Shown here in pieces: positions 1 through 64,000 of a stretch of 64,000 nucleotides of DNA (positions within the stretch are counted from its first letter, which is position 1; the number at the start of each line of letters is the position of its first letter). The notes under the pieces were generated by a model. The model searched no databases. It was not told the origin of the DNA and worked only from the letters and a program-made list of their open reading frames with translations. Origin of the DNA: a virus (lineage: Duplodnaviria > Caudoviricetes); the IMG/VR virus record IMGVR_UViG_3300033463_000032, positions 32,001 through 96,000 of that record, one strand, 5' to 3'. A program made the position numbers and the translations under genes.

Positions 1-194
1 ATCCGGATTGGAATAATAAAGAAAATATCCGTAATTACTTTTATAATGCATTTGAAGTAGAAGATGAAATCAAATCATATTTCAGATTAGCAGATAAGAA
101 AGATAAGAAAGGATTACAAGAATTATTAGATCTTGGAACATTACCACCTTATGAAACTTATTTAGTAAATGCATTGTTAAGTGTTATTAGTTAA
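1..194 (+). CDS. hypothetical protein, 5'-truncated by window edge
   Basis: Open frame from position 3 (PDWNNKENIRNYF...) to TAA 192-194. Confidence 0.6.
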   Translation, partial: PDWNNKENIRNYFYNAFEVEDEIKSYFRLADKKDKKGLQELLDLGTLPPYETYLVNALLSVIS

Positions 195-203
195 GGAATT
201 GCT

Positions 204-509
204 ATGATTAGAATTTTGATTGAAGAACAAAATCATCCAGAACTAACATGTATTTCTTCTGTAGAGTATGAAGAAATAAAAGAGGATTTGTTAAAAGATG
301 CTCAAGCATTTTGTAATTATAATGGCTATTGGTGTGTTTGTGTTGCTATAAGAAAGTTTCCAAATTGGTATTTAGTTAATTTAGATACTGGATATCTTTT
401 TACTGCTAACTCTTTAGAAGAGTATAGACACACTTTAAAAGACTGGGGTTTTTCTGAAAATCTAGTACAGTCTGTATATGGAAAGCAAAATGATTTTGAA
501 AATAAATAA
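204..509 (+). CDS. hypothetical protein with MIRILIEE leader (putative internal head protein)
   Basis: ORF with SD AAGGA; N-terminal L-x-E leader shared with neighbours. Confidence 0.7.
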   Translation: MIRILIEEQNHPELTCISSVEYEEIKEDLLKDAQAFCNYNGYWCVCVAIRKFPNWYLVNLDTGYLFTANSLEEYRHTLKDWGFSENLVQSVYGKQNDFENK

Positions 510-528
510 TAAAGGAGAAACATAACAC

Positions 529-1413
529 ATGGATAGAGATGAACTTATTCGTATTGTAGAAGAATTTAAAGCAGATAAATACCCGGATGGTGTGTATGAA
601 ATCTATGCTGACTATAGGGATGAACTTTCTGATAAACAAGCATTAAAGATTATCAAATCTAAAGATCCTTCCACTACATTCTATGAAATTCTTGAAGAAA
701 GTTATCTATACACAGATTCTTATTATCAAGATGCTTTAGACAAAGAATTTGAAGATTGGTGTGAATATCATGATTATGATGTAACCATTGATGATCTTCG
801 TAGTGAAGATGTTTATCTGGATGAATACATTACATTTGAACTTCCATATGACCATTTCTTAGATCAGGAATATTACTGTAGATTGATCGTGGATAATGGT
901 GATGCTAATTATGATTTCACCAGAAATCCTAACCAGGATAATGGTTATCAGATTGAAAGTGGAGCAGGTATTATCTGGTTAGGTGAACAGTTAGGATATA
1001 CAGTAGAGCAGATGCAACAAGCATTAGATTCTGCTATTAATCCTGATGAATATCCGATAGATCATAAGTTAGGTAAGGATAAGTTCTTAGACAGTCTTAT
1101 TCAAGAAGCAGCAAATGCATTTGGTTGTCCGGCACTTACATTCCTTTGTAAGATGAGTCTTAAGGATTTGATTAAAGTTGCAGAAAACCATGCAGATGTA
1201 AAAGTAGAACTCAATGATATGGGTTGTGGTTTCTTTGATGGTTACAATGGTGGTGGCAGTGTTCTTGAACTTGAATGTGGTAAGAAAGATATCATCATAC
1301 CAAATGATAAGATCTATCAGCTTGTACCGGATATCAAATGTAATGGTATGTATTCGGTAGATGAAGTATATGGCCTTTGGAAAGGTGCATATGCTGATGC
1401 AGAAGCTATTTAA
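529..1413 (+). CDS. acidic hypothetical protein
   Basis: 294 aa ORF, SD AAAGGAG. Confidence 0.8.
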   Translation: MDRDELIRIVEEFKADKYPDGVYEIYADYRDELSDKQALKIIKSKDPSTTFYEILEESYLYTDSYYQDALDKEFEDWCEYHDYDVTIDDLRSEDVYLDEYITFELPYDHFLDQEYYCRLIVDNGDANYDFTRNPNQDNGYQIESGAGIIWLGEQLGYTVEQMQQALDSAINPDEYPIDHKLGKDKFLDSLIQEAANAFGCPALTFLCKMSLKDLIKVAENHADVKVELNDMGCGFFDGYNGGGSVLELECGKKDIIIPNDKIYQLVPDIKCNGMYSVDEVYGLWKGAYADAEAI

Positions 1414-1433
1414 TAAATAAAGGAGAAAACAGT

Positions 1434-1814
1434 ATGATTACGTTTTTAAAAGAATTTGTAAGTCCGGAAAGAGAAGAAGCTTGGAAACTTATAGATAAGT
1501 ATCAAGAACGTGAATTTGGTGAAGTTCTTTATTCAGAAGGTGCTAGTGCGATTCTAGTAATGGCACTTCCTTTTAATACATATTCTGAGTTTGATGATGA
1601 AATGTATGAAGGTACATGTAGTGCTATCATAGACCTTATGCATTACACATTAAATTTTACAGCTTATGATGCAGCAAAGGATAAAGATTTTTATGATTCT
1701 ATTCAATATAATAATCTTGAAGATATGATTAACAAACTCCTTAAGCCTATGGCAGATGGTAAAATCACAGAAGAAGATTTTAAAGATCTGTTAGAAACTC
1801 ACATTATAGTTTAA
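1434..1814 (+). CDS. hypothetical protein with MITFLKE leader
   Basis: ORF, SD AAAGGAG. Confidence 0.75.
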   Translation: MITFLKEFVSPEREEAWKLIDKYQEREFGEVLYSEGASAILVMALPFNTYSEFDDEMYEGTCSAIIDLMHYTLNFTAYDAAKDKDFYDSIQYNNLEDMINKLLKPMADGKITEEDFKDLLETHIIV

Positions 1815-1844
1815 TAGAAATTACCAAATACTATAAATAATAAA

Positions 1845-1885
1845 TAAAACCATATCTTAGTAATTTACATTAAGGTATGGTTTTA
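1845..1885 (+). terminator. hairpin, probable intrinsic terminator
   Basis: TAAAACCATATCTTA / TAAGGTATGGTTTTA inverted repeat after ORF stop. Confidence 0.55.
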
Positions 1886-1914
1886 ATAAAATAAAAGTAT
1901 TAGGAGTTATCTAT

Positions 1915-2001
1915 ATGTCAGAAGAAGAACTGGAAATGTTTGTTACCAGATATTTAGATGAGAAACATGAAGAAACTAAATCTGAAAATATGGAGAAATA
2001 A
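1915..2001 (+). CDS. 28 aa peptide MSEEELEMFVTRYLDEKHEETKSENMEK
   Basis: SD AGGAG at 1902-1906; below the ORF-track length cutoff. Confidence 0.45.
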   Translation: MSEEELEMFVTRYLDEKHEETKSENMEK

Positions 2002-2006
2002 ATAAG

Positions 2007-2369
2007 ATGGTTAAGATTAATTTGAATGAAGATATTAATTCGTATTCATATACAGGACCTGGATTTGCTGATGATAGAATTGACTTAGCAAGCTTTTCAA
2101 ATGATGATGGTTATGTAGAACTAGTTAATGATGGATTTGATTGCTATGTTACTTCTCAATCATTCTTAGGCGATTATGACTTTTATCGTGAATATAAAAT
2201 GTCTAATATTGATGCTGCAATTAAAGATTTTAATACAGAAGTAAAGCATTTTGGAGATACTAGATCTCTTACTCGTAGATTTATAGATCAAGTATTATCT
2301 GAATATGGTAAGTCATTAAGTGATTATGAACCTGGTGGTTTTTATGATAATTTAAGAAAGGGGAAATAA
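2007..2369 (+). CDS. hypothetical protein with MVKINLNE leader
   Basis: ORF, SD GGAG. Confidence 0.75.
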   Translation: MVKINLNEDINSYSYTGPGFADDRIDLASFSNDDGYVELVNDGFDCYVTSQSFLGDYDFYREYKMSNIDAAIKDFNTEVKHFGDTRSLTRRFIDQVLSEYGKSLSDYEPGGFYDNLRKGK

Positions 2370-2374
2370 AGATT

Positions 2375-2938
2375 ATGATTACTAAAATTCCATTAAATGA
2401 ATGGAATCGTGGAGATTTTAATGGTTTAGGAACTTCTAATGATCCTAATGATAAAAGAACTAATTACAAGTTTACAGATCTGTATATTCCGGGTAATGAT
2501 GCTGCACCAGATGAATTATTCCAACAAGTAATGAATAATTACATTACAGATCGTGGAGAGTTAGAATCCATTCAGAAGATTCTTGAAAGAAATGGATGGA
2601 AAGAAGAAGCCAAAATTGTTGGTTACTTTATTGATGAGATTGATGAAGAAAAACAGTATGGTGATGATTATTCCATTAGTAGAATGAAGATTGATATTGC
2701 TGATGATTATAAACATGCTGGGTTTAAAGATGCTACTTGGGGCAAGGTAGAATGGGGATTAGATTGTTACTTAGATGGTGATTATGTAATTATTGTTCTT
2801 ACTGATCCAGAAACCTGGGAATCTGATAGCGATAGAGTACCAGTTGAAGAATTTATGAATATGACTAGAGATGACTTTGATAGTTGGGTAGGTCAATTGC
2901 GTTTTTATGGTGATTTTGAACCAGAGGAAGAAGAATAA
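2375..2938 (+). CDS. acidic hypothetical protein with MITKIPLNE leader
   Basis: ORF, SD AAGGGG. Confidence 0.75.
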   Translation: MITKIPLNEWNRGDFNGLGTSNDPNDKRTNYKFTDLYIPGNDAAPDELFQQVMNNYITDRGELESIQKILERNGWKEEAKIVGYFIDEIDEEKQYGDDYSISRMKIDIADDYKHAGFKDATWGKVEWGLDCYLDGDYVIIVLTDPETWESDSDRVPVEEFMNMTRDDFDSWVGQLRFYGDFEPEEEE

Positions 2939-2956
2939 TTAAGGAGAAACTAGTTT

Positions 2957-3313
2957 ATGAATGATACTTATAATTCTGATCTTCAAGAAGCAATTGATTT
3001 AATAACTGCTTATTATGAAGTAGAGTTTGGGGAAGATGTTGATTATCCAAATGAATATTCTTCCGGTAGTGATAATGTTTATCCTCTAATGTATACATCT
3101 GTAGATGGTTCTGATGGATATGAGCATGATATCCAGGTAAGTGCAGATTTAGATGCTTCTGAAATGGTTTATTACGTTGATAATGCTATAGTTTATAGAC
3201 AGAGATATAAAAATCTTCGTGAAATGATCGATAAAGAATTATTTGATTTTGAAGAAAATGCAGATCAGATATTTGATTACTATTATGGTAAGTGTATTAG
3301 ATTTGTAGATTAA
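2957..3313 (+). CDS. acidic hypothetical protein
   Basis: ORF, SD AAGGAG. Confidence 0.75.
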   Translation: MNDTYNSDLQEAIDLITAYYEVEFGEDVDYPNEYSSGSDNVYPLMYTSVDGSDGYEHDIQVSADLDASEMVYYVDNAIVYRQRYKNLREMIDKELFDFEENADQIFDYYYGKCIRFVD

Positions 3314-3332
3314 TGATAGGAGAAATGTTTTT

Positions 3333-3761
3333 ATGTACCAGGAACATTATTTTGAAGTAACTAATTGTGCGTTTCGTACATATCTTTATGATGAAACTGC
3401 AAAAGATAATCGTGGAGATAGAGTAGCCTATTGGTACCCTACAGGTAAGAATAGAATAAGCCGTAATTCTTTTGTAGACTGTGTAAAACAATACATATAT
3501 GCTCCTTTTTCGGAAAATCCTACAGATTGGCAATTTGATAGCGAAAGGAATAAGATAGTGATTTCTGTATTATCTTCCCGTCCTTGTGGTTCATATGCCA
3601 GAGATGGTTTTGCTAAGAAACCTACTAAAAAGGAACTTGCTGATTTCGAAAAAGGTAAAGGTGAGTTGTATATAGTAGAATTTGAAGCAAATGTAGAAGA
3701 AATCTCTATCACTAGCATTACAGAAGAACTTGCCAGAGCAGAAGGTCTGGAAATAATATAA
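3333..3761 (+). CDS. hypothetical protein
   Basis: ORF, SD AGGAG. Confidence 0.75.
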   Translation: MYQEHYFEVTNCAFRTYLYDETAKDNRGDRVAYWYPTGKNRISRNSFVDCVKQYIYAPFSENPTDWQFDSERNKIVISVLSSRPCGSYARDGFAKKPTKKELADFEKGKGELYIVEFEANVEEISITSITEELARAEGLEII

Positions 3762-3770
3762 AAATAAACA

Positions 3771-3862
3771 AGCCTTAGATTGAGTTCTAAGGCTTTCCTT
3801 GTAGGAAATGACTGATTATATTAATTTCTATAAGGTAAGTCTTAGAAAGGCAAATAGAAAGG
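3771..3862. repeat. dispersed inverted-repeat element, copy A
   Basis: TTCTAAGGC (3785-3793), 45 bp, GTCTTAGAA (3839-3847); related copies at 9.5, 19.9, 28.5 and 45.8 kb. Confidence 0.6.
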
Positions 3863-3871
3863 AATTAGGTT

Positions 3872-4063
3872 ATGATTACTGTTCTTAATGAAAGTAATAT
3901 TAAGCATAACGGTGATGGTACAGTTTGGTGTACTTGTATAAAGTGTACTTATAATGAACCATTCAAGATGCGTAAACATAAAGATCCGGACTTTGGGAAT
4001 GTTGAATGGTATGCAGTATGTCCTAGATGTGGAACTGAATATACAGAATTGTTAGAAAGATGA
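3872..4063 (+). CDS. small zinc-ribbon protein with MITVLNES leader
   Basis: CIKC...CPRCG motif. Confidence 0.7.
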   Translation: MITVLNESNIKHNGDGTVWCTCIKCTYNEPFKMRKHKDPDFGNVEWYAVCPRCGTEYTELLER

Positions 4064-4075
4064 GGTAATAGAATT

Positions 4076-4336
4076 ATGGATGAACAGGCTGTAAAAAATA
4101 TAATTCGTGATACAATGGCATGGAAACTGACAGAAGAAACCATTAATGGTAAAAAAGTTTGGTGTTATTCCAGAGGTAATGGCGATTATATACCAGTTAA
4201 ATATATTTCCGAAGATGAAAGAGATATATTAATAAATAGTTGTTGGGATGATGTTGAACTTGAACTTGGTGAAATAGATGACATAGACCTTTTTGATGAT
4301 TGGTTTGATGATGTTTTCTATGATGAATTTATGTAA
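4076..4336 (+). CDS. acidic hypothetical protein
   Basis: ORF, SD GAGGT. Confidence 0.7.
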   Translation: MDEQAVKNIIRDTMAWKLTEETINGKKVWCYSRGNGDYIPVKYISEDERDILINSCWDDVELELGEIDDIDLFDDWFDDVFYDEFM

Positions 4337-4356
4337 TTCTTAAGAGGTAACTAATT

Positions 4357-4833
4357 ATGGCAAGAATACATCTTAATGAAGATTATGATGATTTATATGA
4401 TCTTGTGAAACAATCACAAGATGATGAAATATATGATATCACTCAAGGTAAAATAAAGGATTATATTGATGACCAGGGTAGGTATCTTGATGACGAAGAT
4501 ATCTTGGATGAAATCTTCTGGGAAGATATTGATGATGGTCTGGCATATGATATTGCTAATTCCTGGGTAGATAAACAAAAAGAAGATCCTACATTCATAG
4601 ATAGAATTTATGAAGAAGGTGCTAAGGATTTTGAGAAAATCTGGAAAGCCTTTTTAGATAAGTTTGATGAAATCACCATACAGGGTGAAGATTATGTGAG
4701 AATTGATTCCTTTAGCACATGGTTCTTAAATGGTGATGATTATGATGATCTTTTAGATAATAAAGATGAATTCATTAAGAAACAAATTCAAAGAGTGTTA
4801 GAAGATACTAAAGATCTTACAAAGTATATGTAA
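4357..4833 (+). CDS. very acidic hypothetical protein with MARIHLNE leader
   Basis: ORF, SD GAGGT. Confidence 0.75.
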   Translation: MARIHLNEDYDDLYDLVKQSQDDEIYDITQGKIKDYIDDQGRYLDDEDILDEIFWEDIDDGLAYDIANSWVDKQKEDPTFIDRIYEEGAKDFEKIWKAFLDKFDEITIQGEDYVRIDSFSTWFLNGDDYDDLLDNKDEFIKKQIQRVLEDTKDLTKYM

Positions 4834-4834
4834 T

Positions 4835-6259
4835 ATGGAAAAATATCTGGTAGAAAATTTAGAAATACATGACACATTAAATCCTAAATTGTGGGATTCT
4901 AATGATAAGCTTATTCCTGATGTAAGGGATAAGATATTAGAAATAGTGGAAGAGTTCAAGAAGAATGTTAAGGAAATGACTGATCTTGAACTTAATCCGC
5001 TTGATATTTATATTGTTGGGTCCAATGCATCATATAATTACACAAGTCATTCTGATGTAGATGTTCATATAGTAATTAATTTTGATACCATTGATGAAAA
5101 TTCCGGGTTAGTTCAATCACTTATGAATTTTCAAAAATCAAGTTTCAATAGTGGATATGACATATCTATTCATGGTATTGATGTAGAACTTTATGTTGAA
5201 GATCTTAATTCTACTGCTTTAAGTAATGGTGTATTTTCCGTTATGCAGGATCAATGGATTAAGAAACCGGAAAAGATAGAAGTAGAAGAAATTGATATCA
5301 ATGATGATGTTGATGAATGGAAAGAAAAAATAAATGCTGCTTTAGATAGTAAATCCGCAGATGATATTGGAAAAGTAATTGATGATCTTTATATTCTTCG
5401 TAAGAACTCCTTACTAAGTGGCGGTGAATTTAGTGAAGGTAATTTAGTTTTTAAATCTATACGAGATTTAGAGTTGTTGCAAGACCTTAAGGATTCGTAT
5501 ACAAAATTAAGATCCAAAGAACTTTCTCTTGAGAATTGGAAGAAGCCACATAAGGTTACTGAGGTTTTTTCTGCATATATAGGTCGTTATGTTGAATGTC
5601 CTAATTGTGGATATGATACTGTTTATATTGGAACTGTTTCAAATGATGGTGCGTTAGTTGTATGTGATGAATGTGGTACAGAATTTGAACCATCATTAAT
5701 TGTGAATGATCAAGGTAAGACAGAGTTAAAGTTATTATCTTTAGAAAAGAAAGGAGTATCAAAAGGTATGAAGATAAATCTTACCGAAAGTGTAAATGAT
5801 TTGTGGTTCAATTCTATTGAAAGAGAAGAAGAAGCTATACCAGATGCAATTCAATATGGTGTATCTGATAGTAAGATTGATAGAATGATTAGTACTTATG
5901 ATAATGTTGTAAGACTTCTTAAGGCTAATAGATCAGAAGTTGTATTTACTACCATGTATAACATAGATGATATAGTAGCACCTGATTTCCTTAGAAACTT
6001 TAAACCAGTTAAGACTATTCAGAAATACAACTTAACATTAAGAAAAGATGATAAAGGAAATCAAATTGTTACAGAACCATCTTATGGTACTATGACACTT
6101 TATTTTGCTAGTGAAGATATTGCTAAAGATATTATTAGTCAATATGAATTTGACTGGGATAATTATGATGATGAATATACACCTAGTTCCACTTATGGAG
6201 ATTATAGCCCTAGTGATCCCTGGAACGCACCTGGAATGTCAAAACAGGACTTTATTTAA
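4835..6259 (+). CDS. Pol-beta-superfamily nucleotidyltransferase fused to a zinc ribbon and a C-terminal module
   Basis: IYIVGSNASYNYTSHSDVDVHIV (GS...DxD) and downstream VELY; CPNCG...CDECG; internal MKINLTES at 5768. Confidence 0.75.
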   Translation: MEKYLVENLEIHDTLNPKLWDSNDKLIPDVRDKILEIVEEFKKNVKEMTDLELNPLDIYIVGSNASYNYTSHSDVDVHIVINFDTIDENSGLVQSLMNFQKSSFNSGYDISIHGIDVELYVEDLNSTALSNGVFSVMQDQWIKKPEKIEVEEIDINDDVDEWKEKINAALDSKSADDIGKVIDDLYILRKNSLLSGGEFSEGNLVFKSIRDLELLQDLKDSYTKLRSKELSLENWKKPHKVTEVFSAYIGRYVECPNCGYDTVYIGTVSNDGALVVCDECGTEFEPSLIVNDQGKTELKLLSLEKKGVSKGMKINLTESVNDLWFNSIEREEEAIPDAIQYGVSDSKIDRMISTYDNVVRLLKANRSEVVFTTMYNIDDIVAPDFLRNFKPVKTIQKYNLTLRKDDKGNQIVTEPSYGTMTLYFASEDIAKDIISQYEFDWDNYDDEYTPSSTYGDYSPSDPWNAPGMSKQDFI

Positions 6260-6293
6260 TAAATAATAAATTTAATTATAAGGAGTTTTTATT

Positions 6294-7031
6294 ATGGGTT
6301 ACACTAACTATTGGAAAAGAACTGATAAAGAGTATGATAGTGATTTTGTCGAACTTGTAAAAGATGTATATGCAGATTGCAAGAACAAGGGAATTACTTT
6401 AGGTGATAACTGGGGAGAAGGTGAACCAGTTGCTGATCTTTTGGAGATTGCTTTTAATGGTGACGCTTCTAAAGATTTAGATCATGAAACATTCTATCTT
6501 CCTAATACAGATAATGAGTATTTTAAAGAGGGTTTTAATTTCTGTAAAACAGCAGCTAAACCTTATGACTATGCAGTAAAGGAAGTACTTAGACTTGCTG
6601 AGAAGTATGGATATGTTACTGATGTATCTGATGATGGTGAAGTAGATATTATTTCTGATGCAGAGTATTTAGGAGAATCATATTAGACAGAGAGTAAAAG
6701 TCTTAAAGAGTGGAATGATTGGAATATAGAAGCAATGACTGGTTATAAACCAAAGACTACATTCTATATGGATTTTTCTATTGCAGACAGATTTGGTGCT
6801 AATGCAATTAAAGATACATACAATAGAGCTATGAGAGAGTGGATAGATGATATTGAGTATGTAACTGAATTGTATATGGTCCTTAACTGGAAGATTTGGG
6901 AGCATTATGAAGATAACCCTGAGTATGGTGAACTTTATCAAACTCTTTGGGATAAGTGTGAAAGAGAGATATCTAAGCATTATAGAAATGATAAGGAAGC
7001 AATGAATTATTTTTATAAGACAACAGATTAA
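6294..7031 (+). CDS. two-domain hypothetical protein interrupted by an in-frame TAG (6684-6686); otherwise two ORFs 6294-6686 and 6735-7031
   Basis: ...GESY*TESKSLKEWNDWNIEAMTGYKP... is one continuous frame. Confidence 0.55.
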
Positions 7032-7043
7032 GTGAGGTAGCAA

Positions 7044-7469
7044 ATGATTACTGTATTAGAAGCTACAAAGAAACCAGATTTCTTATCAGACATAAATGGT
7101 AGAACTTTTTGGAGAAGATATGCACCAGATATGCAGGAGTTTTCTAGGAAGTTCAAAAGTTGGGTAAAGAAGATCGCAAAAGAGAATGGTTGGGAAGTAG
7201 TAAATTATGGTTATTCTGTAGACCATTTTTCCGGGTTCTTTAAATGTGGTGATACATATATATATTTTGCATATGATCTTCCTTGGGAAGAACCAGTAGA
7301 TGTAACATTGCCTGGAGCTCATTATGGTGTTCTTTATAGAACTGCTAAAGATGATAAAGATTATACAGGTGGTCATAATTGTTTTAGCAGCTTAGAAGAT
7401 TTCCCGGAAGATGTAGCATTTGAAATGAACAGGTTACTTAGAATAAAAGAAAGGAATAATACACTATGA
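7044..7469 (+). CDS. hypothetical protein with MITVLE leader
   Basis: ORF, SD GAGGT. Confidence 0.75.
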   Translation: MITVLEATKKPDFLSDINGRTFWRRYAPDMQEFSRKFKSWVKKIAKENGWEVVNYGYSVDHFSGFFKCGDTYIYFAYDLPWEEPVDVTLPGAHYGVLYRTAKDDKDYTGGHNCFSSLEDFPEDVAFEMNRLLRIKERNNTL

Positions 7470-8485
7470 TTACTATTCTTAATGAAACAACAAGAAAAGA
7501 AATAGATCAAAGAAATAAACAGATGTGGAATGATATCAGACAATCATTGAAAGATCATGGTGATTCTGATTGGAATAATGCTATTGGTTATATGAATAGA
7601 CTTCCTAAAGAGAAGTCAGATGAGTTTTATAGGTACAGCAGAGAAACTGCTTGTATTGATATGTTGCACTCTATTCTTACTTATTCAGATCCAGAAACCT
7701 GGACAGTAGATAATATTCTTAAAGATCATTATATGCAACAGTATATTAAAGAGTTGGGAAAGGATACTGTAGCGAATCTTATTCAACAAGAAATTGCCGA
7801 GTATCAAGATGCTACTATTGATTATAATTCTTATACAGATAGTGAAGGCCTTTCTTATAACTCTGTAAGATTTAGGGATGATAAATCATATAAAAGAGAA
7901 TCAGTACATACAGATTTAGTAGACCAATTTTTTGCAGATGTTCAAGATGTTGTAGATTATTTTAGATATCACAATAAGAATCTTAATAAGACACAAGATT
8001 ATCTTTTATACGATTTGGAAGATGCTTTAGATAGTAGATCAACATTAGCAGCGAGAGAAGCAATTGCTAATTTGAAGAATCACTCTAAAGGTATGAATAA
8101 CACGCAAAGTTCTATGATTGAAGAATTATATGGAGAGTTATTTGCTAGTGGTGAATACAAAGATATTGGTAGACCATCTTATGATGAATCATATAAGAGA
8201 GAATCAGTTGATGGTAAGCAAACATTAGCAGATTGGATATCTAACCCTAGAAATCAGAGAAGATATGGTAATGATGAAATAATGGTTGTTTGTATGAACC
8301 CTTATTTAGATGATCCTGATGATTGTCCGGGAGTACTGTTTGATGGTACATTTGATGAACTTAAGAACGGTACAGGTGATAATTATATTTCTGATAGTTA
8401 TGATATTTGGGTGGTAACAGGTACTACTTATAAGAGATATGGTGGTACTGATTTCCTTGAAATTAGTGTTGATTCTATTCATTAA
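7466..8485 (+). CDS. modular protein with MITILNE leader and two SYKRES linkers
   Basis: ORF; internal near-repeat at 7884-7905 and 8187-8208. Confidence 0.75.
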   Translation: MITILNETTRKEIDQRNKQMWNDIRQSLKDHGDSDWNNAIGYMNRLPKEKSDEFYRYSRETACIDMLHSILTYSDPETWTVDNILKDHYMQQYIKELGKDTVANLIQQEIAEYQDATIDYNSYTDSEGLSYNSVRFRDDKSYKRESVHTDLVDQFFADVQDVVDYFRYHNKNLNKTQDYLLYDLEDALDSRSTLAAREAIANLKNHSKGMNNTQSSMIEELYGELFASGEYKDIGRPSYDESYKRESVDGKQTLADWISNPRNQRRYGNDEIMVVCMNPYLDDPDDCPGVLFDGTFDELKNGTGDNYISDSYDIWVVTGTTYKRYGGTDFLEISVDSIH

Positions 8486-8507
8486 AAAGTAAGTGAGGTA
8501 GTGAGAT

Positions 8508-9419
8508 ATGATAACTAATTTAAATGAATCTGCTAACTATGATACAAAGCTAATTGCTAAGTGGCTTAAAGCAAAGTTTGATGATGAAGCATTTGGTACA
8601 GCAAAAACAATGCATGGTACATCAGATGCAGAGAGATATATGAACAGAAATAATCTTGTATATAATTCTGCTACAAAGATAGTTGGTGTATATCAAGGTA
8701 GTGATTGGAGAAATCCTACACCAATTTATAAAGTAATTCCTCAGTATGGTTCTAAGAAAGTACAAGGTACTTATGCACCTAAACTTCCTAAAATCATACC
8801 TATTGATGAGTACAATTCTATGTATGGTGAATCATATGTGAAAGAATCTTCACATACAGATTTAGTTAATAAGATATATTCAGTAATGGCAAATTATGAA
8901 TATGGTTATGATCCTGATATGTCTGATATAAATGCTATGCTACAAGAATTAGTCATAAATAATGGAATAGATGATATTAAGTCTAATGCATTTAAAAAGG
9001 CTTGGATTTCAGCTCATAATAAAGCAGAAAGAAAAGTTTGGGGCAGATCAGGTGATGCTATGAAATATGACGATCTTACTCCTGGTGAACAAGATGCTAT
9101 AGATAATTTTGATGAAGATTATTGGAAAAGATGGCGTAAACACTCAAAAACTGAATCAAAGAGATTGGTTAAAGAATCTTTTGATGATGATTGGACAGTA
9201 TCAACAACTTCTCAATTTTATGATGGTAGAAAACAAACACTTAGAAAGTTTACTAGAGAACTAGATGGTCATAAAATTCTTGTATGTCCTAAATACAATG
9301 AAAAATTTGATCAGATAGACTGGACTGTTTTCTTAGATGGTGAAAAGAAAGAAGTTTTTGAAACATCATATGATGCAATAGACTTTGTAGATTATGAATT
9401 AGCAGACTTGTATCTTTAA
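8508..9419 (+). CDS. modular protein with MITNLNES leader and ESYVKES / LVKES linkers
   Basis: ORF, SD GAGGT. Confidence 0.75.
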   Translation: MITNLNESANYDTKLIAKWLKAKFDDEAFGTAKTMHGTSDAERYMNRNNLVYNSATKIVGVYQGSDWRNPTPIYKVIPQYGSKKVQGTYAPKLPKIIPIDEYNSMYGESYVKESSHTDLVNKIYSVMANYEYGYDPDMSDINAMLQELVINNGIDDIKSNAFKKAWISAHNKAERKVWGRSGDAMKYDDLTPGEQDAIDNFDEDYWKRWRKHSKTESKRLVKESFDDDWTVSTTSQFYDGRKQTLRKFTRELDGHKILVCPKYNEKFDQIDWTVFLDGEKKEVFETSYDAIDFVDYELADLYL

Positions 9420-9429
9420 CAGTAAATAA

Positions 9430-9463
9430 AAGGCATTTGTACTATATGGTGTAAATGCCTTTA
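9430..9463 (+). terminator. hairpin, probable terminator
   Basis: AAGGCATTTGTAC / GTGTAAATGCCTT. Confidence 0.5.
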
Positions 9464-9548
9464 ATCTATGTTCTAAGGCTTTTATTAAAAAGATAGGAAA
9501 AGTATCATAAGAAGAATTAGAAAGCATTAGAAACGAAAATAGAGGGGT
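9458..9548. repeat. dispersed inverted-repeat element, copy B
   Basis: TTCTAAGGC (9471-9479), 44 bp, GCATTAGAAACGAAA (9524-9538). Confidence 0.6.
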
Positions 9549-9556
9549 TACAGAGT

Positions 9557-9922
9557 ATGAATGATAACATATTAGAAATAAAACGTGGTACAACACCTAC
9601 CATTACAATGAATATGCCGGAAGAAATACCTCTTGTTGAAGTAGTTGATATCTGGGTATCTATTAGTCAAATCACTAGAACATCAGTTCCGGTAATTAAC
9701 AAGACAATGAATGATTGTACCATTGATTATGATAATAAAATAATTTCAGTTCTATTATCACAGGAAGATACTCTTAGACTTCTTCCTACACAGAATACCG
9801 GAGTACAATATAATCTTTCTACTTATATTGAGATCAGTCTTAAGTTTAGTGATGGTAGTAGAGCAACATCAAATAAACAGTTAATAACTGTATTAGATAA
9901 TGTAAAGGAAGGGGTAATGTAA
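9557..9922 (+). CDS. BppU N-terminal-like virion protein
   Basis: IKRGTTPTIT...VLLSQEDTLRL...DGSRATS pattern typical of this beta-sandwich family. Confidence 0.55.
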   Translation: MNDNILEIKRGTTPTITMNMPEEIPLVEVVDIWVSISQITRTSVPVINKTMNDCTIDYDNKIISVLLSQEDTLRLLPTQNTGVQYNLSTYIEISLKFSDGSRATSNKQLITVLDNVKEGVM

Positions 9923-9923
9923 T

Positions 9924-10418
9924 ATGCCAGATATAAATTTCACTCCTAAGTTTGATACAAAAATAGAAGTTACCACTAGTGGTGAAGGTGCTATTAAATC
10001 AATAAGTCTTAATGGTAAACCAATTCCTCCAGATGAAAATGGTAATGTTGATCTGGGTCTTTTCTACACTATTCATGGAACCTATGAGGGAAGCATATAT
10101 AGGAATACCTCTGGTAATATAGGAATATCTGAGACAGTAGAAGAGTCAGCAGAAGATGTCTTTAAAGCATTAGAAGATGGAAAGATCCTTTATTTTGATT
10201 TACTTCATGATGAATCTGGTAAGGCTATTACTACCAGATTTTCTTGCAGTATGCATACTCATGGTATATTCAGTGATGATGGTGTGGATTATTGTGCAGA
10301 TGGAATAATTTTTAATGGGAAGGAAGGATGTTTAGTTACACTATCTGTTTGGATTCTTAGATCTCTTGAAGGAGAATTTATAGAATTTAATACCAGTATT
10401 AGTGTTAAAGAAATTTAA
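9924..10418 (+). CDS. putative virion fibre/appendage protein
   Basis: IKSISLNGKPIPPDENGNVDL resembles the SVNG..PD..GNV fibre motif. Confidence 0.45.
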   Translation: MPDINFTPKFDTKIEVTTSGEGAIKSISLNGKPIPPDENGNVDLGLFYTIHGTYEGSIYRNTSGNIGISETVEESAEDVFKALEDGKILYFDLLHDESGKAITTRFSCSMHTHGIFSDDGVDYCADGIIFNGKEGCLVTLSVWILRSLEGEFIEFNTSISVKEI

Positions 10419-10624
10419 AATAACTTTCTATTTGTATATATTTATATCCATCAATGAATTGTGTCTTTACAATAAAAACAAATATATTTAAAATAAAAGA
10501 GAATTAGATGTATATCAATATGTCCGATTCTAATTTAACCATTCCTAAAAAGTATTATCACAGATTGATATAAGATCCTGTGGTAATACTTTAAAACTAT
10601 GTAATTAAATAACATAGAGGTGAA

Positions 10625-11776
10625 TTGATAGTGAATACCTATGGATATGTCTATATGACAACCAATTTAATAAATGGTAAAAGATATATAGGACAACATG
10701 CATATTCAGTATTTAATGAAAACTATAAAGGATCTGGAACTTATTTAACTAATGCTATAAAAAAGTATGGTGTTGAAAATTTTAAAACAGAACTTATAGA
10801 ATGGTGTGAAACACAAGAAAAGTTAGATGAAAGAGAAAGATATTGGATTGCATATTATAATGCAGTAGAATCTGATGATTTTTATAATCTTGCTACTGGT
10901 GGTATTAATGGCAATCCTAGAAAGGGTACTAAATTTTCTTTAGAAGCAAGAAAGAAAATGTCTAGTAGGGTTTCTGGTGCTGGTAATCCTATGTATGGTA
11001 AAAATCATACTGAGAACTCCAGGAAAAAGATTTCTGAAAATCATGCTAACTTTAAAGGTGAACATTCACCTAGTTATAATAGAATTGCTATTAATGATGG
11101 TATAAAGATTAAATATGTGCGATCAGAAGATTTAGAAAGATATCTTTCTAAAGGCTGGATAATAGGTATTACAGAGGAAAGAAAACAAATACAATCTAAA
11201 TCATTTAAAGGAAGGAAACACACAGAAGATTATAAAAAGAAACAGTCAGAACGTATGTCTGGTAAAAATAATCCTATGTATGGAAGAAAAGCTTCAAAAG
11301 AAACTAAAAGTCTTATGACACAGCAAAGACTTGGAAGAAGATGGATTAACAATGGTAAAGAAAATAAATTTGTTAAACCAGATGATTTGGAATCTTTATT
11401 AAATGAAGGTTGGGTTTTAGGAAAACTAGTAAACCTTAGTACAGAAATTCGAAAGAAACAAGGAGAAAGTGGTAAAGGAAAAGTTTGGATTAATAATGGA
11501 GCAGAAACCATCAGAATTATGCCAGAATTTTTAGAATCTTATTTTTTAGATGGGTGGGTGTTAGGTCTTTCTGAAAGCTATAAGAATAAGATTTCTGTTT
11601 CACGATTAGGCAAAAAACAATCACTTGATCAAATTAAGGCTAGATCTAAAACTTTTAAAGGTAGAATTTGGATAAATAATGGAATAGAAAATAAATGGGT
11701 ACAACCTATGGAACTAGAAAATTATTTGTCTAATGGTTATGTTAAAGGTAAACTAGTAAAAGGCAAAGCATCATAA
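10625..11776 (+). CDS. free-standing GIY-YIG homing endonuclease with NUMOD3 and WINNG repeats (start probably GTG 10631)
   Basis: YGYVY...KRYIGQH, YKGSG, FYNL; NPMYGK-type repeats; repeated WINNG..K.V.P..LE.YL..GW units. Confidence 0.9.
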   Translation: MIVNTYGYVYMTTNLINGKRYIGQHAYSVFNENYKGSGTYLTNAIKKYGVENFKTELIEWCETQEKLDERERYWIAYYNAVESDDFYNLATGGINGNPRKGTKFSLEARKKMSSRVSGAGNPMYGKNHTENSRKKISENHANFKGEHSPSYNRIAINDGIKIKYVRSEDLERYLSKGWIIGITEERKQIQSKSFKGRKHTEDYKKKQSERMSGKNNPMYGRKASKETKSLMTQQRLGRRWINNGKENKFVKPDDLESLLNEGWVLGKLVNLSTEIRKKQGESGKGKVWINNGAETIRIMPEFLESYFLDGWVLGLSESYKNKISVSRLGKKQSLDQIKARSKTFKGRIWINNGIENKWVQPMELENYLSNGYVKGKLVKGKAS

Positions 11777-11792
11777 TAAAGAAGGTGTTATT

Positions 11793-13361
11793 TTGAGTAT
11801 ATTATTAACAGAAAAAGTAGGTTGTCTTGAAAATGCTGGTTCTCCAATGAATCCTAATTGTTTAGGCCATCTTGCAGGAATTGGAGGAGACTTAAGAAAA
11901 CCTACTAGAAATGGTAGATTATACAATCAAGAACTTTGGGAAAAGGTAATGGCTTCTGATGATTTCAAGGAAATGATGGAATCCAAAACTTGTTTCTGCG
12001 AAGCTAATCATCCAACTGACCGTATTGATACGGACATTCGGGAAGTGTGTGCAGTTCTTACTAATATGGAAATTAGAAAGGATGAGGGAATTCTTTGGGT
12101 AGAGTTTGATATTCTTGATACACCACAAGGAAGAATTCTTAAATCTCTTGTAGACTATGGTTGTAAGATTGGAGTTTCTTCCAGAGGACTTGGTGATGAA
12201 ATTCAAAGAAATGGTGAAATAATCATAGATCCTGATACATATAGTTATTATGGTCATGATATGGTAGTACAACCGGCAGTTAAATCAGCAAGACCGGATG
12301 TAGTTGAATCAAAGGCCAGAGCAAAGGTAACAGATGTATTTAGGAAAGAAATAGAAAATGCTACAACTCAATCTGAATTAGTAGGATTGAAGAGATTAGC
12401 AGAATCGGTAAATGTACCAAATCTGGATTTAATAACTGAATCCATTGATAATAAACTTTCTAGTGGTTCTTTAAGTGGAAATAATATTTCTGAACACTTA
12501 GAAGATGATTTGGGTAGACTTGCAGAAGAGAATGAACAACTCAAAACTCAGGTTGAAAATCTTAAAAAGGCTAATAATATTGGTGCTAAGAGAAGTAAGC
12601 AATTAACTGAGACATTTGAAAGTGAAGCTAAAACTGCAAGAAGAACATTGAGAAAACTTGAAGTTCAAACAGAAAGATTAGAAAGAACTAATCAGGATTT
12701 GAATGACGAGTTGGATCAGAAGAACATTCAGTTAGAAAGGCTTGAAAGAGTTAATAAAAGAAAAACTGAATCATTAGAGCAACAACTTGAAGATGCATTG
12801 AAAAAGATTTCTTCTCTTGAAAGAAAAGTCAAATCACTTAATGAAAGTTATGATGCTGTTATTAGTGAGAATGATGATCTTAAAGATGAGATCACAAGGT
12901 TATCTGAATCTTGTGATAGGAGTAATTCAAGGGTTATTGAATTGGAGAATGAAATTTCAAATAAATCTAATGAGTTGAATTCTCTTTATGAAGAGAATGA
13001 TCTGCTTAATGGTGAGTTTGAAAAAGTTAATTCAAAACAAGCATTAACTGAAAACAAAGTACAAGATGTATCTAATGAACTTAATGAATCAAAGAAGCAA
13101 ATTTCTGAGGTTCTTGTTAAGTATCTTGATGCTAAATGCGTGTCAGAAGGAATTGACAGGAATAGAGCATCATCAATGTTGAATGGTAGATATACTACTA
13201 AAGACATTGATATGGTGGTAGAAAAGTTGGCAGATGAAAAGAAGAGGTTGAATAAACTTCCTATTGCTCTTAATGGTAGTATTTCTGCTAAACTTGAATC
13301 CTATTCCGGTTTAAACCCGGAAGATGCTCAAACAATGAAATTCCTTACTGGTTTTAAATAA
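11793..13361 (+). CDS. prohead protease (T4 gp21-like) fused to a long coiled-coil scaffold
   Basis: NGRLY, EANHP, LDTPQG, GVSSRGLG motifs; about 300 aa coiled-coil C-terminus; immediately upstream of the capsid gene. Confidence 0.9.
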   Translation: MSILLTEKVGCLENAGSPMNPNCLGHLAGIGGDLRKPTRNGRLYNQELWEKVMASDDFKEMMESKTCFCEANHPTDRIDTDIREVCAVLTNMEIRKDEGILWVEFDILDTPQGRILKSLVDYGCKIGVSSRGLGDEIQRNGEIIIDPDTYSYYGHDMVVQPAVKSARPDVVESKARAKVTDVFRKEIENATTQSELVGLKRLAESVNVPNLDLITESIDNKLSSGSLSGNNISEHLEDDLGRLAEENEQLKTQVENLKKANNIGAKRSKQLTETFESEAKTARRTLRKLEVQTERLERTNQDLNDELDQKNIQLERLERVNKRKTESLEQQLEDALKKISSLERKVKSLNESYDAVISENDDLKDEITRLSESCDRSNSRVIELENEISNKSNELNSLYEENDLLNGEFEKVNSKQALTENKVQDVSNELNESKKQISEVLVKYLDAKCVSEGIDRNRASSMLNGRYTTKDIDMVVEKLADEKKRLNKLPIALNGSISAKLESYSGLNPEDAQTMKFLTGFK

Positions 13362-13388
13362 TATAAAATTTGAAAGGAATTAATTACT

Positions 13389-16300
13389 ATGGCTATCGCA
13401 AGTATGATGAATCAAAAGTCACAGTACCTCATTGGTAAGTATGCCAAGAGGATTAAGATGGTAGAGAGTGTTCAGGGTAAGCCTCTCTCCTATGAAAAGA
13501 AAGTAGTTCTTGCTAACTGCTTAGAGAATACAGCAGATCGTATTAAGGCATTTGAAGCTACTAACCCTGGTCAGATCGGTAAACAACTTGCCGCATAATA
13601 TGGTAACATATTATGGAAAACCTAGTGAATTGCTGGAAACTCCTAATATTTAATATCTCGGTGTTAGGACAATCAGCAGCTTTATATCAATAATAAGGTA
13701 GGACAGTAGGTTCGAAACTATTTCTTACTACCCTTAATGGTAAGATTACTACCTCATTATATAGATTAAATCTTTAAGGGAGATTTAAGATATGTATGGA
13801 TATATTTATTTAATAACCAATAAAGTAAATGGTAAAAAGTACATAGGACAAAGAACAGCGGATTTTAAAACTGATTCTAAATACTTAGGATCTGGAACTC
13901 TTATTAAGAAAGCAGTTGCTAAGTATGGTACAGAAAGTTTTAATAAAGAACTTCTTGAAGAATGTAATTCAAAAGAAGAATTAGATGATAAAGAAAAGTT
14001 CTGGATTTTAAAATTTAATGCTATAGAAGATGAATCATTTTATAATCTTGCAAATGGAGCTAATGGTTCTACTAAAGGTTCTAAAAGATCAGAAGAAACT
14101 AAACGTAAGCAATCTGAGAAAGCAAAACTTAGAAGTATAGATGAAGATACTAGAAAGAAAATATCTAAGACAATATCTTCACAATGTTGGGTTAATGATG
14201 GTCATATAGAAACTAAGGCAACAAAAGAAACATTAGATGAATACTTAAATAAAGGATTTGTTTTAGGTAGATTACCATTTAGTGAAGATACTAAACATAA
14301 CATGAGTGTTTCATTTACCAGAAGAACTCATACAGAAGAAACTAAGCAACATATAAGTAAAATTACTTCTGGTGATCATAATCCTTTTTATGGTAAGAAA
14401 CATTCTGAAATTAGTAAAAAGAAAATGTCTGAAAGAGCTAAAGGTAGAAAAGCATCTACACAGACAAAACAAATACTATCAAGTCAAAGACTTGGAAGAA
14501 AATGGATTAACAATGGTAAAGAAAATAAATTTGTTAAACCAGATGATTTAGAAAAGTATTTACTTGATGGTTGGTTATTAGGAATATATCATTGATATGA
14601 AGTTCAACGACTATCGAAAGCATAATGTAAGAGAAAGACTTACATGAAGAAGCGAGTAGAGTAAGGTTCAAGTGAACTCAAGTGCTAGGGTTCTTAATAA
14701 TGGTAACAGTTATTAAGAATGTGATATAGTCTGAACTCTATAGTAATATAGAGAAAATAAACGGAAACGGTTTATTTGTAACATAATTGCAGTATAAGAG
14801 ATATGCATTGGACTTAGTTACGGCTACATTGCCGAATCTTATTGCATTTGATCTTTATGCAGTACAGCCTATGGATAATAGGATCGGTAAACAATCTGCC
14901 GCTTAAGTTAGTGATAACTTAAGAAAACTCGGTGAAAACAGGGGAAACCTTATATTTGAGGTAAGATATAAGACAATCCTGTGCGAAGTCTTACAATTAA
15001 ATATTACTTATTACTTTATGATATAATCTAAGGTAATAAGGTAGGACAGTAGGTTCGAAACTATTTCTTACTACCTCTTATTTAGTGAGATTACTACCTT
15101 GTTAAATATAAACTTAATCTTAAGAGGAGATTAAAAGTATGTATGGTTATATTTATATGACTACTGATATTACCAATAATAAAAAATATATTGGTAAGCA
15201 CAAAGCTAGTGAATTTACTACTAAGTATGTAGGTTCTGGAAAGTGTCTATTAAGAGCAATAAAACAACACGGAAAAGAAAATTTTAAAGTTGTTATGTTA
15301 GAAGCTTGTAATACTTTAGAAGAACTTAATGAAAAGGAAAAATTCTATATTGCTAAATATGATGCATTGAACTCTAAAGATTTTTATAATATACACCCTG
15401 GCGGTGATGGTGGTGACATTGCATTGTATTTATCAAAATCTAAACTGACTCATATAAGAAAAGAACATTCTAAATATATTTTAGATAGACTTAAAACTGA
15501 TGAGGAATTTCATAGTAGATTTGCTGGTGCTAAGAAAGGTCACAAGTGTTATCAAGGCACTAAGGACAAAATAGGTTCTGCTCAAAAGAATTATTGGAGC
15601 AGAACACCGTATGAAATTAAACATGAAAGACTTTCTAGGAGTGCAACTACTAGATGTACTGGTAGAATCTGGATAACTAATGAAGTTATTGATAAATTTA
15701 TAAAACCAGAACATTTAGATGAGTTTTTAGCAGTAGGCTTTAGAATAGGTAGGAAGTTTCAAAAACGTAATAGACCTTGTAAGAAACGTTAAACGACTAT
15801 CGAAAACACTATCAATGAGAAAGACATTGAATAGGAAGTGAGTAGAGTACATTCTAAGTAGAATGGAAGTGCCGAGCATCTTATTAGTGGTAAAAGTTAA
15901 TAAGATGATGATATAGTCTGAACTCTATGGTGACATAGAGAGTTATATTGGAAACGAATATAACGTAACATAAATTGATGATCAATTACCTTGATTACAC
16001 ATACCAGTCAAATAAGGGTGATGTAGTAAATGGTCAGGTATTTAATGGAGCTCTTAAGGGTTCTTTCTCTGATAAGGATTACACATCTGCATTTGTAAAT
16101 GGTGAGAAGTTTGTAGGTGATGGTTCTAACAAGGTATTTAATCTTGCTTGGACACCGGTTGACACAAGAGTAACAACCCAGATTGGTGAGTCTGTTCTTC
16201 CGATCATTACAGTTGGTGGATCTCCGGTTACTGTAGAGATTGATAATGGCCAGACAAATCCTGGTGCATTAGTATCTGCTAGTGGTGTAGTTACATTTGA

Positions 16301-19062
16301 TACTGCTCCGAGCAATAATGCAGAAGTAGTTGTTAAGTATTGGTTCTTGAATGAAGATGTAAGATCTAATGGTTTTGGTGCATTTGGTGGTCCTAACAAT
16401 GGCAATCAGGCTATTGACGGAGCTAGAGGTGCTGCTGGATTTACAAATGTTCCGGAAATGGGCCTTAAGATGCAGACAGTACCTGTAGAGGCTAAGGCTA
16501 GAACACTTAGAGCATATTGGGCCTTTGATGCTCAGTATGAGCTTTCTAAGGAATATGGCCAGTCTATTGAGGATCTGTTAGCTACACAGGCTTCTGGTGA
16601 AATTGCCCATAGACGTTTTGTGGCATAATATATAAATAAGGTTAATAGTGTGATAGAATAAAAAAAAGAAACAAAACATTCAACATTTTAAATTTGATTG
16701 TTTTGTGGGACAGTAGGTTCGAAACTATTTCTACATTCCTTAACAATGTAGATTACCACAATTCAAATATAAAAATTAGTTAAGGTGATTTTTATGGCAA
16801 AGAAAAATTCTAAATGTTACACAGATGGAAAACAAAACATCTATATAAGTGAAGGGATGGAAATACCGGAAGGTTTTTATAAAGGCTTTGCTTATAAATC
16901 AGAAAGTACATTAAAGAATAGGGTTCAAAAAACTGCTAAGACAAAATTAGACCGTTATGGATCTGAAACTTATAATAATTCTGAAAAGAGTAAGCAAACG
17001 TGTTTAACCAGATATGGTACAGAAAATCCTTTAAAGTCTGAACAAATAAAAGATAAGATCAGACAAACAAACTTAGATAGATATGGTGTTGAAAATCCAT
17101 TTCAAAACAAAGAAGTTAAAACCAAAGTAAAGCAAACATTGTTAGAAAAGTATGGTGTTGAAAACATAGCACAAACAGAAAGTCACAAACAAAAGGTAAG
17201 TGATTTCTGGAAAAACATTTCTGAGGATCGTTTGGTTGAAATTTCTGATAAGAAAAGAAAAACTTGTTTAGAAAAATATGGTAAACAATCTGTAGGGCAA
17301 GTACCGGAGTTCCGGGAAAAGATAGAAAAGACTTGCATAGAAAGATATGGTGTACCGACATATTTAATGACAGAAGAAGTCAGATTAACAACATCTAATG
17401 ATTCTGGTCCTAATCAAGATTTTGAAAACAAACTTAAAGAAGTTGGTTTAGCTTTTAGCAGAGAATATCATATTGATAGAAAGAGTTATGATTTTCTTTG
17501 TAGTGATACATTAATAGAGATCAATCCATATGCAACACATAATTCAACATGGGGCATATTTGGTAGAGATCCTTTAGATAAGAGATATCATTACGAAAAA
17601 ACAAGACTTGCAAAAAGAAATGGATTTAGATGTATAAATATTTGGGACTGGGATGATAAAGATAAAGTATTATCTTTGATAACACCTAAATCAAAAATAT
17701 ATGCCAGAAAGTGTAAGATTTTAGAAATATCTTCTGAGGCCAGTAAAGATTATCTTAACACCTGGCATTTACAAGGTAATGTTAATTCTGATATTAGGGT
17801 TGCATTAATCTATGAAGATCAAATAGTATCATTAATGACATTTGGTAAGAGTAGATACAATAAAAAGTATCAATATGAATTGTTACGTTATTGTTCAAGT
17901 AAATGTGTAATTGGTGGATCAGAAAAACTTTTTAAGTATTTTTTGAAAACCTATAAGCCGGAAAGTATTATAAGTTATTGTGATCTTTCTAAGTTTACAG
18001 GAACTGTATATGGTAAGTTAGGATTTACTTACAAAACTTATACAATAGGTAAGCATTGGTATAATCCTAAAACACAAACACATATTACAGATAACTTATT
18101 AAGGCAAAGAGGTTTTGATCAACTGCTAGGAAAAACTTATGGATGTTTTGGAAAAGGAACAAGTAATGAACAGTTAATGCTACAACATGGTTTCGTTGAA
18201 ATTTATGATTGTGGTCAAGCTACATATACTTGGAGCATTAAATAACCTTATGAAATTATTATGAAAACCTCGTTAATTGCTGGAAACTCTTAAAGACTTA
18301 TCACCTTTAAGACAATCAGCAACTATATATCGATTATGATATGTAGCTCAGAGACTATCGAAAGCATAATGTAAGAGAAAGACTTACATGAAGAAGCGAG
18401 TAGAGTAAGGTTCAAGTGAACTTGAAATGCGAGGGTTCTTATTAATGGTAACAGTTAATGAGAACGTGATATAGTCCGATCTTTATGGTGACATAAAGAA
18501 TTATGATGGAAACGATCATAATGTAACATAAATGGAAATTGATAATGAGCTTACAATCGATCTTCTTACGACCGCTATTGGCAATACAAATCCTGAGCTT
18601 TATATGAGATCTTGGTCTAAGGTACAGCCTACGGGTGTATCTCTTGCAGATCACTATGATGGTTTCATTGAGAAGATCATTGATTGTTCTAATGCTATTA
18701 ACGCAGCAACAAGAAAAGTATCTGCAAACTTTATGGTATGTGGACTTGGAGTTGCTACTGTTGTTAAGGTAATGAGAACATTCCAGGCTTCTGGTAACAT
18801 TGCAAATGGTCCTTACTATCTTGGAACTCTTGGTGATATCAAGGTTTATGTAAACCCTGATTATCCGGCAGATTATTTTGTAATGGGTTATAAGGGTACT
18901 AACATGTTTGATGCTGGTGCTTTCTATCTCCCTTATATGCCTGTAACATCAACAGATACGATCATGACTGCTGATTTCCGTGGTGAGAAGGCTTGGGCAA
19001 CAATGTATGCTAAGAAGATTCTCAATAAGGATATGTATGTTGCTGGTCAGATTACTAAGTAA
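13389..19062 (+). CDS. major capsid protein (T4 gp23-like), spliced join(13389..13580,14790..14888,15978..16610,18535..19062), 483 aa
   Basis: Exons join in frame: ...NPGQIG|QYKRYALDLVTATLPNLIAFDLYAVQPMDNRIG|MINYLDYTY...ASGEIAH|EIDNELT...; PNLIAFD..VQPM, VEAKARTLRA, EIxxEI and GYKG...DAGAFYLPY are gp23 hallmarks. Confidence 0.92.
13690..13791 (+). ncRNA. three-way-junction / kissing-loop RNA element upstream of intron HEG, copy 1
   Basis: Invariant GGACAGTAGGTTCGAAACTATTTCT (13701-13725); loop CCCTTAA (13731-13737) complementary to RBS-hairpin loop TTAAGGG (13774-13780). Confidence 0.8.
13792..14595 (+). CDS. intron-encoded GIY-YIG homing endonuclease (NUMOD3)
   Basis: YGYIY...KKYIGQR, YLGSG, FYNL; NPFYGKKHSE. 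Confidence 0.9.
   Translation: MYGYIYLITNKVNGKKYIGQRTADFKTDSKYLGSGTLIKKAVAKYGTESFNKELLEECNSKEELDDKEKFWILKFNAIEDESFYNLANGANGSTKGSKRSEETKRKQSEKAKLRSIDEDTRKKISKTISSQCWVNDGHIETKATKETLDEYLNKGFVLGRLPFSEDTKHNMSVSFTRRTHTEETKQHISKITSGDHNPFYGKKHSEISKKKMSERAKGRKASTQTKQILSSQRLGRKWINNGKENKFVKPDDLEKYLLDGWLLGIYH
15019..15027 (+). promoter_or_regulatory. extended -10 promoter (TGaTATAAT) for the intron-2 HEG
   Basis: TGnTATAAT 7-8 nt upstream of the RNA element. Confidence 0.5.
15035..15138 (+). ncRNA. three-way-junction / kissing-loop RNA element, copy 2
   Basis: Invariant core 15044-15068; loop CCTCTTA (15074-15080) complementary to TAAGAGG (15121-15127). Confidence 0.8.
15139..15792 (+). CDS. intron-encoded GIY-YIG homing endonuclease
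   Basis: YGYIY...KKYIGKH, YVGSG, FYNI. Confidence 0.9.
   Translation: MYGYIYMTTDITNNKKYIGKHKASEFTTKYVGSGKCLLRAIKQHGKENFKVVMLEACNTLEELNEKEKFYIAKYDALNSKDFYNIHPGGDGGDIALYLSKSKLTHIRKEHSKYILDRLKTDEEFHSRFAGAKKGHKCYQGTKDKIGSAQKNYWSRTPYEIKHERLSRSATTRCTGRIWITNEVIDKFIKPEHLDEFLAVGFRIGRKFQKRNRPCKKR
16631..16659 (+). promoter_or_regulatory. internal promoter TATAAA-17-(TGa)TAGAAT for the intron-3 HEG
   Basis: Same hexamers and spacing as the minus-strand promoter at 58528-58583. Confidence 0.5.
16703..16793 (+). ncRNA. three-way-junction / kissing-loop RNA element, copy 3
   Basis: Invariant core 16708-16732; loop CCTTAAC (16738-16744) complementary to GTTAAGG (16779-16785). Confidence 0.8.
16794..18245 (+). 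CDS. intron-encoded Hef/Vsr-like (PD-(D/E)xK) endonuclease with N-terminal T-x-L-x-(R/K)YG repeats and a C-terminal GNAT-like domain
   Basis: Six TxLx(R/K)YG-type repeats; YDF...IEINP..H; IYARKC...HLQG...ELLRYC...SYCDL. Confidence 0.7.
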   Translation: MAKKNSKCYTDGKQNIYISEGMEIPEGFYKGFAYKSESTLKNRVQKTAKTKLDRYGSETYNNSEKSKQTCLTRYGTENPLKSEQIKDKIRQTNLDRYGVENPFQNKEVKTKVKQTLLEKYGVENIAQTESHKQKVSDFWKNISEDRLVEISDKKRKTCLEKYGKQSVGQVPEFREKIEKTCIERYGVPTYLMTEEVRLTTSNDSGPNQDFENKLKEVGLAFSREYHIDRKSYDFLCSDTLIEINPYATHNSTWGIFGRDPLDKRYHYEKTRLAKRNGFRCINIWDWDDKDKVLSLITPKSKIYARKCKILEISSEASKDYLNTWHLQGNVNSDIRVALIYEDQIVSLMTFGKSRYNKKYQYELLRYCSSKCVIGGSEKLFKYFLKTYKPESIISYCDLSKFTGTVYGKLGFTYKTYTIGKHWYNPKTQTHITDNLLRQRGFDQLLGKTYGCFGKGTSNEQLMLQHGFVEIYDCGQATYTWSIK

Positions 19063-19078
19063 TCTTAAGTAATATAAA

Positions 19079-19108
19079 CTCTAGGCTAGGATAAAACTTA
19101 GCCTAGAG
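19079..19108 (+). terminator. hairpin after the capsid gene
   Basis: CTCTAGGCTA / TAGCCTAGAG. Confidence 0.6.
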
Positions 19109-19144
19109 ATATTCTTATAATTTAAAGAAAGGAAAATAATACTT

Positions 19145-19348
19145 ATGGCATCTATTGATTATTCTAGTGTTGCTACAGCAACTATCGTAAATAATGGTAC
19201 TGCTGATATTACGGTTCAGCTCTACAGAGTAAATCTTTGGGCAACTGTTAAGGCCGGTGATACTCTTATTTTGAAGATTTCAGAAGCAGAAGAAGCTGTT
19301 TATTACGATTCACTTAATACTGAAACTCTTTCTGTTACTATTGCTTAA
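19145..19348 (+). CDS. small virion protein (possible capsid decoration)
   Basis: Directly after the capsid gene; paralog of the next gene. Confidence 0.65.
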   Translation: MASIDYSSVATATIVNNGTADITVQLYRVNLWATVKAGDTLILKISEAEEAVYYDSLNTETLSVTIA

Positions 19349-19366
19349 TAGAAAGGGGACCCAGAT

Positions 19367-19753
19367 ATGGCAGTAATAGACTATTCTAATGTTACAAAAG
19401 CAACTCTTACAAACATAAGTACGGCCAATGTAACGTTTCAGATGTATAGAGTAAATCTTTGGGAAACACTTATTCCCGGAGATTCTATAGTTCTTAACAT
19501 TGATACATCAGAGGAAGCAGTTTACTATGCTAGTCTTGGTGGTTATCCGTCATCTGTTACGGAAGATGTATATACACTTCTTACAGAAGAACCAGATGAC
19601 TGGTCAACCAACTATACAGACTATTATGTAAAATCCGGTGATGATTTTGTAGAGAATTCTGATTCCACTTGGGCAACTGATACTTTCTATGCAAAGTCAG
19701 AAGTAACCAAGTATGATAGCATTGGATCAGTACTTTCTGTAGAGATTGGTTAA
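19367..19753 (+). CDS. paralogous virion protein with an inserted EPDDW..Y..YY module
   Basis: IDYS.V..AT..N....YRVNLW...EEAVYY.SL shared with 19145-19348. Confidence 0.65.
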   Translation: MAVIDYSNVTKATLTNISTANVTFQMYRVNLWETLIPGDSIVLNIDTSEEAVYYASLGGYPSSVTEDVYTLLTEEPDDWSTNYTDYYVKSGDDFVENSDSTWATDTFYAKSEVTKYDSIGSVLSVEIG

Positions 19754-19759
19754 ACAAAT

Positions 19760-19912
19760 AATCATTTAGGTTTTTGGGGCATTTCCTAAATGATTGACTC
19801 CATAGATGGTGGTTCTGGGTAGGTAGGGTGTAGTCTCTCTTGATAAGAAAAAGTTACAACAACCTCCTGTATTTTTTAAAGTCCATTTGCATCCTACCTA
19901 CCTCACTATCTA
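19760..19912 (+). ncRNA. candidate structured RNA (two hairpins)
   Basis: AATCATTTAGG/CCTAAATGATT, then long stem 19803-19833 / 19887-19912. Confidence 0.45.
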
Positions 19913-19915
19913 AAA

Positions 19916-20006
19916 GCACTCTAAATTCAATTCTAAGACACATCATAGTTTATGTATGTGCTTATATTATTTTTATAATGAAACGCATTAGAAACGAAAC
20001 TGGTGT
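19916..20006. repeat. dispersed inverted-repeat element, copy C
   Basis: TTCTAAGAC (19931-19939), 45 bp, GCATTAGAAACGAAA (19985-19999). Confidence 0.6.
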
Positions 20007-20057
20007 GAAATAGACATATATTAGAGTAAATATTTAAGAAAGGAGTGATAAAAGAAA

Positions 20058-20303
20058 ATGTTTACTGATAAGTATGACTTTCGTAAGAAGAGATTAGTTG
20101 AAGTTCCTGTTGTTAAGGAAGAAAAGAAAGTTCTTAAGGAAGTCCCGGAAGTAAAAGAAGATCCTAAGAAGGAAGTTCTTGTAGAAAAGGTTGTAGAAAC
20201 AATAGAAGAACCTGTAGCAGAAACAGTAGTTGAAGAAGCTAAGGTAGAAGAAGTTGTAGAAACACCTAAGAAGAAAACTACAAAGAAAAAGAAAGTAGAG
20301 TAA
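20058..20303 (+). CDS. Lys/Glu/Val-rich small protein
   Basis: ORF, SD AAGGAG. Confidence 0.65.
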   Translation: MFTDKYDFRKKRLVEVPVVKEEKKVLKEVPEVKEDPKKEVLVEKVVETIEEPVAETVVEEAKVEEVVETPKKKTTKKKKVE

Positions 20304-20307
20304 TGAT

Positions 20308-21009
20308 ATGGCTAGAACCGGATTAAGAATGGAAGATTATGTATCTTATATTGAGATAAGTCTTGGAGCTCCGGTTGTATGGTTGGAAATACAAGACATG
20401 CTTCCTGGTATTGTTAATATGGCATTTCAGGAATTAAAAAGTTACATGGCTGACGTAGAAACAATGACGGTTCCATATCAAAATGTAATTGATCTGACAG
20501 GAAAGAAAGTAAGTCATATACACTATTTGATGAGAGCGCAGCAGAATATATCTGTAGCAGGTTTACAAGATATGATGTATATCTATACTTCAAGAAATAG
20601 ATCCAGTTTTCCGAATAACTCCTTTACTCTTGGTGATTATGCCAGAGGATTAATGGTTCAACAAAACAAACAAGCATTGTCAACGGATCTGGAATTCTAC
20701 TTTGATAAAAGAGAAGAAAAACTCTATGTTTATGCTCAACAAGTTTTACCTGCTTCTATTACGTTAGTGTATACACCTGATTATGAATCAGTAGAAGAAA
20801 TTATCGAACCATTCTGGCAGAACTTATTAAAGAGATTATCCCTTGCATTAACTAAAGAAACTTTAGGTAGAGTAAGAGGTAAGTATACTTTAAATTCTGC
20901 TACATATAACTTAGATGCAGATCAATTGCTAAGTGAGGCTCAAACAGAGCTGACAGAAATTAGAACTTATTTAAATAATAATAAGGACCTTCTGTTACCA
21001 CTTGATTAA
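20308..21009 (+). CDS. neck/head-completion protein (T4 gp13-like)
   Basis: LGAPVV.LE N-terminus and LGRVRGKY...LDADQLLSEAQTE C-terminus; synteny. Confidence 0.7.
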   Translation: MARTGLRMEDYVSYIEISLGAPVVWLEIQDMLPGIVNMAFQELKSYMADVETMTVPYQNVIDLTGKKVSHIHYLMRAQQNISVAGLQDMMYIYTSRNRSSFPNNSFTLGDYARGLMVQQNKQALSTDLEFYFDKREEKLYVYAQQVLPASITLVYTPDYESVEEIIEPFWQNLLKRLSLALTKETLGRVRGKYTLNSATYNLDADQLLSEAQTELTEIRTYLNNNKDLLLPLD

Positions 21010-21067
21010 TTAATAACATTGTCAATGATATTGAAATGTCAAAATAAAAAATATTATTAAAAGGAGA

Positions 21068-22450
21068 TTGCTAAAAATGGCAAGTATTTTTGAAAAGACA
21101 ATGAGAGCTTGTTTAGAGAGCAAGAAAACTGTAGCTCCTAAGACAGCAAACACAAACAAGAAACTTGTTGAGAAAAAGGTTGTTTCAAAGAAGATCAAGA
21201 CAGAATCAGAAGAAGATGATTTTGAAAAGTTTGATGATGTTCAAGATGATGAGACAATGGAATTTGCTGATGATATCGCAGTAGTAGTAGATCCTAATCT
21301 TGATGCTGATGAAATGACACCTGTTGCTAAGGGTTTCCAGGATATCATTGATGATACACCTGCAAATGAAATTCCTGAGACTGATGAATACATTGATCAA
21401 CAGATCTATGGTTGCCCTATTTGTGGCCAGACATTCTTTTCTGATAAGGAAATGGTTGATGGTGATACATGTCCGGTTTGTGGTGAAGAAGCAAATGGAT
21501 TTGTACTTGGTGGCATAGTTGTTGATGCTGATGAAGCTCAGGGTGAAGATACATCTGGTGAAGATAAAGATGACTTTGATTTTGATGGTGAGGAACTTGA
21601 TGATGTAGAAGTTGTTGGTGAGCCGGATGAAAAGGATTCAAAAGAAGATGATGAAGATCTTGATGAGTCCAAAAAGGCTACTAAGGTTCGTAGAGAAAGA
21701 AGAACCATTCGTAGACCTATTCGTAGAGAAGGTAGAATTGCAAGAAAGACAATGCCTAGAGTAAGAAAGGTTGCTGAATCAACTCTTAATCTTGATGAAA
21801 AGTCTTTCAATGTTTACCTTAATAGGTTCGTAAGAGAAAACTACAACAATGCTAGATCATTTAATGTAGTTAATGCTAGATTTCAACCTAAGACCAGAAT
21901 ACTTACACTTGAGGGTGTAATCACATTCAAGTCTGGTAAGAAGTCTAGAGCTAATCTTGTATGTAAGTACAATAGAGCTTCTAACATTATGATGGCTAAG
22001 GATAATGGTATTTTTAAGGTTGAATCCAAGAAAACACCGTTTATCTTTAATATCCGTACAGTAGGTAATGTCATTAAGTGTGAAGGTCTTAAGTATGACT
22101 TCAAGACTAGTGCTATTGTAGAAGGTAAGAAAACTCCTGTAAGAGTACATTCTGCTCCGCTTACTGAGGGTAGATCTGTAGTTCGTAGACCTACAACAAG
22201 AAGAACTGTTGAGGGAAGAAGAATTGCTCGTAGACCTGCCAGAAGAATGGAAGCAACAAGAAGAACTCTTGGTAGACCTGCAACTAAAATGTCTGCTGTA
22301 GAAGGTAGAAGAATTGCCAGGAAACCTTTAGCCAGAAGAACTGTAAGAACTGTAGAGGCAAAAAGGAGAGTAATTCGTAGACCGGCTACTCGTACAGTAG
22401 AGGCTAGAAGAAGTATTCGTAGACCTTCTGATCGTAGAAACATAAGATAA
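21068..22450 (+). CDS. putative head core protein: acidic region, double zinc knuckle, Arg-rich repeats
   Basis: CPICG...CPVCG; last 96 aa contain 32 Arg. Confidence 0.65.
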   Translation: MLKMASIFEKTMRACLESKKTVAPKTANTNKKLVEKKVVSKKIKTESEEDDFEKFDDVQDDETMEFADDIAVVVDPNLDADEMTPVAKGFQDIIDDTPANEIPETDEYIDQQIYGCPICGQTFFSDKEMVDGDTCPVCGEEANGFVLGGIVVDADEAQGEDTSGEDKDDFDFDGEELDDVEVVGEPDEKDSKEDDEDLDESKKATKVRRERRTIRRPIRREGRIARKTMPRVRKVAESTLNLDEKSFNVYLNRFVRENYNNARSFNVVNARFQPKTRILTLEGVITFKSGKKSRANLVCKYNRASNIMMAKDNGIFKVESKKTPFIFNIRTVGNVIKCEGLKYDFKTSAIVEGKKTPVRVHSAPLTEGRSVVRRPTTRRTVEGRRIARRPARRMEATRRTLGRPATKMSAVEGRRIARKPLARRTVRTVEAKRRVIRRPATRTVEARRSIRRPSDRRNIR

Positions 22451-22474
22451 TATAGAATGAAGGGGAGTGATTGT

Positions 22475-23224
22475 ATGATAACAACAAAAGAACACAATCA
22501 CTCTCTTCACTATATTTCAGAATTGAATCGAAGAGAGTTGGTTTTAAAAAGTCTTAATCAATCACCTGAAAGGGTTGCCAGAAGTCAAGAGTATCACATA
22601 ACAGGAAAGATGCAGATTAATGTGGATCAGTTTATATTTACTGATAGGATTACTGTAGAGATTCCGGTTAATCAATACACTTGTACTATTGAATTCAATA
22701 ATGTAATTGAAACGATAGCTCAAATGGCTGACAGACAACACAGAGGTAATGTTAATTTTGATACTGTAGAAGCAGCATTAAATAAATCATTAGATGATGA
22801 AAAAGACTTAAAAGTTAATTGCACATGTCCTGACTTCTATTATAGATTCTCTTATGTGGCTACTAAAAATGGCTATAAGAATGGTAAGAAACAAAGGAGA
22901 CCAGCACCTATAAGAAACCCTAAAGATAATAAGGGTTCATTCTGTAAGCATTTGTTAATGATCTTAAAGAATAAAAAGTGGGTAAGAAAACTGGCATCTG
23001 TAGTGAATTACCTGATTAAAGAATATTACTATGATATTCTTCAAATCTATGAATTAGATGCATCTAACTTTTACATTAATCGTAGTGGACAACACAATGA
23101 TCCGGTACATGGAACAAGACCACAACCAGGTAGAAGTAAACTTAACAAGAATAAATTTGTTAATAACAATGATGAAGAAAATGATATAGATAATGAAGAA
23201 GAATTAGAGTTGAGAATAGATTAA
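22475..23224 (+). CDS. SWIM zinc-finger protein
   Basis: CTCPDFYYRF...CKH motif; SD GGGGAG favours ATG 22475. Confidence 0.7.
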   Translation: MITTKEHNHSLHYISELNRRELVLKSLNQSPERVARSQEYHITGKMQINVDQFIFTDRITVEIPVNQYTCTIEFNNVIETIAQMADRQHRGNVNFDTVEAALNKSLDDEKDLKVNCTCPDFYYRFSYVATKNGYKNGKKQRRPAPIRNPKDNKGSFCKHLLMILKNKKWVRKLASVVNYLIKEYYYDILQIYELDASNFYINRSGQHNDPVHGTRPQPGRSKLNKNKFVNNNDEENDIDNEEELELRID

Positions 23225-23290
23225 AGAGTTTGGGTTTGATAGCAGAATAATAGCAGTATCTTGGAGTGAAGAAAGTGAGGTGATGGTTTG

Positions 23291-23839
23291 ATGGGATATT
23301 TAACTGAAAGAGACGTAACATTATATAGAAGTTGGTTCAAGGAAATGTCTCGTCTTTAGGTGCTTCGTGGAATACCTGTTCTTTATCAATATCCTATTGA
23401 ACTTGATCCAACCATTCATTCAGAAATGCTTACAGAATTATCTGAACCAATGGAAATGGATATTATCTTTGATAGTAATCCTAAGACTTCCACATTAAAG
23501 AAGTTACACTGGGTAAGTGAATTTCCGGATGATAAACCATATATTGCTATATTACCATTTGATGCACCTAATCTTTGTACTGAATGTGTACTGTCAATTA
23601 AACCAATTGATTCATTAAATAATCAGTACAGAAAGTTTAAGATAACATCAATAAATACTATTTTGGAATATCCTGATAGTTGGACCTGTGTTATAGCACC
23701 TATCTTTGAAACTTTGGATAATACACCTAAGAATGACTATTCTGATAGTAACTTCAATTACATAGATGAAAGTAAGACTACTAATCCAGATGAGTATTCT
23801 TACATTAATCCTAAAAAGAGTACAACCAATGGAAATTAA
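23291..23839 (+). CDS. putative head-closure/neck protein with an in-frame TAG at 23357-23359
   Basis: SD GAGGTG 8 nt before ATG 23291; MGYLTERD...EMSRL*VLRGIPVLYQYP is one frame; function from synteny only. Confidence 0.55.
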
Positions 23840-24284
23840 TTTTACATTAGATGAAGAAGAACTTTATGATAAAGACTTACTTGCTAAGTTTTGTGATAAG
23901 GTTGTAGAAAGCTTAAGAACGGATATAAAGAATGGTTTAATTCCTACTAAATATCCGTTACTTGAAGAAGGTTTATTAAATGCTACATGGATAACATGGA
24001 CTGATAAACCTAAAACAATCAATGTAGAAAGTGTAATTGATAAGATCTTAGAATGTATTACTTGGAGACAAAGAAGATTAACATATCAGATATATATAAG
24101 AACTGATGTGATGCTTCCATATACAGTTAATACTACTTTAGAAAGTGTTGCTAGGTTTATTGATAAAGGAAACAATGTAACCAAGTATTCAACTTTATTG
24201 AGTAGAGAATTTAACAGATATGAAAAGAATATGGAAGATTATTGGAAAACATATAAGGAATTCGGTTACATCTTAGATGTATGA
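23829..24284 (+). CDS. hypothetical structural-region protein
   Basis: ORF (MEINF start) coupled to the previous gene. Confidence 0.6.
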   Translation: MEINFTLDEEELYDKDLLAKFCDKVVESLRTDIKNGLIPTKYPLLEEGLLNATWITWTDKPKTINVESVIDKILECITWRQRRLTYQIYIRTDVMLPYTVNTTLESVARFIDKGNNVTKYSTLLSREFNRYEKNMEDYWKTYKEFGYILDV

Positions 24285-24301
24285 CAGAAAGGAAAAGATA
24301 A

Positions 24302-24898
24302 ATGTTTTATTTGTATGATACAGCATTAGTAAATGATCTAAGAAGTATCTTTTCTGATGGTAGAATATTTATCTGTCCTCCGGATAGGGTATTTGCTACT
24401 ATAGGCAGACTTAATGAAGATGATGTTAAGATGCCTATGATATCAGTCTTAAGAACCGGGACTTCTTTAGGTAATTCACAACACCCTATGAGGTTTACTG
24501 GTGAACTCTTATCTATAGATCCGGAAACTAATGTCAATGTAAAAGTACAGGCAATTCCGATTACTATTAATTGGCAGATAGATGTGTGGTCTAAACATAG
24601 AGAAGAAAATGACAATATAGTAAGAGAATTAATTTTCTACTATATGACACACCCTACTTTGTTAGTCGATATTCCTTATGGAACTAATCTAAAGCATAAC
24701 TTCAACATATTCTTTGACAGTAACATTGAAGATAATTCTGATATATCAGATCATGTTAATAGGGGTGAATACTTTAGACAAACATTATCAGTTTATTCTG
24801 ATGATGCTTATCTTTGGAAGAGTATGGCGAATAAACCTACATACTTTGGTGGTGTTGATCTTTATATTAAGGATGGTGATAAATACGTTCAGGATTAA
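24302..24898 (+). CDS. tail terminator / sheath stabiliser (gp15-like)
   Basis: MPMISVLR, AIPITINWQIDVW; just upstream of the sheath gene. Confidence 0.6.
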   Translation: MFYLYDTALVNDLRSIFSDGRIFICPPDRVFATIGRLNEDDVKMPMISVLRTGTSLGNSQHPMRFTGELLSIDPETNVNVKVQAIPITINWQIDVWSKHREENDNIVRELIFYYMTHPTLLVDIPYGTNLKHNFNIFFDSNIEDNSDISDHVNRGEYFRQTLSVYSDDAYLWKSMANKPTYFGGVDLYIKDGDKYVQD

Positions 24899-25142
24899 AA
24901 ATCTAACTAATGGTTATATTCCATTTAAGGGATTTTCTTTAAAGGCTAAAGAAGTGAAAAACATAGATTCTGGTTTGTTTGAAACTAATAAATCTATGAT
25001 CCTATCTTTAGAACGTGAAAGAAAGATTTCCTTTAATATTGTAAAGATACAGGTTGTTGAACAACCTATTGAACAAGAAGTAACTCCCTCTACTTCTTCA
25101 AATAAAAGAGGAAGAAAATCTAAATCTAAAAAAGGAGATTAA
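24873..25142 (+). CDS. small basic hypothetical protein
   Basis: 3' part of ORF 24714-25142; start chosen to avoid a long overlap. Confidence 0.5.
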   Translation: MVINTFRIKNLTNGYIPFKGFSLKAKEVKNIDSGLFETNKSMILSLERERKISFNIVKIQVVEQPIEQEVTPSTSSNKRGRKSKSKKGD

Positions 25143-25146
25143 GTAA

Positions 25147-26820
25147 ATGCCGAGAGTCATTATAAATGAAATTGACAGAACTCAGTACAATGTTACTACA
25201 AATGAGTCAGACAATATTGTTTATGTACCAGGTGCTGCTATTACAGGACCGGTAGATCAGGCTTATCTTTGCAGAAGTCTTACAGAGTTTCAAGCAATGT
25301 TTGGTGGTTACAGTCCAAACTATGAAGAAACTACAATGAGTGCTTGGGAGTATGCTTGCAATCTGTTACTTAATGGTTTTCCTGTATTATTCAGAAGAAT
25401 CGTTGGTACATACGATAGTGAAACTGATGATTATGATCTTTCACATAAAGCATCTGTTGTCTTTGCTGACAATTCCACTCCTGCGGTAACACAGTTTACA
25501 GTAACGGCAATTGAAACAGGTTCTACTGGTAATGATGTTGTTATCACTATGGTTAAGCCTACTTATACTATTGAATCTGATGCAGTAACAGTAGCAGGTG
25601 AGATTGGTATTAAGATTAATGGTGTTGGTGAACCTCTTTCTATCACAGTAGGAATGACAACAACAGAAGTTGATGAAGCTTTTAAGGCCTATCTTGACGG
25701 TATTGAAAGTGATCTTGTTAAGATCGTTACCGAAACTTCTTTTGCTATCAATAGTGACTGGTTCTCTACTGGTACAGAACCTGATAAGACATATCCGCTT
25801 ACTGGTGGTGTAGATCCTACAGAACCGGAAATTATGACTTGGTTAGGTAGTAATGCAGAAGATGTTTTCAAGGAACTTAGAGATAAGGATATCCATGATG
25901 TTAAATTCCTTACTCTTGGTGGTAAGTATGCAAGTACTACAGATGCAGAAACAGAGGCTACTGATAAACTTGCTATTACAGAATTGGTAAAGATTGCTGC
26001 AGTTTATAGAAGGGATTGTCTTGTACTTCCTGATGTTCCGTATACTTTAGATGGTGATGAAATAGTAAATCCTTCTACTAAGGAAACATATTTTGATTCC
26101 ATTATGGAACAGTTTGATACAGAAGGTGCTGGATCTTCTTATGCTACTTCTGTAGCACCTTGGCTCTATCTTAGAGTTCCGCTTATTACAGTATCTGCAT
26201 CAAGAAATACTGCTGGTGAGAAGTTAGTTCCTAGTTCATTTATCTGGTTGTATGAACTTGCTAAGTCATTAAAGAATGGTAATCCTATTTGGTTAGCACC
26301 TGCCGGTGTAAACAGAGCGTCTGTACCGGAAGCTATCAAGGCTTACTTTGAAGTAGGTTCTATTATGGCAGAAGAATGGCAGACAGCACCTAGATATATC
26401 AATCCTATTCGTAAGATCAGAAACTATGGTTATGTTATCTTTGGCCAGAAAACTCTTTATAAGGTTGATGGTACAACAGATAGAAGAAGTGCTTTCCAGG
26501 ATCTTTCAGTTCGTATTACAGCAAATGAGATTAAGAGAAAGATTCGTGATATTTCCATATCACTTACTTTTGAAAACAACAATCTTAAGACTTGGAATGA
26601 GTTTAGAGCTCAATTAGATCCTTATCTTACATCTATTGCTGCTGATGGTGCTTTAGAGAACTATAAGATCATAATGGATTCAACAACTACAACAGATGAA
26701 GATATTAATAACAATACCATTAGAGGTACTATTATTGTTCAGTTAGCTAGAGCAGCAGAAAACTTTAATATTGACTTCATTGTTACTAATAGTTCTGCTG
26801 AATTTGAAGAGTCATACTAA
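25147..26820 (+). CDS. tail sheath protein (gp18-like)
   Basis: MPRVIINEID; W.APAG..R; INPI...IFGQKTL; VR...FE.N. Confidence 0.92.
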   Translation: MPRVIINEIDRTQYNVTTNESDNIVYVPGAAITGPVDQAYLCRSLTEFQAMFGGYSPNYEETTMSAWEYACNLLLNGFPVLFRRIVGTYDSETDDYDLSHKASVVFADNSTPAVTQFTVTAIETGSTGNDVVITMVKPTYTIESDAVTVAGEIGIKINGVGEPLSITVGMTTTEVDEAFKAYLDGIESDLVKIVTETSFAINSDWFSTGTEPDKTYPLTGGVDPTEPEIMTWLGSNAEDVFKELRDKDIHDVKFLTLGGKYASTTDAETEATDKLAITELVKIAAVYRRDCLVLPDVPYTLDGDEIVNPSTKETYFDSIMEQFDTEGAGSSYATSVAPWLYLRVPLITVSASRNTAGEKLVPSSFIWLYELAKSLKNGNPIWLAPAGVNRASVPEAIKAYFEVGSIMAEEWQTAPRYINPIRKIRNYGYVIFGQKTLYKVDGTTDRRSAFQDLSVRITANEIKRKIRDISISLTFENNNLKTWNEFRAQLDPYLTSIAADGALENYKIIMDSTTTTDEDINNNTIRGTIIVQLARAAENFNIDFIVTNSSAEFEESY

Positions 26821-26839
26821 TAGAAAGGAGTGAATACTA

Positions 26840-27448
26840 ATGGCTGATTATTCTTTAAACTATAATCTTGGTACTTACCATATGGTAGGTAAAGACTCCT
26901 TTGAGCCACAAAGAACCAATAACTTTGAACTCCAGATTACCGGACTTCAAGATTATTATGAGTTTGATTCCAATGATAAGGGTATTGGTAAGAATAAACT
27001 TGCATCTAATGTAGGAAATCTTCTTACTCTTTCAGTATCAGACTTTACAGCACCTAATATTGAAATGTCTAATATTGAAGTTCCTTATGCAAACAACAAA
27101 GTAAAGTATGCTGGTGTTCCTAACTTTGGTGGTGGTAATATTACATTCAATGACTTTCTTGGAATTGATACAGAAAAGATCTTATCTTCTTGGTTTAAGG
27201 AAGTTTATAATGTAAGATCTCAAAAAGTAGGTAGGGCATCCAGATATAAGAGAACGGCATATCTTATTGAGTATGATCCTTCCGGTGAATCTGCAAGAGT
27301 TTGGCAGTTAAACGGTTGCTGGATTTCTTCTCTTGATCTTGGTCAGTTTGCTCAGGGTACCAATGATGTAAGAAAGATTTCTTGTTCTTTCACATATGAT
27401 AACTGTTATCCTACAGATATGTTTAACAACACATACAAAAATCAATAA
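26840..27448 (+). CDS. tail tube protein (gp19-like)
   Basis: EPQRTNNF, KYAG, W.L.GCW, F.YD; follows the sheath gene. Confidence 0.85.
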   Translation: MADYSLNYNLGTYHMVGKDSFEPQRTNNFELQITGLQDYYEFDSNDKGIGKNKLASNVGNLLTLSVSDFTAPNIEMSNIEVPYANNKVKYAGVPNFGGGNITFNDFLGIDTEKILSSWFKEVYNVRSQKVGRASRYKRTAYLIEYDPSGESARVWQLNGCWISSLDLGQFAQGTNDVRKISCSFTYDNCYPTDMFNNTYKNQ

Positions 27449-27466
27449 TTATGTTTTATAATGAAA

Positions 27467-27493
27467 AGGTAGTACTCGTTTAGGGTACTACCT
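27467..27493 (+). terminator. hairpin after the tube gene
   Basis: AGGTAGTACTC / GGGTACTACCT. Confidence 0.55.
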
Positions 27494-27540
27494 ATCATTA
27501 TATTTATCATCATCTATATTTTATTTAGGAGGAAATCAAA

Positions 27541-28296
27541 ATGTCTGAAAGAGTTGCTTATGAAGAAACTTATCAAATCCCCGGATATGCTCTTTATGAT
27601 CCTAAGATTGTGGCCAGAGACTTTACACTTAGAGCAATGACTACTAAGGAAGAAAAGTTAAGAGTTTCTTCTATTGGAATGAAAACAATATCTAAGATCA
27701 TCAAGAATTGTCTGGTATCTCATCCTGATCTTGATGTAAATCAACTTAGGTTGTTTGATCTTCAATACTTGATGTATAAACTTAGAATAGTAACATATGG
27801 TAGTGATTACAATGTAAGTTTTGTATGTCCATACTGTAATAAAGTAACAACTACTACAGTAGATCTGGATAAGCTTAATGTGGTAGAAGTACCAGAAGAT
27901 TTTGAAGAACCTTTTGAAATAGGACCATTACCTATGTCAAAAGATACAATTCAATGTAGACTTCTGACTGCACAAGATGTAGAAGATATCTTTGCTGAAA
28001 GTAAAAAGAAGTTAGAGAAGTTTCCGGAAATGGAAGAAGATCCTTCATTTATTATTGAACAGCAACATAAGATCATATCAGTTAATGATCAGCAGTTAGT
28101 TCCACAGATGTTACAGAATTATATTGAAGGATTACATGCCAGAGATTTCCAATACTTTAGTTCAAAGTACGAAGAAAAGTCAGAAGGTTTTGGAATAGAT
28201 AAGAATGTAACATGTACTTGTAAGCATTGTAAGAAAGAGTTCACAAGAGAACTTCCAATGACAGAAGAGTTTTTTCGACCATCCTACCATGACTGA
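27541..28296 (+). CDS. baseplate hub assembly protein (gp26-like)
   Basis: LRAMTTKEE, D..YL...LR..TYG..Y, CPYC, CKHC, C-terminal FFRP. Confidence 0.7.
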   Translation: MSERVAYEETYQIPGYALYDPKIVARDFTLRAMTTKEEKLRVSSIGMKTISKIIKNCLVSHPDLDVNQLRLFDLQYLMYKLRIVTYGSDYNVSFVCPYCNKVTTTTVDLDKLNVVEVPEDFEEPFEIGPLPMSKDTIQCRLLTAQDVEDIFAESKKKLEKFPEMEEDPSFIIEQQHKIISVNDQQLVPQMLQNYIEGLHARDFQYFSSKYEEKSEGFGIDKNVTCTCKHCKKEFTRELPMTEEFFRPSYHD

Positions 28297-28483
28297 TGAA
28301 GGTAGGTTGAGTACTCAAATCTTTTATGACAATGTAGTAAAACAACAAGTGCAGATCAGTTATTATTGTAACGGTATCACATTATCTGATACTGATGAAA
28401 TCAGTCCTTATGATAGAAATCTGATCTATAAAACAATAACGGAGATCAAAAAACAAGAAGCAGATTTAATGAAGGCTAAATAA
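28289..28483 (+). CDS. small baseplate/tail assembly chaperone (gp51-like position)
   Basis: Overlapping ORF between the gp26-like and tape measure genes. Confidence 0.5.
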   Translation: MTDEGRLSTQIFYDNVVKQQVQISYYCNGITLSDTDEISPYDRNLIYKTITEIKKQEADLMKAK

Positions 28484-28518
28484 AAGGAGAGGGTTCTGAT
28501 TGGTAAAAGGTCTAAAAA

Positions 28519-28607
28519 GCACCAAATACCTCTCAGAACTCTTTTGTTTAATTCAGAATGAAATTATACTAAGAAACATTTGAAGTGTCTTAGAATTGAT
28601 TCTAGAT
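28519..28607. repeat. dispersed inverted-repeat element, copy D (left arm degenerate)
   Basis: GTGTCTTAGAATTGA (28585-28599) is the exact reverse complement of 19927-19941. Confidence 0.5.
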
Positions 28608-28627
28608 AGGTTATAGGAGAAGTTACA

Positions 28628-31246
28628 ATGGCTAAGAAGTCAGGAAATGAATTTACCAATGCTAAATTCACAAATGCACAGTTTATAGGTAATAACAGTT
28701 CTAGGAGTAGATATATTGATAACTCCAAGTCTGTTAGTGATCTTAATGGTGTAAATAAACAAACTCAAGAATCAGTACATAGTAATAACAAGACCACTTT
28801 AGATGAATATACAGATTTATATAAATCTCTTGTAGGTTTACATAAAACAGAATATCTGGATAAGATTTCTAAGAATGAGAAGGAACATTATACTAAGCTC
28901 CTTGCTCCTAATACTAATGGTTTTATTTATAACTCTTATGATAAGCTTTATAGAGCATTAGAAGAAAGACACCAGAAATATCTTGATGCTATTAGTGGTG
29001 GTAGGGTAGAAACTGATGTAGAACCAGGAAAAGAACAAAAGCCACAAGAAGATTCTACTTCTGCTATTATTACTAATATTTATAAGGCACTTACTGAACT
29101 TGATGCCGGACAAGACACTACCATTAATCTTGTTAAACAGAATTTAAATCTTAGTACTGCTATGGCTACTTTTCTTGTTGCCTATGGTAAGACAAATGAA
29201 AAATTAGCAAATGCACAAAGAGATTTACAAACTGCAATAGACAAAACAGATACTGTATCTGGTAAAGATCCTGAAAACAAATCTGATAAAAAAGGAAAAA
29301 AGAACACCAATGAATTTTTAAAAGATATCTATGGCGGTATTCAGGAATTTACAAAGACAACTGTAGATAACTTAGTAGTTGGTAAGAGTAATCAAAAACT
29401 GATGAGAGATGTTTTTGATATTATTCGTGTGTTCCAAAAACAAGAATCAGTTACCAGTTCTATTGTAGAACTGATAATGATTGCCGTTAGAGAAGTTACA
29501 TCATTTATTGGTGAATCCATTACAGAGCATTATCAAACTCAGGAAAATACATACAGTCAATTTGGTTTGTATTTAATGAGAGCAGATGACTACTATGAAC
29601 AAAATGCTTTGTATAACAATGAAATGGCTTCTAAGATTTCTGATCTGTATGGATTAGAATTGCAGAACAATGTTAAATCTACAGAATGGTGGACAAAGCA
29701 AGTTGAACTGTTATCTAAAGGCTTTAGTGCAGAAGATAGCAGATCTGCAGCATTACAAAGCATCATACTTAATAAAGTTGCACCTAATTTAGATACATCT
29801 TCAAGTATCTTTATGGATTTGCAACAGTATGGTATGAATGAGATCATTCATAGTTTAGGTGGACTTGTAGAAGCTACCAGAGAAAATGCCGGAACTTCTA
29901 GGATTACAATGGGTAGTATGAGTACCATTGTAGATAAATTAGCTCCTATTGAACTGTATGCTAAAAAAGGATTATTAAACGAAAAAGCATCTGCTATGTT
30001 ATCAGCACTTGAAGATAGTGGTATGGCAACAGAAGATGCTTTGAACTTAGTAACAACAGCAAGTGGTGTATGGAGTGATGTTTATGGAAAACTTACAAGT
30101 GGTTCTGCTGCTGAAAGACTTGCTGCTACTAGGATCTTAAGTGGTGATTATACAGATTTTGCTGATACAGTCTTAGGAATGTATGGCCAAAGTGCTGGGA
30201 TGCTTTCTGGTGTTCCCGGAAAAGGCACTCCTACTGGTGCTTTACTTACTGGTGGTGTGTCTAGTGCTATGGGTTATAGTTGGATAAATGCTTGGTCTAA
30301 TCCTAGTATCATTGATGCAGAATTTCAAAGAAAATATAATGAATATCTTGGAAATGGTGTATCACCAGACAGAGCATATAAATCATTAGAAGATCTGTTA
30401 AGAGAAGATTTCTTACAGACCGGAGATCAATTATTAGAAAATCAGCAGAATAATTTAACTATTGCTACTCAAATAAATGGTTTCTTACAAATGATGGCCT
30501 TAGATATTTCTAAGATTGTAAGTTATTTTGCTTTGTTGTTAGAAGATAGGGATATTAGTTATTATACAGCAGATGCTAATGCTACTCTTAAAAACTTAGA
30601 ACAACAAGTTAAACTGGGTACAATATCTCAGGAAGATTACAATAAAGAAGTTGCTAAGTGGAAAGAGCAAGAAACTAAAGGCCAAGAACAGTACATGGAG
30701 TATGAAAAAAGCAAAAATGCAACCATTGGTACTGCATTAGGTGTTGGACTTGGCATAGTAACTGGAAGTCCGGTGTTTGGTCTTGCAACTAAAGGACTTG
30801 TAAGTGGAGCAGGCTATTTAGGATTTGGTGGATATTCAACAGACTATAGCAGTATTAATAGTACTGCTAATCAATTATATGGTGCTTACGGAAAGGTATC
30901 TTCCAATACTGCTGAACAACAAATGAAAAATGCAGGTATTCCTGGATATGCAATAGGTGGTTATGTAAAGAATAAACAATTAGCTTGGGTTGCAGAACAA
31001 CAGCCAGAGATCATTACACCTATACCTCAATTAGCAAGTGCAGTAATGCAAGGTGTTAATTTAAGTAATCAAAACAGAGATTATACACCAATCATTACTG
31101 CTATTAATGTAGTAGGATCTGCGATAGTAGAAGCTATTAAGGATGGAAAAGATACTGTTTCATTCCGTCTTGATAGATCAACCGGATTACTTAGTGATGG
31201 TAATAAAAAACAATATACTAGTTTAAGGCCAATAATGAGGAGATAA
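28628..31246 (+). CDS. tape measure protein
   Basis: Long helical Ala/Gly/Ser-rich protein; GYAIGGYV...AWVAEQQPEIITP motif; synteny. Confidence 0.7.
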   Translation: MAKKSGNEFTNAKFTNAQFIGNNSSRSRYIDNSKSVSDLNGVNKQTQESVHSNNKTTLDEYTDLYKSLVGLHKTEYLDKISKNEKEHYTKLLAPNTNGFIYNSYDKLYRALEERHQKYLDAISGGRVETDVEPGKEQKPQEDSTSAIITNIYKALTELDAGQDTTINLVKQNLNLSTAMATFLVAYGKTNEKLANAQRDLQTAIDKTDTVSGKDPENKSDKKGKKNTNEFLKDIYGGIQEFTKTTVDNLVVGKSNQKLMRDVFDIIRVFQKQESVTSSIVELIMIAVREVTSFIGESITEHYQTQENTYSQFGLYLMRADDYYEQNALYNNEMASKISDLYGLELQNNVKSTEWWTKQVELLSKGFSAEDSRSAALQSIILNKVAPNLDTSSSIFMDLQQYGMNEIIHSLGGLVEATRENAGTSRITMGSMSTIVDKLAPIELYAKKGLLNEKASAMLSALEDSGMATEDALNLVTTASGVWSDVYGKLTSGSAAERLAATRILSGDYTDFADTVLGMYGQSAGMLSGVPGKGTPTGALLTGGVSSAMGYSWINAWSNPSIIDAEFQRKYNEYLGNGVSPDRAYKSLEDLLREDFLQTGDQLLENQQNNLTIATQINGFLQMMALDISKIVSYFALLLEDRDISYYTADANATLKNLEQQVKLGTISQEDYNKEVAKWKEQETKGQEQYMEYEKSKNATIGTALGVGLGIVTGSPVFGLATKGLVSGAGYLGFGGYSTDYSSINSTANQLYGAYGKVSSNTAEQQMKNAGIPGYAIGGYVKNKQLAWVAEQQPEIITPIPQLASAVMQGVNLSNQNRDYTPIITAINVVGSAIVEAIKDGKDTVSFRLDRSTGLLSDGNKKQYTSLRPIMRR

Positions 31247-31250
31247 GATT

Positions 31251-32423
31251 ATGAATCTTAACTATGGTGATACAAATCTTGAAGTAAGATATCTTGAAGC
31301 ATTTCTTCAAAATGAATACAGTTCTACTTTAAGAGTTAGTGGAATATATGATGCATATACACATGAAACTCTTATTGAGTATAATAATCTTCCAAAAGTT
31401 GAAGATGCTAATTCTTTTTATATTCATGTAATGAATGATTTTGGAGAATACTTAAGTAACTTTAAAGTTGCCATTCTGTCTGATTCCATTACATTTCTTT
31501 CTAAATCTGTATCACAATTGCCTGAATTAGATGATGATATGGAAGCATTAAGGAAGAATGATATTTTTCAGTATGTAAGAAAGTATGGTTGGTCCATAAC
31601 TCAATTTGTATCATATGTATCTAATACAGAAAGATATATGATACAGATAAGTAAAGATACTAGGAAAAATCTTATTCCAGCAGATGCTATTTCATTAATA
31701 AATCTTTCTACATCAAATATTCTTACTGGTACAAAATTAGATCAGAATTCACCAATGATAAAGAAGGATTCTACTAATGCTAAATGCTGTATGATAGTGC
31801 CTTGTTTACCAGATACAGAATACATATTGATACATAGATTTGCTACTGAATATGATCCATTAGATCCTACAGTTCCTATTTACCCAGAAATAGTAGTTGG
31901 TTCTTCACCATATCAATATCCAAATCTGAAAGAACTTTCTAACAATATTAAGAACAATGAATTAATCCAGGTAGAACAAGGAGTACCTACCATATATAAG
32001 ACTTCTGGTTCTGCTAATTCCATTATTCTTAGCTATGATTATGATAGATTAACTTATAACAAGTCTATTTTAGTGTTGAAGAAACCCAGTACTTTTGATG
32101 GAAGTTTTATAATAGATACTTCTGGTTTTATTCTTAATTACTGGCTAGTAAATACAAAGTATATGGATTATGTTTTAGGTAGTTCTATATGTGAATATTC
32201 TGATGAAGAAGATATAGCATATGCTCAAGATTTATTAGATACTGTATGTAGAGATTATCATATAGATAAAAAAGGTGTTTACACAGAAACATTTAGAGAT
32301 GCTATATTAAGATATCAACAGAAAAGAAAGATAACATTTGCATTAGGTTATATTGATGTTGAAACAGAAACTGCATTGTTAAAAGATCAAGAATCCAATA
32401 CAAGCATTACTATTTATTCTTAA
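31251..32423 (+). CDS. virion protein with peptidoglycan-binding-like domains
   Basis: L.YGD...EV..L...L...G.YD..T at the N-terminus; GVY...F..AI..YQ...G.ID.ET at the C-terminus. Confidence 0.5.
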   Translation: MNLNYGDTNLEVRYLEAFLQNEYSSTLRVSGIYDAYTHETLIEYNNLPKVEDANSFYIHVMNDFGEYLSNFKVAILSDSITFLSKSVSQLPELDDDMEALRKNDIFQYVRKYGWSITQFVSYVSNTERYMIQISKDTRKNLIPADAISLINLSTSNILTGTKLDQNSPMIKKDSTNAKCCMIVPCLPDTEYILIHRFATEYDPLDPTVPIYPEIVVGSSPYQYPNLKELSNNIKNNELIQVEQGVPTIYKTSGSANSIILSYDYDRLTYNKSILVLKKPSTFDGSFIIDTSGFILNYWLVNTKYMDYVLGSSICEYSDEEDIAYAQDLLDTVCRDYHIDKKGVYTETFRDAILRYQQKRKITFALGYIDVETETALLKDQESNTSITIYS

Positions 32424-32432
32424 AAGAAGGGA

Positions 32433-33044
32433 GTGTTCTATTTGCCATACTTTTTTTATAGACTGGATAATAACAGCACTTTCGTTAGAGAACAACAATA
32501 TGGACATGCAGAATCTCCGTTAAAGGGATTAAATTCTGAATGTTGGATGATAGTAAATCATACTGGTACTGGTAGTGATCCTTCTGATAACATATTTGCT
32601 TTACCTTGTTATCCTGAAAGTATTAGTGAATCACAAGATGCAAACTGGGTAACACAAGCTCCTTTAGGTAGATCATCACCATTGTCTACCTTTACAGGAA
32701 CTGGATATAGAACATTTGGATTATCCTTAAAGTTACATAGAGAAATGTGTAATGATGAAGCTTATATAGATAGAATTCTTTCAGAAATGAGAAAGTCTGT
32801 ATATCCTAAATATACTAAGACTGGTATGTTGCCACCAATTACCACATTCCAGTTTGGACAATTTAGATGTAAAGGATATGTGACCAGTATAAATTACAAC
32901 TGGCAAAAACCAATCATAGATGGATTTTATCAATTATGTGATGTATCACTTAGTTTTGTAGATGTACCTGATAAAGTATTTGCTGCTAACAATCTTACAT
33001 CTGTACCTACTAATCCTTTTGATAGATCACCGATTAGACCATAA
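32433..33044 (+). CDS. baseplate tube-initiator protein
   Basis: PESISES..ANW....LGRS.P...R...L.L; PP..F.FG. Confidence 0.65.
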   Translation: MFYLPYFFYRLDNNSTFVREQQYGHAESPLKGLNSECWMIVNHTGTGSDPSDNIFALPCYPESISESQDANWVTQAPLGRSSPLSTFTGTGYRTFGLSLKLHREMCNDEAYIDRILSEMRKSVYPKYTKTGMLPPITTFQFGQFRCKGYVTSINYNWQKPIIDGFYQLCDVSLSFVDVPDKVFAANNLTSVPTNPFDRSPIRP

Positions 33045-33055
33045 GAGGTGTTGTT

Positions 33056-33454
33056 ATGGAAGATAATTTTTATTATGACAACATAGGAAGTATCATTGCT
33101 TTTAGAAGAAAGATATATCCGGAATTGGAATATTATACACCTAGAAAGTATGATAGCCTTTCCAGATATGACAGTACTGAAAGGCTTTTGGATAATTTAA
33201 ATGGTGTTTACTATCATAAAACTTATGAACCGGTAGAGATACCATTATCAGATGGTGATACTTTTGTAACAGTAGATGTGCAAACGGAAAACAGATTAGA
33301 TATTATTGCAAATAACATTTATGGTTATGCACCATACTGGTGGATAATAGCTTTTGCAAATAATGTCATTGATCCTTTTAATGTACCTTTAGGAACGGTT
33401 CTTAGATGCCCACCTTTAATGAGTATCTATGGTAAAGGAAGTGTAATTAAATGA
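33056..33454 (+). CDS. LysM-type baseplate wedge protein (gp53-like)
   Basis: RLDIIA..IYG....WWIIA.AN...DPF...G..LR.P. Confidence 0.8.
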   Translation: MEDNFYYDNIGSIIAFRRKIYPELEYYTPRKYDSLSRYDSTERLLDNLNGVYYHKTYEPVEIPLSDGDTFVTVDVQTENRLDIIANNIYGYAPYWWIIAFANNVIDPFNVPLGTVLRCPPLMSIYGKGSVIK

Positions 33455-35058
33455 GTAAGTTTGGTGGTGCTTATTGCTTAAATAGAATGGTTCAATTTAA
33501 AAAGGCAGTACAACAACTTCCTGTAGCATTACAAGGAAGTAAATGTGTTCCTTTTATTGAATTCATTGTAGGGGATCTTAAAATGTCTACTTATGATTCC
33601 TTAGACTATTTTATGCAATTAGATATAACATATTCTGGTGAAGGTACAGGAACTGCTAACAGTTTTACTGTTACGCTTGCATATCTTCCTAAACCAATGG
33701 ATAGAGTTAATTTTATAGATGAAGCATTATCTGGTGTTACTGCTGATAATAAACCTTGTATGCTTAGATATGGATATTCCGGAGTTCCAGGATATAATCT
33801 TTTATCTTCTGAATATGAATGTTTAGTTCTTGGATATTCATTACAGATTAGAGATAATTATCTGTACTATACGATTAATTGTATAAGTACTGGTGCCAGA
33901 TGGAGAGAAAAAAGATACAATTTTGGATTTGCCAAAGAAGTTAATCCTATTAATTATATTTCTTCGTCTTGGATCAGACTTGATCTGGGCATATCTAAAG
34001 AATATGATCTGACAATAGACCAAGATGCATATGATCACGTTGAAAAAGTAGATCTAGGATATGTTTATAATGAAGATGGTGAAATTGTAACAGGACAATG
34101 TTCATTGAATGATGTAACCATTTTTGAATTTTTAGATACAGTTCTTTCAGAAATAGTAGATACAGATGATGCTACTGCTTACTACTGGTATGAAGTTATA
34201 GATGTAAAAGGAAGAAAACAAGTTGCTATCCATAGAACATTGATATCAGAAACCAGTATTAAAGAAATGTTTGGTGATGAAAATCAGATCATATTTACGT
34301 TTGACTGGGGTGGTAATCATCAAGATTTTTCTACCAATAATCTTATTCTTGGTTTTGATGTGGACTTTAAAGGTGAAGTTAATATTGCTACTACAGAAGG
34401 TATATTGACCACCAGAAGTGTGTATGATAATACTGGTACTTTAGTAGAAGCAGAAGGTATGGAAGATTATCAAGTAGGTGATTTTGTAAAACAAGATTTT
34501 AGTAATACTACAAAGTTTTGGACAAAATCAGTAAACTGGTCCTATACTGCTCAATTGGAAATTGTAGGAATTCCTGCAGATATTCCGATAGGTGGTTATC
34601 TTGAAGTTAATCCTTTGATCTATGGTCAGAAACATCATACTGCTGGAGTATATATGATTACCGGATCAAAGAGTAACATTACCAGTGGTGGTTTTGTTAC
34701 TAATCTTGAACTTGTAAAAGTGGTTATTCCTAAAGGTGGTTCTTGGTATTCTCAATTACCAAGAAGATTACTTGAATATAGAATGTCACCACAGAATGAG
34801 GATTATGCTGATCTTATTGTGGCATTGTCTAATGGCACTACTGATAGAGATGCTATAGTGAATTCCGGATTAACCTTTAGTGGTAAAGATTATGTTTATG
34901 TACCAGGAATGACTAATGAAAAGTACGAACAATTAATGAACCAGTCTAAACAGTCTGCTTCTACTACTCCTAGTGGTATTAATACAAATAAGAAGGTAGA
35001 AGAAAAAACAGATTCTGGAATTTATGTTAATAGAACAGATTTGACACCAATTAGGTAA
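33451..35058 (+). CDS. baseplate hub protein (gp27/gpD-like)
   Basis: LRYGY; AQLEIVG.P...G.Y.IT...I..GGF.T.LEL. Confidence 0.7.
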   Translation: MSKFGGAYCLNRMVQFKKAVQQLPVALQGSKCVPFIEFIVGDLKMSTYDSLDYFMQLDITYSGEGTGTANSFTVTLAYLPKPMDRVNFIDEALSGVTADNKPCMLRYGYSGVPGYNLLSSEYECLVLGYSLQIRDNYLYYTINCISTGARWREKRYNFGFAKEVNPINYISSSWIRLDLGISKEYDLTIDQDAYDHVEKVDLGYVYNEDGEIVTGQCSLNDVTIFEFLDTVLSEIVDTDDATAYYWYEVIDVKGRKQVAIHRTLISETSIKEMFGDENQIIFTFDWGGNHQDFSTNNLILGFDVDFKGEVNIATTEGILTTRSVYDNTGTLVEAEGMEDYQVGDFVKQDFSNTTKFWTKSVNWSYTAQLEIVGIPADIPIGGYLEVNPLIYGQKHHTAGVYMITGSKSNITSGGFVTNLELVKVVIPKGGSWYSQLPRRLLEYRMSPQNEDYADLIVALSNGTTDRDAIVNSGLTFSGKDYVYVPGMTNEKYEQLMNQSKQSASTTPSGINTNKKVEEKTDSGIYVNRTDLTPIR

Positions 35059-35075
35059 TTGAAAAGGATAAAACA

Positions 35076-36977
35076 ATGGCTACTAATGATTCATCTTATA
35101 AGGGTTTTAATTCACCACTCAAAGTAAGAGTAACTAGAATTGATGATCCTAGACAAATGAATAGAGTGCAAGTATACATACCTTCTTATCATGGAACGTT
35201 TGAAGAAGATATGGTTGGTTATGGGGATGATCTCGGTAATTATCCTTGGGCATCTATGTGTTCAATTTTGTTTAAAGATGGTAATAACTTTACCAGTGGT
35301 TCATTAGAAGAATTGTATTCCGGTGATCTTCCAATGATATTTCCATCTGTAGGTACTATAGGTTGGGTTTTATTTGAAGGTGGAGATGTAAGAGCTCCTA
35401 TTTACATGGGTTCACTTGGGAAAGGTGAAGTTAATGAAACAGTAGAAGGTTCTTATACTGGTAGTGACAATAATAATCAGATCATTGCTAATGGTTCATC
35501 TGAATTGTCTGTAATGGCAAATATCATCTTTGAACAAGAAGGTGGTGGCAAGAATTATGCTAACATCAATCCTCTTGATGTAGATGCTATTTCTATTGGA
35601 GTTCTTCAATGGCATGCAGATAATGGTAGAGAATTAATGAGAAGGATTAAAGAAAGAAATTCTTCAAATTATATTTCAATCTACAATGCTAACTCAGCTA
35701 CATTTACTATTGATAAATCTTGGAAAGACTTCTATGTAACTAAAGGTGATAACAACTATAATGCAATTAAAGAAATTATTAATTCTACCGAAGGTCATCA
35801 ATGTCAAGATGAATATGTAAACGAATATTTGTCTAATTATGTAGAACAAGGTAAGAGTGTAGGTGTTACTGATTATAAAGCACAAATCTATTTTTGTGAT
35901 ATGTATAACCAGTCACCTGCAGGTGCTATGAAGATTGCTAAATTGTGTTCTAATAAGTCTATAGACGGATTACACCAGGAAACTCTTAATGGTGGGCATT
36001 GGTTAGGTGGAAATCAATATCATAACAGAGATAGAAGAATTAGAGTATATAACAAAGTAAAAACTATGGATATGCAAGCAGAATTAAATTCTGCTACTTC
36101 TTCTACTTTGTCCGGTAGTCTGTCATTAGAAACTACGTTTGCTTTTCCTACAGAAGTAAAAGACATAAAAGTTCCTTATGTAAAAAATATTCATCCATAT
36201 ATCACCATTCAAGAAGATGGTATTGAAGGTAAAGAAGTAAGAGCAGCACATAAAGGAACTGCCAAAGCTTATAAGGATTCTAATAAGAATGGTAAATGGG
36301 TATCTATTAAATCCGGTAAGTATGAAACCAGATATATGCATTTAAGTAACTTTAGTTCTAAACTTCCTACATTGCAAACAGATGTTGAAGTAGAAGTTGG
36401 TGATGTAATCGGATATATTGGCCATACCGGAAATGTATCTAAAGCTTGTTTAGATTTTACTCTTTTGGTTAATGGTAACGCAAAAGATCCAGTACCATAT
36501 CTTAATGGGGTTTCTAACAATCTTACTGCTACTGGTCAAGGTATTATTGATACTGCCGTAAACTGGATGATTAATATTGCTAATGATCCTCAATATGGTT
36601 ATTCACAAGATGCTAATATGAGGTGGGGAAACGGAGCATATGACTGTAGTTCTTTGGTGATCAGCGGGTATTCTGCTGCCGGATTAGGGGTAAAAGAGGC
36701 TGGTGCTACATATACTGGAAATATGCGTTCTGCATTTGTTCAATGTGGATTTACTGCTATACCATTTTCTGCTAGTATGGAATTGCTTAGAGGTGATGTA
36801 TTACTTAATGAGATATACCATACTGCTTGCTATATAGGTAACAATCAGATTGTTCATGCATCAAGCTCCAGAGGACACCCGGAAAAGGGAGATCAAACTG
36901 GAGATGAAGTCTATGTAAGAGATATGTATATCTATAGTGAGGGTTGGGATTATGTGCTTAGATATACAGGATCATAA
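35076..36977 (+). CDS. gp5-like baseplate spike/lysin: OB fold, lysozyme-like domain, degenerate M23, NlpC/P60
   Basis: DDP...RVQV.IP, P.VG...WV.FEGGD...P.Y.G; ISIGVLQW; YDCSSLV...GDVLL...HT. Confidence 0.8.
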   Translation: MATNDSSYKGFNSPLKVRVTRIDDPRQMNRVQVYIPSYHGTFEEDMVGYGDDLGNYPWASMCSILFKDGNNFTSGSLEELYSGDLPMIFPSVGTIGWVLFEGGDVRAPIYMGSLGKGEVNETVEGSYTGSDNNNQIIANGSSELSVMANIIFEQEGGGKNYANINPLDVDAISIGVLQWHADNGRELMRRIKERNSSNYISIYNANSATFTIDKSWKDFYVTKGDNNYNAIKEIINSTEGHQCQDEYVNEYLSNYVEQGKSVGVTDYKAQIYFCDMYNQSPAGAMKIAKLCSNKSIDGLHQETLNGGHWLGGNQYHNRDRRIRVYNKVKTMDMQAELNSATSSTLSGSLSLETTFAFPTEVKDIKVPYVKNIHPYITIQEDGIEGKEVRAAHKGTAKAYKDSNKNGKWVSIKSGKYETRYMHLSNFSSKLPTLQTDVEVEVGDVIGYIGHTGNVSKACLDFTLLVNGNAKDPVPYLNGVSNNLTATGQGIIDTAVNWMINIANDPQYGYSQDANMRWGNGAYDCSSLVISGYSAAGLGVKEAGATYTGNMRSAFVQCGFTAIPFSASMELLRGDVLLNEIYHTACYIGNNQIVHASSSRGHPEKGDQTGDEVYVRDMYIYSEGWDYVLRYTGS

Positions 36978-36988
36978 GAGGTGATTAA

Positions 36989-37366
36989 ATGGAAAGAACT
37001 ATATCATTTCCTAAAATATTTAATGCTACGACTGGTAAAGTAAATCTTGAAAGTGGTGTAGCATCTATAAATGATTGTTTATATCTTCTTTTGAATTCTA
37101 TGAATACAGAAATGTTGGGAGATCCTATGTATGGTTCAGGACTTCTGGAACTGACATTTACTTATCAAGGAACTTTATTGGAAGAACTGATAAGATCTAA
37201 GATATGTAATGCAGTTAGATTGTATGAAAGAAGAATTGAAATATCAGAAGATGATATTCAATTAATTTATGATGAAGATACTGTTATAATACAAATGAGT
37301 TATTATGTAAAAGCAGAAGGAACTACAAGTACATTTTCACTTGCTATGCAAAGAACGGAGAGATAA
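36989..37366 (+). CDS. baseplate wedge protein (gp25-like)
   Basis: E.LGDP.YGS.L...F...I..A...YE.RI. Confidence 0.85.
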   Translation: MERTISFPKIFNATTGKVNLESGVASINDCLYLLLNSMNTEMLGDPMYGSGLLELTFTYQGTLLEELIRSKICNAVRLYERRIEISEDDIQLIYDEDTVIIQMSYYVKAEGTTSTFSLAMQRTER

Positions 37367-37369
37367 AAG

Positions 37370-39196
37370 ATGGCTATAGATGTTTCTAAATTACAAGTAG
37401 ATTCCAGAGATTATTTATCTATCTTTGGTGATCTTATTAAGGCTGTACCAAATGTATCACAAACTTGGAATACAACAGATGAAAATGATCCGGGTGTAGC
37501 AATTATAAAAGAAATGGCTATGTACGGTGATATGCTTTCTTATAATCATGATAAAGCAGTTCTTGAAGTATATCCGGCATCTGTTACACAAAGAAAAAAT
37601 GCAGTTCAAGTGTTTGGACTCTTAGGATATAAACTTCATTGGTATCAATCAGCTAGATGTAAGATTACATTAACTAATAAGACACCGGAAAATATTATCA
37701 TTCCTACATTTTCCACATTTATTTCAGATCAGGATAACATTACTTATACTTATATAGGAAAACAAGTAACATTAACCCAGAATACTGCCGTTACTATTGA
37801 GGCTATTCAAGGTATTCCAAGAACGCCTACTATTAATACTGCTTCCTTGATTCCTAGTGGTAATTATACTTGGAGTTCTGTTTACAATTTTAATATTGTT
37901 AAAGAAGATATTATCGGAGATAAGATCTACATTGGTGATAAGACTGTAGATGAAACTTCCATTATTCTTATTGACAATAAGTTTAGAACCTGGACACAAG
38001 TTGCTAATATAGATGCACTTACATATACCGGAACTTACTTTGAGCTTAAGATAGATGATAATGATAATCCATATATTCAGTTACCATCTTACTGGGAGAA
38101 CTTCGAAGTAAATCAATTCCAGTTATTCTATTTAGTTTCTGCAGGTATTGATGGTCAAATACAAGCAGATAGATTAACTAGGTTCTATGCTGACAGTAAA
38201 GAATATGTGGCTAATGGTTCTGATGTTGATGTGTCAAATTCTACCAGTACTTATGGATATAATGCAGAAACACCAGCAGAAGCTAGAGATAATGTTGTAA
38301 ACTACATCAATACTTATGATACATTGATTACTACTTCTGATTTTGAAAAGGCAACTAAGAGAGTTCCTGGAGTTGCTAATTGTATAGTAACTGATATGAC
38401 AAATGATCCAGATCCTAGTGACTTTGATGGAAATGGTAATCCATTTGATTTGGCATGTATTAAAATTTATACAACAAAATCAGATGCATATGCAGATGTA
38501 TCAGATGATGTTTTGGCAACCAATATCATAACATCTTTGAAAAATCATAAGTTAATGTTGTTAAAGATGAATGTAGATTTTGATAACATTACTTATTACA
38601 ACTGGACTGTAAGAGGAACTATTTATCTTAAGGAAAAAGTAGATCTTAATACTGCTCAAAATATCAAAACAGATATTGATACGGCCATTAAACAGATGTA
38701 TTCAAAAGATAATATAGCTTACAATTCAATAATAGGATATGGTGGACTTCTTCAAGTTATTCATTCTGTATCTGATCTTATTTATAATATAGATATAGAT
38801 GGTATAGAATATTTCTTTGTTAATCCGGATGATACCATAACACATGATATTGATAAGACTACTATAACCGGTAGGTACAATGTTGCTGCTACATCAGTAG
38901 GTACAACATATACCAATACGTTGAATACACCTATTAAACCGGGTAGTATTACAATGTCTTATAATCAAGGAACTAATATTATTTATGATGATAAGAATGG
39001 TGGTTTAAGATGTGAAAGTGCCACATTCCATTCTGGTACTGTAGATTATTCTACTGGTGCAATAACAGTTACTTTTGTAACAGCACCTAATGATGGTCTT
39101 TTAAACATTACTTATCAGAAGAATGTAATGAATATGGTTCTTCCGGATATTGGTACTGATGATCTTAAGATAGCAGAAGAAAACATTTACACATAA
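37370..39196 (+). CDS. baseplate wedge protein (gp6 / baseplate J-like)
   Basis: SRDY, D..DPG, LGYK, G..AET, T..DF. Confidence 0.85.
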   Translation: MAIDVSKLQVDSRDYLSIFGDLIKAVPNVSQTWNTTDENDPGVAIIKEMAMYGDMLSYNHDKAVLEVYPASVTQRKNAVQVFGLLGYKLHWYQSARCKITLTNKTPENIIIPTFSTFISDQDNITYTYIGKQVTLTQNTAVTIEAIQGIPRTPTINTASLIPSGNYTWSSVYNFNIVKEDIIGDKIYIGDKTVDETSIILIDNKFRTWTQVANIDALTYTGTYFELKIDDNDNPYIQLPSYWENFEVNQFQLFYLVSAGIDGQIQADRLTRFYADSKEYVANGSDVDVSNSTSTYGYNAETPAEARDNVVNYINTYDTLITTSDFEKATKRVPGVANCIVTDMTNDPDPSDFDGNGNPFDLACIKIYTTKSDAYADVSDDVLATNIITSLKNHKLMLLKMNVDFDNITYYNWTVRGTIYLKEKVDLNTAQNIKTDIDTAIKQMYSKDNIAYNSIIGYGGLLQVIHSVSDLIYNIDIDGIEYFFVNPDDTITHDIDKTTITGRYNVAATSVGTTYTNTLNTPIKPGSITMSYNQGTNIIYDDKNGGLRCESATFHSGTVDYSTGAITVTFVTAPNDGLLNITYQKNVMNMVLPDIGTDDLKIAEENIYT

Positions 39197-39208
39197 GGAA
39201 GTGATCAG

Positions 39209-39982
39209 ATGCTTATACATACTAAAAACAATATGCCTAAGATCTTTGCTACTTCCAGAGATTATCAGGCTATACAGAGATTGTTAGATATAATCACTAA
39301 TGTTGAAAAGAGTGATGTTGATAATATTGTATCTTTGGTTAATGCTGATAAGTGTCCTAGTAAATACCTTCCATTATTGGCTTCATATGTGGGATATGAT
39401 TATGATTATTCCTTATCATATGAAGCTAATAGACTGATTATTAAATATTATCCATTAATGATTAGATTAAGGGGTAGTGAAGAAGGTATCATATTAGCAT
39501 GTGCTGTAGCATTAAATAGTACCAATTTACTTAGATCCAGTACTGGCTTTATTAATTACATTAATGTAATCTTTGATGATGTTAATTCCATACTTAAGAT
39601 CTTTATTAATACTGACATACCACCTAAATTATATGAATTGGTTGAAGTGGTTAGACCAGTGGGATTAAGGATGCAAATTGTACCATCACAGTCAGTTAAA
39701 CCAATAGATAATATAATTATTAAAGATATTGTTAGTGTTGCTAAGTTTGATGTTCATACATCAAGTAGATATCATGTTATGCCAGATGCTGATAGTTTCT
39801 TTGTTCTTACTACAGAACCGGATGGATGGTCTTTGTTCTATACTTACTATTATGAACTTGTTGATGGTGAGTATGTGAGATTACAAGAGCAAGAAACACC
39901 ACCAGTATTTGTTGCTAACACATATTATTATAGAGATGTAAATGAAGTTGGATTTGGTGAAGTTAATCAACCTAATTCTTAA
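39209..39982 (+). CDS. baseplate protein (gp7 / P2 gpI-like)
   Basis: CP.KYLPLLA..VG, RGS..GI, RPVG. Confidence 0.7.
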   Translation: MLIHTKNNMPKIFATSRDYQAIQRLLDIITNVEKSDVDNIVSLVNADKCPSKYLPLLASYVGYDYDYSLSYEANRLIIKYYPLMIRLRGSEEGIILACAVALNSTNLLRSSTGFINYINVIFDDVNSILKIFINTDIPPKLYELVEVVRPVGLRMQIVPSQSVKPIDNIIIKDIVSVAKFDVHTSSRYHVMPDADSFFVLTTEPDGWSLFYTYYYELVDGEYVRLQEQETPPVFVANTYYYRDVNEVGFGEVNQPNS

Positions 39983-39996
39983 AGAAAGGATTTTTT

Positions 39997-40638
39997 ATGA
40001 ATGGTATAGATATTGTTGTAGGTTCTACTACATATATAAGAGTAGTAAATAGTAAGACTGGTGACTATAAAGAAATACAAGGACATAACTTAGCAACTAA
40101 GCAGATGTTACTTGGCCTTTATAATTTCCTTAGAAGAAACTTTTTACTTCCTGAAAATCCTACAAATGCACAAGCAAATGATGTGACTGAATCTATGAGG
40201 TCATATTGTCCATTTTACTTAAGAGTAGGTGCTGGTACAACTAATCCTAGTTTTACAGATGATCATTTGGAATACCCATTGTATATAGATGGTAGTGTAA
40301 ACGATTCACCTTCACCATATACACAAGGTACAGAAGTTTATTATAAACAGTATGATGCTGCTGAATATGGTGAAGAAGTAAGTGAAAGTGTTACTTTAAG
40401 ATTGAAGTTTTATATACCATCAAATGTACTTTCTGGGACTTCAAGTATTTCTACTGAAATAACGGAGTGGGCATTGTATTCACAAGGATCTGGTGATCAT
40501 CCGGAAGATGGATATTTGTTAAGTAGATTTGTTCCTAAAGATGAACACAATAATCCAATAGTTACAGAAAAGGGACCATATGATTTTATTGATGTGTTGT
40601 GGGAAATCACATTACATTCATATGTTCAATCCACATAA
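39997..40638 (+). CDS. baseplate/tail fibre attachment protein
   Basis: HNL.T, VGAGT, ITEWAL, V.WEI motifs; synteny. Confidence 0.6.
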   Translation: MNGIDIVVGSTTYIRVVNSKTGDYKEIQGHNLATKQMLLGLYNFLRRNFLLPENPTNAQANDVTESMRSYCPFYLRVGAGTTNPSFTDDHLEYPLYIDGSVNDSPSPYTQGTEVYYKQYDAAEYGEEVSESVTLRLKFYIPSNVLSGTSSISTEITEWALYSQGSGDHPEDGYLLSRFVPKDEHNNPIVTEKGPYDFIDVLWEITLHSYVQST

Positions 40639-40654
40639 ATGGGGGAAATAAGAT

Positions 40655-41644
40655 ATGTCATATAATGCTAACATTAAAAATGCAAATGCTTATGCATTTC
40701 CTAGTTCAAATTCTAATAAGAATGGTAAGCCTACATCAGAAACCAATCTTAGGGATATTCTTACAAGAATTCGTGTTCAGAACTTTGTAGTAGATGAAAG
40801 TACCGGACTCACCTTATCTTCTAATACATTAACAATACCTGCAGATTATAAAGTTAATATTAATGGTACTTTGATTACTTTTAATTCTACACAAACAATC
40901 TCTAGTGTACCTACTGATGCTAATGTATATATCTATTTGAATTATGATAATTCTACACCACCATTGATATATGGTCCTGATGCACCAGATACAACGGTTT
41001 TGAAAGGTGTATATGTAGATTATACAGATCCTAGTACAGATGATGAAAAGAAGATTTCTTTACAGATTGCTAAAGTAGTTAGTGGCAGTCTTGATACTAC
41101 TTTTGTAGCAAATGCACTTCCATTAACCACAAATGAAATAGCTTATGTTGATGATAATGGTGATGTAACAGTTCAATCATTATCTGATTTCTTAAATACT
41201 ACATTAACAGATCTGTATCTTTCTAAAACAGTTGATGATACTAAGGAAGGTAATGTAGTATTCCAAGGTACTGGCAGTACAAAAGAAATACTTATTGATA
41301 ATGAAAAGATAGTCTTAAGTGATAATTCAGATCCTATTCTTTCAATTGAAGAAGATACTATCAGTAATTCTACTGGTGATATTGTTTTTGATGAAACTAA
41401 CAATGAACTTATTATCAATGGTAATACAAAAGTTATTCTTAAGAGTGGTACAACAAACATAGTTATCGATAACAGTAAGATCACTATAGGAAATACTACG
41501 TTTACTGTTTCTGGAAATGATATAAAGATTAAACCAGCATCTACTGGAAAAGTAATTATAGAATCAGATGTATCTGTTACCGGAAATCTTGATGTAACTG
41601 GTGATGTTACTGGTGATAGAGTATTTAATGCAGTATATAATTAA
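40655..41644 (+). CDS. short tail fibre / spike-like protein
   Basis: Beta-repeat C-terminus ending VTGNLDVTGDVTGDRVFNAVYN. Confidence 0.6.
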   Translation: MSYNANIKNANAYAFPSSNSNKNGKPTSETNLRDILTRIRVQNFVVDESTGLTLSSNTLTIPADYKVNINGTLITFNSTQTISSVPTDANVYIYLNYDNSTPPLIYGPDAPDTTVLKGVYVDYTDPSTDDEKKISLQIAKVVSGSLDTTFVANALPLTTNEIAYVDDNGDVTVQSLSDFLNTTLTDLYLSKTVDDTKEGNVVFQGTGSTKEILIDNEKIVLSDNSDPILSIEEDTISNSTGDIVFDETNNELIINGNTKVILKSGTTNIVIDNSKITIGNTTFTVSGNDIKIKPASTGKVIIESDVSVTGNLDVTGDVTGDRVFNAVYN

Positions 41645-41665
41645 TAAAGAATTTGAGGTGAACAT

Positions 41666-44600
41666 ATGAATAGAGCAACACCAGAAGAATTATTTAATGC
41701 TTCACCAAATCAAACAGGTAATAACTGGGAAGCCTCTAATATTGGTAATATGGGTTTCCAGTTTGAAGATAAAGCAAATAATATAAATCCATTTTGGAGA
41801 ATTATTGAAGATGGTGGATTTAAGATTTGGTATGATGCTTGGTATTCAACTTTAGACAATATTGGTTTTCATAAGCCTTTTCTTATGACTGCCGTATATC
41901 CAGCACAAACAGTACAACAAGCATTAAGTAGTTATATTCAATGTAATGCTAGTGGTGGTATGTGGCTTTCTGGTCCTGCTGATTTAAATAAAGATGTACC
42001 TGCCGGTTGGTCTATTGATGGAAATGCTAAATCTACTAGTAGAAGATCCTGGACACAAACATGGAGCAGAAATTATAGTTTTGCTCCATTTATAAAAGTA
42101 TTGGAGTCAGGAAACAATCAACCCTTTTCCGCTAATTCTAAGTGGGAAAAGATTGTTTTTTACATTGAAAGACAGGTAACAGATTCATCAAGTAATGTTG
42201 GATATGAATGGCTTAGAACAAGAGGAAATATTAAGCCACAAAACCAGGTAATGTATGTTGATGGGTTTATAGGAAATTCAAGTACGGTAAATACAGTTAA
42301 AAACAATAAGCCGGGATCTTTAAAGACTGGTACTGGTTTCTGTGTTGATTTTGACTGGAATGGTACTGGTCATCCTACACATATCAAACTTGAATTTATA
42401 GCAAGTGGTCAACCTAGTGTTCCAGTTAGGTATCATAGTATTGCTACAAGGACTTATAGCAAAAATTCAATCAGAGTGGATTTTATGAGGGAGTTCTTTG
42501 ACAGTACTTTTGTAAGTACCTATTTAAAACCAGATGCTCAATATTCATTAAAGATCACTCCGGTATATAGAATTCAAGATAACTTCGGTACTTGGCATGA
42601 TTTTACATATTCTAATGTGTCTAAGACCATATCTAATTTTGTATCTTATGATCCACAACCTTCTGAAAATGGTTTGCAATGTACCTTAAAATTAAACGGA
42701 AATCCTATAAATGATTCCACATTTGGCATTGTAAGAGATTATGATCTTACCAGTAAATCTATAACCATTTCTTATAATAACAACACTACTAATGGTACAG
42801 CAGACAGATTTATTGCCAGATTGTATGGTGGGGGACCTACTGTATTCTTCCCAGAAGAAAATTCAGTACATACTATGGGTAGTACTCTTACACTTCCTAT
42901 GAGTACTATTTCAGTTCCAGGTGCATCAGCTTTTTATACTTTGGAAATAGAATTCTGGAATTCTAAATATCCTGATCATACAACTACTACCAGAATTTCC
43001 AATTTTATATCAAGCAGAGTACAACCTATGTTTGCACCTAACAATGTATATTGGAGTAGTGATGCCGGAAATACATGGTCTACTGCTAATGAAATTGTTG
43101 GTGTGTATAGATCTGATAAGATTAAGTTAAAGTGGGATTTTAATAAAACTACTAATGGTACTTACGGTCTTTCTAATATGATGCAGATTAAATTGGAAGA
43201 TATAGATGATTCTTCTAATTATATTTACATTTGGAGAGGTGCTGCTAATTATTCTAAAAAAGGTACAGATCCTACTAAGCCACATAACATTTCATTAAGA
43301 CAACCACCTACAGAATGTGAATTTACATTAAATGATGTTGGTGCTGATCTTATTGGTAAAAACTTAAAGATAACACTTACACCTTACTTCTGTTACAAAT
43401 ATACTATGAACCCTGTTACTACATATGTTTACAGTACAGAAGAAAAGATAATAAGTGATTATGTAAAGTTTGATATGGGATTATCAGATCTTGTAATGAT
43501 AGCACCTTCATCAGAAGATGCTATGTGGTTCTGGAGTGAAGATTCTGATACAGAAAAGTCTTTGTTTAGAATAGCATTTGTTCTGCCGGAAGATCTTAAT
43601 ACTAACTATGGTATAGATAAAGATACTTATGAGTATTCTTCTTTGAAAATAACTTATATTGGTAAGGATATGGAAGAAGTAGAAAGAACATATTCCATAG
43701 GAGATAATTCTACAGAGTATGTTTCTACTTATATTTGTGTTTCTGGTGATGGTACGTTATCTCATAAAAACTCAGTCATCATAGATCTTACAGATATTCT
43801 TAATAGTGATTATGATCCGTTAGAACCAATAGAAGATACTTTGGAAGATAATACTACAGACTGCTATTATATTGTTAATGTTTTGGTTACATCTAAGTTT
43901 GGTAGTGAAAAGTTAAACACTTATGTTATCCATCTTAAAGACTTGCCATTACAATTAGCAGATGCTGAAAATGGTATTCCTAGTGGAACTATAATTACTC
44001 CGGGAAATATGAGTAAATTCTTAGAAACTAGAGATATTGTGGCCACATATACAGATAAATCTGTTTCTAAGAAACCAGTACAAGGTGAACCTATTAAGTA
44101 TGTAGATCTTTCTTATATGGTTGATCCTATTAATGCTTTATATAATAAAACCAAGAACTGGAATAATGTAAAGAAGTATGTTATGCCTAGAGCAATAGGT
44201 TCAGATGGTACACCGGGAATTGATGCACCTTATTATAATGGTACATCAAAAGAATTTACGGATCATATATATGCTATCAGTAATAATTCTACTTCTTTAG
44301 CACAACTGGTTTCTGTACCTGCAGATTATACTGAAAAGTTTAATAAGTATTTTCAACAACCTTTAGGGAAATACAATTATACATTTAGAAGTACAAATGG
44401 TAATGTTCCAGTTGTAGGAGATTCCGGTTTACCATTATATTCAGGAAGTGAATTTAATGTGTCCTGGTCTTACTTCTTGTTGTACTGGTGCTTGCATACT
44501 AAGGAAGTTCTTGCTGATTACTACCTTATGCAAAGTACTCTTATCTATACTAATAGTGATTCTCAAGCTTATGGTGGATGGATTACTATTCCTGATCTGG

Positions 44601-45805
44601 AACTTAAAACCACATATACCTATGAAATAGATGCTGAATTGAATTCTTCTACACCTAGCAGACTGTGGACTATAGCAGGTGGTTCATATCAATATACACC
44701 TGATGACAGAGGTTATAAGTATAGAGGATTGTTCTTAGTTGTTGACGGAGAAACAGGTAAGTTAAGAATGGAACTTGCAGGACAACAATCTAGTGATGAT
44801 TGTCCACCATTAGATATTGTGGAAGGTAGGCATACTTACACCTTACATGGAAGTGATATAACACCTTCAATGAACCAGGTTTGGACAACTGATACTTATG
44901 GTTCAGTAGATGACGGATATATCTATGTTGATGATATGGAACTCTATACTGATTATACTTTTGAAATAACCGGAAGTTTTGATAAACATTTCGGTAGATG
45001 CTATACAGTCATTGGTGGTACAGGTGCTACTAACACAGAAGGTCTGTTTGTCTGTGAAGATGGTAATAACGGTAATTTCCTCAATTTACAGACAGGTATT
45101 CAGTATAACACAGGAGTAATATCTAATGAGGATATCAGACCTTATATAGATACACTTCATACTTTTGTATTACCTGGTAACGGAACACATACACAAGCAA
45201 CTAGTGGTGGTTTCTATATAATGAATGGTAGAGATAGTGTTAATGATGAACCATTTGTTCCTGCTTACACATATATTGCTCCATTTGTTTATGACTGTGG
45301 TACAGTTCAAGAAATAAAGATAAAAGATGCAGATAGTAATGTAGTTGCTGATTTTATCCCGGAAGCTTATGAAGGTGTTTCTGGTGTAAGGGATCTTGTT
45401 TCTAATAAATTCTATCCTGCTACTAAACCAGATAGGATCTATGTAAGTCAAGAAGAAAGAACATATACCGGATTTATGCTCTTTGCTCCGAAAGACTATT
45501 CCTTATCAGATGGCAAGATTCTTGGTGCATATAAGATGGTTGATGCTCTTTATGGAAACTACGGAAAGTTCTATAAACTCTCCATCTATGATGAAAACCT
45601 TAATCTTTTAAAAGCATTTGTACCTAAAATGCAAAATGGCAATCTGGGAGTAGTAGATCTGGTAGACAATATCTTCTATCCTTGCAATGATGATGATAAG
45701 TTCTATATGTATAGAGAAGGTCAAGCACCATTATCATTATTTATGTTAGGAAATCCTAATGAAGAAGATGTTCCAGAAGATGTAGAGGATGAAGAAGAAC
45801 CGTAA
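41666..45805 (+). CDS. large tail fibre / receptor-binding protein with C-terminal LamG/ConA-like domains
   Basis: 1379 aa beta-rich protein; two F.P....G..DLV...FYP units. Confidence 0.65.
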   Translation: MNRATPEELFNASPNQTGNNWEASNIGNMGFQFEDKANNINPFWRIIEDGGFKIWYDAWYSTLDNIGFHKPFLMTAVYPAQTVQQALSSYIQCNASGGMWLSGPADLNKDVPAGWSIDGNAKSTSRRSWTQTWSRNYSFAPFIKVLESGNNQPFSANSKWEKIVFYIERQVTDSSSNVGYEWLRTRGNIKPQNQVMYVDGFIGNSSTVNTVKNNKPGSLKTGTGFCVDFDWNGTGHPTHIKLEFIASGQPSVPVRYHSIATRTYSKNSIRVDFMREFFDSTFVSTYLKPDAQYSLKITPVYRIQDNFGTWHDFTYSNVSKTISNFVSYDPQPSENGLQCTLKLNGNPINDSTFGIVRDYDLTSKSITISYNNNTTNGTADRFIARLYGGGPTVFFPEENSVHTMGSTLTLPMSTISVPGASAFYTLEIEFWNSKYPDHTTTTRISNFISSRVQPMFAPNNVYWSSDAGNTWSTANEIVGVYRSDKIKLKWDFNKTTNGTYGLSNMMQIKLEDIDDSSNYIYIWRGAANYSKKGTDPTKPHNISLRQPPTECEFTLNDVGADLIGKNLKITLTPYFCYKYTMNPVTTYVYSTEEKIISDYVKFDMGLSDLVMIAPSSEDAMWFWSEDSDTEKSLFRIAFVLPEDLNTNYGIDKDTYEYSSLKITYIGKDMEEVERTYSIGDNSTEYVSTYICVSGDGTLSHKNSVIIDLTDILNSDYDPLEPIEDTLEDNTTDCYYIVNVLVTSKFGSEKLNTYVIHLKDLPLQLADAENGIPSGTIITPGNMSKFLETRDIVATYTDKSVSKKPVQGEPIKYVDLSYMVDPINALYNKTKNWNNVKKYVMPRAIGSDGTPGIDAPYYNGTSKEFTDHIYAISNNSTSLAQLVSVPADYTEKFNKYFQQPLGKYNYTFRSTNGNVPVVGDSGLPLYSGSEFNVSWSYFLLYWCLHTKEVLADYYLMQSTLIYTNSDSQAYGGWITIPDLELKTTYTYEIDAELNSSTPSRLWTIAGGSYQYTPDDRGYKYRGLFLVVDGETGKLRMELAGQQSSDDCPPLDIVEGRHTYTLHGSDITPSMNQVWTTDTYGSVDDGYIYVDDMELYTDYTFEITGSFDKHFGRCYTVIGGTGATNTEGLFVCEDGNNGNFLNLQTGIQYNTGVISNEDIRPYIDTLHTFVLPGNGTHTQATSGGFYIMNGRDSVNDEPFVPAYTYIAPFVYDCGTVQEIKIKDADSNVVADFIPEAYEGVSGVRDLVSNKFYPATKPDRIYVSQEERTYTGFMLFAPKDYSLSDGKILGAYKMVDALYGNYGKFYKLSIYDENLNLLKAFVPKMQNGNLGVVDLVDNIFYPCNDDDKFYMYREGQAPLSLFMLGNPNEEDVPEDVEDEEEP

Positions 45806-45818
45806 TACACCAAATTAC

Positions 45819-45910
45819 GCACCAGATTTAATTCTAAGACGCAAGAAAAGAGGATTAGTGTAAATTCTAATCCTCTTTTTCAATGCGCTTAAAACTCATT
45901 CTAGACGCCA
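45819..45910. repeat. dispersed inverted-repeat element, copy E, enclosing the bidirectional terminator
   Basis: TTCTAAGAC (45832-45840), 45 bp, CGCTTAAAACTCATTCTAGA. Confidence 0.55.
45846..45880. terminator. bidirectional intrinsic terminator at the convergent junction
   Basis: AAAAGAGGATTAG / CTAATCCTCTTTT. Confidence 0.8.
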
Positions 45911-45924
45911 AATATGGTAATGTA

Positions 45925-46155
45925 TTATTTTTTGAGAACAACCCAAACAACTTGAGTTCCTTCTACATATCTTGATGATAGGAATAATTCATCATTCTTT
46001 ATATATCCGGAAACACATTTTAGGGATTCTGTAGTACCATGGAAGTGTTTTCTGTTTGCTATTCTGATCATTTCTTTTTTAGGTAAGGCCAAGTCTTTAA
46101 AGATTACATAAGCTTTGCGGTTAGCACCTTTATAAATTTCAAGTGTGTCTGTCAT
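45925..46155 (-). CDS. hypothetical protein
   Basis: ORF, SD AAGGAG. Confidence 0.65.
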   Translation of the reverse strand: MTDTLEIYKGANRKAYVIFKDLALPKKEMIRIANRKHFHGTTESLKCVSGYIKNDELFLSSRYVEGTQVVWVVLKK

Positions 46156-46186
46156 TGATGTGGAAATCTCCTTTCAGCAGTTGGTA

Positions 46187-46564
46187 TTATGAATGAGTTT
46201 TAATATAGTTTTCAACATATTGTTCAAAAATACGGATATATTCATTCTTTTTTCCTTTTGGAAGATCCTTGTGTTTAATATATACATCATGGATATCCAA
46301 AACATAAGAATTTTCAGAGGTTCGTTTGAAATGGTATAAAATCCTTACCTGTGTACTGGATGGTCCTTTATATTTAAAAGTAAAGAAATTATTTCCCAGT
46401 ACATCATATTTGATCACATCATTATTGAAGATCTTTTCAAATGGTGTTCCGGTAGCCTCAATGGTATCAATTAATGTATGAAGTTTTTCCATAGCAGCAT
46501 CTACCACTTTTCGTTCTTCCTTAGTAAGATCTTTCTGCCAGTTTTTACACATTTGCTTTACCAC
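46187..46564 (-). CDS. possible RelE/ParE-fold protein
   Basis: Helix pair then FFTFKY...VRILYHF...VLDIHDVYIKH. Confidence 0.4.
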   Translation of the reverse strand: MVKQMCKNWQKDLTKEERKVVDAAMEKLHTLIDTIEATGTPFEKIFNNDVIKYDVLGNNFFTFKYKGPSSTQVRILYHFKRTSENSYVLDIHDVYIKHKDLPKGKKNEYIRIFEQYVENYIKTHS

Positions 46565-46641
46565 CTTTCTTTTATTTAAAAAGGATCATAAGAAGATAAA
46601 CTTCTTCCTATAATCCTAAACACATTTTATGATTTTTAGAT

Positions 46642-46821
46642 TTAATCATGTCTATGAAACCATCTTTCTTTTCCCAGAGCTTTCTTATAATCTTTAAGAT
46701 TTTCACTAATAAAAGCACCAATGGATGCTTTAGATTGATCTGTAGGCAATTCTAGGCCTAATTCATAGGCTATGTCTTTAGCATACTCCAGTTGTTTGAT
46801 TGTTGGTTTATTATCTTCCAT
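46642..46821 (-). CDS. 59 aa hypothetical protein (MEDNKPTIKQLEYAKDIA...)
   Basis: SD AAGGA; below the ORF-track cutoff. Confidence 0.55.
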   Translation of the reverse strand: MEDNKPTIKQLEYAKDIAYELGLELPTDQSKASIGAFISENLKDYKKALGKERWFHRHD

Positions 46822-46850
46822 TAGTCAAGATCCTTATCCTTGTATATGTA

Positions 46851-47087
46851 TTATCTATAGATATCACTTATCTTCATATTTTGAGCTTTTTCAATTCCTT
46901 CTATAAACAAACGAAGAGGCATATTCTGTGAAGTACCACCGGATATCACAGTCAGAACTTCACAAATTAATTCTCCTTTTCTGTTAAGAATATAAATATC
47001 TTTAATTTCATGTTCTGCTAACACTCCACAACAATATACAAAAACTTTTGAACCAATTTTTATATTAGGAAAATTTTCACTTACCAT
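46851..47087 (-). CDS. hypothetical protein
   Basis: ORF, SD AAGGAG. Confidence 0.55.
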   Translation of the reverse strand: MVSENFPNIKIGSKVFVYCCGVLAEHEIKDIYILNRKGELICEVLTVISGGTSQNMPLRLFIEGIEKAQNMKISDIYR

Positions 47088-47261
47088 TTATCACTCTTTT
47101 TCTCCTTTTCTGATCAAATATGTGTATTATTCAAAAACTCTCTTGGTTCCCTAGATGGTGTAAAGTTTTGTCACAAGAAAGGCGTTTTACCTTTCTTATT
47201 TTATTTTTATTAGTATTGTGGTTTTCCTAGAGAACCAGGACAATCTTTGTAAAAAGATCCT

Positions 47262-47564
47262 TTATAAAATATCTGCGTAGTATCTACCATCTTTATTAGA
47301 GAACACTACTTCTGCCGGAAATGGATTAAGTTTCATAACAGCAAATCCTACACAAGTTCTTATCCATTCTTCATAATCATTAGGAATTCTGTATAAGGTA
47401 GGACCTTTTGTATCTTTGATCGTAATTACTGGAATACTGCTACAATTTGTTTCAATTGATCCTACTGAATATACAAATACCTTTACTTCATCCTTTATAT
47501 TAAGAAAAGGGATATTATCAACATCATATGGTACTAAAGCACCTGCTTTATTTTTGAAATACAT
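47262..47564 (-). CDS. hypothetical protein
   Basis: ORF in the minus-strand operon. Confidence 0.6.
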   Translation of the reverse strand: MYFKNKAGALVPYDVDNIPFLNIKDEVKVFVYSVGSIETNCSSIPVITIKDTKGPTLYRIPNDYEEWIRTCVGFAVMKLNPFPAEVVFSNKDGRYYADIL

Positions 47565-47898
47565 GATTTAACCCCCATTCATCTAAAAGAGTATTGAGCT
47601 TAACCGCTTGATCATAAGTAATATCAGTAAGGCCTAACATTCTATACTTAGTATGTTCAATATAGGTTTTTTGCCTAAGTGCTTCTTGAAACTCCGGTGT
47701 AGCAAGTTCAAGATGAACGGAACTGTTTTCAGAAATAGAAGTACCTTCTGAATTAAAATGATAACCACCTTCTACAGAAATCCATTTCTTCTTAGGAGAG
47801 ATCCCTTTAACTTGCAGTAATCGGTAATGGTAGCCTTCGATTCCTCGTTTTCCATATCCTACATACACATAATCACCTGATTTTAAGTTACTGAACAT
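47548..47898 (-). CDS. hypothetical protein (start MFSNLK)
   Basis: SD GAGGA. Confidence 0.6.
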   Translation of the reverse strand: MFSNLKSGDYVYVGYGKRGIEGYHYRLLQVKGISPKKKWISVEGGYHFNSEGTSISENSSVHLELATPEFQEALRQKTYIEHTKYRMLGLTDITYDQAVKLNTLLDEWGLNHVFQK

Positions 47899-47938
47899 AA
47901 TGATGATCCTCTTTTCTTTAAGTCTTGATCTTACTATA

Positions 47939-48115
47939 TCAATCTTCATGTACCAATTTAGTCTCACACTTAGGACAATTCAAATCTTCTGGAACAGGTC
48001 TATTAAAAGAACAGATTAAAAAGTCATAACCACAGATAGGACATTTTACTATCCATTCATTAGACATTCCAAATCTATGAACCATCCACTTAGGATTTTC
48101 TAATTCAATTTTCAT
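47939..48115 (-). CDS. small zinc-ribbon protein
   Basis: CPICG...CPKC; below the ORF-track cutoff. Confidence 0.55.
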   Translation of the reverse strand: MKIELENPKWMVHRFGMSNEWIVKCPICGYDFLICSFNRPVPEDLNCPKCETKLVHED

Positions 48116-48191
48116 AGATACTTTCTATTCCTTTCTTTGAAGTTTCCTATATTATACAACACAAAACTTGATTTTAATATTTATTATTTTC

Positions 48192-48449
48192 TTAAGTGTT
48201 GTTCAGAAACCTCTCTCTTTCTTTGATTTCTTCCAGATATCCAGAAAATTTATTGAAGATGGTTACTAATATCTTAAGAGTGATTACAGCACAATTAAAA
48301 AGAATAAAACAGGTAAGATATAGCTTGTTTTGAAATGTGATCTTGATGAAGAAACCTTCCAGTAAGAATGAAAACAAACAGATCAGAAATTCTGCCGTAG
48401 TTCCTTTATGTGTCTTAATGAGTTCTTCAAAGATCTCCGGTTTTGTCAT
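48192..48449 (-). CDS. small membrane protein
   Basis: Two hydrophobic segments; SD AGGTG. Confidence 0.55.
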   Translation of the reverse strand: MTKPEIFEELIKTHKGTTAEFLICLFSFLLEGFFIKITFQNKLYLTCFILFNCAVITLKILVTIFNKFSGYLEEIKERERFLNNT

Positions 48450-48468
48450 ATTCTCACCTGTATTTCTT

Positions 48469-48987
48469 TTAGTTGCACCATCCGGGATATTCATACTTTT
48501 CTTTTGCTGCCGGTAAGCAGTCTGCACAACAACAACCTGCAAATCCTACCTGATGTAAGTTTTTTGGACCAACTCTTCTGCCACATTCCGGACAAACACC
48601 ATAAGAATCCACTATTTTCTTAATGAGTTCCTTAAGATCAATATCCAATGGATAACTACCCAGATTAAAACCATCCCGGATAAAATCATTATAAAAATGT
48701 TTGCTAGGAGCTAAAGCTTCAAAGACTGTCAGTTCCTTTGGATATAGACTGATCATAAAACCTATTTTGTTATCCAGAGTGTCAAAGATCGGATCAGTAA
48801 TAATAATGTAAGGTTTTCTGGAAACAAGGCCTGTAAGGAAAAACTTACATCTGGGATCATCTTTAGCCTGTTGAAAAATAGGCTGATTGATAAGATTTTT
48901 ATCATCCGTATGTATGGGTAAAGACTCAATCTTTTTTACCAGTTCTTCATATGTAAGAAAATGGTCATTAAAAAGTTCTGCTTTCAT
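48469..48987 (-). CDS. hypothetical protein with a C-terminal Cys cluster
   Basis: SD AAGGAG before MKAEL; CPECG...CCCADC. Confidence 0.65.
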   Translation of the reverse strand: MKAELFNDHFLTYEELVKKIESLPIHTDDKNLINQPIFQQAKDDPRCKFFLTGLVSRKPYIIITDPIFDTLDNKIGFMISLYPKELTVFEALAPSKHFYNDFIRDGFNLGSYPLDIDLKELIKKIVDSYGVCPECGRRVGPKNLHQVGFAGCCCADCLPAAKEKYEYPGWCN

Positions 48988-49038
48988 AGTGATATTCTCC
49001 TTTTCTGTTTTATGTTTCCTTGCCTCATTTACATAATA

Positions 49039-49094
49039 ATTATATAGATTATTCATTTTAAACTATACAAAAATCATTGTTTTTATATTAAATT
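49039..49094 (-). promoter_or_regulatory. conserved early-type promoter, copy 1
   Basis: Minus strand ...AACAATGATTTTTGTATAG-N16-TATATAAT. Confidence 0.65.
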
Positions 49095-49135
49095 CATTGC
49101 TAAAAAAGGATTCCATTTCTGGAATCCTTCTGGTA

Positions 49136-49327
49136 TTATGCTTTGAGTTTTCCTTCTTTAAATAGATCCATTATTATCCGGTTAGCCATTGCTATGCTAC
49201 ACTTAGGATCATAGCCGGTAATGTAAGAAACAAGATCAAATCTGGTAGGAGCTTGATTAGCCATAGCTTTGTAATTTTCAATAAATCTGTTACAAGATTT
49301 CCTAATCTGATTTTCTTTATTAGTCAT
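49136..49327 (-). CDS. hypothetical protein
   Basis: SD AGGAG; own promoter and downstream hairpin. Confidence 0.65.
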   Translation of the reverse strand: MTNKENQIRKSCNRFIENYKAMANQAPTRFDLVSYITGYDPKCSIAMANRIIMDLFKEGKLKA

Positions 49328-49375
49328 ATTGTGTATCTCCTGTTATTGTGTAACTTGCTCACTTTTTCCTATTAC

Positions 49376-49430
49376 ATAATAGCAAAGTGGTACATTAATC
49401 TATACAATATTTATTGTTTTTATATCAAAA
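49376..49430 (-). promoter_or_regulatory. conserved early-type promoter, copy 2
   Basis: TTTGATATAAAAACAATAAATATTGTATAG-N18-TATTAT. Confidence 0.65.
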
Positions 49431-49440
49431 TCATTATCAA

Positions 49441-49677
49441 TTATGAGTGAATTATTATCTGCTCCATCCATAATTCCAGAAGCTTGGTACCAAATGATTT
49501 GTCTTTATCCTTATCCATACATTCACTTTCAGCAAAAAACTTCTGATGATCTTCGGAACATCTTATTACATATTCTCCAAAACCAATCTCTGAGCTCCAA
49601 CTGATGATGATTGTATCTTTTTGTATTTTAACTTCTTCAATAGCAAGGTTTATTTCATTAACATCAAACTTTCTCAT
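49441..49677 (-). CDS. hypothetical protein
   Basis: ORF. Confidence 0.55.
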   Translation of the reverse strand: MRKFDVNEINLAIEEVKIQKDTIIISWSSEIGFGEYVIRCSEDHQKFFAESECMDKDKDKSFGTKLLELWMEQIIIHS

Positions 49678-49723
49678 AAATTACACCACTATTATAATCC
49701 ATTTCACAATTTCTTCCTTTGCA

Positions 49724-50032
49724 TTAAAATCCAGATTTTTCTGTAAGAATTTCTTTAACAAGATTAGCACATTCTTTTGCACAATACTTACCAAAATCCT
49801 TACCAACTGTTTCAATAACATCATTAGTTTCTTTTACACAATCTTCATAAATTCTTCTGCTAATGTTCTTCATAATAACACCCATATCTCTTGGACCCCA
49901 GTTAGAAGGAATAAGACCTTCATCAACAAACTTATTAAGCATCTTTTCTACTCTTGGCTTTACAACAACAGTTCTGACTAATGCCAGATTTTCATTTTGT
50001 TTTGCTGCATCTTCCGGAGAGAATTCTTTCTT
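49724..50032 (-). pseudogene. probable C-terminal remnant of an Rnl2-like RNA ligase gene
   Basis: Frame reads KKEFSPED...VKPRVEKMLNKFVDEG...DMG.IMK...IYED..KE with no upstream start; overlaps the previous gene out of frame. Confidence 0.4.
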
Positions 50033-50312
50033 TTAAGGCTTGAACTCCTTGTTTACAAGCAGCAACTGCATCTTTATGCATTTTAGATGGTAAAACATCT
50101 GGAAGTGCATTAAGCCAATGTAAAGCTTCTTCATCTGTCATTTGTTTCACTTCTTCTGTATTAGGAAAATATAGAAGCATATCACCATTCTTTAACCAGA
50201 TGGTGATTCCAGATCTTTCTTCTGCAAATGCATGGTCTAATGGTCTATAATCATCAACTTCCAATTCTGGGAATCTTTCTTTAAATAGTTTGAAAATATC
50301 TCCATTTGTCAT
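49992..50312 (-). CDS. hypothetical protein
   Basis: ORF. Confidence 0.6.
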   Translation of the reverse strand: MTNGDIFKLFKERFPELEVDDYRPLDHAFAEERSGITIWLKNGDMLLYFPNTEEVKQMTDEEALHWLNALPDVLPSKMHKDAVAACKQGVQALKERILSGRCSKTK

Positions 50313-50608
50313 TTTTCTAAACTCTCCATCATTCTTTTAAAATGTTCCTTGGTAACAGTCCAATCTGTCATATACTGTAATGTAACATCATTTTCTTCTG
50401 CTACACGTTTGCGAATTCCATAAACCCTACCATTTTCTCTATCAAATTGAGAATATGCTACATTTAGAAAAGAATAATTTCCAACATACCATCTTTCTAT
50501 AAAAACATCAGTTTCTCCTTGATGCAGTCTTATATATCTTTCAGGTGGTGCAATATCCTCAATGGTGGTTGTAACTTCTTCTTCAAAACAATCCCAGTAA
50601 TATTCCAT
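50309..50608 (-). CDS. hypothetical protein
   Basis: ORF. Confidence 0.6.
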   Translation of the reverse strand: MEYYWDCFEEEVTTTIEDIAPPERYIRLHQGETDVFIERWYVGNYSFLNVAYSQFDRENGRVYGIRKRVAEENDVTLQYMTDWTVTKEHFKRMMESLEK

Positions 50609-50611
50609 TGT

Positions 50612-50833
50612 TTATTGTCTCCAATATTCTTTACCAGAAGCAAGTGCTGCAAAGATCCGGGCATCTTGTTCTTCTTTCTGTTTCTGATCCATATACTTTA
50701 ATGCCTCGATACCTTTATTAAGTGCTTCATAAACCTCATTCTTATATTCCGGATCATGAAGTGGACCAGTTGTATCTTTCTTCATTTCTGTTATTAATGA
50801 CTTTATCCAATCTATTGCTTCTTTATTTGTCAT
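50612..50833 (-). CDS. hypothetical protein (MTNKEAI-type small phage protein)
   Basis: ORF, SD GAGGTG. Confidence 0.6.
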   Translation of the reverse strand: MTNKEAIDWIKSLITEMKKDTTGPLHDPEYKNEVYEALNKGIEALKYMDQKQKEEQDARIFAALASGKEYWRQ

Positions 50834-51015
50834 TCTTTGTCACCTCACATACTGCCATCTTCTGAATTATAAAATAGCAATCCCATAAGGAATCCATATA
50901 TTCTTTCTACACGTTCTTTATTCGGTTCTTTTACTCCAAGTCTTTTAAATTCTTCTTCAATAACTTTTTTAAAATATTCTTCATTATCCATTGTCTTTAT
51001 CACTCCCGCAAGAAC

Positions 51016-51447
51016 TTACATTCCAGAACATATTCCTAGTGACTTTATATCCATCTTAGATTTACAGTTTGGACAAACTTTTAATTTTTCTGCACTACGA
51101 CCACCACACAACGAACATTTATACATGCCATGAGGACAATCTGGAGTGGCAGTATTTATACTAAAAACCCATGTAGGTTTTTCAGTCTTTGAAGATCCTT
51201 CATCTTTTAGATACTCCAGTATTTTTTCCAAGGTTGCTATAATTGATGCTTTATTGTATAAATCAGCAGAACCTTCTATTTCATCTGAGATATCCTGTAA
51301 TTGAATTAAAAATTTTGATGGATTTCTTCGATATATTCCTGCAATCTCATATAGAAATTCTGCTTGTTCCTTTTCTGTCATGTTCCGCAGTTCATACGCC
51401 AATTCTTCAGGATCAACTTTAAATTCAATTTCAAGATTCTTTTTCAT
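51016..51447 (-). CDS. hypothetical protein with a C-terminal zinc ribbon
   Basis: YKCSLCG...CPNC. Confidence 0.65.
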   Translation of the reverse strand: MKKNLEIEFKVDPEELAYELRNMTEKEQAEFLYEIAGIYRRNPSKFLIQLQDISDEIEGSADLYNKASIIATLEKILEYLKDEGSSKTEKPTWVFSINTATPDCPHGMYKCSLCGGRSAEKLKVCPNCKSKMDIKSLGICSGM

Positions 51448-51676
51448 TCTTAGTTATCTCCTTAGACTTCCTTACTGACTGTAGTTTATTTCCATCATGC
51501 TCACAATATTCACAATCAATACCATACCTATCTCCACAGATAGGACAGAACTTAGAATGGTTTTTCTCAAAGTAATATTCTGCGACCATACCTATGAAAA
51601 AACTCACAATAATCGCAATCATAATAATAGACGTAAACAACTCAAATGAAATGCTAATATTTTTTTCTTTATCCAT
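51431..51676 (-). CDS. membrane-anchored zinc-ribbon protein
   Basis: TM segment; CPICG..Y....CEHDG. Confidence 0.6.
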   Translation of the reverse strand: MDKEKNISISFELFTSIIMIAIIVSFFIGMVAEYYFEKNHSKFCPICGDRYGIDCEYCEHDGNKLQSVRKSKEITKNEKES

Positions 51677-51687
51677 TTTAGTTTTCC

Positions 51688-51909
51688 TTATCTTCCCAAA
51701 TGGTAATTCCCGGACATGTCTACATAAACATTCCACCAGTTTCCAGGAAGATCTTCTGATCCATCAAGTACTTCATATCCGGTATGGTGACATAATTCTT
51801 CATTACCATATTGTGAAGTAATAAAAGTCTTATCTGGCTGCATAGTGCATTGTCTTACGTTTCCTTTACCAAATATTCTTTCTAATCGATCTAATTGAGT
51901 ATTAATCAT
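51688..51909 (-). CDS. hypothetical protein
   Basis: ORF, SD AAGGAG. Confidence 0.6.
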   Translation of the reverse strand: MINTQLDRLERIFGKGNVRQCTMQPDKTFITSQYGNEELCHHTGYEVLDGSEDLPGNWWNVYVDMSGNYHLGR

Positions 51910-51922
51910 AAATTTACTCCTT

Positions 51923-53245
51923 TCACAAATAATTAATGGCTTCTTCCTTATCTACAAAAAAGTGAATTCCCGAAGAACACTCATTGTATCTGTTTTCATC
52001 AAAATCAGTAACTTCAACATATTTTCCTTTTTCGTATAAAAAAATAGGTGAATAAAGGGACCATGCTGCCTCAAAATGATATGTTCCTTGTAAATCGGTA
52101 ATATCTAGAACTTTAGCCTTGTTTGTTCTACATTTCTTTCCAGTTGCTGATGATCTCTTTGCATCTTTCGGAATGTATAGTTTTATAAGACATTGTTGAT
52201 CTAAGCGAAAAGCTCCATCAGTAAGTCTTGCCTTTTTCCATCCGATAAATCCTCCTTCTGTGGGACAGGCCATAGGACATATTGGTGGATTTTCTGCACG
52301 TTCAAAATCTGAATGATCCCAAATATTATCAATAAAGGTACAATCGTTAAAACATGCATAATAAAAAGTAGAATTTACAAAAGATGATGATCGAAACTCC
52401 ACATTTGTAAATACAGAATGTTTAAAATCAACTTCATAGAATCGTGAATTTACAAAAGAACACATATTAAAGTGCGAATACATAAATACAAACCTTGTTT
52501 CATTTGTTAATATGAGATCCATAAAAACACAATCTTTAAAAGTTAAATTCTCTGATACATCACAAGATATATGATTAGAACATTCTTCTCCATAGCTTTT
52601 TAACCAAGTATTTAAAATTTCTTTGGTAACTTCTGGAGTATGATTATACCAGTTCATTAAGGCATCTAAAAAATCCTGTTTAATAGTCATAGGGATTCCT
52701 TTCCGAATACTTTGCAATTCACATTCAAGTTCCTTCAAAATATCAAGATAAGAATAATCATTACTTTCATATCTAGGTATGGTATTACTTAACCGATATG
52801 TTTCTATAATGTCTCCATTAAGATAAATATCAGCATACCAATAGTCACTATCTTCATCATTAGTAAATAATATTAACTGTTGATCCTTATAGTGTGTCCT
52901 GGAAAGCTTCTTTATTACTTCAACTGCAGGGCTCCAAGCAGTTTCAAATTTTATAGCATCATCATTGAGAATTTGGCAATCATAACCATTCCACTTGGTT
53001 CCCCAGTTATCAATACGCCATTGATACCAATTAAACCAAGGTTTTTCATCCTCTTTGATGCTAGAATCCGGATTTATATTCAAATTATATTTAGGATCAC
53101 ATTCTTCCGAAGATTTTGGTTCTGGTATAATGTGATTGAAGTTAAATAATGAATATTCAACAGATCCTTCTTTTCCAGATTCAAACCAATCCTTTTTCCC
53201 TATGTTTGTTATCTTAAGAATGTTAATAGTAATATTAGGCATCAT
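51923..53245 (-). CDS. fusion of a DUF1281/YubB-like domain, pentapeptide repeats and a DUF5758-like domain
   Basis: WYQWRIDNWGTKWN...FETAWSP; F..C.F repeats; GFIGWKK...KCRT.KAKV...ECSSGIHFF. Confidence 0.65.
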   Translation of the reverse strand: MMPNITINILKITNIGKKDWFESGKEGSVEYSLFNFNHIIPEPKSSEECDPKYNLNINPDSSIKEDEKPWFNWYQWRIDNWGTKWNGYDCQILNDDAIKFETAWSPAVEVIKKLSRTHYKDQQLILFTNDEDSDYWYADIYLNGDIIETYRLSNTIPRYESNDYSYLDILKELECELQSIRKGIPMTIKQDFLDALMNWYNHTPEVTKEILNTWLKSYGEECSNHISCDVSENLTFKDCVFMDLILTNETRFVFMYSHFNMCSFVNSRFYEVDFKHSVFTNVEFRSSSFVNSTFYYACFNDCTFIDNIWDHSDFERAENPPICPMACPTEGGFIGWKKARLTDGAFRLDQQCLIKLYIPKDAKRSSATGKKCRTNKAKVLDITDLQGTYHFEAAWSLYSPIFLYEKGKYVEVTDFDENRYNECSSGIHFFVDKEEAINYL

Positions 53246-53320
53246 CTTCTCCTTCGAGGTCGTCGAAATAATCGTCGATATTATACTGTTCTAAGTATTC
53301 GGCTTCGTCACCCATCTTTG

Positions 53321-53605
53321 TTACTCCTTTAAATACTTAAACTGCTTTACTGTTACAGCACCTATGCCATTTCTTGTAGGAAGAATGATAAACTTCTCGT
53401 CTTCTCCTACATTGGCTTTTATTTCCTGTTGTATTTTTTCCATATACATATTCACTTGGTTAGTTGCCATATCTCCAACTTCAACCTGAATGAATGTCAG
53501 ATTGCCCAGTTTAGAAACGAATGATGTACCACAGGATTTACAGGTGAAGGTTTTAGGATCTAACTGACCACCACACTGACTACAAACTAATGGTAATAAT
53601 TGCAT
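53321..53605 (-). CDS. zinc-ribbon protein
   Basis: CSQCGG...CKSCGT. Confidence 0.6.
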   Translation of the reverse strand: MQLLPLVCSQCGGQLDPKTFTCKSCGTSFVSKLGNLTFIQVEVGDMATNQVNMYMEKIQQEIKANVGEDEKFIILPTRNGIGAVTVKQFKYLKE

Positions 53606-53780
53606 TGTTATTTTTCCTTTCTATTAAACTTAGAACATGCTTTACTAGATCCTAATCTCCAACCTACCTTGTGTCTAAAGCCATGATCATAGACTTTACA
53701 AGTTCCATAAATACCACCTTTGCTGCCTATTTGATCAATATCAAAACATTTACAATTTTTGCATTTGTTATTTCTAGCCA

Positions 53781-54032
53781 TTAGGAATCCTCATCTGGTT
53801 TATCATTATCCAGGAATAAACTAACGTAGATAACATCAGTACATGGTGCATAGATAAGATAAACCTCATGCTCTAGCAAATATTCAGTTAGAACATCTTC
53901 AATATAAAGAGAATGTTCTGATGGATTGGTAAGATCAAGTTTAATATCTGGTCTACTAATCTGATTAGGATCTTCACCATAGGTAATCCAAATATTACTG
54001 GTAGTATTTTTGATAAGTTCTTTAAGTTTCAT
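53781..54032 (-). CDS. hypothetical protein
   Basis: ORF, SD AAGGAG. Confidence 0.6.
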   Translation of the reverse strand: MKLKELIKNTTSNIWITYGEDPNQISRPDIKLDLTNPSEHSLYIEDVLTEYLLEHEVYLIYAPCTDVIYVSLFLDNDKPDEDS

Positions 54033-54043
54033 CTTGTTTCTCC

Positions 54044-54328
54044 TTATACATCAACCGTAAACATTACTAGCCTTAGTATTTTGAATTCCTGGATATCCGG
54101 ATCTTCAAACGGAAACTTGTTACAGTAAGGACATGTAATGGTATCTGGCTTTTCTTCATCAGAACATTCATATCCAGTCCAATTTTCATCAACATCAATA
54201 TAAACTGCATTACTAGATGTTGTAGTTTTTACAAGATCCGCTGTAAAAAATTTATCACTACCATCCGGCATAAATCTGTTTACCTTTACTGAACTTATAT
54301 AATTACCACATTTTTCACATCTGATCAT
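54044..54328 (-). CDS. zinc-binding hypothetical protein
   Basis: CEKCG...CPYC. Confidence 0.6.
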   Translation of the reverse strand: MIRCEKCGNYISSVKVNRFMPDGSDKFFTADLVKTTTSSNAVYIDVDENWTGYECSDEEKPDTITCPYCNKFPFEDPDIQEFKILRLVMFTVDV

Positions 54329-54376
54329 AAAATATCTCCTAACTAGATGGTTCTATAATATAAAACACAAAAGAAA

Positions 54377-54712
54377 TTATTTTGATTTTTCCAATTCTTC
54401 TTTTACCAGTTCTATTATTTCCTTAGCAGTAAGATAACCTATTGGTTCTCCACCATTTTGAGTACTAGTCGTAAGCTCCAGTCTCATATCGTCACGGTCT
54501 AACCAGTAAGAATACCCACCATAAGTACCATAACCGTGTATTACAGACCATTTGTTATGATTAATCCAAAACCAAGTCCTACAGATCCAATGATCTTCCG
54601 GTATTACGGAGGACTGATCTTTCCATTCAATTCCTAACATGTCTAGATCACTTCTTAATCTAACCATCTCCGGTGTAACGTGAAATGGTGACTGCTTGTA
54701 TTTTGAATTCAT
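54377..54712 (-). CDS. hypothetical protein
   Basis: SD AAGGAG before MNSKY. Confidence 0.6.
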   Translation of the reverse strand: MNSKYKQSPFHVTPEMVRLRSDLDMLGIEWKDQSSVIPEDHWICRTWFWINHNKWSVIHGYGTYGGYSYWLDRDDMRLELTTSTQNGGEPIGYLTAKEIIELVKEELEKSK

Positions 54713-54722
54713 CTTTTTCTCC

Positions 54723-54983
54723 TTATATATCATATTTGATAAAAAGAACTAATGATTTACCATAGATATAGAAAGTAACTACTTCCGCAAATGCTATTTC
54801 ATCTTTTAAATACTTGTGAATCTGGAATTGAGAATACTTAGGATTAAACATACAGAATGAATAATTACAAGTTATTTCATTACCATTTTCCAGACTTTCA
54901 ATACACTCATCAAGAAAACATTCTGGAACAATATATATGTTTCCTTGTTCACACCATTTATTTACAAAATCATTAACAGTCAT
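54723..54983 (-). CDS. hypothetical protein
   Basis: ORF, SD AGGAG. Confidence 0.6.
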   Translation of the reverse strand: MTVNDFVNKWCEQGNIYIVPECFLDECIESLENGNEITCNYSFCMFNPKYSQFQIHKYLKDEIAFAEVVTFYIYGKSLVLFIKYDI

Positions 54984-54999
54984 TTTAAATCTCCTGGTA

Positions 55000-55332
55000 T
55001 TATTTATTTTCTGGTAAGGTTAAGAAAGAATCTCTAAGGTCTACATAATCATCTACAGATCCTAATGCTTGATATTCAAGAAATAGTTTGTTGAATTCTT
55101 CTTTTACCAGAGATGGTGCAAAACCTTTTTCTGTATATCTCCAATATAATTGATCCATCTGAGATGCTAATGTTTTCCTTTTTGCATCTATCTTTGCATT
55201 ACGGTCCTTTCTGAATTGCTCTCTAGTGTTCTTAATATCTTTTTCAATAACTACTGCTAAGAGTATTGCCAAGATGATAACAAACACTACAACACAAAGT
55301 CCTACAACAAGAAATTTTTCATTCATATTCAT
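55000..55332 (-). CDS. membrane-anchored protein
   Basis: N-terminal TM helix. Confidence 0.6.
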   Translation of the reverse strand: MNMNEKFLVVGLCVVVFVIILAILLAVVIEKDIKNTREQFRKDRNAKIDAKRKTLASQMDQLYWRYTEKGFAPSLVKEEFNKLFLEYQALGSVDDYVDLRDSFLTLPENK

Positions 55333-55709
55333 TTTTTACACCCCTTATCCTTTCTTAAGTCTGCTCCACACCAGGGACAATATGATGTTAATAATCTATA
55401 TTCCCATCTGTTTTGGCATTTTGGACACCTGACACTATATCCAGTAGCAGTTTCTTCTTTAATCCAGGTGTCAGCATCTTCTGTTTTACAATCCTTGTTT
55501 TCCAGAATACCTGTCAAAAAGTATCTGTTCTGCTGCACTCCTTCAATAAAAGATAGGATCTTATCAATACATACCGGACACACTTCTTCTCCAACAAAAC
55601 TAGCAACAGATTGGTGATGTTCTCTGGTCCCTTGTACTTTAACCTCACCAACACATATACCTGCTGAATTAAGTTCTTTCTTACAGATATCACATAAATG
55701 TTTGATCAT
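55329..55709 (-). CDS. double zinc-ribbon protein
   Basis: CDIC, CPVC, CPKC, CPWCGA. Confidence 0.65.
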   Translation of the reverse strand: MIKHLCDICKKELNSAGICVGEVKVQGTREHHQSVASFVGEEVCPVCIDKILSFIEGVQQNRYFLTGILENKDCKTEDADTWIKEETATGYSVRCPKCQNRWEYRLLTSYCPWCGADLRKDKGCKK

Positions 55710-55730
55710 AGTATAGTTCTCCTTTTATGG

Positions 55731-56195
55731 CTAAAGTGGAAGCTTAAGCATAGGATCTATTACTGGATAACCACCATTAATGTGAGAGGATTCTGTAAGA
55801 AATCCACCAAATATAGTGTTTACTGTATAGATCCGAGCTTTTCTTGTAGGAACATAATTTCCACCAAAATTTAGATTTTTACTATTTAATGGAAATCCGG
55901 TATCACTTACTGATAATGTAATATGTGGAACTTCGATAGCATTAACTATTTTAACAAGTTCTTCATTTTCACATTCTTTAAGTTCTACAGAAAAAGCTTC
56001 ATTATCACCATCATTTCCATAACCAGTAATGGTAAATCTGGCTGCAATTCCATACAGATCATTATGTATTACCGGTGGATTGAATTCTGTAGTAATATGC
56101 TTGTGCATAACTTTTCTGCTAAGAGTTCCGATAGAAGCACCTATTTGATCACCAGTAATGAAAAATCCTTCATATATGATTTTACTCATTAGCAC
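55731..56195 (-). CDS. 2H phosphoesterase-family protein
   Basis: Two HxT motifs (KHITTEF, PHITLSV). Confidence 0.6.
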   Translation of the reverse strand: MLMSKIIYEGFFITGDQIGASIGTLSRKVMHKHITTEFNPPVIHNDLYGIAARFTITGYGNDGDNEAFSVELKECENEELVKIVNAIEVPHITLSVSDTGFPLNSKNLNFGGNYVPTRKARIYTVNTIFGGFLTESSHINGGYPVIDPMLKLPL

Positions 56196-56430
56196 TCATC
56201 CTTTTTCCCAAGTTTTCATAATACTTTTCCAATTCCTTAAATTCTTCTTTTGTAAGTCCAAAAACCTCAAAATAACTCCATTCATAGCAAATCCTTATGG
56301 TCAATCCCATATGATCATATATGGTACATAAGGAATCACCACCAATTCCTGGACACTCAAACAAACCACAGTCAGCAACAGCATAATGCTATTCAATTAT
56401 TGCTTTTGCTATATCCAACTTAGTTGTCAT
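56182..56430 (-). CDS. hypothetical protein with an in-frame TAG at 56389-56391
   Basis: SD AAGGTG, then MTTKLDIAKAIIE*HYAVADCGLFECPG... in one frame. Confidence 0.55.
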
Positions 56431-56443
56431 TTTCTTCACCTTC

Positions 56444-56626
56444 TTACTCACCAAACGTATTGAGCATACATCTTTTAACTGCGGATATAATTTCACTACC
56501 GCAAACTGTATATCTCTTCCCATCAATTTCTAACTCTACTTTGTTGCCATCACACCAATGATTATGGATTTTAATTTTGGGTTGTGATGGTGTTGAATAA
56601 TCATTTATTTCTGTTGTAATGTTCAT
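56444..56626 (-). CDS. hypothetical protein
   Basis: ORF, SD GGGGTG. Confidence 0.6.
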   Translation of the reverse strand: MNITTEINDYSTPSQPKIKIHNHWCDGNKVELEIDGKRYTVCGSEIISAVKRCMLNTFGE

Positions 56627-56815
56627 TCTTTATCACCCCTTATCCCTCCCATACTCTTCTCATGGCTTCGTCATAATTCTTAGCCTTTACAAGAACTACC
56701 ATATCAATACCAACTCGCACAGCATACATTCTTGATTGAAGATAAATTACCTGTTCTTTGGTACTCTCCGCCCAATCGAAAAGATCTTTATATACTTTTA
56801 CTCTGTCATTTGCGT

Positions 56816-57112
56816 TCATTCTTTATCACCTCTCATACTCTTTACCCCCTTAACGATAAGAGAAGCATTAAGAGGAATATCCTCATCTTTACTCGTATAG
56901 TCATTCCTCACAAATAAGTAAAGCCCCTCTTCGCTTTCTTCGTGTCCGATGATACTCATTATCAAATAAGTACCATTAGGGTTATAAGCCCTGTACGCCT
57001 CAAAGATATCCTTCATGTTAGTAAGGATATATTTTTCAAGATCCTCACGGTCATTAGTCTTTAATACCTTGCTTTCGAGCAAGTCCCTCTCAGTAAAAGT
57101 ATCGAATTTCAT
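56816..57112 (-). CDS. hypothetical protein (start MKFDT)
   Basis: SD AAGGGA. Confidence 0.55.
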   Translation of the reverse strand: MKFDTFTERDLLESKVLKTNDREDLEKYILTNMKDIFEAYRAYNPNGTYLIMSIIGHEESEEGLYLFVRNDYTSKDEDIPLNASLIVKGVKSMRGDKE

Positions 57113-57237
57113 ATCAAAAATCCCCTTTCTTAAAATCTGTACCGGACACAACGTTTTCACAGAATATCTGGAATTCCTGTTCCGCTCTTTGTTCGTCAGC
57201 CTCTTTCTGATAAGCCTTCCCCTTCTCGAAAGCCTCT

Positions 57238-57405
57238 TCAAGGGCTTTCTTCGTTTCTTTTCTTGATTTTATCCCGGATCTTGTTTACAAGGTTTTTGAT
57301 ACCGACTCCAAAGATAATCAAAATCACTAATAGGATAGCAAAACCAATGATTGCATATCCTAAAAGTTCTTCAATAATTTTGATCTCAAAATACTTTTCC
57401 ATCAT
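57238..57405 (-). CDS. small membrane protein
   Basis: Single TM helix. Confidence 0.5.
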   Translation of the reverse strand: MMEKYFEIKIIEELLGYAIIGFAILLVILIIFGVGIKNLVNKIRDKIKKRNEESP

Positions 57406-57502
57406 ATTAAGATTTTTCCCCTTCACTCTGCTTCTGCTAAAATCAAAACTGCAAGTATTCCTAAGAAACTTGCATAGATAACACTTATAACTACATACCA
57501 GA

Positions 57503-57703
57503 TCATAAGATCACCTCATCCTTTCCAAGTATTCTGAAATCATAATCTTTATATGGAAATTTCAAATCCGGGTTATTCCACAAAGCTATGATGTAATAAA
57601 CATCTGTATCAAAATTGAAACCTTCCGTAACTGTTCCCCAAACCCCTTGATAACAACCTACAAGGATCAGAACTTCCTTACCTATTAATTCTTTATTAAC
57701 CAT
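57503..57703 (-). CDS. hypothetical protein (start MVNKE)
   Basis: SD AAGGAG. Confidence 0.55.
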   Translation of the reverse strand: MVNKELIGKEVLILVGCYQGVWGTVTEGFNFDTDVYYIIALWNNPDLKFPYKDYDFRILGKDEVIL

Positions 57704-57983
57704 TGATCTTCTCCTTAACTGGATAAACATAAATGAAAGTACATGAATGTCCTTTATAGCAACTAACATCATCAAATGAACCTACTTGATAAGCAGTAAG
57801 ATCATACTGGTGTTCTTTGATAGCCTGCTTACGGAAATCCATTAAATTACCTTCATAAAGACAACCCATTGAAGATGCACCATCTTCAAAAACTTCTACT
57901 TCCATTACACAAATCCATTCTGTATGGATATTGTAAAACAGAATATCCTCAAAACTTACCTTGTTATTGTTATTGCGAATCAT
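57696..57983 (-). CDS. hypothetical protein
   Basis: SD AAGGAG; promoter upstream. Confidence 0.6.
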   Translation of the reverse strand: MIRNNNNKVSFEDILFYNIHTEWICVMEVEVFEDGASSMGCLYEGNLMDFRKQAIKEHQYDLTAYQVGSFDDVSCYKGHSCTFIYVYPVKEKING

Positions 57984-58019
57984 ATTATGTTCTCCTTTCT
58001 CTAACTTGCTTATGTATTA

Positions 58020-58075
58020 ATTATATAGAAAAAGAATTTCTATCTATACAATATTTGTTGTATTTTTATCAAATT
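58020..58075 (-). promoter_or_regulatory. conserved early-type promoter, copy 3
   Basis: TTTGATAAAAATACAACAAATATTGTATAG-N16-TATATAAT. Confidence 0.65.
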
Positions 58076-58145
58076 CTTTACTAAAATTAATAGAGGATTC
58101 TATTACTAGAACCCTCTATTAACAAAAAAAGGAGAATACACAGTA

Positions 58146-58481
58146 TTAGATTATGTCTTGATTATTTTCTACAAGGATTGGCTTTACCCTGATGTTAAAG
58201 GCACCAGAGTTTGTAGTAGTTTTGATGAAACCCTTTCCCTTGATTACTTCATAGAGTTCCGGTGCTGCTTCCTTGAGTTTCTTAAGATCTACAGATTCAG
58301 AAGTGCTACCAACTGTTTCATAAAGAGTAGCAGACCTTGTAGTAATCTTATCTTTCTGCTCCAAGAGAAAAGCCTTATGGATCTTTTCTCTAAGAACCTT
58401 CATATTTTCTTCGATCTCTGTTTTCTGAATTGAAAGAACTGCATAAGCCTTTGTGTACTTTTCGAAATTGAACTTTGCCAT
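58146..58481 (-). CDS. hypothetical protein (start MAKFN)
   Basis: SD AGGAGGT; followed by a hairpin at 58087-58122. Confidence 0.65.
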   Translation of the reverse strand: MAKFNFEKYTKAYAVLSIQKTEIEENMKVLREKIHKAFLLEQKDKITTRSATLYETVGSTSESVDLKKLKEAAPELYEVIKGKGFIKTTTNSGAFNIRVKPILVENNQDII

Positions 58482-58527
58482 AATGTACCTCCTATTTGTA
58501 ACTTGCTTTGTTTTAACTTGCATAGAT

Positions 58528-58583
58528 ATTCTACAAAAACTGGTAAGGAATTTATATCAAATTCATTGTTCTTTTATCAAATT
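58528..58583 (-). promoter_or_regulatory. conserved early-type promoter, copy 4
   Basis: TTTGATAAAAGAACAATGAATTTGA-TATAAA-17-TAGAAT. Confidence 0.55.
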
Positions 58584-60326
58584 TCAGACTATAGTTACAG
58601 TTGATACTTGATCTATTCCTTTAGTAACTACAATGGTCTGATCTACCGGAATACTGTAATTATTGTGAGAAATAATATAAAGACTATCTATTTCTTCTGA
58701 TACAGTATTGAGAAGATTAAGAACCGTGTTACTTGCTTGTTCATCCAGGTTTTCCAAGATTTCATCACAGATAAGAATATTAGTTTGAAACCCGGAAAGT
58801 TGTAAGGCCACATCTCTTTGAGCAAGTACCAATGCCAGATCAACTTTTTTCTTTTCACCACCGGATAAATTCTCATAAAATGTATCACCTAAGAAGATAT
58901 CTAACTTAGAAGAATCCGTAGATATCTGGATCAGATTAGTATCATTAGAAAACAACAACTTAGAATATTCATTAAGCTTAGAGTTCATAAATGCTACTAC
59001 ATCAGAAAGTAAATAGGTTCTAAAATCCTTAGTGATTAATTGCTGAATATGTTTAATGACATTTACTTTAATTTCAACCTTAGCCTGCTTATCGGATATT
59101 TCTTGAAGCTTGAGATTAAGGACCTTAATCTTTTCCTGGTATTCTTTAGCCTTATCTATATCTGCTTGAACATCTTTATAAAGATCCTTGTTTTTATAAT
59201 AAGTGTCCAGAGTGTTAGAAACCCGGTTAAACATCTGCTGCAAACTGGTTTTCTTTTCTTTGTATGAAGATACAAGATCCTTTTGTTTCTTCATTTCTGA
59301 TAAGATAATAGATCCTTTTTGTATCAAAGCAACTTCTTCATCATCAAGATTAATAAGAAGCTCCTTATATTCTTTAGCCAAACGATCAGAAGTTTCCTTA
59401 TTCTTAATTTCTTGATTACATGTAGGACAATACTTTTTTGTTACCATCTTCTGGTGTTCAAGATATTTATTTCTGCGAGTTTCAATATCTGCTTTTTTCT
59501 TATTTAATTCACTAGACTTCATAGAAAGTTTTTCATAAGTAATAACACTTTCTTCCAGCAATGAACTATTTTCTTTAATCAAAGAATCAAGTTTTTCAAG
59601 TTTTTTACTTAGTGCATCTACAGGTATATCCAAATCCTCTCTAGATATGCCCTTAGATTGCTCTAATTTGCTTTCTAATGCGTTCTTTTCATTTGTATAT
59701 ACAGACAATGCACCTTGCATCTTGGCGAGTTCCTGCGTGATTGTAGACAGGTTAGAGGTGATCTCTTCTTGCTTAGATGAAATCTTGTTCTTAAATTTAT
59801 TAATTTCTTCATCTATGTTAGCAAGAACTTCCAATCTTTCTTTTCTGGCAGATGGTGTAAGCAATGACATTCTTCCACTAAATCCTTGTGATAAGAAAAT
59901 GGTAGATAAAAAGATATCCTGACTAAAAGGAAGAATAGTTTTGATCAGTTTATCTGTATCTGATTTATTTCTACAAGAAATATCATCATTTTCTTTTTTT
60001 AGAATAATGGTAGTTTTAAGTTTAGGATCGTTTAATGTCCGGGTAATTGAATATCCGGTATCATCAATCTTAAAATCAAGTATAACCAAACAACCTTGAT
60101 TGTAATACTTATTTTCCACATCACTAATGCCAGAAGAAGTCTTACCAAACAAACACCAGTTAATAGCTTCCATTATTGAGCTCTTACCAGCTCCGTTACT
60201 GGAAGTTGTTTCTTCATAATTGTTTACACCTTTAATGGAAATGATACCTTCTGATTCCAAATTAATGGAACAAGTACCTATAGATCTGAAACCTTTAATT
60301 TGAAGTTTTTCAAAAGTAACTTGCAT
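58584..60326 (-). CDS. Rad50/SbcC-like recombination ATPase (T4 gp46-like)
   Basis: Walker A NGAGKSS, Q-loop LSQG, hook CPTC, signature LSGGE, Walker B ILICDE, ISH. Confidence 0.93.
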   Translation of the reverse strand: MQVTFEKLQIKGFRSIGTCSINLESEGIISIKGVNNYEETTSSNGAGKSSIMEAINWCLFGKTSSGISDVENKYYNQGCLVILDFKIDDTGYSITRTLNDPKLKTTIILKKENDDISCRNKSDTDKLIKTILPFSQDIFLSTIFLSQGFSGRMSLLTPSARKERLEVLANIDEEINKFKNKISSKQEEITSNLSTITQELAKMQGALSVYTNEKNALESKLEQSKGISREDLDIPVDALSKKLEKLDSLIKENSSLLEESVITYEKLSMKSSELNKKKADIETRRNKYLEHQKMVTKKYCPTCNQEIKNKETSDRLAKEYKELLINLDDEEVALIQKGSIILSEMKKQKDLVSSYKEKKTSLQQMFNRVSNTLDTYYKNKDLYKDVQADIDKAKEYQEKIKVLNLKLQEISDKQAKVEIKVNVIKHIQQLITKDFRTYLLSDVVAFMNSKLNEYSKLLFSNDTNLIQISTDSSKLDIFLGDTFYENLSGGEKKKVDLALVLAQRDVALQLSGFQTNILICDEILENLDEQASNTVLNLLNTVSEEIDSLYIISHNNYSIPVDQTIVVTKGIDQVSTVTIV

Positions 60327-60329
60327 AGA

Positions 60330-61382
60330 TTAATCCTCTTTCACAATGGATAAATATTCTTTAGCATCATATTTAAGATTTTCTGTGTTTTCATTTAAGA
60401 AATCAATGAACTTAGAAGTAACATCTAAGTTTGCTGCCAAAGATGATGTATCTTGATTTAATTTAGTTTTATTCACAAAAGCATTAATTAACTTAAATGC
60501 TATGATCTTCTTATTCTTTTCCAGAGTTTCCTGAACATCTGCTTTGATATCATAGTTTGTATATTTGACTGTTAATGCATACTTGTAGTTTTTGTCTAAA
60601 TCCTTAAGGATCTTAGCCAGGTCCTTAAGAGAATCAACAGTAAATCTTCTGAACAAAATACTATGAGGATTTGCTATTCTTTCAAAAGTTAAAGTATCAG
60701 TATCAAGAACTACAAGTGATGGTAGGTATTCCTGGTTATCTACAAAAGATATCGAAGATACACCACCAATATTCCAGACTTCATTTTGTGTTGTTTCAAG
60801 ATGTTCAGCAGTATGTAAATGGCCATTAGCTACAAATTTAAAATGTGAAGCTAAAAGTTCCGGGTTTACTCCAAAATCCAAGATATATGAATCTCTTAAA
60901 CAAGATCCTTGAATATCAACATGAGATACAAGAATATCATTACTAATGGTTTTCAAAAGAGTATTAGTTACTTTCTTGGAATCCATATAAGGAAGAATAG
61001 AAATCTTATCATTGATCTTAGTTGGTTCTTTAATGATTTTGATTTCCGGATAATTACTAAGAATTTCTACTGCATTGAAATCATCATTTACTTTTTCATG
61101 ATTTCCTACAGTAATGTAATGTGGAATCTTTAAATCTTGGAAATTTTTAAAGAATTCAGAAACACATTCTAATTCTTCTGTCTTAACTATGATGTTATCA
61201 AAAGTATCTCCACCGTTAATGATCATATCTACTTTCTTTTCTTTTGCTATTTGACTTATCCATTCTCCGGTTTTAAGGATCATATCAAGTCTGGTAGTAT
61301 ATTTAGATTTTGAATCTTTAAATAATGGAAGAATACTTGAATTGTATGAACAATGAAGATCTGAATAGATTAATACTTTCAA
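60330..61382 (-). CDS. Mre11/SbcD-like nuclease (T4 gp47-like), TTG start
   Basis: SDLH, GGDTFD, GNHE, SH, GHLH phosphoesterase motifs; SD AAGGA. Confidence 0.92.
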   Translation of the reverse strand: MKVLIYSDLHCSYNSSILPLFKDSKSKYTTRLDMILKTGEWISQIAKEKKVDMIINGGDTFDNIIVKTEELECVSEFFKNFQDLKIPHYITVGNHEKVNDDFNAVEILSNYPEIKIIKEPTKINDKISILPYMDSKKVTNTLLKTISNDILVSHVDIQGSCLRDSYILDFGVNPELLASHFKFVANGHLHTAEHLETTQNEVWNIGGVSSISFVDNQEYLPSLVVLDTDTLTFERIANPHSILFRRFTVDSLKDLAKILKDLDKNYKYALTVKYTNYDIKADVQETLEKNKKIIAFKLINAFVNKTKLNQDTSSLAANLDVTSKFIDFLNENTENLKYDAKEYLSIVKED

Positions 61383-61459
61383 GACGTTTGTTTCCTTTCT
61401 GATTAAAATTTTCTCTATAGTATTAAACACATTTTTCAGAAAGTTCATTTCAGAATACA

Positions 61460-61800
61460 TTTCTAATAATAATGCGTATGTGCGTACATACGCACGTTAT
61501 ATTTTAATATTTAAGTTGTGTTACGATAGTAACACTTAAATATATATTTATATTTATAAATTTATATAGTTGTTAGATAGTAGATATATGAATGACTGCA
61601 AGGAATGAATATATCTAGTAACTAATAACTAGAATAAATTCTAATTAAAGATTAACTTAATTATTATCTTTTACTTATTCTTTTTATTACTTAATAATAT
61701 ATTTATTAATATTATTAAGAAAAGAGTTTAATATTTTCAGAACTTATATTTCTCTTTTGTTTCTTTTCTCTTTGTGCATTTTGCATAAATGGTAGAAAAA
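61460..61800. other. extremely AT-rich divergent intergenic region with several palindromes (origin-like)
   Basis: No ORFs; TGCGTATGT/ACATACGCA and other inverted repeats; strand switch. Confidence 0.4.
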
Positions 61801-61899
61801 TTGTTTGTGAATGAATTTTAAAAATAATACATTGTTCCAAAGAGATTTCTGATAGAATGGATATACAGGCTCTAACAAGTTAATACAGGAGGTATATTT

Positions 61900-62499
61900 A
61901 TGCAGTTGATGAACTATTATGACCAGATTGAAGGTATGATCAACAAAACTGCTAGTCGTTACTACAAATTTTCCGGTATGTCTTTTGAAGATCTTACACA
62001 GGAGTTGTGGTTAAAGTTGATACAGGAAGATCTTTCTGAAATTAAAATGGTAAAGAAAACCATTGAAAACAGAGCTAAGAATATTGTCAGAGATAATGCT
62101 AAGTTTCAAAAAGATGTATGCTGCTACTTCGAAGATGAGGTAGAAACCTATACTTATGTTAGTGAGTATATGATGGAAGAAGAATCCAGATTTGATTTAA
62201 TAATGCTTGATGAAGAATATGTAAGATCCTTTGTTGCTTCTCTTGATAAGCAGGAAAGGATTTATTTGGTTGTTAAAGGATATCTGGTAGGTAATCTTGA
62301 TTTCTTTGAGAAGGAATACAATAACTATGTTGATTGTCTGGGTTCAAAGAAAAGATCTTATCTGGAAGAAACCAAGAAGTATCTTGATGATGTGATAGGA
62401 AAATATTTTCTTAATTTTAACCATATGAAGATGTGGAAGTTTAAGAAGAGTTTAATGAATAAAATGTCTAAATCTATGGAGGTATTTGCTAATGCTTAA
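61900..62499 (+). CDS. sigma70-family-like RNA polymerase sigma factor
   Basis: MI...A.RY....FEDL.QE.W.KL...N...N..R region-2-like pattern; SD AGGAGGT; TGaTAGAAT upstream. Confidence 0.6.
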   Translation: MQLMNYYDQIEGMINKTASRYYKFSGMSFEDLTQELWLKLIQEDLSEIKMVKKTIENRAKNIVRDNAKFQKDVCCYFEDEVETYTYVSEYMMEEESRFDLIMLDEEYVRSFVASLDKQERIYLVVKGYLVGNLDFFEKEYNNYVDCLGSKKRSYLEETKKYLDDVIGKYFLNFNHMKMWKFKKSLMNKMSKSMEVFANA

Positions 62500-63499
62500 T
62501 AACTTGATCAAAGAGTGTACTTTTACAGGCGTAATACTTGAAGAACCGGATCTGCTTAAGTGCTATGATGATGACGGTAACATAAAGTTGCTGCCTATGG
62601 GTAAGGAAGCTATAGAGTTTCTATATGATCTTATGGGTGTTCCTTTCAGTATGTGTAAGAAATTACATGAAAATTCTCCTGAGTTGTGGGATAAGTTAAG
62701 ACAACAAGTTCTTTATGAAAACCATAATGTTAAAGGATTATCCAAATATCGTTACTGTGTAGTTGCAGATGAAGTGGTATTTGCTATTTTTGATGGTTCT
62801 ACAGAAGATATTTCAGTAAATTATGATGTGTTTGATAACACTTTTAGTGCTGCTACTGTTAATGTTAATAAAGCCGGTGTTATTCAGGTTATTAATGAAA
62901 AGATATCAGATACCGGGTGTGTATCACTAGTACTGGTTGATATTGATCCTATTAAGGGTAGATATGTGGCCTATGAAGGTATCAAAACAGATGATGATTG
63001 TTATGTTACGTTCAGTATGCCTATTATTGAATCCAAGAGTTTCTATGAGTTTATGACTACATTTGATCCGGTTGTAGAGGTATCTATGGCTGAGAAGTAT
63101 TATTCCAGAACTCTTGCTACTTTTACAGATGATTCATTAGTGGATAAGGAATTGTCTGTTAGAGAAGTTCTTGAAATCATTAAGAAGTCTAAGGTTAATG
63201 TGGTTCTTACATCTGATAAGAGAATTGCTTCCTTGGATCTGGCAGATAGTCAGGAACTGGTAGACTTTCTTAATTCCTTTGGAATGGAGTATAAATCTCT
63301 TAAAAAGTTGGAAAAGCTTAAAAAGGCTCTTACTTATAACAAGTTTTCTACGTTGCAGTTGTTGAAGATTTTATCCAAAAATTATAAACTGGGAACAAAT
63401 CTGATTGATTCAACAATGATAGCAACATTCTTGAAACCATATTTTGATCAGAGATCTGATAGGAACATCTTTGAAGAGTGTGTTAATGAAGAAAAATAA
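62492..63499 (+). CDS. hypothetical protein
   Basis: Long ORF; SD GGAGGT. Confidence 0.75.
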   Translation: MLNNLIKECTFTGVILEEPDLLKCYDDDGNIKLLPMGKEAIEFLYDLMGVPFSMCKKLHENSPELWDKLRQQVLYENHNVKGLSKYRYCVVADEVVFAIFDGSTEDISVNYDVFDNTFSAATVNVNKAGVIQVINEKISDTGCVSLVLVDIDPIKGRYVAYEGIKTDDDCYVTFSMPIIESKSFYEFMTTFDPVVEVSMAEKYYSRTLATFTDDSLVDKELSVREVLEIIKKSKVNVVLTSDKRIASLDLADSQELVDFLNSFGMEYKSLKKLEKLKKALTYNKFSTLQLLKILSKNYKLGTNLIDSTMIATFLKPYFDQRSDRNIFEECVNEEK

Positions 63500-63512
63500 G
63501 TGAGGACCTGGT

Positions 63513-64000
63513 ATGGAAACTTTTACTCCTAAAGAAGAATACTGGATAAACAAAATGCTTAAGAGTGAGGATTTTCTTACTGATGATATATCTAAAGCAG
63601 ATTATAAGTTTTATGATGGTTATCTGAATTACATTGATCTTCTTATTAAATACGGAAATCTTAGAATCCCGGAAGAAGAATATGTACCATCTAAGAAAGT
63701 CATTAAAGTAAACAGACTTATAAAGAAAGAAATCCTAGATGCCGGTAATTATGTTTATTCGATCTTTGGTGGAGTATATATAGTTCAACAGGTAGTATTT
63801 GTTAAAGCAGAACATTGTGAAGCATTACTCAATAAAAAAGTTAATGACAATCCTAATCTTAGTGAAGAAACCCTTTTGTTATCTTCTTTTAAGACTATGA
63901 GCTATGAGGATGGGTCCAAATGGTGTGTCTTTTTGGTTAAGTCTAATTTTACTAAGCAATGGATTGGTTATAGTTCAAAATTGTGGTCATATGCATATAT
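63513..64000 (+). CDS. hypothetical protein, 3'-truncated by window edge
   Basis: SD GAGGA, METFTPKEEYW... open to the end. Confidence 0.65.
   Translation, partial: METFTPKEEYWINKMLKSEDFLTDDISKADYKFYDGYLNYIDLLIKYGNLRIPEEEYVPSKKVIKVNRLIKKEILDAGNYVYSIFGGVYIVQQVVFVKAEHCEALLNKKVNDNPNLSEETLLLSSFKTMSYEDGSKWCVFLVKSNFTKQWIGYSSKLWSYAY

Follow-up and report, generated by a model that had tools for sequence, protein, structure and literature searches.

Gene content of the locus

The stretch of DNA analysed here (the window) comprises 64,000 nucleotides, positions 32,001 to 96,000 of the genome record, so that a window position equals the genome position minus 32000. The genome is that of a rumen myovirus and measures 128 kb. 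The left end of the window lies within an array of genes that extends over about 21 kb (genome 20567-41419) from the portal gene to the head-protease gene. The array begins just 3' of the portal gene (genome 18685-20511); its right-hand 9.4 kb lie in the window and a further 11.4 kb lie to the left of it. It holds 41 to about 45 genes, of which about half (approximately 24) begin with a short peptide of common pattern, referred to as the tag. A 15-bp hairpin (9429..9462, + strand) closes the array, and a similar hairpin is located 3' of the portal gene (genome 20519-20554). The features of the window are listed below; an arrow marks the candidate cleavage position.

204..509, + strand: tagged candidate cargo gene, 101 aa, tag M-I-R-I-L-I-E
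1434..1814, + strand: tagged candidate cargo gene, 126 aa, tag M-I-T-F-L-K-E
2007..2369, + strand: tagged candidate cargo gene, 120 aa, 8-residue tag ending in L-N-E
2375..2938, + strand: tagged candidate cargo gene, 187 aa, 9-residue tag ending in L-N-E
3872..4063, + strand: tagged candidate cargo gene, 63 aa, tag M-I-T-V-L-N-E; hairpin and TTAGAA...TAGAAAGG box 5' of the gene
4357..4833, + strand: tagged candidate cargo gene, 158 aa, 8-residue tag ending in L-N-E
4835..6259, + strand: tagged multi-domain candidate cargo gene, 474 aa, tag M-E-K-Y-L-V-E
5768..5788, + strand: internal tag copy M-K-I-N-L-T-E, residues 312-318 of the 4835 ORF, with its own GGAG upstream
7044..7469, + strand: tagged candidate cargo gene, 141 aa, 6-residue tag M-I-T-V-L-E
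7466..8485, + strand: tagged three-domain candidate cargo gene, 339 aa, tag M-I-T-I-L-N-E
7886..7903, + strand: interdomain linker S-Y-K-R-E↓S, residues 141-146 of the 7466 ORF
8189..8206, + strand: second interdomain linker S-Y-K-R-E↓S, residues 242-247 of the 7466 ORF
8508..9419, + strand: tagged three-domain candidate cargo gene, 303 aa, tag M-I-T-N-L-N-E
8832..8849 and 9162..9179, + strand: linkers S-Y-V-K-E↓S and R-L-V-K-E↓S of the 8508 ORF
11793..13361, + strand: gene for a fusion of prohead protease (S77, gp21 type) and coiled-coil scaffold; the product begins with M-S-I-L-L-T-E
13389..13598, + strand: first exon of the gp23-like major capsid gene

The ten leaders quoted in the preliminary description were all found at the gene starts given above, as were the internal M-K-I-N-L-T-E-S at 5768 and the protease N-terminus, which is read from a TTG start codon; the leaders at 3872 and 7466 are identical at 21 of 22 nucleotides. 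The same description had called the ten ORFs otherwise unrelated. They are not all unrelated: the 7466 and 8508 ORFs have two domains in common (a weaker relation, recognised by eye), and the first 7466 domain has a paralogue in a 141-aa array gene. An all-against-all BLASTP comparison of the array proteins yielded one related pair. Most passengers obtained no family name from Pfam and PHROGs, the first array gene gave only weak leads in the protein atlas, and a megablast search with the first 12 kb of the window against 50,697 phage records gave no match.

Composition and distribution of the tag

All tags share an initial Met, hydrophobic residues at positions 2 and 4 and a Glu at one of positions 6-9, giving a length of 6-9 residues. 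Two subclasses could be distinguished, namely M-I-T-phi-L-N/K-E with Leu at P3, and M-[LI]-[KR]-V-x-[IL]-E with Ile or Leu at P2 rather than P3. A strict pattern (^M[ILV].[ILV].{1,3}E) matched 15 of the 41 array genes versus one of the 165 other genes of the genome (Fisher p = 4e-11), and seven of 674 internal Met positions. There were no matches to it on the minus strand; neither the early genes encoded there nor the replication region of the plus strand carry the tag. The preliminary description had already noted that minus-strand early genes lack the leader of the MIT type. Looser patterns were dropped as too permissive, with 14-18 matches outside the array, the tail sheath among them. Codon use within the tags follows genome-wide synonymous use, and 36% of the codon pairs encoding the same residue differ; selection therefore acts on the peptide, and conservation at the RNA level is ruled out by these codon statistics. 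Pairing of an antisense RNA unit (approximately genome 106,300) with the 5' box of the array genes was also checked, and none was found.

Protease and capsid propeptide

The protease was assigned to the S77 family, gp21 type, by matches to PF03420 (E = 8e-9) and phrog_207 (7e-32). Its catalytic set H73, S129/S130 and D156 is invariant in 20 homologues, in which the sites V-V-E172↓S, I-T-E216↓S and L-T-E420↓N are also conserved. About 110 of 120 homologues, in a set reaching down to 30% identity, retain the N-terminus M..[LIV]-L-[TI]-E. By eye, this aligns with L-L-I-E-9 of T4 gp21, a site that fits the cleavage logo (PMC9026906). In the capsid propeptide, four phi-E sites are conserved in ten phages, the last of them preceding A-T-N-P-G. 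Both the P3 and the P2 form of the site occur in the capsid propeptide and in the protease itself. The tag copies the start of the protease-scaffold protein that the phage itself encodes.

Multi-domain passengers and their linkers

The 4835 ORF encodes, in this order, the tag, a Pol-beta-type nucleotidyltransferase, a zinc ribbon and a third domain, as indicated by Pfam and PHROG matches. In its AlphaFold model, pLDDT is below 50 at residues 1-7 and 304-316, and the internal tag copy sits in the predicted disordered linker preceding the third domain. The fold matched CD-NTase and ANT enzymes, Foldseek specifying only a Pol-beta-type nucleotidyltransferase. E7 of the tag is invariant in 63 homologues. 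Among 120 nucleotidyltransferase homologues, either M-phi-L-x-E at the start or phi-phi-x-E internally stands directly before the domain. The orthologue in a related phage of 127 kb (G001) has M-R-R-K-L-E↓S at the place of the internal tag, and a fused protein of 564 aa in the same relative carries L-I-T-E↓K, R-K-L-E↓S and Y-E-V-E↓A at precisely the points that correspond to the starts of separate genes in the present genome.

The model of the 7466 ORF showed three confident domains and low confidence at residues 1-5, 141-150 and 235-247; in both models, tags and linkers fall in segments of pLDDT below 50 that adjoin confident domains. The 7466 model gave no match in Foldseek. Its middle domain produced only generic four-helix-bundle matches in VIA-align, with Z of 8 or less. 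A viral-contig scan with P0330 gave no match. Each of the three domains was also found alone or within other proteins. The stand-alone paralogue of domain 1 ends at the linker at 7886..7903, and in most of about 45 distant homologues L-x-E↓T-[TS] precedes this domain, whether N-terminal or internal; some homologues are fused to LPD11 and YodL. The linker motif of the 7466 and 8508 ORFs occurs four times in array proteins versus zero times in the other 32,315 residues. The same three domains were found in another lineage with M-K-[RK]-Y-[IV]-[KR]-[SA] tags and D-[IV]-K-A-[SA]↓T-E-P-N linkers, in place of the L-x-E tags seen here. Where paralogues carry tags of different subclasses, the alignment begins at the residue after Glu. 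As judged from these alignments and models, the tag is a detachable linear motif, predicted to be disordered, which persists as an L-x-E linker at the domain borders of fused homologues.

Arrays in related phages

The portal protein of relative G001 is 64% identical and its protease 60% identical to those of the phage studied here. The strict pattern matched 12 of the 47 genes following its portal gene versus none of 20 further on. The array of this relative is similar in kind, but its passengers are almost entirely different: about 10 of 45 array genes had a homologue within the 38 kb read downstream of the G001 portal gene. More distant relatives and Streptococcus phage GXN1 (vB_SagM-GXN1) have their own versions of the tag; the latter is a cultured relative that shares the fusion of protease and scaffold. 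In the viral-contig search, the protease sequence alone retrieved only distant loci, and an alignment query was used instead.

Interpretation and alternative explanations

The tags are likely to be short propeptides that are cut by the prohead protease and mark cargo, partly multi-domain, for loading into the head. The array is probably an enlarged version of the T4 system in which proteins are loaded into the head and then clipped, since about half of its genes bear a tag ending in the likely cutting site of the protease. In such a system, the tag would dock the protein on the scaffold/protease core during prohead assembly. The protease would then cut after Glu (phi-x-E or phi-phi-E), both at the tag and at equivalent sites in the linkers of multi-domain proteins. 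The folded domains freed in this way would remain inside the head and exit together with the DNA. We infer that the passengers would be packaged, cleaved and injected or ejected, and that they may have an anti-defence role. The portable tag on diverse passengers, matched to a gp21-type protease, that had been proposed from the window is well supported by comparison, through the protease N-terminus, the phi-E sites of the capsid propeptide, the linkers and the disorder in the models. Several observations count against head cargo. Six to seven residues are short for a targeting signal, and the site is loose, being hydrophobic at P3 or P2 according to subclass, so that the N-terminus of the tail sheath fits its loose version by chance. 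The conserved residues preceding the domains in orthologue families could in principle be part of the fold. Moreover, almost every protein of the array has an acidic pI (4-5.5), a property less favourable beside packed DNA and typical of proteins for early host takeover, and the array includes a leaderless ArdA homologue as a separate gene. Proteins of the ArdA class are usually expressed early.

The last two observations would suit an alternative that we regard as unlikely but worth weighing, namely that the array serves early host takeover or anti-defence and its products are not packaged, the peptide serving, for example, another protease or a chaperone, protein stability or translation control. 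Small acidic orphan proteins and ArdA are expected of such a region, there is no direct sign of late transcription, and sigma-70-like promoters are neither enriched in the array nor excluded from it. In G001, small genes of early appearance separate the array from the protease gene, and position alone is therefore no proof of late expression. The early genes of the minus strand and the replication region of the plus strand are, however, devoid of the tag, and the constraint is on the peptide and not on the RNA. The motif also occurs internally at domain borders, where signals for translation start or for the protein N-terminus cannot apply, and it matches the head-protease N-terminus and the capsid propeptide sites. 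Two relatives (L017 and L018) have tagged genes within the structural module, 3' of the capsid gene and just 5' of a conserved gene of that module. The 5' box is likewise common to three tagged genes, a large tail-region gene (28628) and the gene at 9557.

It is improbable that the tagged proteins are transient accessories of the prohead core or scaffold, like T4 gp67 and gp68, which would be loaded, cut and then degraded or expelled undelivered. The array lies where T4 has its genes 67 and 68, the propeptides of six residues are similar, and the array proteins are strongly acidic, as is gp67. Against this, approximately 24 different proteins with fast turnover are far beyond structural need, and several of them are confidently modelled multi-domain proteins, including the nucleotidyltransferase, too large for capsid pores. 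Passenger domains also recur in proteins of the polyvalent type, and the constant slot between portal and protease is already filled, in all relatives seen, by a conserved leaderless protein of about 158 aa. That the resemblance arose by chance, or reflects the first beta-strand of many small folds, is barely credible: other genes of the genome do begin with M-K-phi-phi-phi-D/E strands and the tail sheath fits the loose pattern, but the strict pattern is significantly enriched, the tags are modelled as disordered and not in a sheet, paralogues align only from the residue after Glu, and the same domain bears a quite different tag in another lineage.

Significance

If the propeptide reading is correct and the tags act as those of T4 do, about a sixth of the genome is spent on proteins carried into the next host. 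For most of these passengers neither a fold nor a family is known, and almost the entire set has been exchanged in a relative with a 64%-identical portal, a pattern that fits an arms race with host defences. Tentatively, and with the balance tilting slightly against it, the reading may be extended to many uncultured phages, in which the head-protease site of a lineage would serve both as an N-terminal loading tag and as an interdomain linker of delivered proteins, and passengers would change lineage by tag swapping. Were this general reading true, the injected proteome could be read from sequence. If it acts as in T4, the tag would offer a sequence-only means to list packaged proteins of uncultured gut and rumen phages. 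The linkers suggest that the processing of delivered multi-domain proteins is not confined to built-in peptidases but is also carried out by prohead proteases. A loading tag of 6-7 residues would, if real, also be a compact handle for placing foreign proteins in phage heads.

Comparison with known systems

In T4, the internal proteins IPI, IPII and IPIII carry a capsid targeting sequence that is removed by gp21 (Mullaney and Black 1996; PMC9026906, PMC3012670). The array resembles this system in its gp21-family protease, in the short N-terminal propeptide with a hydrophobic-x-Glu end on unrelated, fast-evolving proteins, and in the proposed logic of loading, clipping and delivery. It differs in that the tag has 6-9 residues instead of 10-19, that approximately 24 tagged genes stand in one array as opposed to three to five in T4, that the passengers are acidic whereas IPII and IPIII are basic, and that the protease is fused to the scaffold. 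The parallel with T4 drawn in the preliminary description holds for the form of the propeptide; by inspection, no sequence likeness to the 10-residue IPIII tag was seen. The nearest match in length and shape is provided by the leaders of gp67, gp68 and Alt. Alt, an ADP-ribosyltransferase that is injected along with the DNA, is shortened by six residues at I-T-E-6 (PMC5694885). The leaders of gp67 (M-E-G-L-I-E) and gp68 (M-L-L-I-P-E) also correspond in gene position, the T4 order of portal, gp67, gp68, gp21, gp22 and gp23 showing the same layout on a small scale, with two genes in the portal-protease slot where this phage has about 45. No homology of the passengers to gp67, gp68 or Alt was detected, and family scans with Pfam and PHROGs matched no passenger to a family named gp67 or gp68.

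Many head-internal proteins (ejection and inner-body proteins) of the giant phages phiKZ and SPN3US, which have S80 proteases, are cut after Glu at a three-residue motif, mass spectrometry having established both their cleavage and their presence in the virion (PMC5694885, PMC7411985). As in the array, several sites per protein are possible, and paralogues in those phages have identical N-termini. Their motif is, however, S/A/G-x-E, and their propeptides mostly exceed 100 residues.

The polyvalent proteins of phages and conjugative elements have several domains, are encoded next to virion genes and are predicted to be delivered along with the DNA; their processing by a built-in zincin-like peptidase domain has been proposed (Iyer et al. 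2017, PMC5512222). No zincin-like or other peptidase domain was detected in Pfam scans of 29 array ORFs and 10 large homologues, and no window protein matched an LPD family. A possible link to this class comes from the LPD11 and YodL fusions among homologues of 7466 domain 1 and by ArdA, here a separate gene of the array. The 4835, 7466 and 8508 ORFs resemble polyvalent proteins in having three modules each and in lying between portal and protease. Unlike in polyvalent proteins, the linkers here resemble prohead-protease sites, and most domains are encoded by separate genes, each with a tag of its own.

Extent of the array and form of the tag

The phage genome comprises 128,410 bp, of which the window holds bases 32001-96000, so that the window edge cuts the array of genes lying between those for the portal and the head protease. 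The array is delimited as follows.

Genome 20567: array start, directly after the 608-aa portal gene (phrog_213)
Genome 41419 (window 9419): array end
Window 11793: protease gene, TTG start, with 2.4 kb between it and the array end

Many array genes share a tag, i.e. an N-terminus of 6-9 residues ending in Glu (below, phi is a hydrophobic residue and ↓ the presumed cut point). The ten similar ORF starts listed in the preliminary description were all read from the sequence exactly as quoted, and the internal M-K-I-N-L-T-E-S at 5768 and the protease start were likewise as described; a single base in 22 separates the leader at 3872 from that at 7466. The strict pattern M-[ILV]-x-[ILV]-x(1-3)-E occurred in 15 of 41 array genes and in 1 of 165 genes elsewhere (p = 4e-11), and at internal Met positions it matched 7 times in 674. 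The absence of such a leader from minus-strand early genes, also claimed previously, was borne out by zero strict matches on that strand. When looser forms were counted, approximately 24 of 45 array genes were tagged. Two subclasses could be distinguished, M-I-T-phi-L-[NK]-E with Leu at P3 and M-[LI]-[KR]-V-x-[IL]-E with Ile or Leu at P2. A 557-aa ORF (window 25147-26820) is taken as the tail sheath because of its size, its position and an N-terminus similar to those of ORFs at the loci L014 and L016. It starts M-P-R-V-I-I-N-E and satisfies the tag pattern in loose versions; as relatives share this N-terminus, the ORF is best regarded as a motif false positive.

Synonymous codons inside the tags were used in the same proportions as genome-wide (Leu codons, tags vs genome: CTT 0.40 vs 0.35, TTA 0.35 vs 0.36, TTG 0.20 vs 0.14), 36% of same-residue codon pairs among tags differed, and the Met-to-Glu spacing was variable, indicating that the conserved object is the peptide and not the RNA. 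An operator, antisense target or recombination box is disfavoured by this codon use and variable length.

Protease, capsid protein and neighbouring genes

The protease ORF encodes 522 aa, in which a coiled-coil scaffold is joined to the C-terminal side of a Peptidase_S77 (T4 gp21) domain. H73, S129/S130 and D156 were invariant across 20 aligned homologues, and three sites with Glu were kept, V-V-E172↓S, I-T-E216↓S and L-T-E420↓N. The N-terminus M-x(1-10)-[LIV]-L-[TIVN]-E was present in about 110 of 120 homologues, at identities down to 30%, and in many a second site (Y-I-K-E↓S or L-E-Y-T-E) followed some ten residues later. The capsid protein is gp23-like and carries, in ten phages, four conserved phi-E sites within its N-terminal 55 residues, the last immediately preceding A-T-N-P-G.

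Several further features of this region were observed. The capsid gene lies in pieces (window 13389-18245), separated by stretches which are probably introns and which hold two GIY-YIG-type ORFs (13792 and 15139) and a third ORF (16785); another endonuclease ORF of GIY-YIG type stands at 10625, just before the protease. The large terminase ORF (L019:3421-6513, L019 being a stretch of the same genome) encodes 1,030 aa with HNH-endonuclease matches, which may represent an intein or an inserted endonuclease. A conserved structural-module gene (window 23291-23839) contains an in-frame TAG (23357-23359) within a 9-nt insert, and reads R-L-stop-V-L-R-G where its relatives of about 180-190 aa have R-L-R-G. 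Identical CTT codons flank the TAG and GTG directly follows it; a short ribosome hop or a stop-restart could be involved.

The tag as a detachable linker

The strongest evidence comes from comparisons in which the tag recurs as a detachable linker between domains. The 4835 protein holds a Pol-beta-type nucleotidyltransferase domain, and its orthologue in G001, a relative with a complete genome of 127 kb, has 564 aa. The start tag of the studied phage aligns to an internal L-I-T-E↓K of this protein, after an extra N-terminal domain, and the counterpart of the internal tag at 5768 is M-R-R-K-L-E↓S. [quoted passage not shown] Across 120 nucleotidyltransferase homologues, M-phi-L-x-E stands before the domain where this opens the protein, and phi-phi-x-E where further domains are fused ahead of it; E7 was invariant in an alignment of 63 sequences.

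The 7466 and 8508 proteins consist of three modules each, with S-Y-K-R-E↓S, S-Y-V-K-E↓S or R-L-V-K-E↓S at the borders. This border motif was counted four times within the array proteins and not once in the remaining 32,315 residues of the proteome, and a 141-aa paralogue stops exactly at the first linker. An exhaustive profile search found each module of 7466 also alone or within proteins of up to 1,200 residues. Module 1 is preceded by L-x-E↓T-[TS] in most of approximately 45 homologues, whether N-terminal or internal. In the long homologues from the profile search (at least 450 residues), [LIVMY]-x-E-[ST] was counted 181 times, compared with 99 in shuffles (1.8x). In AlphaFold models built on homologue alignments, the segments with pLDDT below 50 were 1-7 and 304-316 in 4835 and 1-5 and 235-247 in 7466; block 141-150 of 7466 averaged 55, and the flanking domains reached 80-97.

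Another phage lineage carries the same three modules with a different N-terminal tag, M-K-[RK]-Y-[IV]-[KR]-[SA], and internal linkers of the form D-[IV]-K-A-[SA]↓T-E-P-N (proteins P0263, P0266, P0277, P0288, P0302, P0303, P0376 and P0384; locus L028, 5709-10411). This points to a second tag-and-cleavage system of other specificity.

Passengers and relatives

Fold matches of 4835 were CD-NTases and aminoglycoside nucleotidyltransferases, too generic to name a substrate. Searched among deposited phage records, its homologues were found in T4-like cyanophages, Caulobacter phage Cr30, Maribacter phages and Lak megaphages. Module 1 of 7466 is elsewhere fused to LPD11 and YodL, domains of the polyvalent proteins, whose delivery together with DNA has been predicted (PMC5512222). 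The middle module of 7466 is a plain four-helix bundle. The remaining passengers are orphans.

The portal and protease of G001 are 64% and 60% identical to those of the studied phage. Strict tags, mostly M-I-R-V-phi-E with Glu at position 6, were present in 12 of the 47 genes just after its portal and in none of the next 20. Over the 38 kb read downstream of that portal, homologues were found for about 10 of 45 array genes. The distant relatives L016, L017 and L018, with the same protease, have tagged genes of their own, next to it or amid the structural genes that follow the capsid gene, and in Streptococcus phage GXN1 three genes start M-R-L-[VI]-[RK]-L-[TN]-E. An untagged ArdA antirestriction homologue (PF07275, E = 2.5e-37; L019:13090-13866, genome 25090-25866) lies inside the array and is kept in G001. 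A leaderless protein of about 158 aa (L019:14595-15071, genome 26595-27071) had no Pfam or PHROG match; it occupies the portal-protease interval of all relatives seen (G001, L015-L017, Listeria phage LIS04 and GXN1) and is a candidate for a constant partner of the core or scaffold.

Proposed mechanism and comparison with T4

A gp21-type propeptide system is the most economical account. The tag would mimic the protease's own N-terminus and mark proteins entering the prohead core, cleavage would follow its Glu, and multi-domain cargo would be split at the same kind of site. Cleavage and head loading of the tagged proteins, as the preliminary description had proposed, are considered probable; injection and anti-defence roles of the passengers are less sure. 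The main doubt about the head-cargo reading concerns timing and charge: the array resembles an early host-takeover region in composition, contains ArdA and runs into early-type genes in G001, and its passengers are nearly all acidic.

Five plus-strand genes share a box, TTAGAA-N7-9-TAGARRGG, located approximately 30 nt upstream of each: three of the tagged genes, the 9557 gene and, in the tail-gene region, an 872-aa gene at 28628.

Window 3842-3862: box
Window 9527-9547: box
Window 28590-28610: box
Genome 26324: box
Genome 29450: box

A hairpin and a -10-like hexamer stand just upstream of several of these genes (genome 29480; window 3872 and 9557), and the box may define a class of promoters or leaders. 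The array is bounded by two hairpins of 15 bp that lack clear T tracts, after the portal (L019:8519-8554) and after the last tagged gene (window 9429-9462). The shared box and the bounding hairpins are weak hints of co-regulation with structural genes.

The residues M-I-[TRK]-[VI] are kept in N-terminal tags and not in internal linkers, and may carry docking information; a division into docking and cleavage residues would have its counterpart in the T4 tag, where targeting and processing positions are likewise separate (PMC9026906). A small-scale version of the layout exists in T4: portal, gp67 (whose leader ends in L-I-E), gp68 (in I-P-E), gp21, gp22 and gp23. Near its start, at residue 9, T4 gp21 has L-L-I-E, which one review matches to the gp21 cleavage logo and describes as a possible targeting propeptide (PMC9026906), and T4 Alt loses six residues at I-T-E-6 (PMC5694885). 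The load-tag principle is already known from T4. New in comparison are the scale (one array with approximately 24 tags), the shortness of the tag and the phage lineage, in which the protease is fused to a scaffold. Also new are the evidence for a second use of the site, between the domains of polyvalent-type proteins, and the finding that a different tag stands on these passenger domains in another lineage.

Follow-up and report, generated by a model that had tools for sequence, protein, structure and literature searches.

The homing endonuclease genes (HEGs) in the three introns of this phage's gp23-like capsid gene are preceded by a common leader which, judged by conservation and covariation across viral contigs, is a widespread, uncatalogued RNA family of phage homing-endonuclease mRNAs. 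We consider it likely that the leader acts in cis on the HEG mRNA, locking translation by pairing its P3 loop (L3) with the Shine-Dalgarno (SD) sequence, that its self-complementary P2 loop (L2) possibly tunes this lock, and that splicing is protected as a consequence. In the window, meaning the whole 64,000-nt stretch of DNA that was analyzed, the leader core GACAGTAGGTTCGAAACTATT has three exact occurrences, at 13702, 15045, and 16709 on the + strand (chance expectation 0), and a search of the complete 128-kb genome gave no copy beyond these three. The sequence itself shows one and the same order of elements in all three copies: P1, GAC, P2, P3, UUA, P1′, and a hairpin with the SD in its loop, as the earlier note had described upstream of the HEGs. 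Copies 1 and 2 share the P1 helix AGGTAG/CTACCT and copy 3 has TTGTGG/CCACAA; the P3 arms are TCTTACTA/TGGTAAGA in copy 1, TCTTACTA/TAGTGAGA in copy 2, and TCTACATT/AATGTAGA in copy 3. The MFE fold of each copy alone recovered both the three-way junction and the SD hairpin (z −2.0 to −2.7), with the SD located in the loop and the 3′ arm of the hairpin in every case. The 7-nt loop of this hairpin is, in all three copies, the exact complement of 7 nt in the P3 loop, and the claim that the pairs differ from copy to copy was also borne out on the sequence (CCCTTAA/TTAAGGG, CCTCTTA/TAAGAGG, and CCTTAAC/GTTAAGG for copies 1 to 3). The coordinates are given in Table 1.

Table 1. Leader copies, nuclease genes, and introns in the window
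Feature	Position	Strand	Remarks
Leader copy 1, three-way junction	13696..13754	+	Sequence, covariance model (72.4 bits), folding
Copy 1 helices	P1 13696-13701/13749-13754; P2 13705-13709/13718-13722; P3 13723-13730/13738-13745	+	
Copy 1 junction strands	GAC 13702-13704; UUA 13746-13748	+	
Copy 1 loops	L2 13710-13717; L3 13731-13737	+	L2 GUUCGAAA; L3 CCCUUAA
Copy 1 SD hairpin	13766..13788	+	8-bp stem; loop 13774-13780 (UUAAGGG), exact complement of L3
Leader copy 2, three-way junction	15036..15102	+	Sequence, covariance model (68.4 bits), folding
Copy 2 P1	15040-15044/15094-15098	+	Core; extendable to 15036/15102
Copy 2 junction strand and P3	GAC 15045-15047; P3 15066-15073/15083-15090	+	
Copy 2 loops	L2 15053-15060; L3 15074-15082	+	L3 CCUCUUAUU
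Copy 2 SD hairpin	15114..15134	+	Loop 15121-15127 (UAAGAGG), complements first 7 nt of L3
Leader copy 3, three-way junction	16703..16761	+	Sequence, covariance model (75.7 bits), folding
Copy 3 helices and junction strand	P1 16703-16708/16756-16761; GAC 16709-16711; P3 16730-16737/16745-16752	+	
Copy 3 loops	L2 16717-16724; L3 16738-16744	+	L3 CCUUAAC
Copy 3 SD hairpin	16771..16793	+	Loop 16779-16785 (GUUAAGG), complements L3
HEG start codons after the SD hairpins	13792 (copy 1); 15139 (copy 2); 16794 (copy 3)	+	ATG
HEG 1	13792..14595	+	GIY-YIG + NUMOD3 homing endonuclease, 267 aa
HEG 2	15139..15792	+	GIY-YIG homing endonuclease, 217 aa
HEG 3	16794..18245	+	DUF7487 / phrog_3339 homing endonuclease, 483 aa, E 3.8e-82
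Group I intron 1	13581..14789	+	gp23-like capsid gene; leader and HEG in P6 loop
Group I intron 2	14889..15977	+	gp23-like capsid gene; leader and HEG in P6 loop
Group I intron 3	16611..18534	+	gp23-like capsid gene; leader and HEG in extended P2

The exons of the capsid gene map to successive stretches of Pfam Gp23, with exons 3 and 4 meeting at profile positions 183 and 185. The three intron cores are 85% alike, with compensatory stems, and the ribozyme core of intron 3 (18235-18498) matched RF00028 with 49.0 bits and an E-value of 9.8e-12, 1 bit below the gathering score. The nucleases had been read as GIY-YIG and Hef/Vsr-like; the first assignment held, and the third gene falls in DUF7487/phrog_3339 and shows a blastn resemblance to the Campylobacter-phage "Hef". 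The results also support the proposal that the leader moves with the nuclease cassette and not with the ribozyme core. Its description as an element of every intron HEG is right for the window and too narrow for the family.

Uncultured viral contigs yielded more than 100 distinct copies of the leader, the majority of them ahead of free-standing HEGs. A covariance model built from 13 copies gave 84 matches, 65 of them distinct, in the fetched loci. The genes downstream encode GIY-YIG, HNH_3/NUMOD4, DUF7487, DUF723, and LEM-3-type GIY-YIG nucleases, and in some relatives the leader precedes a 104-aa HTH/replication-initiator-like protein instead of a nuclease. Scans for the exact core returned six stretches in the metagenome and two in the genome collections, mostly on contigs already in the viral set. 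The Rfam search proposed in the earlier note gave no named family, even at lax thresholds: nothing in Rfam 15 matched over 10 kb (E up to 1) or with the element alone (E up to 10), the REN-SRE, let-7, and snoRNA matches of the lax search being discarded as chance. A tRNA-like element was likewise rejected, as ARAGORN detected 0 tRNA or tmRNA genes in the window and Rfam gave no match. Against 50,697 GenBank phage records, blastn of the 6-kb region returned matches to HEG coding sequence only, and blastn of the leader returned chance-level matches only. The literature searched held no relevant description of a HEG leader, kissing loop, or three-way junction.

The compensating stem changes noticed in the three copies proved to reflect a real, covarying structure, and all of P1, P2, and P3 covary among the homologues. 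In an alignment fitted to the covariance model itself, 95.6% of the P1, P2, and P3 pair cells held standard pairs, as compared with 67.0% after shuffling (0 of 500 shuffles reached the observed value), and both sides had changed in 16 of the 18 pairs. A MAFFT alignment repeated the covariation for P1 and P2, with instances that a parser had pre-selected for P1 and P2 pairing, as was also the case for one set used for junction invariance. The G.U pairs of P2 and P3 are compatible only with an RNA of the + strand. Variation at the junction is minimal: in the 65 distinct sequences, GAC, UUA, the two opening pairs of P2, and the opening pair of P3 show little or no change. The invariant core consists of the G-C pair closing P1, GAC, A-U followed by G.U at the start of P2, the U-A pair opening P3, and UUA.

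L3 is matched specifically to the SD-hairpin loop of its own copy. The mean complementarity of cognate L3/SD loops was 6.97, versus 4.90 ± 0.13 for permuted partners, and none of 20,000 permutations reached the observed value; a repeat on 70 elements, from a scan with both loops left unspecified, gave 6.89 versus 4.95 (0 of 10,000). The pairing is 6–9 bases long across the family and its sequences are diverse, including CCGCAU/AUGCGG, CCACAA/UUGUGG, CUCUCGA/UCGAGAG, and GUACCUC/GAGGUAC. In 54 of 55 elements the target of L3 lies 2–14 nt upstream of the start codon, and in 44 of the 55 it is flanked by hairpin arms of at least 4 bp. Where the spacer between P1′ and the hairpin is only ~4 nt, an intramolecular loop–loop helix may be sterically strained.

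The second loop is conserved in a different way. A palindrome of at least 6 nt is present in 24 of the 39 distinct L2 loops (null 8.4%, P about 1e-16), as compared with 1 of 66 L3 loops taken as a control, and it takes the form of 11 different hexamers: UUCGAA, UUGCAA, UCAUGA, GUGCAC, UGGCCA, UAGCUA, UCCGGA, UCGCGA, CUGCAG, UGAUCA, and UAAUUA. The property conserved in L2 is therefore self-complementarity, while the sequence itself varies. The earlier note had called this loop T-loop-like, a reading of GUUCGAAA that we rejected, since no conserved U-turn loop (U1...A5 reverse Hoogsteen, UUCRA-like) is found across the homologues and the loop is a variable palindrome in the relatives. Because L2 is self-complementary, dimerization of the RNA is likely, and the palindromes suggest that two leaders pair loop to loop through L2. 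In seven other records with two copies, the L2 palindromes differ between the copies, a difference that is not significant given the palindrome frequencies in the population. In one relative (L135), L2 is AAGUGCACA and contains GUGCAC, the palindrome of the HIV-1 DIS. Both the HIV-1 DIS (GUGCAC) and the oskar 3′ UTR (PMC7357161) share with L2 a 6-nt palindrome in an apical loop of 7–9 nt, often with flanking purines, and L2 likewise keeps a palindrome of at least 6 nt while its sequence changes. Unlike them, L2 is part of a phage mRNA leader, beside a putative translational lock, and its dimerization is predicted from sequence.

As DNA, P2 is an almost perfect palindrome of 18 bp that closely follows a promoter, and I-TevI is a homing endonuclease that autorepresses via an operator; a dimeric protein might thus use the P2 stem and its loop as an inverted-repeat operator or as a recombination site, the two having no role as RNA. 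We regard this as extremely improbable, given that the palindrome varies freely (11 hexamers and several stem variants), a freedom incompatible with a protein site, that the invariant G.U and the unpaired flanking bases break the symmetry of the DNA, that P1, P3, and the L3/SD pairing covary as RNA, and that the nucleases served are unrelated.

The pairing of L3 with the SD loop also recalls the cobalamin riboswitch, in which loop L5 of the aptamer kisses loop L13 of the RBS hairpin. In both, an RBS hairpin follows a structured 5′ domain and its loop pairs with a loop of that domain, a resemblance only: the leader has no B12 box, no four-way junction core, no match to RF00174, and no indicated ligand. 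In a switch of this type, or a protein-responsive one, a metabolite, or a conserved factor from the host or the phage, would bind the junction and thereby make or break the L3/SD kissing loop. Such a role would fit the layout, that of an aptamer-like loop and an RBS hairpin as in cobalamin expression platforms, and junction nucleotides, the fixed G.U among them, that vary little or not at all among 65 distinct sequences. It is nevertheless unlikely: the small junction leaves 3, 0, and 3 nucleotides unpaired, the loop taken for a T-loop is palindromic and changes in sequence, the element alone has no Rfam match at E up to 10, an unsystematic look noticed no mutually exclusive alternative fold, and the genes served share no metabolism suggestive of a ligand.

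Promoter predictions place the leader at the start of its transcript. A sigma-70 promoter with at most two mismatches was found in 17 of the 56 distinct upstream regions and in 0 of 56 control windows; in 12 of the 17 it ends 5–13 nt upstream of P1, and four upstream regions contain a perfect TTGACA-17-TATAAT. In many relatives, transcription is predicted to begin at the 5′ end of P1. On this sequence evidence, the leader of the relatives is the 5′ end of the HEG's own mRNA, independent of introns or splicing. The idea that nuclease translation is licensed only after splicing does not agree with these data, as the nuclease genes that follow the leader are free-standing in most relatives, and a near-consensus sigma-70 promoter stands immediately before 17 of 56. 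For the three copies in the window the sigma-70 scan was uninformative (27 promoter-like sites versus 26 ± 5 in shuffled sequence).

In the T-even phages, promoter bypass is an established mechanism for HEGs (PMC2988022). In a bypass of the T4 I-TevI type, the lock would form only in read-through RNA, and a shorter, translatable late mRNA would arise from a promoter lying between P1′ and the SD hairpin. All three window copies have an A/T-rich spacer in which a TATA-like word (ATATAGA, ATATAAA, and ATATAAA) ends 6–7 nt before the SD loop, and in a related subclass, found on T4-like contigs, 5 of 8 spacers contain TATAAATA/TATAAAAA boxes. For the subclass studied here we judge a bypass quite improbable, because promoters within the element and spacer are rare (sigma-70 in 1 of 56, TATAAATA in 2 of 56, extended −10 in 2 of 56), good promoters are found upstream of P1 instead, the T4 late-promoter word TATAAATA is not enriched in the window (13 found versus 15.5 expected), and some spacers measure only about 4 nt.

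A transcript start at the 5′ end of P1 would also suit a role in processing or stability, in which the 5′ junction would block 5′-end-dependent decay, or RNase III would cut a P2–P2 duplex formed by two leaders and so either free the message or destroy it. An extended duplex of ~16 bp could form from two palindromic P2 hairpins, comparable to that into which the HIV-1 DIS converts in vitro (PMC7357161). We give this role a low probability; it leaves the strongest signal, the copy-specific L3/SD complementarity, unexplained, and no ribozyme or RNase P-substrate family was matched.

Repression of HEG translation is the most likely function of the leader, as far as sequence can tell. The three-way junction would present L3 for pairing with the SD-hairpin loop, so that the SD would be held twice, by the hairpin stem and by the loop–loop helix, and 30S binding and nuclease synthesis would be kept low. 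In the intron copies the lock would exclude ribosomes from the ribozyme and probably protect splicing of the capsid mRNA. As the RNA builds up, pairing of L2 with L2 between two leaders could make the lock tighter or adjust it. A hairpin alone would be enough for simple repression, so that the fixed junction and the self-complementary loop suggest a further function. A tentative possibility is an RNA-only dosage controller, in which leaders dimerize through L2 and L3/SD kissing occurs in trans or is stabilized, turning the nuclease off as its mRNA accumulates. If so, free choice of the palindrome would give each cassette orthogonal control. Fully complementary hairpin loops of 6–7 nt nucleate inhibitory RNA–RNA complexes in the antisense systems ColE1 RNA I/RNA II and R1 CopA/CopT, where loop–loop control operates in trans between two transcripts; in the leader, both loops belong to one molecule or to two copies of it.

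A close functional parallel is with the T-even phages, in which sequestration of the RBS limits I-TevI, I-TevII, I-TevIII, segB, and mobE, and splicing of the td intron is impaired when the I-TevI hairpin is lost (PMC2988022). Like the leader, these hairpins (of I-TevI, I-TevII, I-TevIII, and segB, and of mobE in Aeh1; PMC2988022) hide the SD in cis upstream of the HEG start, serve both intron-encoded and free-standing HEGs, and are likely to limit a risky nuclease and to exclude ribosomes from the intron. They are, however, single local hairpins of individual sequence with a late promoter inside the structure as a bypass. The leader, which rarely has such an internal promoter and lies downstream of its own, has a conserved ~57-nt three-way junction, a predicted loop–loop occlusion of the SD, and a second, self-complementary loop, and it is common to unrelated nuclease families.

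The leader would give RNA catalogues a new, strongly covarying family and would be a rare natural case, outside riboswitches, of an SD locked by a loop–loop helix. It may also be a rare natural mRNA dimerization signal in bacteria or phages; functional RNA oligomers are seldom observed in nature (reviewed in PMC7357161). As either loop pairing can be reprogrammed through its sequence, the element could serve as a scaffold for synthetic translational locks. For the phages, a homing endonuclease must be expressed enough to spread without harming the phage or blocking the splicing of an essential gene, here that of the capsid. With promoter, leader, and ORF moving as one cassette, the leader appears to be a common, portable answer to this problem of HEG dosage that serves unrelated nuclease families across many uncultured phages.

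The leader found 5' of the homing endonuclease gene (HEG) in each intron of the capsid gene is an RNA three-way junction followed by a hairpin that holds the Shine-Dalgarno (SD) sequence. Its 21-nt core occurs three times in the window, always on the + strand, where no occurrence is expected by chance, and no further copy was found in the rest of the 128-kb genome, which bears terminal repeats. The helices described in the earlier note (P1, P2, P3 and the SD hairpin) were all borne out on direct reading of the sequence, with UUA, P1' and then the SD hairpin following P3, and the minimum free energy fold of each copy alone is exactly the three-way junction plus the SD hairpin (z -2.0 to -2.7). 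The complementarity behind the proposed kissing loop was confirmed as well: in 3/3 copies the SD-hairpin loop is exactly complementary to 7 nt of the P3 loop (L3), and the HEG begins 8-11 nt beyond the SD-hairpin loop.

Features of the gp23-type capsid gene and of its intron leaders in the window (leader copies 1-3 lie in introns 1-3)
Feature	1	2	3	4
Exon	13389-13580	14790-14888	15978-16610	18535-19062
Group I intron	13581-14789	14889-15977	16611-18534	
Leader core, GACAGTAGGTTCGAAACTATT	13702	15045	16709	
P1	AGGTAG/CTACCT	AGGTAG/CTACCT	TTGTGG/CCACAA	
P2	AGTAG/CTATT, loop GTTCGAAA	AGTAG/CTATT, loop GTTCGAAA	AGTAG/CTATT, loop GTTCGAAA	
P3	TCTTACTA/TGGTAAGA	TCTTACTA/TAGTGAGA	TCTACATT/AATGTAGA	
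SD-hairpin loop/L3 word	TTAAGGG/CCCTTAA	TAAGAGG/CCTCTTA	GTTAAGG/CCTTAAC	
HEG start codon	13792	15139	16794	
ORF product	GIY-YIG+NUMOD3	GIY-YIG	DUF7487/phrog_3339 homing endonuclease	

Viral, metagenome and genome collections were scanned with exact and degenerate patterns, and the matches listed make up a family of well over 100 distinct leader copies. A covariance model, suggested in the earlier note and trained here on 13 copies, matched the fetched loci at 84 places, 65 of them distinct in sequence. In the resulting alignment, which is fitted to the model itself, 95.6% of pair cells hold standard pairs, versus 67% in shuffles. Both-sided changes occur at 16/18 pairs, with 343 compensated cells; 0/500 shuffles reached these values, and the signal collapses once partner columns are slid. 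Covariation of P1 and P2 was likewise seen on a MAFFT alignment, whose instances were pre-selected for pairing by the parser. The G.U pairs, including an invariant one that is the second pair of P2, are compatible with the + strand only.

The kissing loop was evaluated as the best complementarity of the P3 apical loop to the 60 nt downstream, for cognate versus permuted partners. For 55 distinct elements the cognate mean was 6.97 versus 4.90 +/- 0.13 (0/20,000 permutations reached the observed value), and for an independent 70 elements, among the matches listed in a scan with both loops unspecified, 6.89 versus 4.95 (0/10,000). The words that pair vary greatly from element to element (CCGCAU/AUGCGG, CCACAA/UUGUGG, CCAAGC/GCUUGG, CUCUCGA/UCGAGAG, GUACCUC/GAGGUAC) and also include G.U compensation, for example CCUUAUC/GGUAAGG. 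In nearly all elements the L3 target and the SD overlap, a few nucleotides 5' of the start codon; the exceptions are the three weakest matches, where the target lies elsewhere. Hairpin arms of at least 4 bp flank the target in 44/55. This copy-specific complementarity is decisive support for the central observation of the earlier note. Rival readings of the leader are a switch that responds to a ligand or protein, a bypass by a promoter, an element for RNA processing or stability, and an operator in the DNA; none of them accounts better for the L3/SD covariation than a translational lock.

In about 40% of the relatives, P3 is not a plain 8-bp helix and has a short stem with an internal loop, CUGAAAC opposite GAGUAAG (e.g., L001:4902-4961, L017:6053-6110, L041:495-554), that looks like a sarcin-ricin/loop-E (S-turn) motif under the kissing loop. 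Two copies are on contigs binned with Firmicutes/Lachnospiraceae MAGs. The downstream gene is not a nuclease in every relative. In loci L021, L025, L027, L031 and L039, a leader with a 7-9-bp L3/SD match lies 5' of a 104-aa HTH_36/replication-initiator-like protein. At L004:12578-12700, the GIY-YIG ORF after the leader has an in-frame TGA at the usual family W (…NSR*SCH…); either this 140-kb phage reads TGA as W or the ORF is a pseudogene. At L001:4800-5080, the leader is directly 3' of a tRNA-like sequence and followed only by a 32-codon ORF, possibly the remains of a cassette that decayed within a tRNA cluster.

Most relatives of the leader are free-standing. A sigma-70 promoter (at most two mismatches) was found in 17/56 distinct upstream regions and in 0/56 control windows; it is a perfect TTGACA-17-TATAAT in four, and in 12/17 it ends 5-13 nt 5' of P1. 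An extended -10 was present in 13 upstream regions versus 0 controls (56 each). Promoters placed just 5' of P1 indicate that in these phages the nuclease has an mRNA of its own, predicted to begin with the leader. Promoters within the leader were rare in the subclass of the window copies, for which a bypass through an internal promoter does not hold. Promoter evidence in the window is weak: copy 2 has TGATATAAT 7 nt 5' of P1, the overall sigma-70 count equals chance, and TATAAATA is not enriched.

The P2 loop (L2) had been described as T-loop-like, which was not upheld, as its sequence changes completely while self-complementarity is kept. With P2 left free in the scans, the stem covaries (AGUAG/CUAUU, AGCAG/CUGUU, AGCGG/CCGUU, AGAGG/CCUUU, AGCGA/UCGUU), and L2 in relatives is wholly variable yet self-complementary (UUCGAA, UUGCAA, UCAUGA, GUGCAC, UGGCCA, UAGCUA, UCCGGA, UCGCGA, CUGCAG, UGAUCA, UAAUUA, AUUAAU). 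Among the matches listed in the loop-agnostic set, 24/39 distinct L2 loops hold a palindrome of at least 6 nt (8.4% expected, P about 1e-16) and 34/39 one of at least 4 nt, versus a 6-nt palindrome in only 1/66 P3 loops. Self-pairing of a hairpin loop needs a second molecule, so L2 would most naturally mediate loop-loop contact between two leaders. The HIV-1 DIS makes such a contact between two RNAs through the palindrome GUGCAC (PMC7357161), which recurs in L2 of one relative.

All three window copies share one palindrome and one 25-nt core ahead of unrelated ORFs, which suggests that cassettes have recently exchanged the leader. Related 131-151-kb phage genomes (L015, L016 and G001-G005, the records of L004, L024, L072, L020 and L030) carry two leaders each, always with different L2 palindromes, unlike the window with its single palindrome; this difference within genomes is not statistically significant given population frequencies.

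A sister subclass with an identical junction core was observed in T4-like viral contigs (L059, L064, L084, L106, L110, L118). Pyrimidines predominate in its P2 loop (UUCUCCUA, UUUCCYGA, AACCUCCA), which in some copies is complementary to the downstream SD (UUCUCC/GGAGAA); a partial copy of this loop, covarying with it, lies about 20-30 nt 5' of P1. The spacer holds a TATAAATA/TATAAAAA box, and the downstream genes appear non-nuclease, judged by eye from N-terminal sequences.

The window leaders lie in a major capsid gene of the T4 gp23 type (13389-19062), which is interrupted by three paralogous group I introns. Its four exons match consecutive stretches of Pfam Gp23, with the exon 3/exon 4 junction at profile positions 183 and 185. 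The intron cores are 85% identical, with compensatory stems, and the contiguous core of intron 3 scored 49 bits against Rfam Intron_gpI (E 1e-11), 1 bit below the gathering score. The intron guide covaries with the exon end (CGGU/GCCG in introns 1 and 2, CCAU/GUGG in intron 3); located 9 nt into each intron, it is altered to match the exon word, ATCGGT 5' of introns 1 and 2 and CCCAT 5' of intron 3. Introns 1 and 2 hold leader and ORF in their P6 loop, intron 3 holds them in an extended P2, and these different sites agree with the earlier claim that the leader is carried by the HEG cassette, not by the ribozyme. The intron 3 cassette is enclosed by a 9-bp complementary pair, ATAAGGTTA/TAACCTTAT (16636-16644/18243-18251), that lengthens P2; the nuclease stop codon falls within its 3' strand, and in intron 1 the ORF end also extends into the 3' strand of P6.

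The earlier note did not recognise the leader as a named family; here no match was found among the Rfam 15 families, it is absent from GenBank phage records at blastn sensitivity, and no description was found in the literature searched. In function it resembles the T-even HEG hairpins, and in architecture a riboswitch-style kissing loop joined to a DIS-like loop; it is a member of neither family.

The best-supported reading of this evidence, which is comparative and computational throughout, is that the leader would be a modular translational lock, in which the junction would place L3 to grip the SD-hairpin loop and so limit 30S access; translational repression is what we infer from this. The invariant junction and palindromic L2 suggest a further layer beyond the lock, and we favor RNA dimerization, which would couple the lock to RNA concentration. 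With spacers down to about 4 nt, a kissing loop within one molecule seems strained, from which we infer that L3/SD kissing might occur in trans within the dimer. In the intron copies, the lock should additionally protect splicing, a protection shown for I-TevI in T4 (PMC2988022).

Follow-up and report, generated by a model that had tools for sequence, protein, structure and literature searches.

The capsid locus and its coding pieces

The window analysed here, 64,000 bases in length, comprises bases 32001-96000 of the 128,410-bp IMG/VR record IMGVR_UViG_3300033463_000032, which derives from an uncultured T4-like phage, carries direct terminal repeats and has a completeness rating of 100%. All features described below lie on its plus strand. 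A prohead protease/scaffold gene (Peptidase_S77, 11793-13361), given as context only, is followed by a locus at 13389-19062 in which three larger homing-endonuclease ORFs lie between four short frames matching the T4 Gp23 capsid family. A megablast search of this locus against GenBank phages returned no match. Direct reading of the sequence and alignment of homologues show that the exon and intron coordinates proposed in the earlier note, along with its intron lengths of 1209, 1089 and 1924 nt, are right to the base; the introns occupy 4222 of the 5674 nt of the locus (74%), the 'three quarters' of that note.

Exon 1 (13389-13580, 64 codons) ends in ...CAG ATC GGT, so that position -1 is a U, and is colinear with homologues. 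Exon 2 (14790-14888), of only 99 nt or 33 codons, likewise ends in ...ATC GGT; it encodes the PNLIAFD..VQPM motif and its translation is QYKRYALDLVTATLPNLIAFDLYAVQPMDNRIG. Exon 3 (15978-16610, 211 codons, ending ...GCC CAT) contains a lineage-specific insertion domain, and exon 4 (18535-19062) supplies 175 codons plus the stop. Sequence reading found no ribosome-binding site belonging to exon 2, 3 or 4.

Matches to the Gp23 profile (PF07068) were obtained for the frames that hold exons 2 to 4, in the order expected along the profile: positions 3-35 for frame 14787-14906 (4e-5), 123-184 for frame 15975-16628 (3e-6) and 184-352 for frame 18532-19062 (6e-28). The frames of exons 3 and 4 thus meet at profile position 184, as expected of a gene cut there. 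The exon 2 match, at 23.7 bits, falls just below the cut-off of 24.4, and the ORF within which this exon lies is a mere 39 aa long and would be discarded under a normal length cut-off. The suggestion that a 99-nt exon bearing the PNLIAFD..VQPM motif lay hidden from ORF calling is confirmed.

Joined, the four exons form an open frame of 483 codons, without frameshifts or stops in any exon. The 483-aa product can be aligned over its whole length with annotated capsid proteins and belongs to the Gp23 type (PF07068). It is free of gaps at all three junctions when compared with its uninterrupted homologues in Listeria phage LIS04, Bacillus phage vB_BceM-HSE3 and Streptococcus phage vB_SagM-GXN1, and equally so when compared with three metagenomic relatives with uninterrupted capsid genes, L008, L009 and L010, to which it is 66%, 60% and 53% identical, respectively. 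The flanks of the junctions, TNPGQIG/QYKRYAL, PMDNRIG/MINYLDY and SGEIAH/EIDNELT (the stroke marking the junction), are among the best-conserved stretches of the protein.

Ribozyme anatomy of the three inserts

In each case the upstream exon ends in U, the insert ends in G and the reading frame of the exon runs into TAA at intron codon 6. Inteins are ruled out by these in-frame stops six codons into all three inserts. Intron 1 (13581-14789, 1209 nt, ending ...ATAATTG) has a guide GCCG at 13590-13593 that pairs with exon CGGU, and its stop TAA at 13596-13598; the 5' domain P2-P6 occupies 13594-13696 and the 3' domain P6'-P9.1 occupies 14586-14779, the terminal G being 14789. Intron 2 (14889-15977, 1089 nt, ending ...AAATTG) is similarly arranged, with guide GCCG at 14898-14901, TAA at 14904-14906, 5' domain at 14889-14997, 3' domain at 15776-15977 and terminal G at 15977. 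Intron 3 (16611-18534, 1924 nt, ending ...AAATG) has a P1 guide GUGGC at 16620-16624 and TAA at 16626-16628. A long P2 stem, formed by 16624-16650 with 18236-18263, encloses its ORF, and a contiguous core occupies 18243-18534, ending in the terminal G 18534.

The P1 helices are short. Those of introns 1 and 2 (CGGU/GCCG) have only 4 bp, and that of intron 3, GCC(C)AU/GUGGC, requires a bulged C and is ambiguous in register, with a 5-bp P10 candidate adjacent to it. Apart from this candidate, P10 is weak or absent in the three introns.

Scanned against Rfam with default settings, the whole window yielded nothing; this was an effect of the filters, since E-value mode gave a match above the family cut-off. 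With permissive filters, intron 3 scores 51.9 bits against RF00028 (18213-18498; cut-off 50) and is the only intron to exceed the cut-off as a whole. Introns 1 and 2 yield partial matches of just 25.1 and 36.6 bits because their ORFs split their cores; intron 3 alone scores as a unit because its whole P3-P9.1 core follows the ORF uninterrupted. These three are the sole RF00028 matches in the whole genome, and all lie inside the capsid gene.

Covariation was assessed on an alignment, with ORFs removed, of the three window introns and a pair of introns belonging to the same family in L011, a distant phage. The consensus fold comprises P3, P4, P5, P6, P7.1, P7.2, P8, P9 and P9.1, and the core helices P3-P9.1 are complete in each of the window introns. 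P7 is invariant (GACUAU/AUAGUC). Compensatory double changes are present in 4/6 pairs of P3, 4/6 of P4, 5/10 of P5, 6/7 of P7.1, 5/6 of P7.2, 7/12 of P8 and 8/9 of P9.1, counts that do not represent independent events since the five sequences include paralogues. Judged by their sequence, the inserts are three group I introns with P7.1/P7.2, of IA type, the same type as in other phages of Firmicutes and in T4. The RF00028 matches and the complete, covarying cores thus uphold the anatomy put forward in the earlier note, namely three group I introns at these junctions, each with an endonuclease ORF.

Homing endonucleases of the head module

The intron 1 ORF (13792-14595, 267 aa) encodes a GIY-YIG enzyme with NUMOD3 and lies in the P6 loop, its stop codon forming part of the P6 3' strand. 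The GIY-YIG ORF of intron 2 (15139-15792, 217 aa) also occupies the P6 loop and has its stop codon in the 3' strand of the stem. The ORF of intron 3, of DUF7487 type, is placed instead in the P2 loop; it encodes 483 aa from the ATG at 16794 to 18245, the frame opening with a GTG at 16785. The stems closing these loops are predicted at -15.4 kcal/mol in intron 1 (P6, 15 pairs), -9.7 kcal/mol in intron 2 (P6, 11 pairs) and -17.5 kcal/mol in intron 3 (P2). A further GIY-YIG enzyme with NUMOD3 is encoded at 10625-11776, immediately 5' of the prohead protease gene; this gene is ruled out as an intron ORF, there being neither an RF00028 match nor a junction RNA (see below) around it.

All three GIY-YIG ORFs match PF01541 and PF19835, NUMOD3 being present in the free-standing and intron 1 enzymes, and also phrog_314 'homing endonuclease' (1e-32 to 1e-48). 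These matches place them with the I-TevI/Seg-like GIY-YIG homing endonucleases, a family characterised by an N-terminal catalytic domain with GIY and YIG separated by 10-11 aa and by a NUMOD-type DNA-binding tail. The intron 1 enzyme is 42% identical to the free-standing one and 31% identical to that of intron 2. The intron 3 ORF matches PF24308 (7e-28) and phrog_3339 'homing endonuclease' (1e-81), while a sequence search with it (486 aa) against solved structures gave no match.

The whole 128-kb genome contains four GIY-YIG genes and one DUF7487 gene, and four of these five fall within the 7.6 kb of the head module between 10625 and 18245. Elsewhere in the genome there are one or two weak HNH-type matches. 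To describe the head module as a homing hotspot, on the strength of four endonuclease genes within 8 kb, was fair.

A three-way-junction RNA before each endonuclease ORF

All three introns share, letter for letter, a 25-nt string, GGACAGTAGGTTCGAAACTATTTCT, which is absent from the rest of the window. It forms the core of a three-way junction, recovered by single-sequence folding, which consists of a closing stem, an invariant hairpin with an 8-nt loop, a variable hairpin C and the string GAUUAC. The junction RNA is located at 13696-13754 in intron 1, 15036-15102 in intron 2 and 16703-16761 in intron 3. In a set of ten examples, drawn partly from this contig and partly from others, 95.9% of cells are paired, compared with 76% in shuffles, and the covariation score is 0.58 compared with 0.18, none of 500 shuffles being as good. 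No Rfam family corresponds to this RNA. It precedes GIY-YIG, DUF7487-type and HNH ORFs alike, and accompanies the ORF whether the latter is housed in P6 or in P2.

Hairpin C carries a loop whose sequence is complementary to 6-7 nt at the ribosome-binding site of the downstream ORF: CCCUUAA to UUAAGGG in intron 1, CCUCUUA to UAAGAGG in intron 2 and CCUUAAC to GUUAAGG in intron 3. Loop and ribosome-binding site vary together, so that the match, taken over 16 distinct examples, has a mean length of 6.6 nt when both come from one locus and of 4.1 nt when they come from different loci (permutation p<1e-4). The most likely role for the junction RNA is that of a translational silencer of the endonuclease in the precursor RNA.

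In T4, an endonuclease ribosome-binding site is reportedly occluded by RNA structure, an observation associated with Gott et al. in 1988. The occluding structure in T4 is a simple hairpin, whereas here it would be a conserved three-way junction with a contact between loop and ribosome-binding site. The T4 introns of td, nrdB and nrdD (sunY), with I-TevI/II/III, are nevertheless of the same type, with P7.1/P7.2, and the likeness extends to an endonuclease ORF looped out from a peripheral helix (P6 in td), to GIY-YIG and NUMOD-type modules and to an early in-frame stop. They differ in interrupting genes of nucleotide metabolism; here a late structural gene contains three paralogous introns.

In the stretch that separates the junction RNA from the ribosome-binding site an A/T-rich, TATA-like box recurs. 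A T4-type late promoter, TATAAATA, at this place, on the model of the T4 intron ORFs, was considered and is unsupported by counts and by an upstream check: the window has four copies of the late-promoter box on the plus strand and nine on the minus strand, and TATAAAT does not occur in the 70 nt upstream of any listed plus-strand ORF of at least 90 aa (ATG start). Unlike the T4 intron ORFs, those described here have no T4-type late promoter box that we could find.

Intron-free relatives

The closest complete relative, G004, has a genome of 127,491 bp with terminal repeats and includes the uninterrupted locus L008. In the syntenic region its protease gene lies next to the capsid gene and endonuclease genes are absent, none of the four window endonucleases having a homologue in the 16.5-kb locus; its whole genome contains no RF00028 match. 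In all, intron-less capsid alleles with near-identical flanks are found in L008, L009 and L010. By comparison with these kin, the introns are insertions. An intron is also present exactly at site 1, after ...ATCGGT, in the small contig L027, so that this site is a recurrent target.

Proposed expression of the interrupted gene

Taken together, these observations lead us to favour, with considerable confidence, a Gp23-type capsid gene cut by three paralogous group I introns, in which triple splicing would generate the 483-aa capsid protein and junction RNA would silence the endonuclease ORFs. The pre-mRNA would be spliced three times, the short P1 of each intron presenting the last U of the exon in a U-G pair. 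A ribosome arriving from the upstream exon would meet TAA at intron codon 6. The P3-P9.1 core would fold around a large loop containing the endonuclease gene, at P6 in introns 1 and 2 and at P2 in intron 3, and pairing of the junction-RNA loop with the ribosome-binding site of the ORF would leave the nuclease untranslated in the precursor, allowing the ribozyme to fold. The endonucleases may in turn cut intron-less capsid alleles of co-infecting relatives, with the result that the introns are copied into them. By analogy with Twort, the guide common to introns 1 and 2 might also permit in-frame skipping of exon 2.

A different outcome can be envisaged in which the inserts no longer splice. The capsid protein would then be made as separate polypeptides that assemble, in the manner of Aeh1 NrdA, which mobE splits, or else the genome would be a defective one. 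The shortness of the P1 helices is compatible with such an outcome, and endonuclease insertions that do not splice are documented in phages by the account of Aeh1 (PMC7344957). We nevertheless regard this outcome as very improbable: the core helices are intact, with compensatory changes, in all three introns; the exons have neither frameshifts nor stops and are 53-66% identical throughout to intact homologues; and exons 2, 3 and 4 are devoid of ribosome-binding sites, exon 2 having only 33 codons. It is improbable that a 33-residue piece, one that bears the most conserved motif of the capsid protein, would be synthesised and enter assembly alone. Still less credence, indeed almost none, can be given to the notion that the inserts derive from mis-joined metagenomic reads. 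The genome is a metagenome assembly, as such an artefact or chimera would demand, but it is a complete one with terminal repeats, every insert restores the frame exactly and carries a complete ribozyme, and like architectures recur in independent assemblies.

If the favoured reading of a thrice-spliced gene is correct, three ribozyme reactions are needed for the protein most abundant in the virion, and splicing must therefore be fast and efficient late in infection. There is a practical consequence too. Automated gene calling delivers four capsid fragments and loses the 33-codon exon with the most conserved motif, so that capsid-based taxonomy and structure prediction would fail for this phage group unless splicing is modelled.

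Origin of the three intron copies

The three introns resemble each other closely in places. Introns 1 and 3 have a block of 86 nt with 95% identity, and over the last 110 nt identity among the three is 72-76%. Introns 1 and 2 share a seven-base 5' exon context, GATCGGT, their first six bases and the guide GCCG, the traces expected from guide-directed invasion of a second site or from gene conversion between copies. When 18 sampled introns were compared over the P7-P9.1 region, the nearest relative of each window intron was another window intron (84%, 75% and 70% identity), with no outside intron exceeding 76%.

An alternative history, in which the three introns were gained independently from three donor phages through ordinary homing, with neither spread nor conversion within the gene, would sit well with the differences between the endonucleases, given that the GIY-YIG pair of introns 1 and 2 is so divergent and that intron 3 has an enzyme of another family. 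Occupation of site 1 in another phage, L027, points the same way, as does the weak support for a window-only clade (0.63 and 0.23) in a tree of the intron 3' domain, which at some 186 nt is too short to decide origin. Set against it are the mutual proximity of the window introns, the 86-nt block of introns 1 and 3, the context, opening bases and guide common to introns 1 and 2, and the identity of the 25-nt junction core in all three. We therefore consider wholly independent gain rather unlikely. The difference between the endonucleases speaks for a measure, at the least, of separate history, while on balance spread within the gene appears likelier than not.

A broader scheme may be offered tentatively. 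A single intron lineage may have specialised in the Gp23-type capsid genes of phages from gut and rumen, multiplying within the gene and reaching new sites by means of its short guide; GAUCGGU and GCCG in introns 1 and 2 are as expected for reverse splicing. It might exchange endonuclease cassettes, each bringing with it the same junction RNA that kisses the ribosome-binding site, and attain nine or more introns per gene in some phages, with exons of about 10-20 nt. Its endonucleases could serve additionally as weapons against intron-less co-infecting relatives. Whatever the history, three paralogous introns that differ in endonuclease and ORF position, together with close kin free of introns, make a compact natural study system, one suited to following the arrival of introns at new sites, the exchange of endonuclease cassettes and the shielding of ribozyme folding from endonuclease translation.

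Comparison with other interrupted phage genes

Phage group I introns are mostly found in DNA-metabolism genes, as the earlier note had it and the literature agrees (PMC3706429). Its further contention, that a capsid gene with three splicing events is something unusual, is true of cultured phages only and does not extend to phages from gut metagenomes (PMC7886860; loci compared here): the anatomy is supported, the rarity was overstated.

Among cultured phages, a single group I intron with an endonuclease ORF is present in the capsid genes of mycobacteriophage LittleE, where splicing has been shown, and lactococcal phage Tuc2009 (PMC3706429). The capsid gene of Bacillus phage SP-15 is annotated as a join with one intron, and the insert is a weak RF00028 match (38 bits). 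The SP-15 capsid protein is one of the closest cultured homologues of the present one (47.5% identity over exon 4), but its intron site, after ...FDAA, lies some 25 codons upstream of our site 3 and its intron ORF is Phage_endo_I, a different type of nuclease. All three phages thus resemble the present case in combining a capsid-gene intron with an endonuclease ORF, and differ in having one intron rather than three.

Three introns and four exons are known in other host genes. In orf142 of Staphylococcus phage Twort there are three group I introns whose splicing has been shown (Landthaler & Shub 1999, as cited in PMC6669764). The tape-measure gene of Vibrio phage ICP1 is organised in the same way, again with experimental demonstration of splicing (PMC10448857), but there usually only the middle intron has an endonuclease gene, compared with all three here. 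Jug phages have a mean of 18.5 introns per genome, with support for splicing from metatranscriptomes (PMC12880540).

Capsid genes with several group I introns were described in the Delta and Zeta groups of crAss-like gut phages (Yutin 2021, PMC7886860), with one Zeta capsid gene split into five fragments. The likeness is that of a multiply split capsid gene: the crAss-like proteins are of crAss type and their introns were recognised through endonuclease domains, whereas here the protein is of the Gp23 (T4) type and the ribozymes and exact junctions have been mapped.

A search of public contigs with the junction motif places the window intron family in the Gp23-type capsid genes of many phages. 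Two introns flank an exon of 25 nt in L011, and the capsid genes of L034 and L029 have several introns each. Set beside such multi-intron capsid genes, the gene described here falls in the middle of the range; the phenomenon is a known one, of which this is a clear and fully resolved case. The most extensively interrupted gene appears to be that of L035, a 12.9-kb contig from a Marinilabiliaceae MAG bin with eleven RF00028 matches above the cut-off. Nine introns apparently lie inside its capsid frame, leaving exons as short as some 10-20 nt, the boundaries having been read by eye and part of them mapped.

Junction RNA upstream of homing-endonuclease genes

At no fewer than 16 distinct loci, a conserved three-way-junction RNA lies upstream of ORFs for homing endonucleases, which belong to at least three families. 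The copies in the window, all within its Gp23-type capsid gene, are at 13696-13754, 15036-15102 and 16703-16761, and others occur in L011-L034, loci on other public contigs. In each case the loop pairs with the ribosome-binding site of the endonuclease ORF downstream. The junction RNA matched no Rfam family. Its 25-nt core is almost invariant, a degree of conservation that suggests a specific partner, whether a protein or a tertiary contact, in addition to simple masking of the site.

The RNA may also be used by free-standing endonuclease genes. At L034 (555-700, minus strand), the junction RNA and the ORF that goes with it are found just beyond the capsid gene's 3' end, with no recognisable enclosing intron. 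In the window, GTG 10631 is the probable start codon of the free-standing GIY-YIG ORF, in preference to TTG 10625 and ATG 10655 (window 10625-10660): GAGGTGA is present around 8 nt before the GTG, and a start at ATG 10655 would lose the GIY motif.

Related introns in other phages

The same cassette of junction RNA and endonuclease seems to be present at different sites in different phages, since L024 and L027 match exactly for at least 110 nt, a stretch that spans the junction RNA and the beginning of the GIY-YIG ORF, and yet their cassettes differ in position. The L027 intron occupies the site of the first capsid intron of the window (after ATCGGT at 13580); in L024 the capsid N-terminus is intact through residue 87 and the cassette is further downstream.

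In a distant phage (capsid protein around 22% identical), two introns of the same family as those in the window are found in the corresponding N-terminal region of the capsid gene (L011, 10809-13660), separated by an exon of just 25 nt (12376-12400). In-frame TGA codons, all at sites compatible with Trp, interrupt the GIY-YIG ORF of the second intron; this ORF is either decaying or derived from a genome in which TGA encodes Trp.

The 12.9-kb MAG contig CAYZUH010000040.1 (G001:C40; L035, 1826-10900) yields 11 matches above cut-off to the Rfam group I intron family RF00028. Nine group I introns appear to split the Gp23-type capsid gene on this contig into at least 10 exons, on a by-eye reading that maps part of the exon boundaries. 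Two of these nine apparent introns hold ORFs for endonucleases (582 and 542 aa), and the shortest exons, such as that encoding PTLIAP, are approximately 10-20 nt long. Beyond the capsid stop codon, at 9850-10900, is a diverged second copy of the C-terminal coding pieces, itself split by two further group I introns and reading ...PIVPTQLLGHADGSI, then ...SQGFSTLYDLKILNKDLIVKGLVRA. This copy could be a remnant from homing or co-conversion, or else an alternative 3' end.
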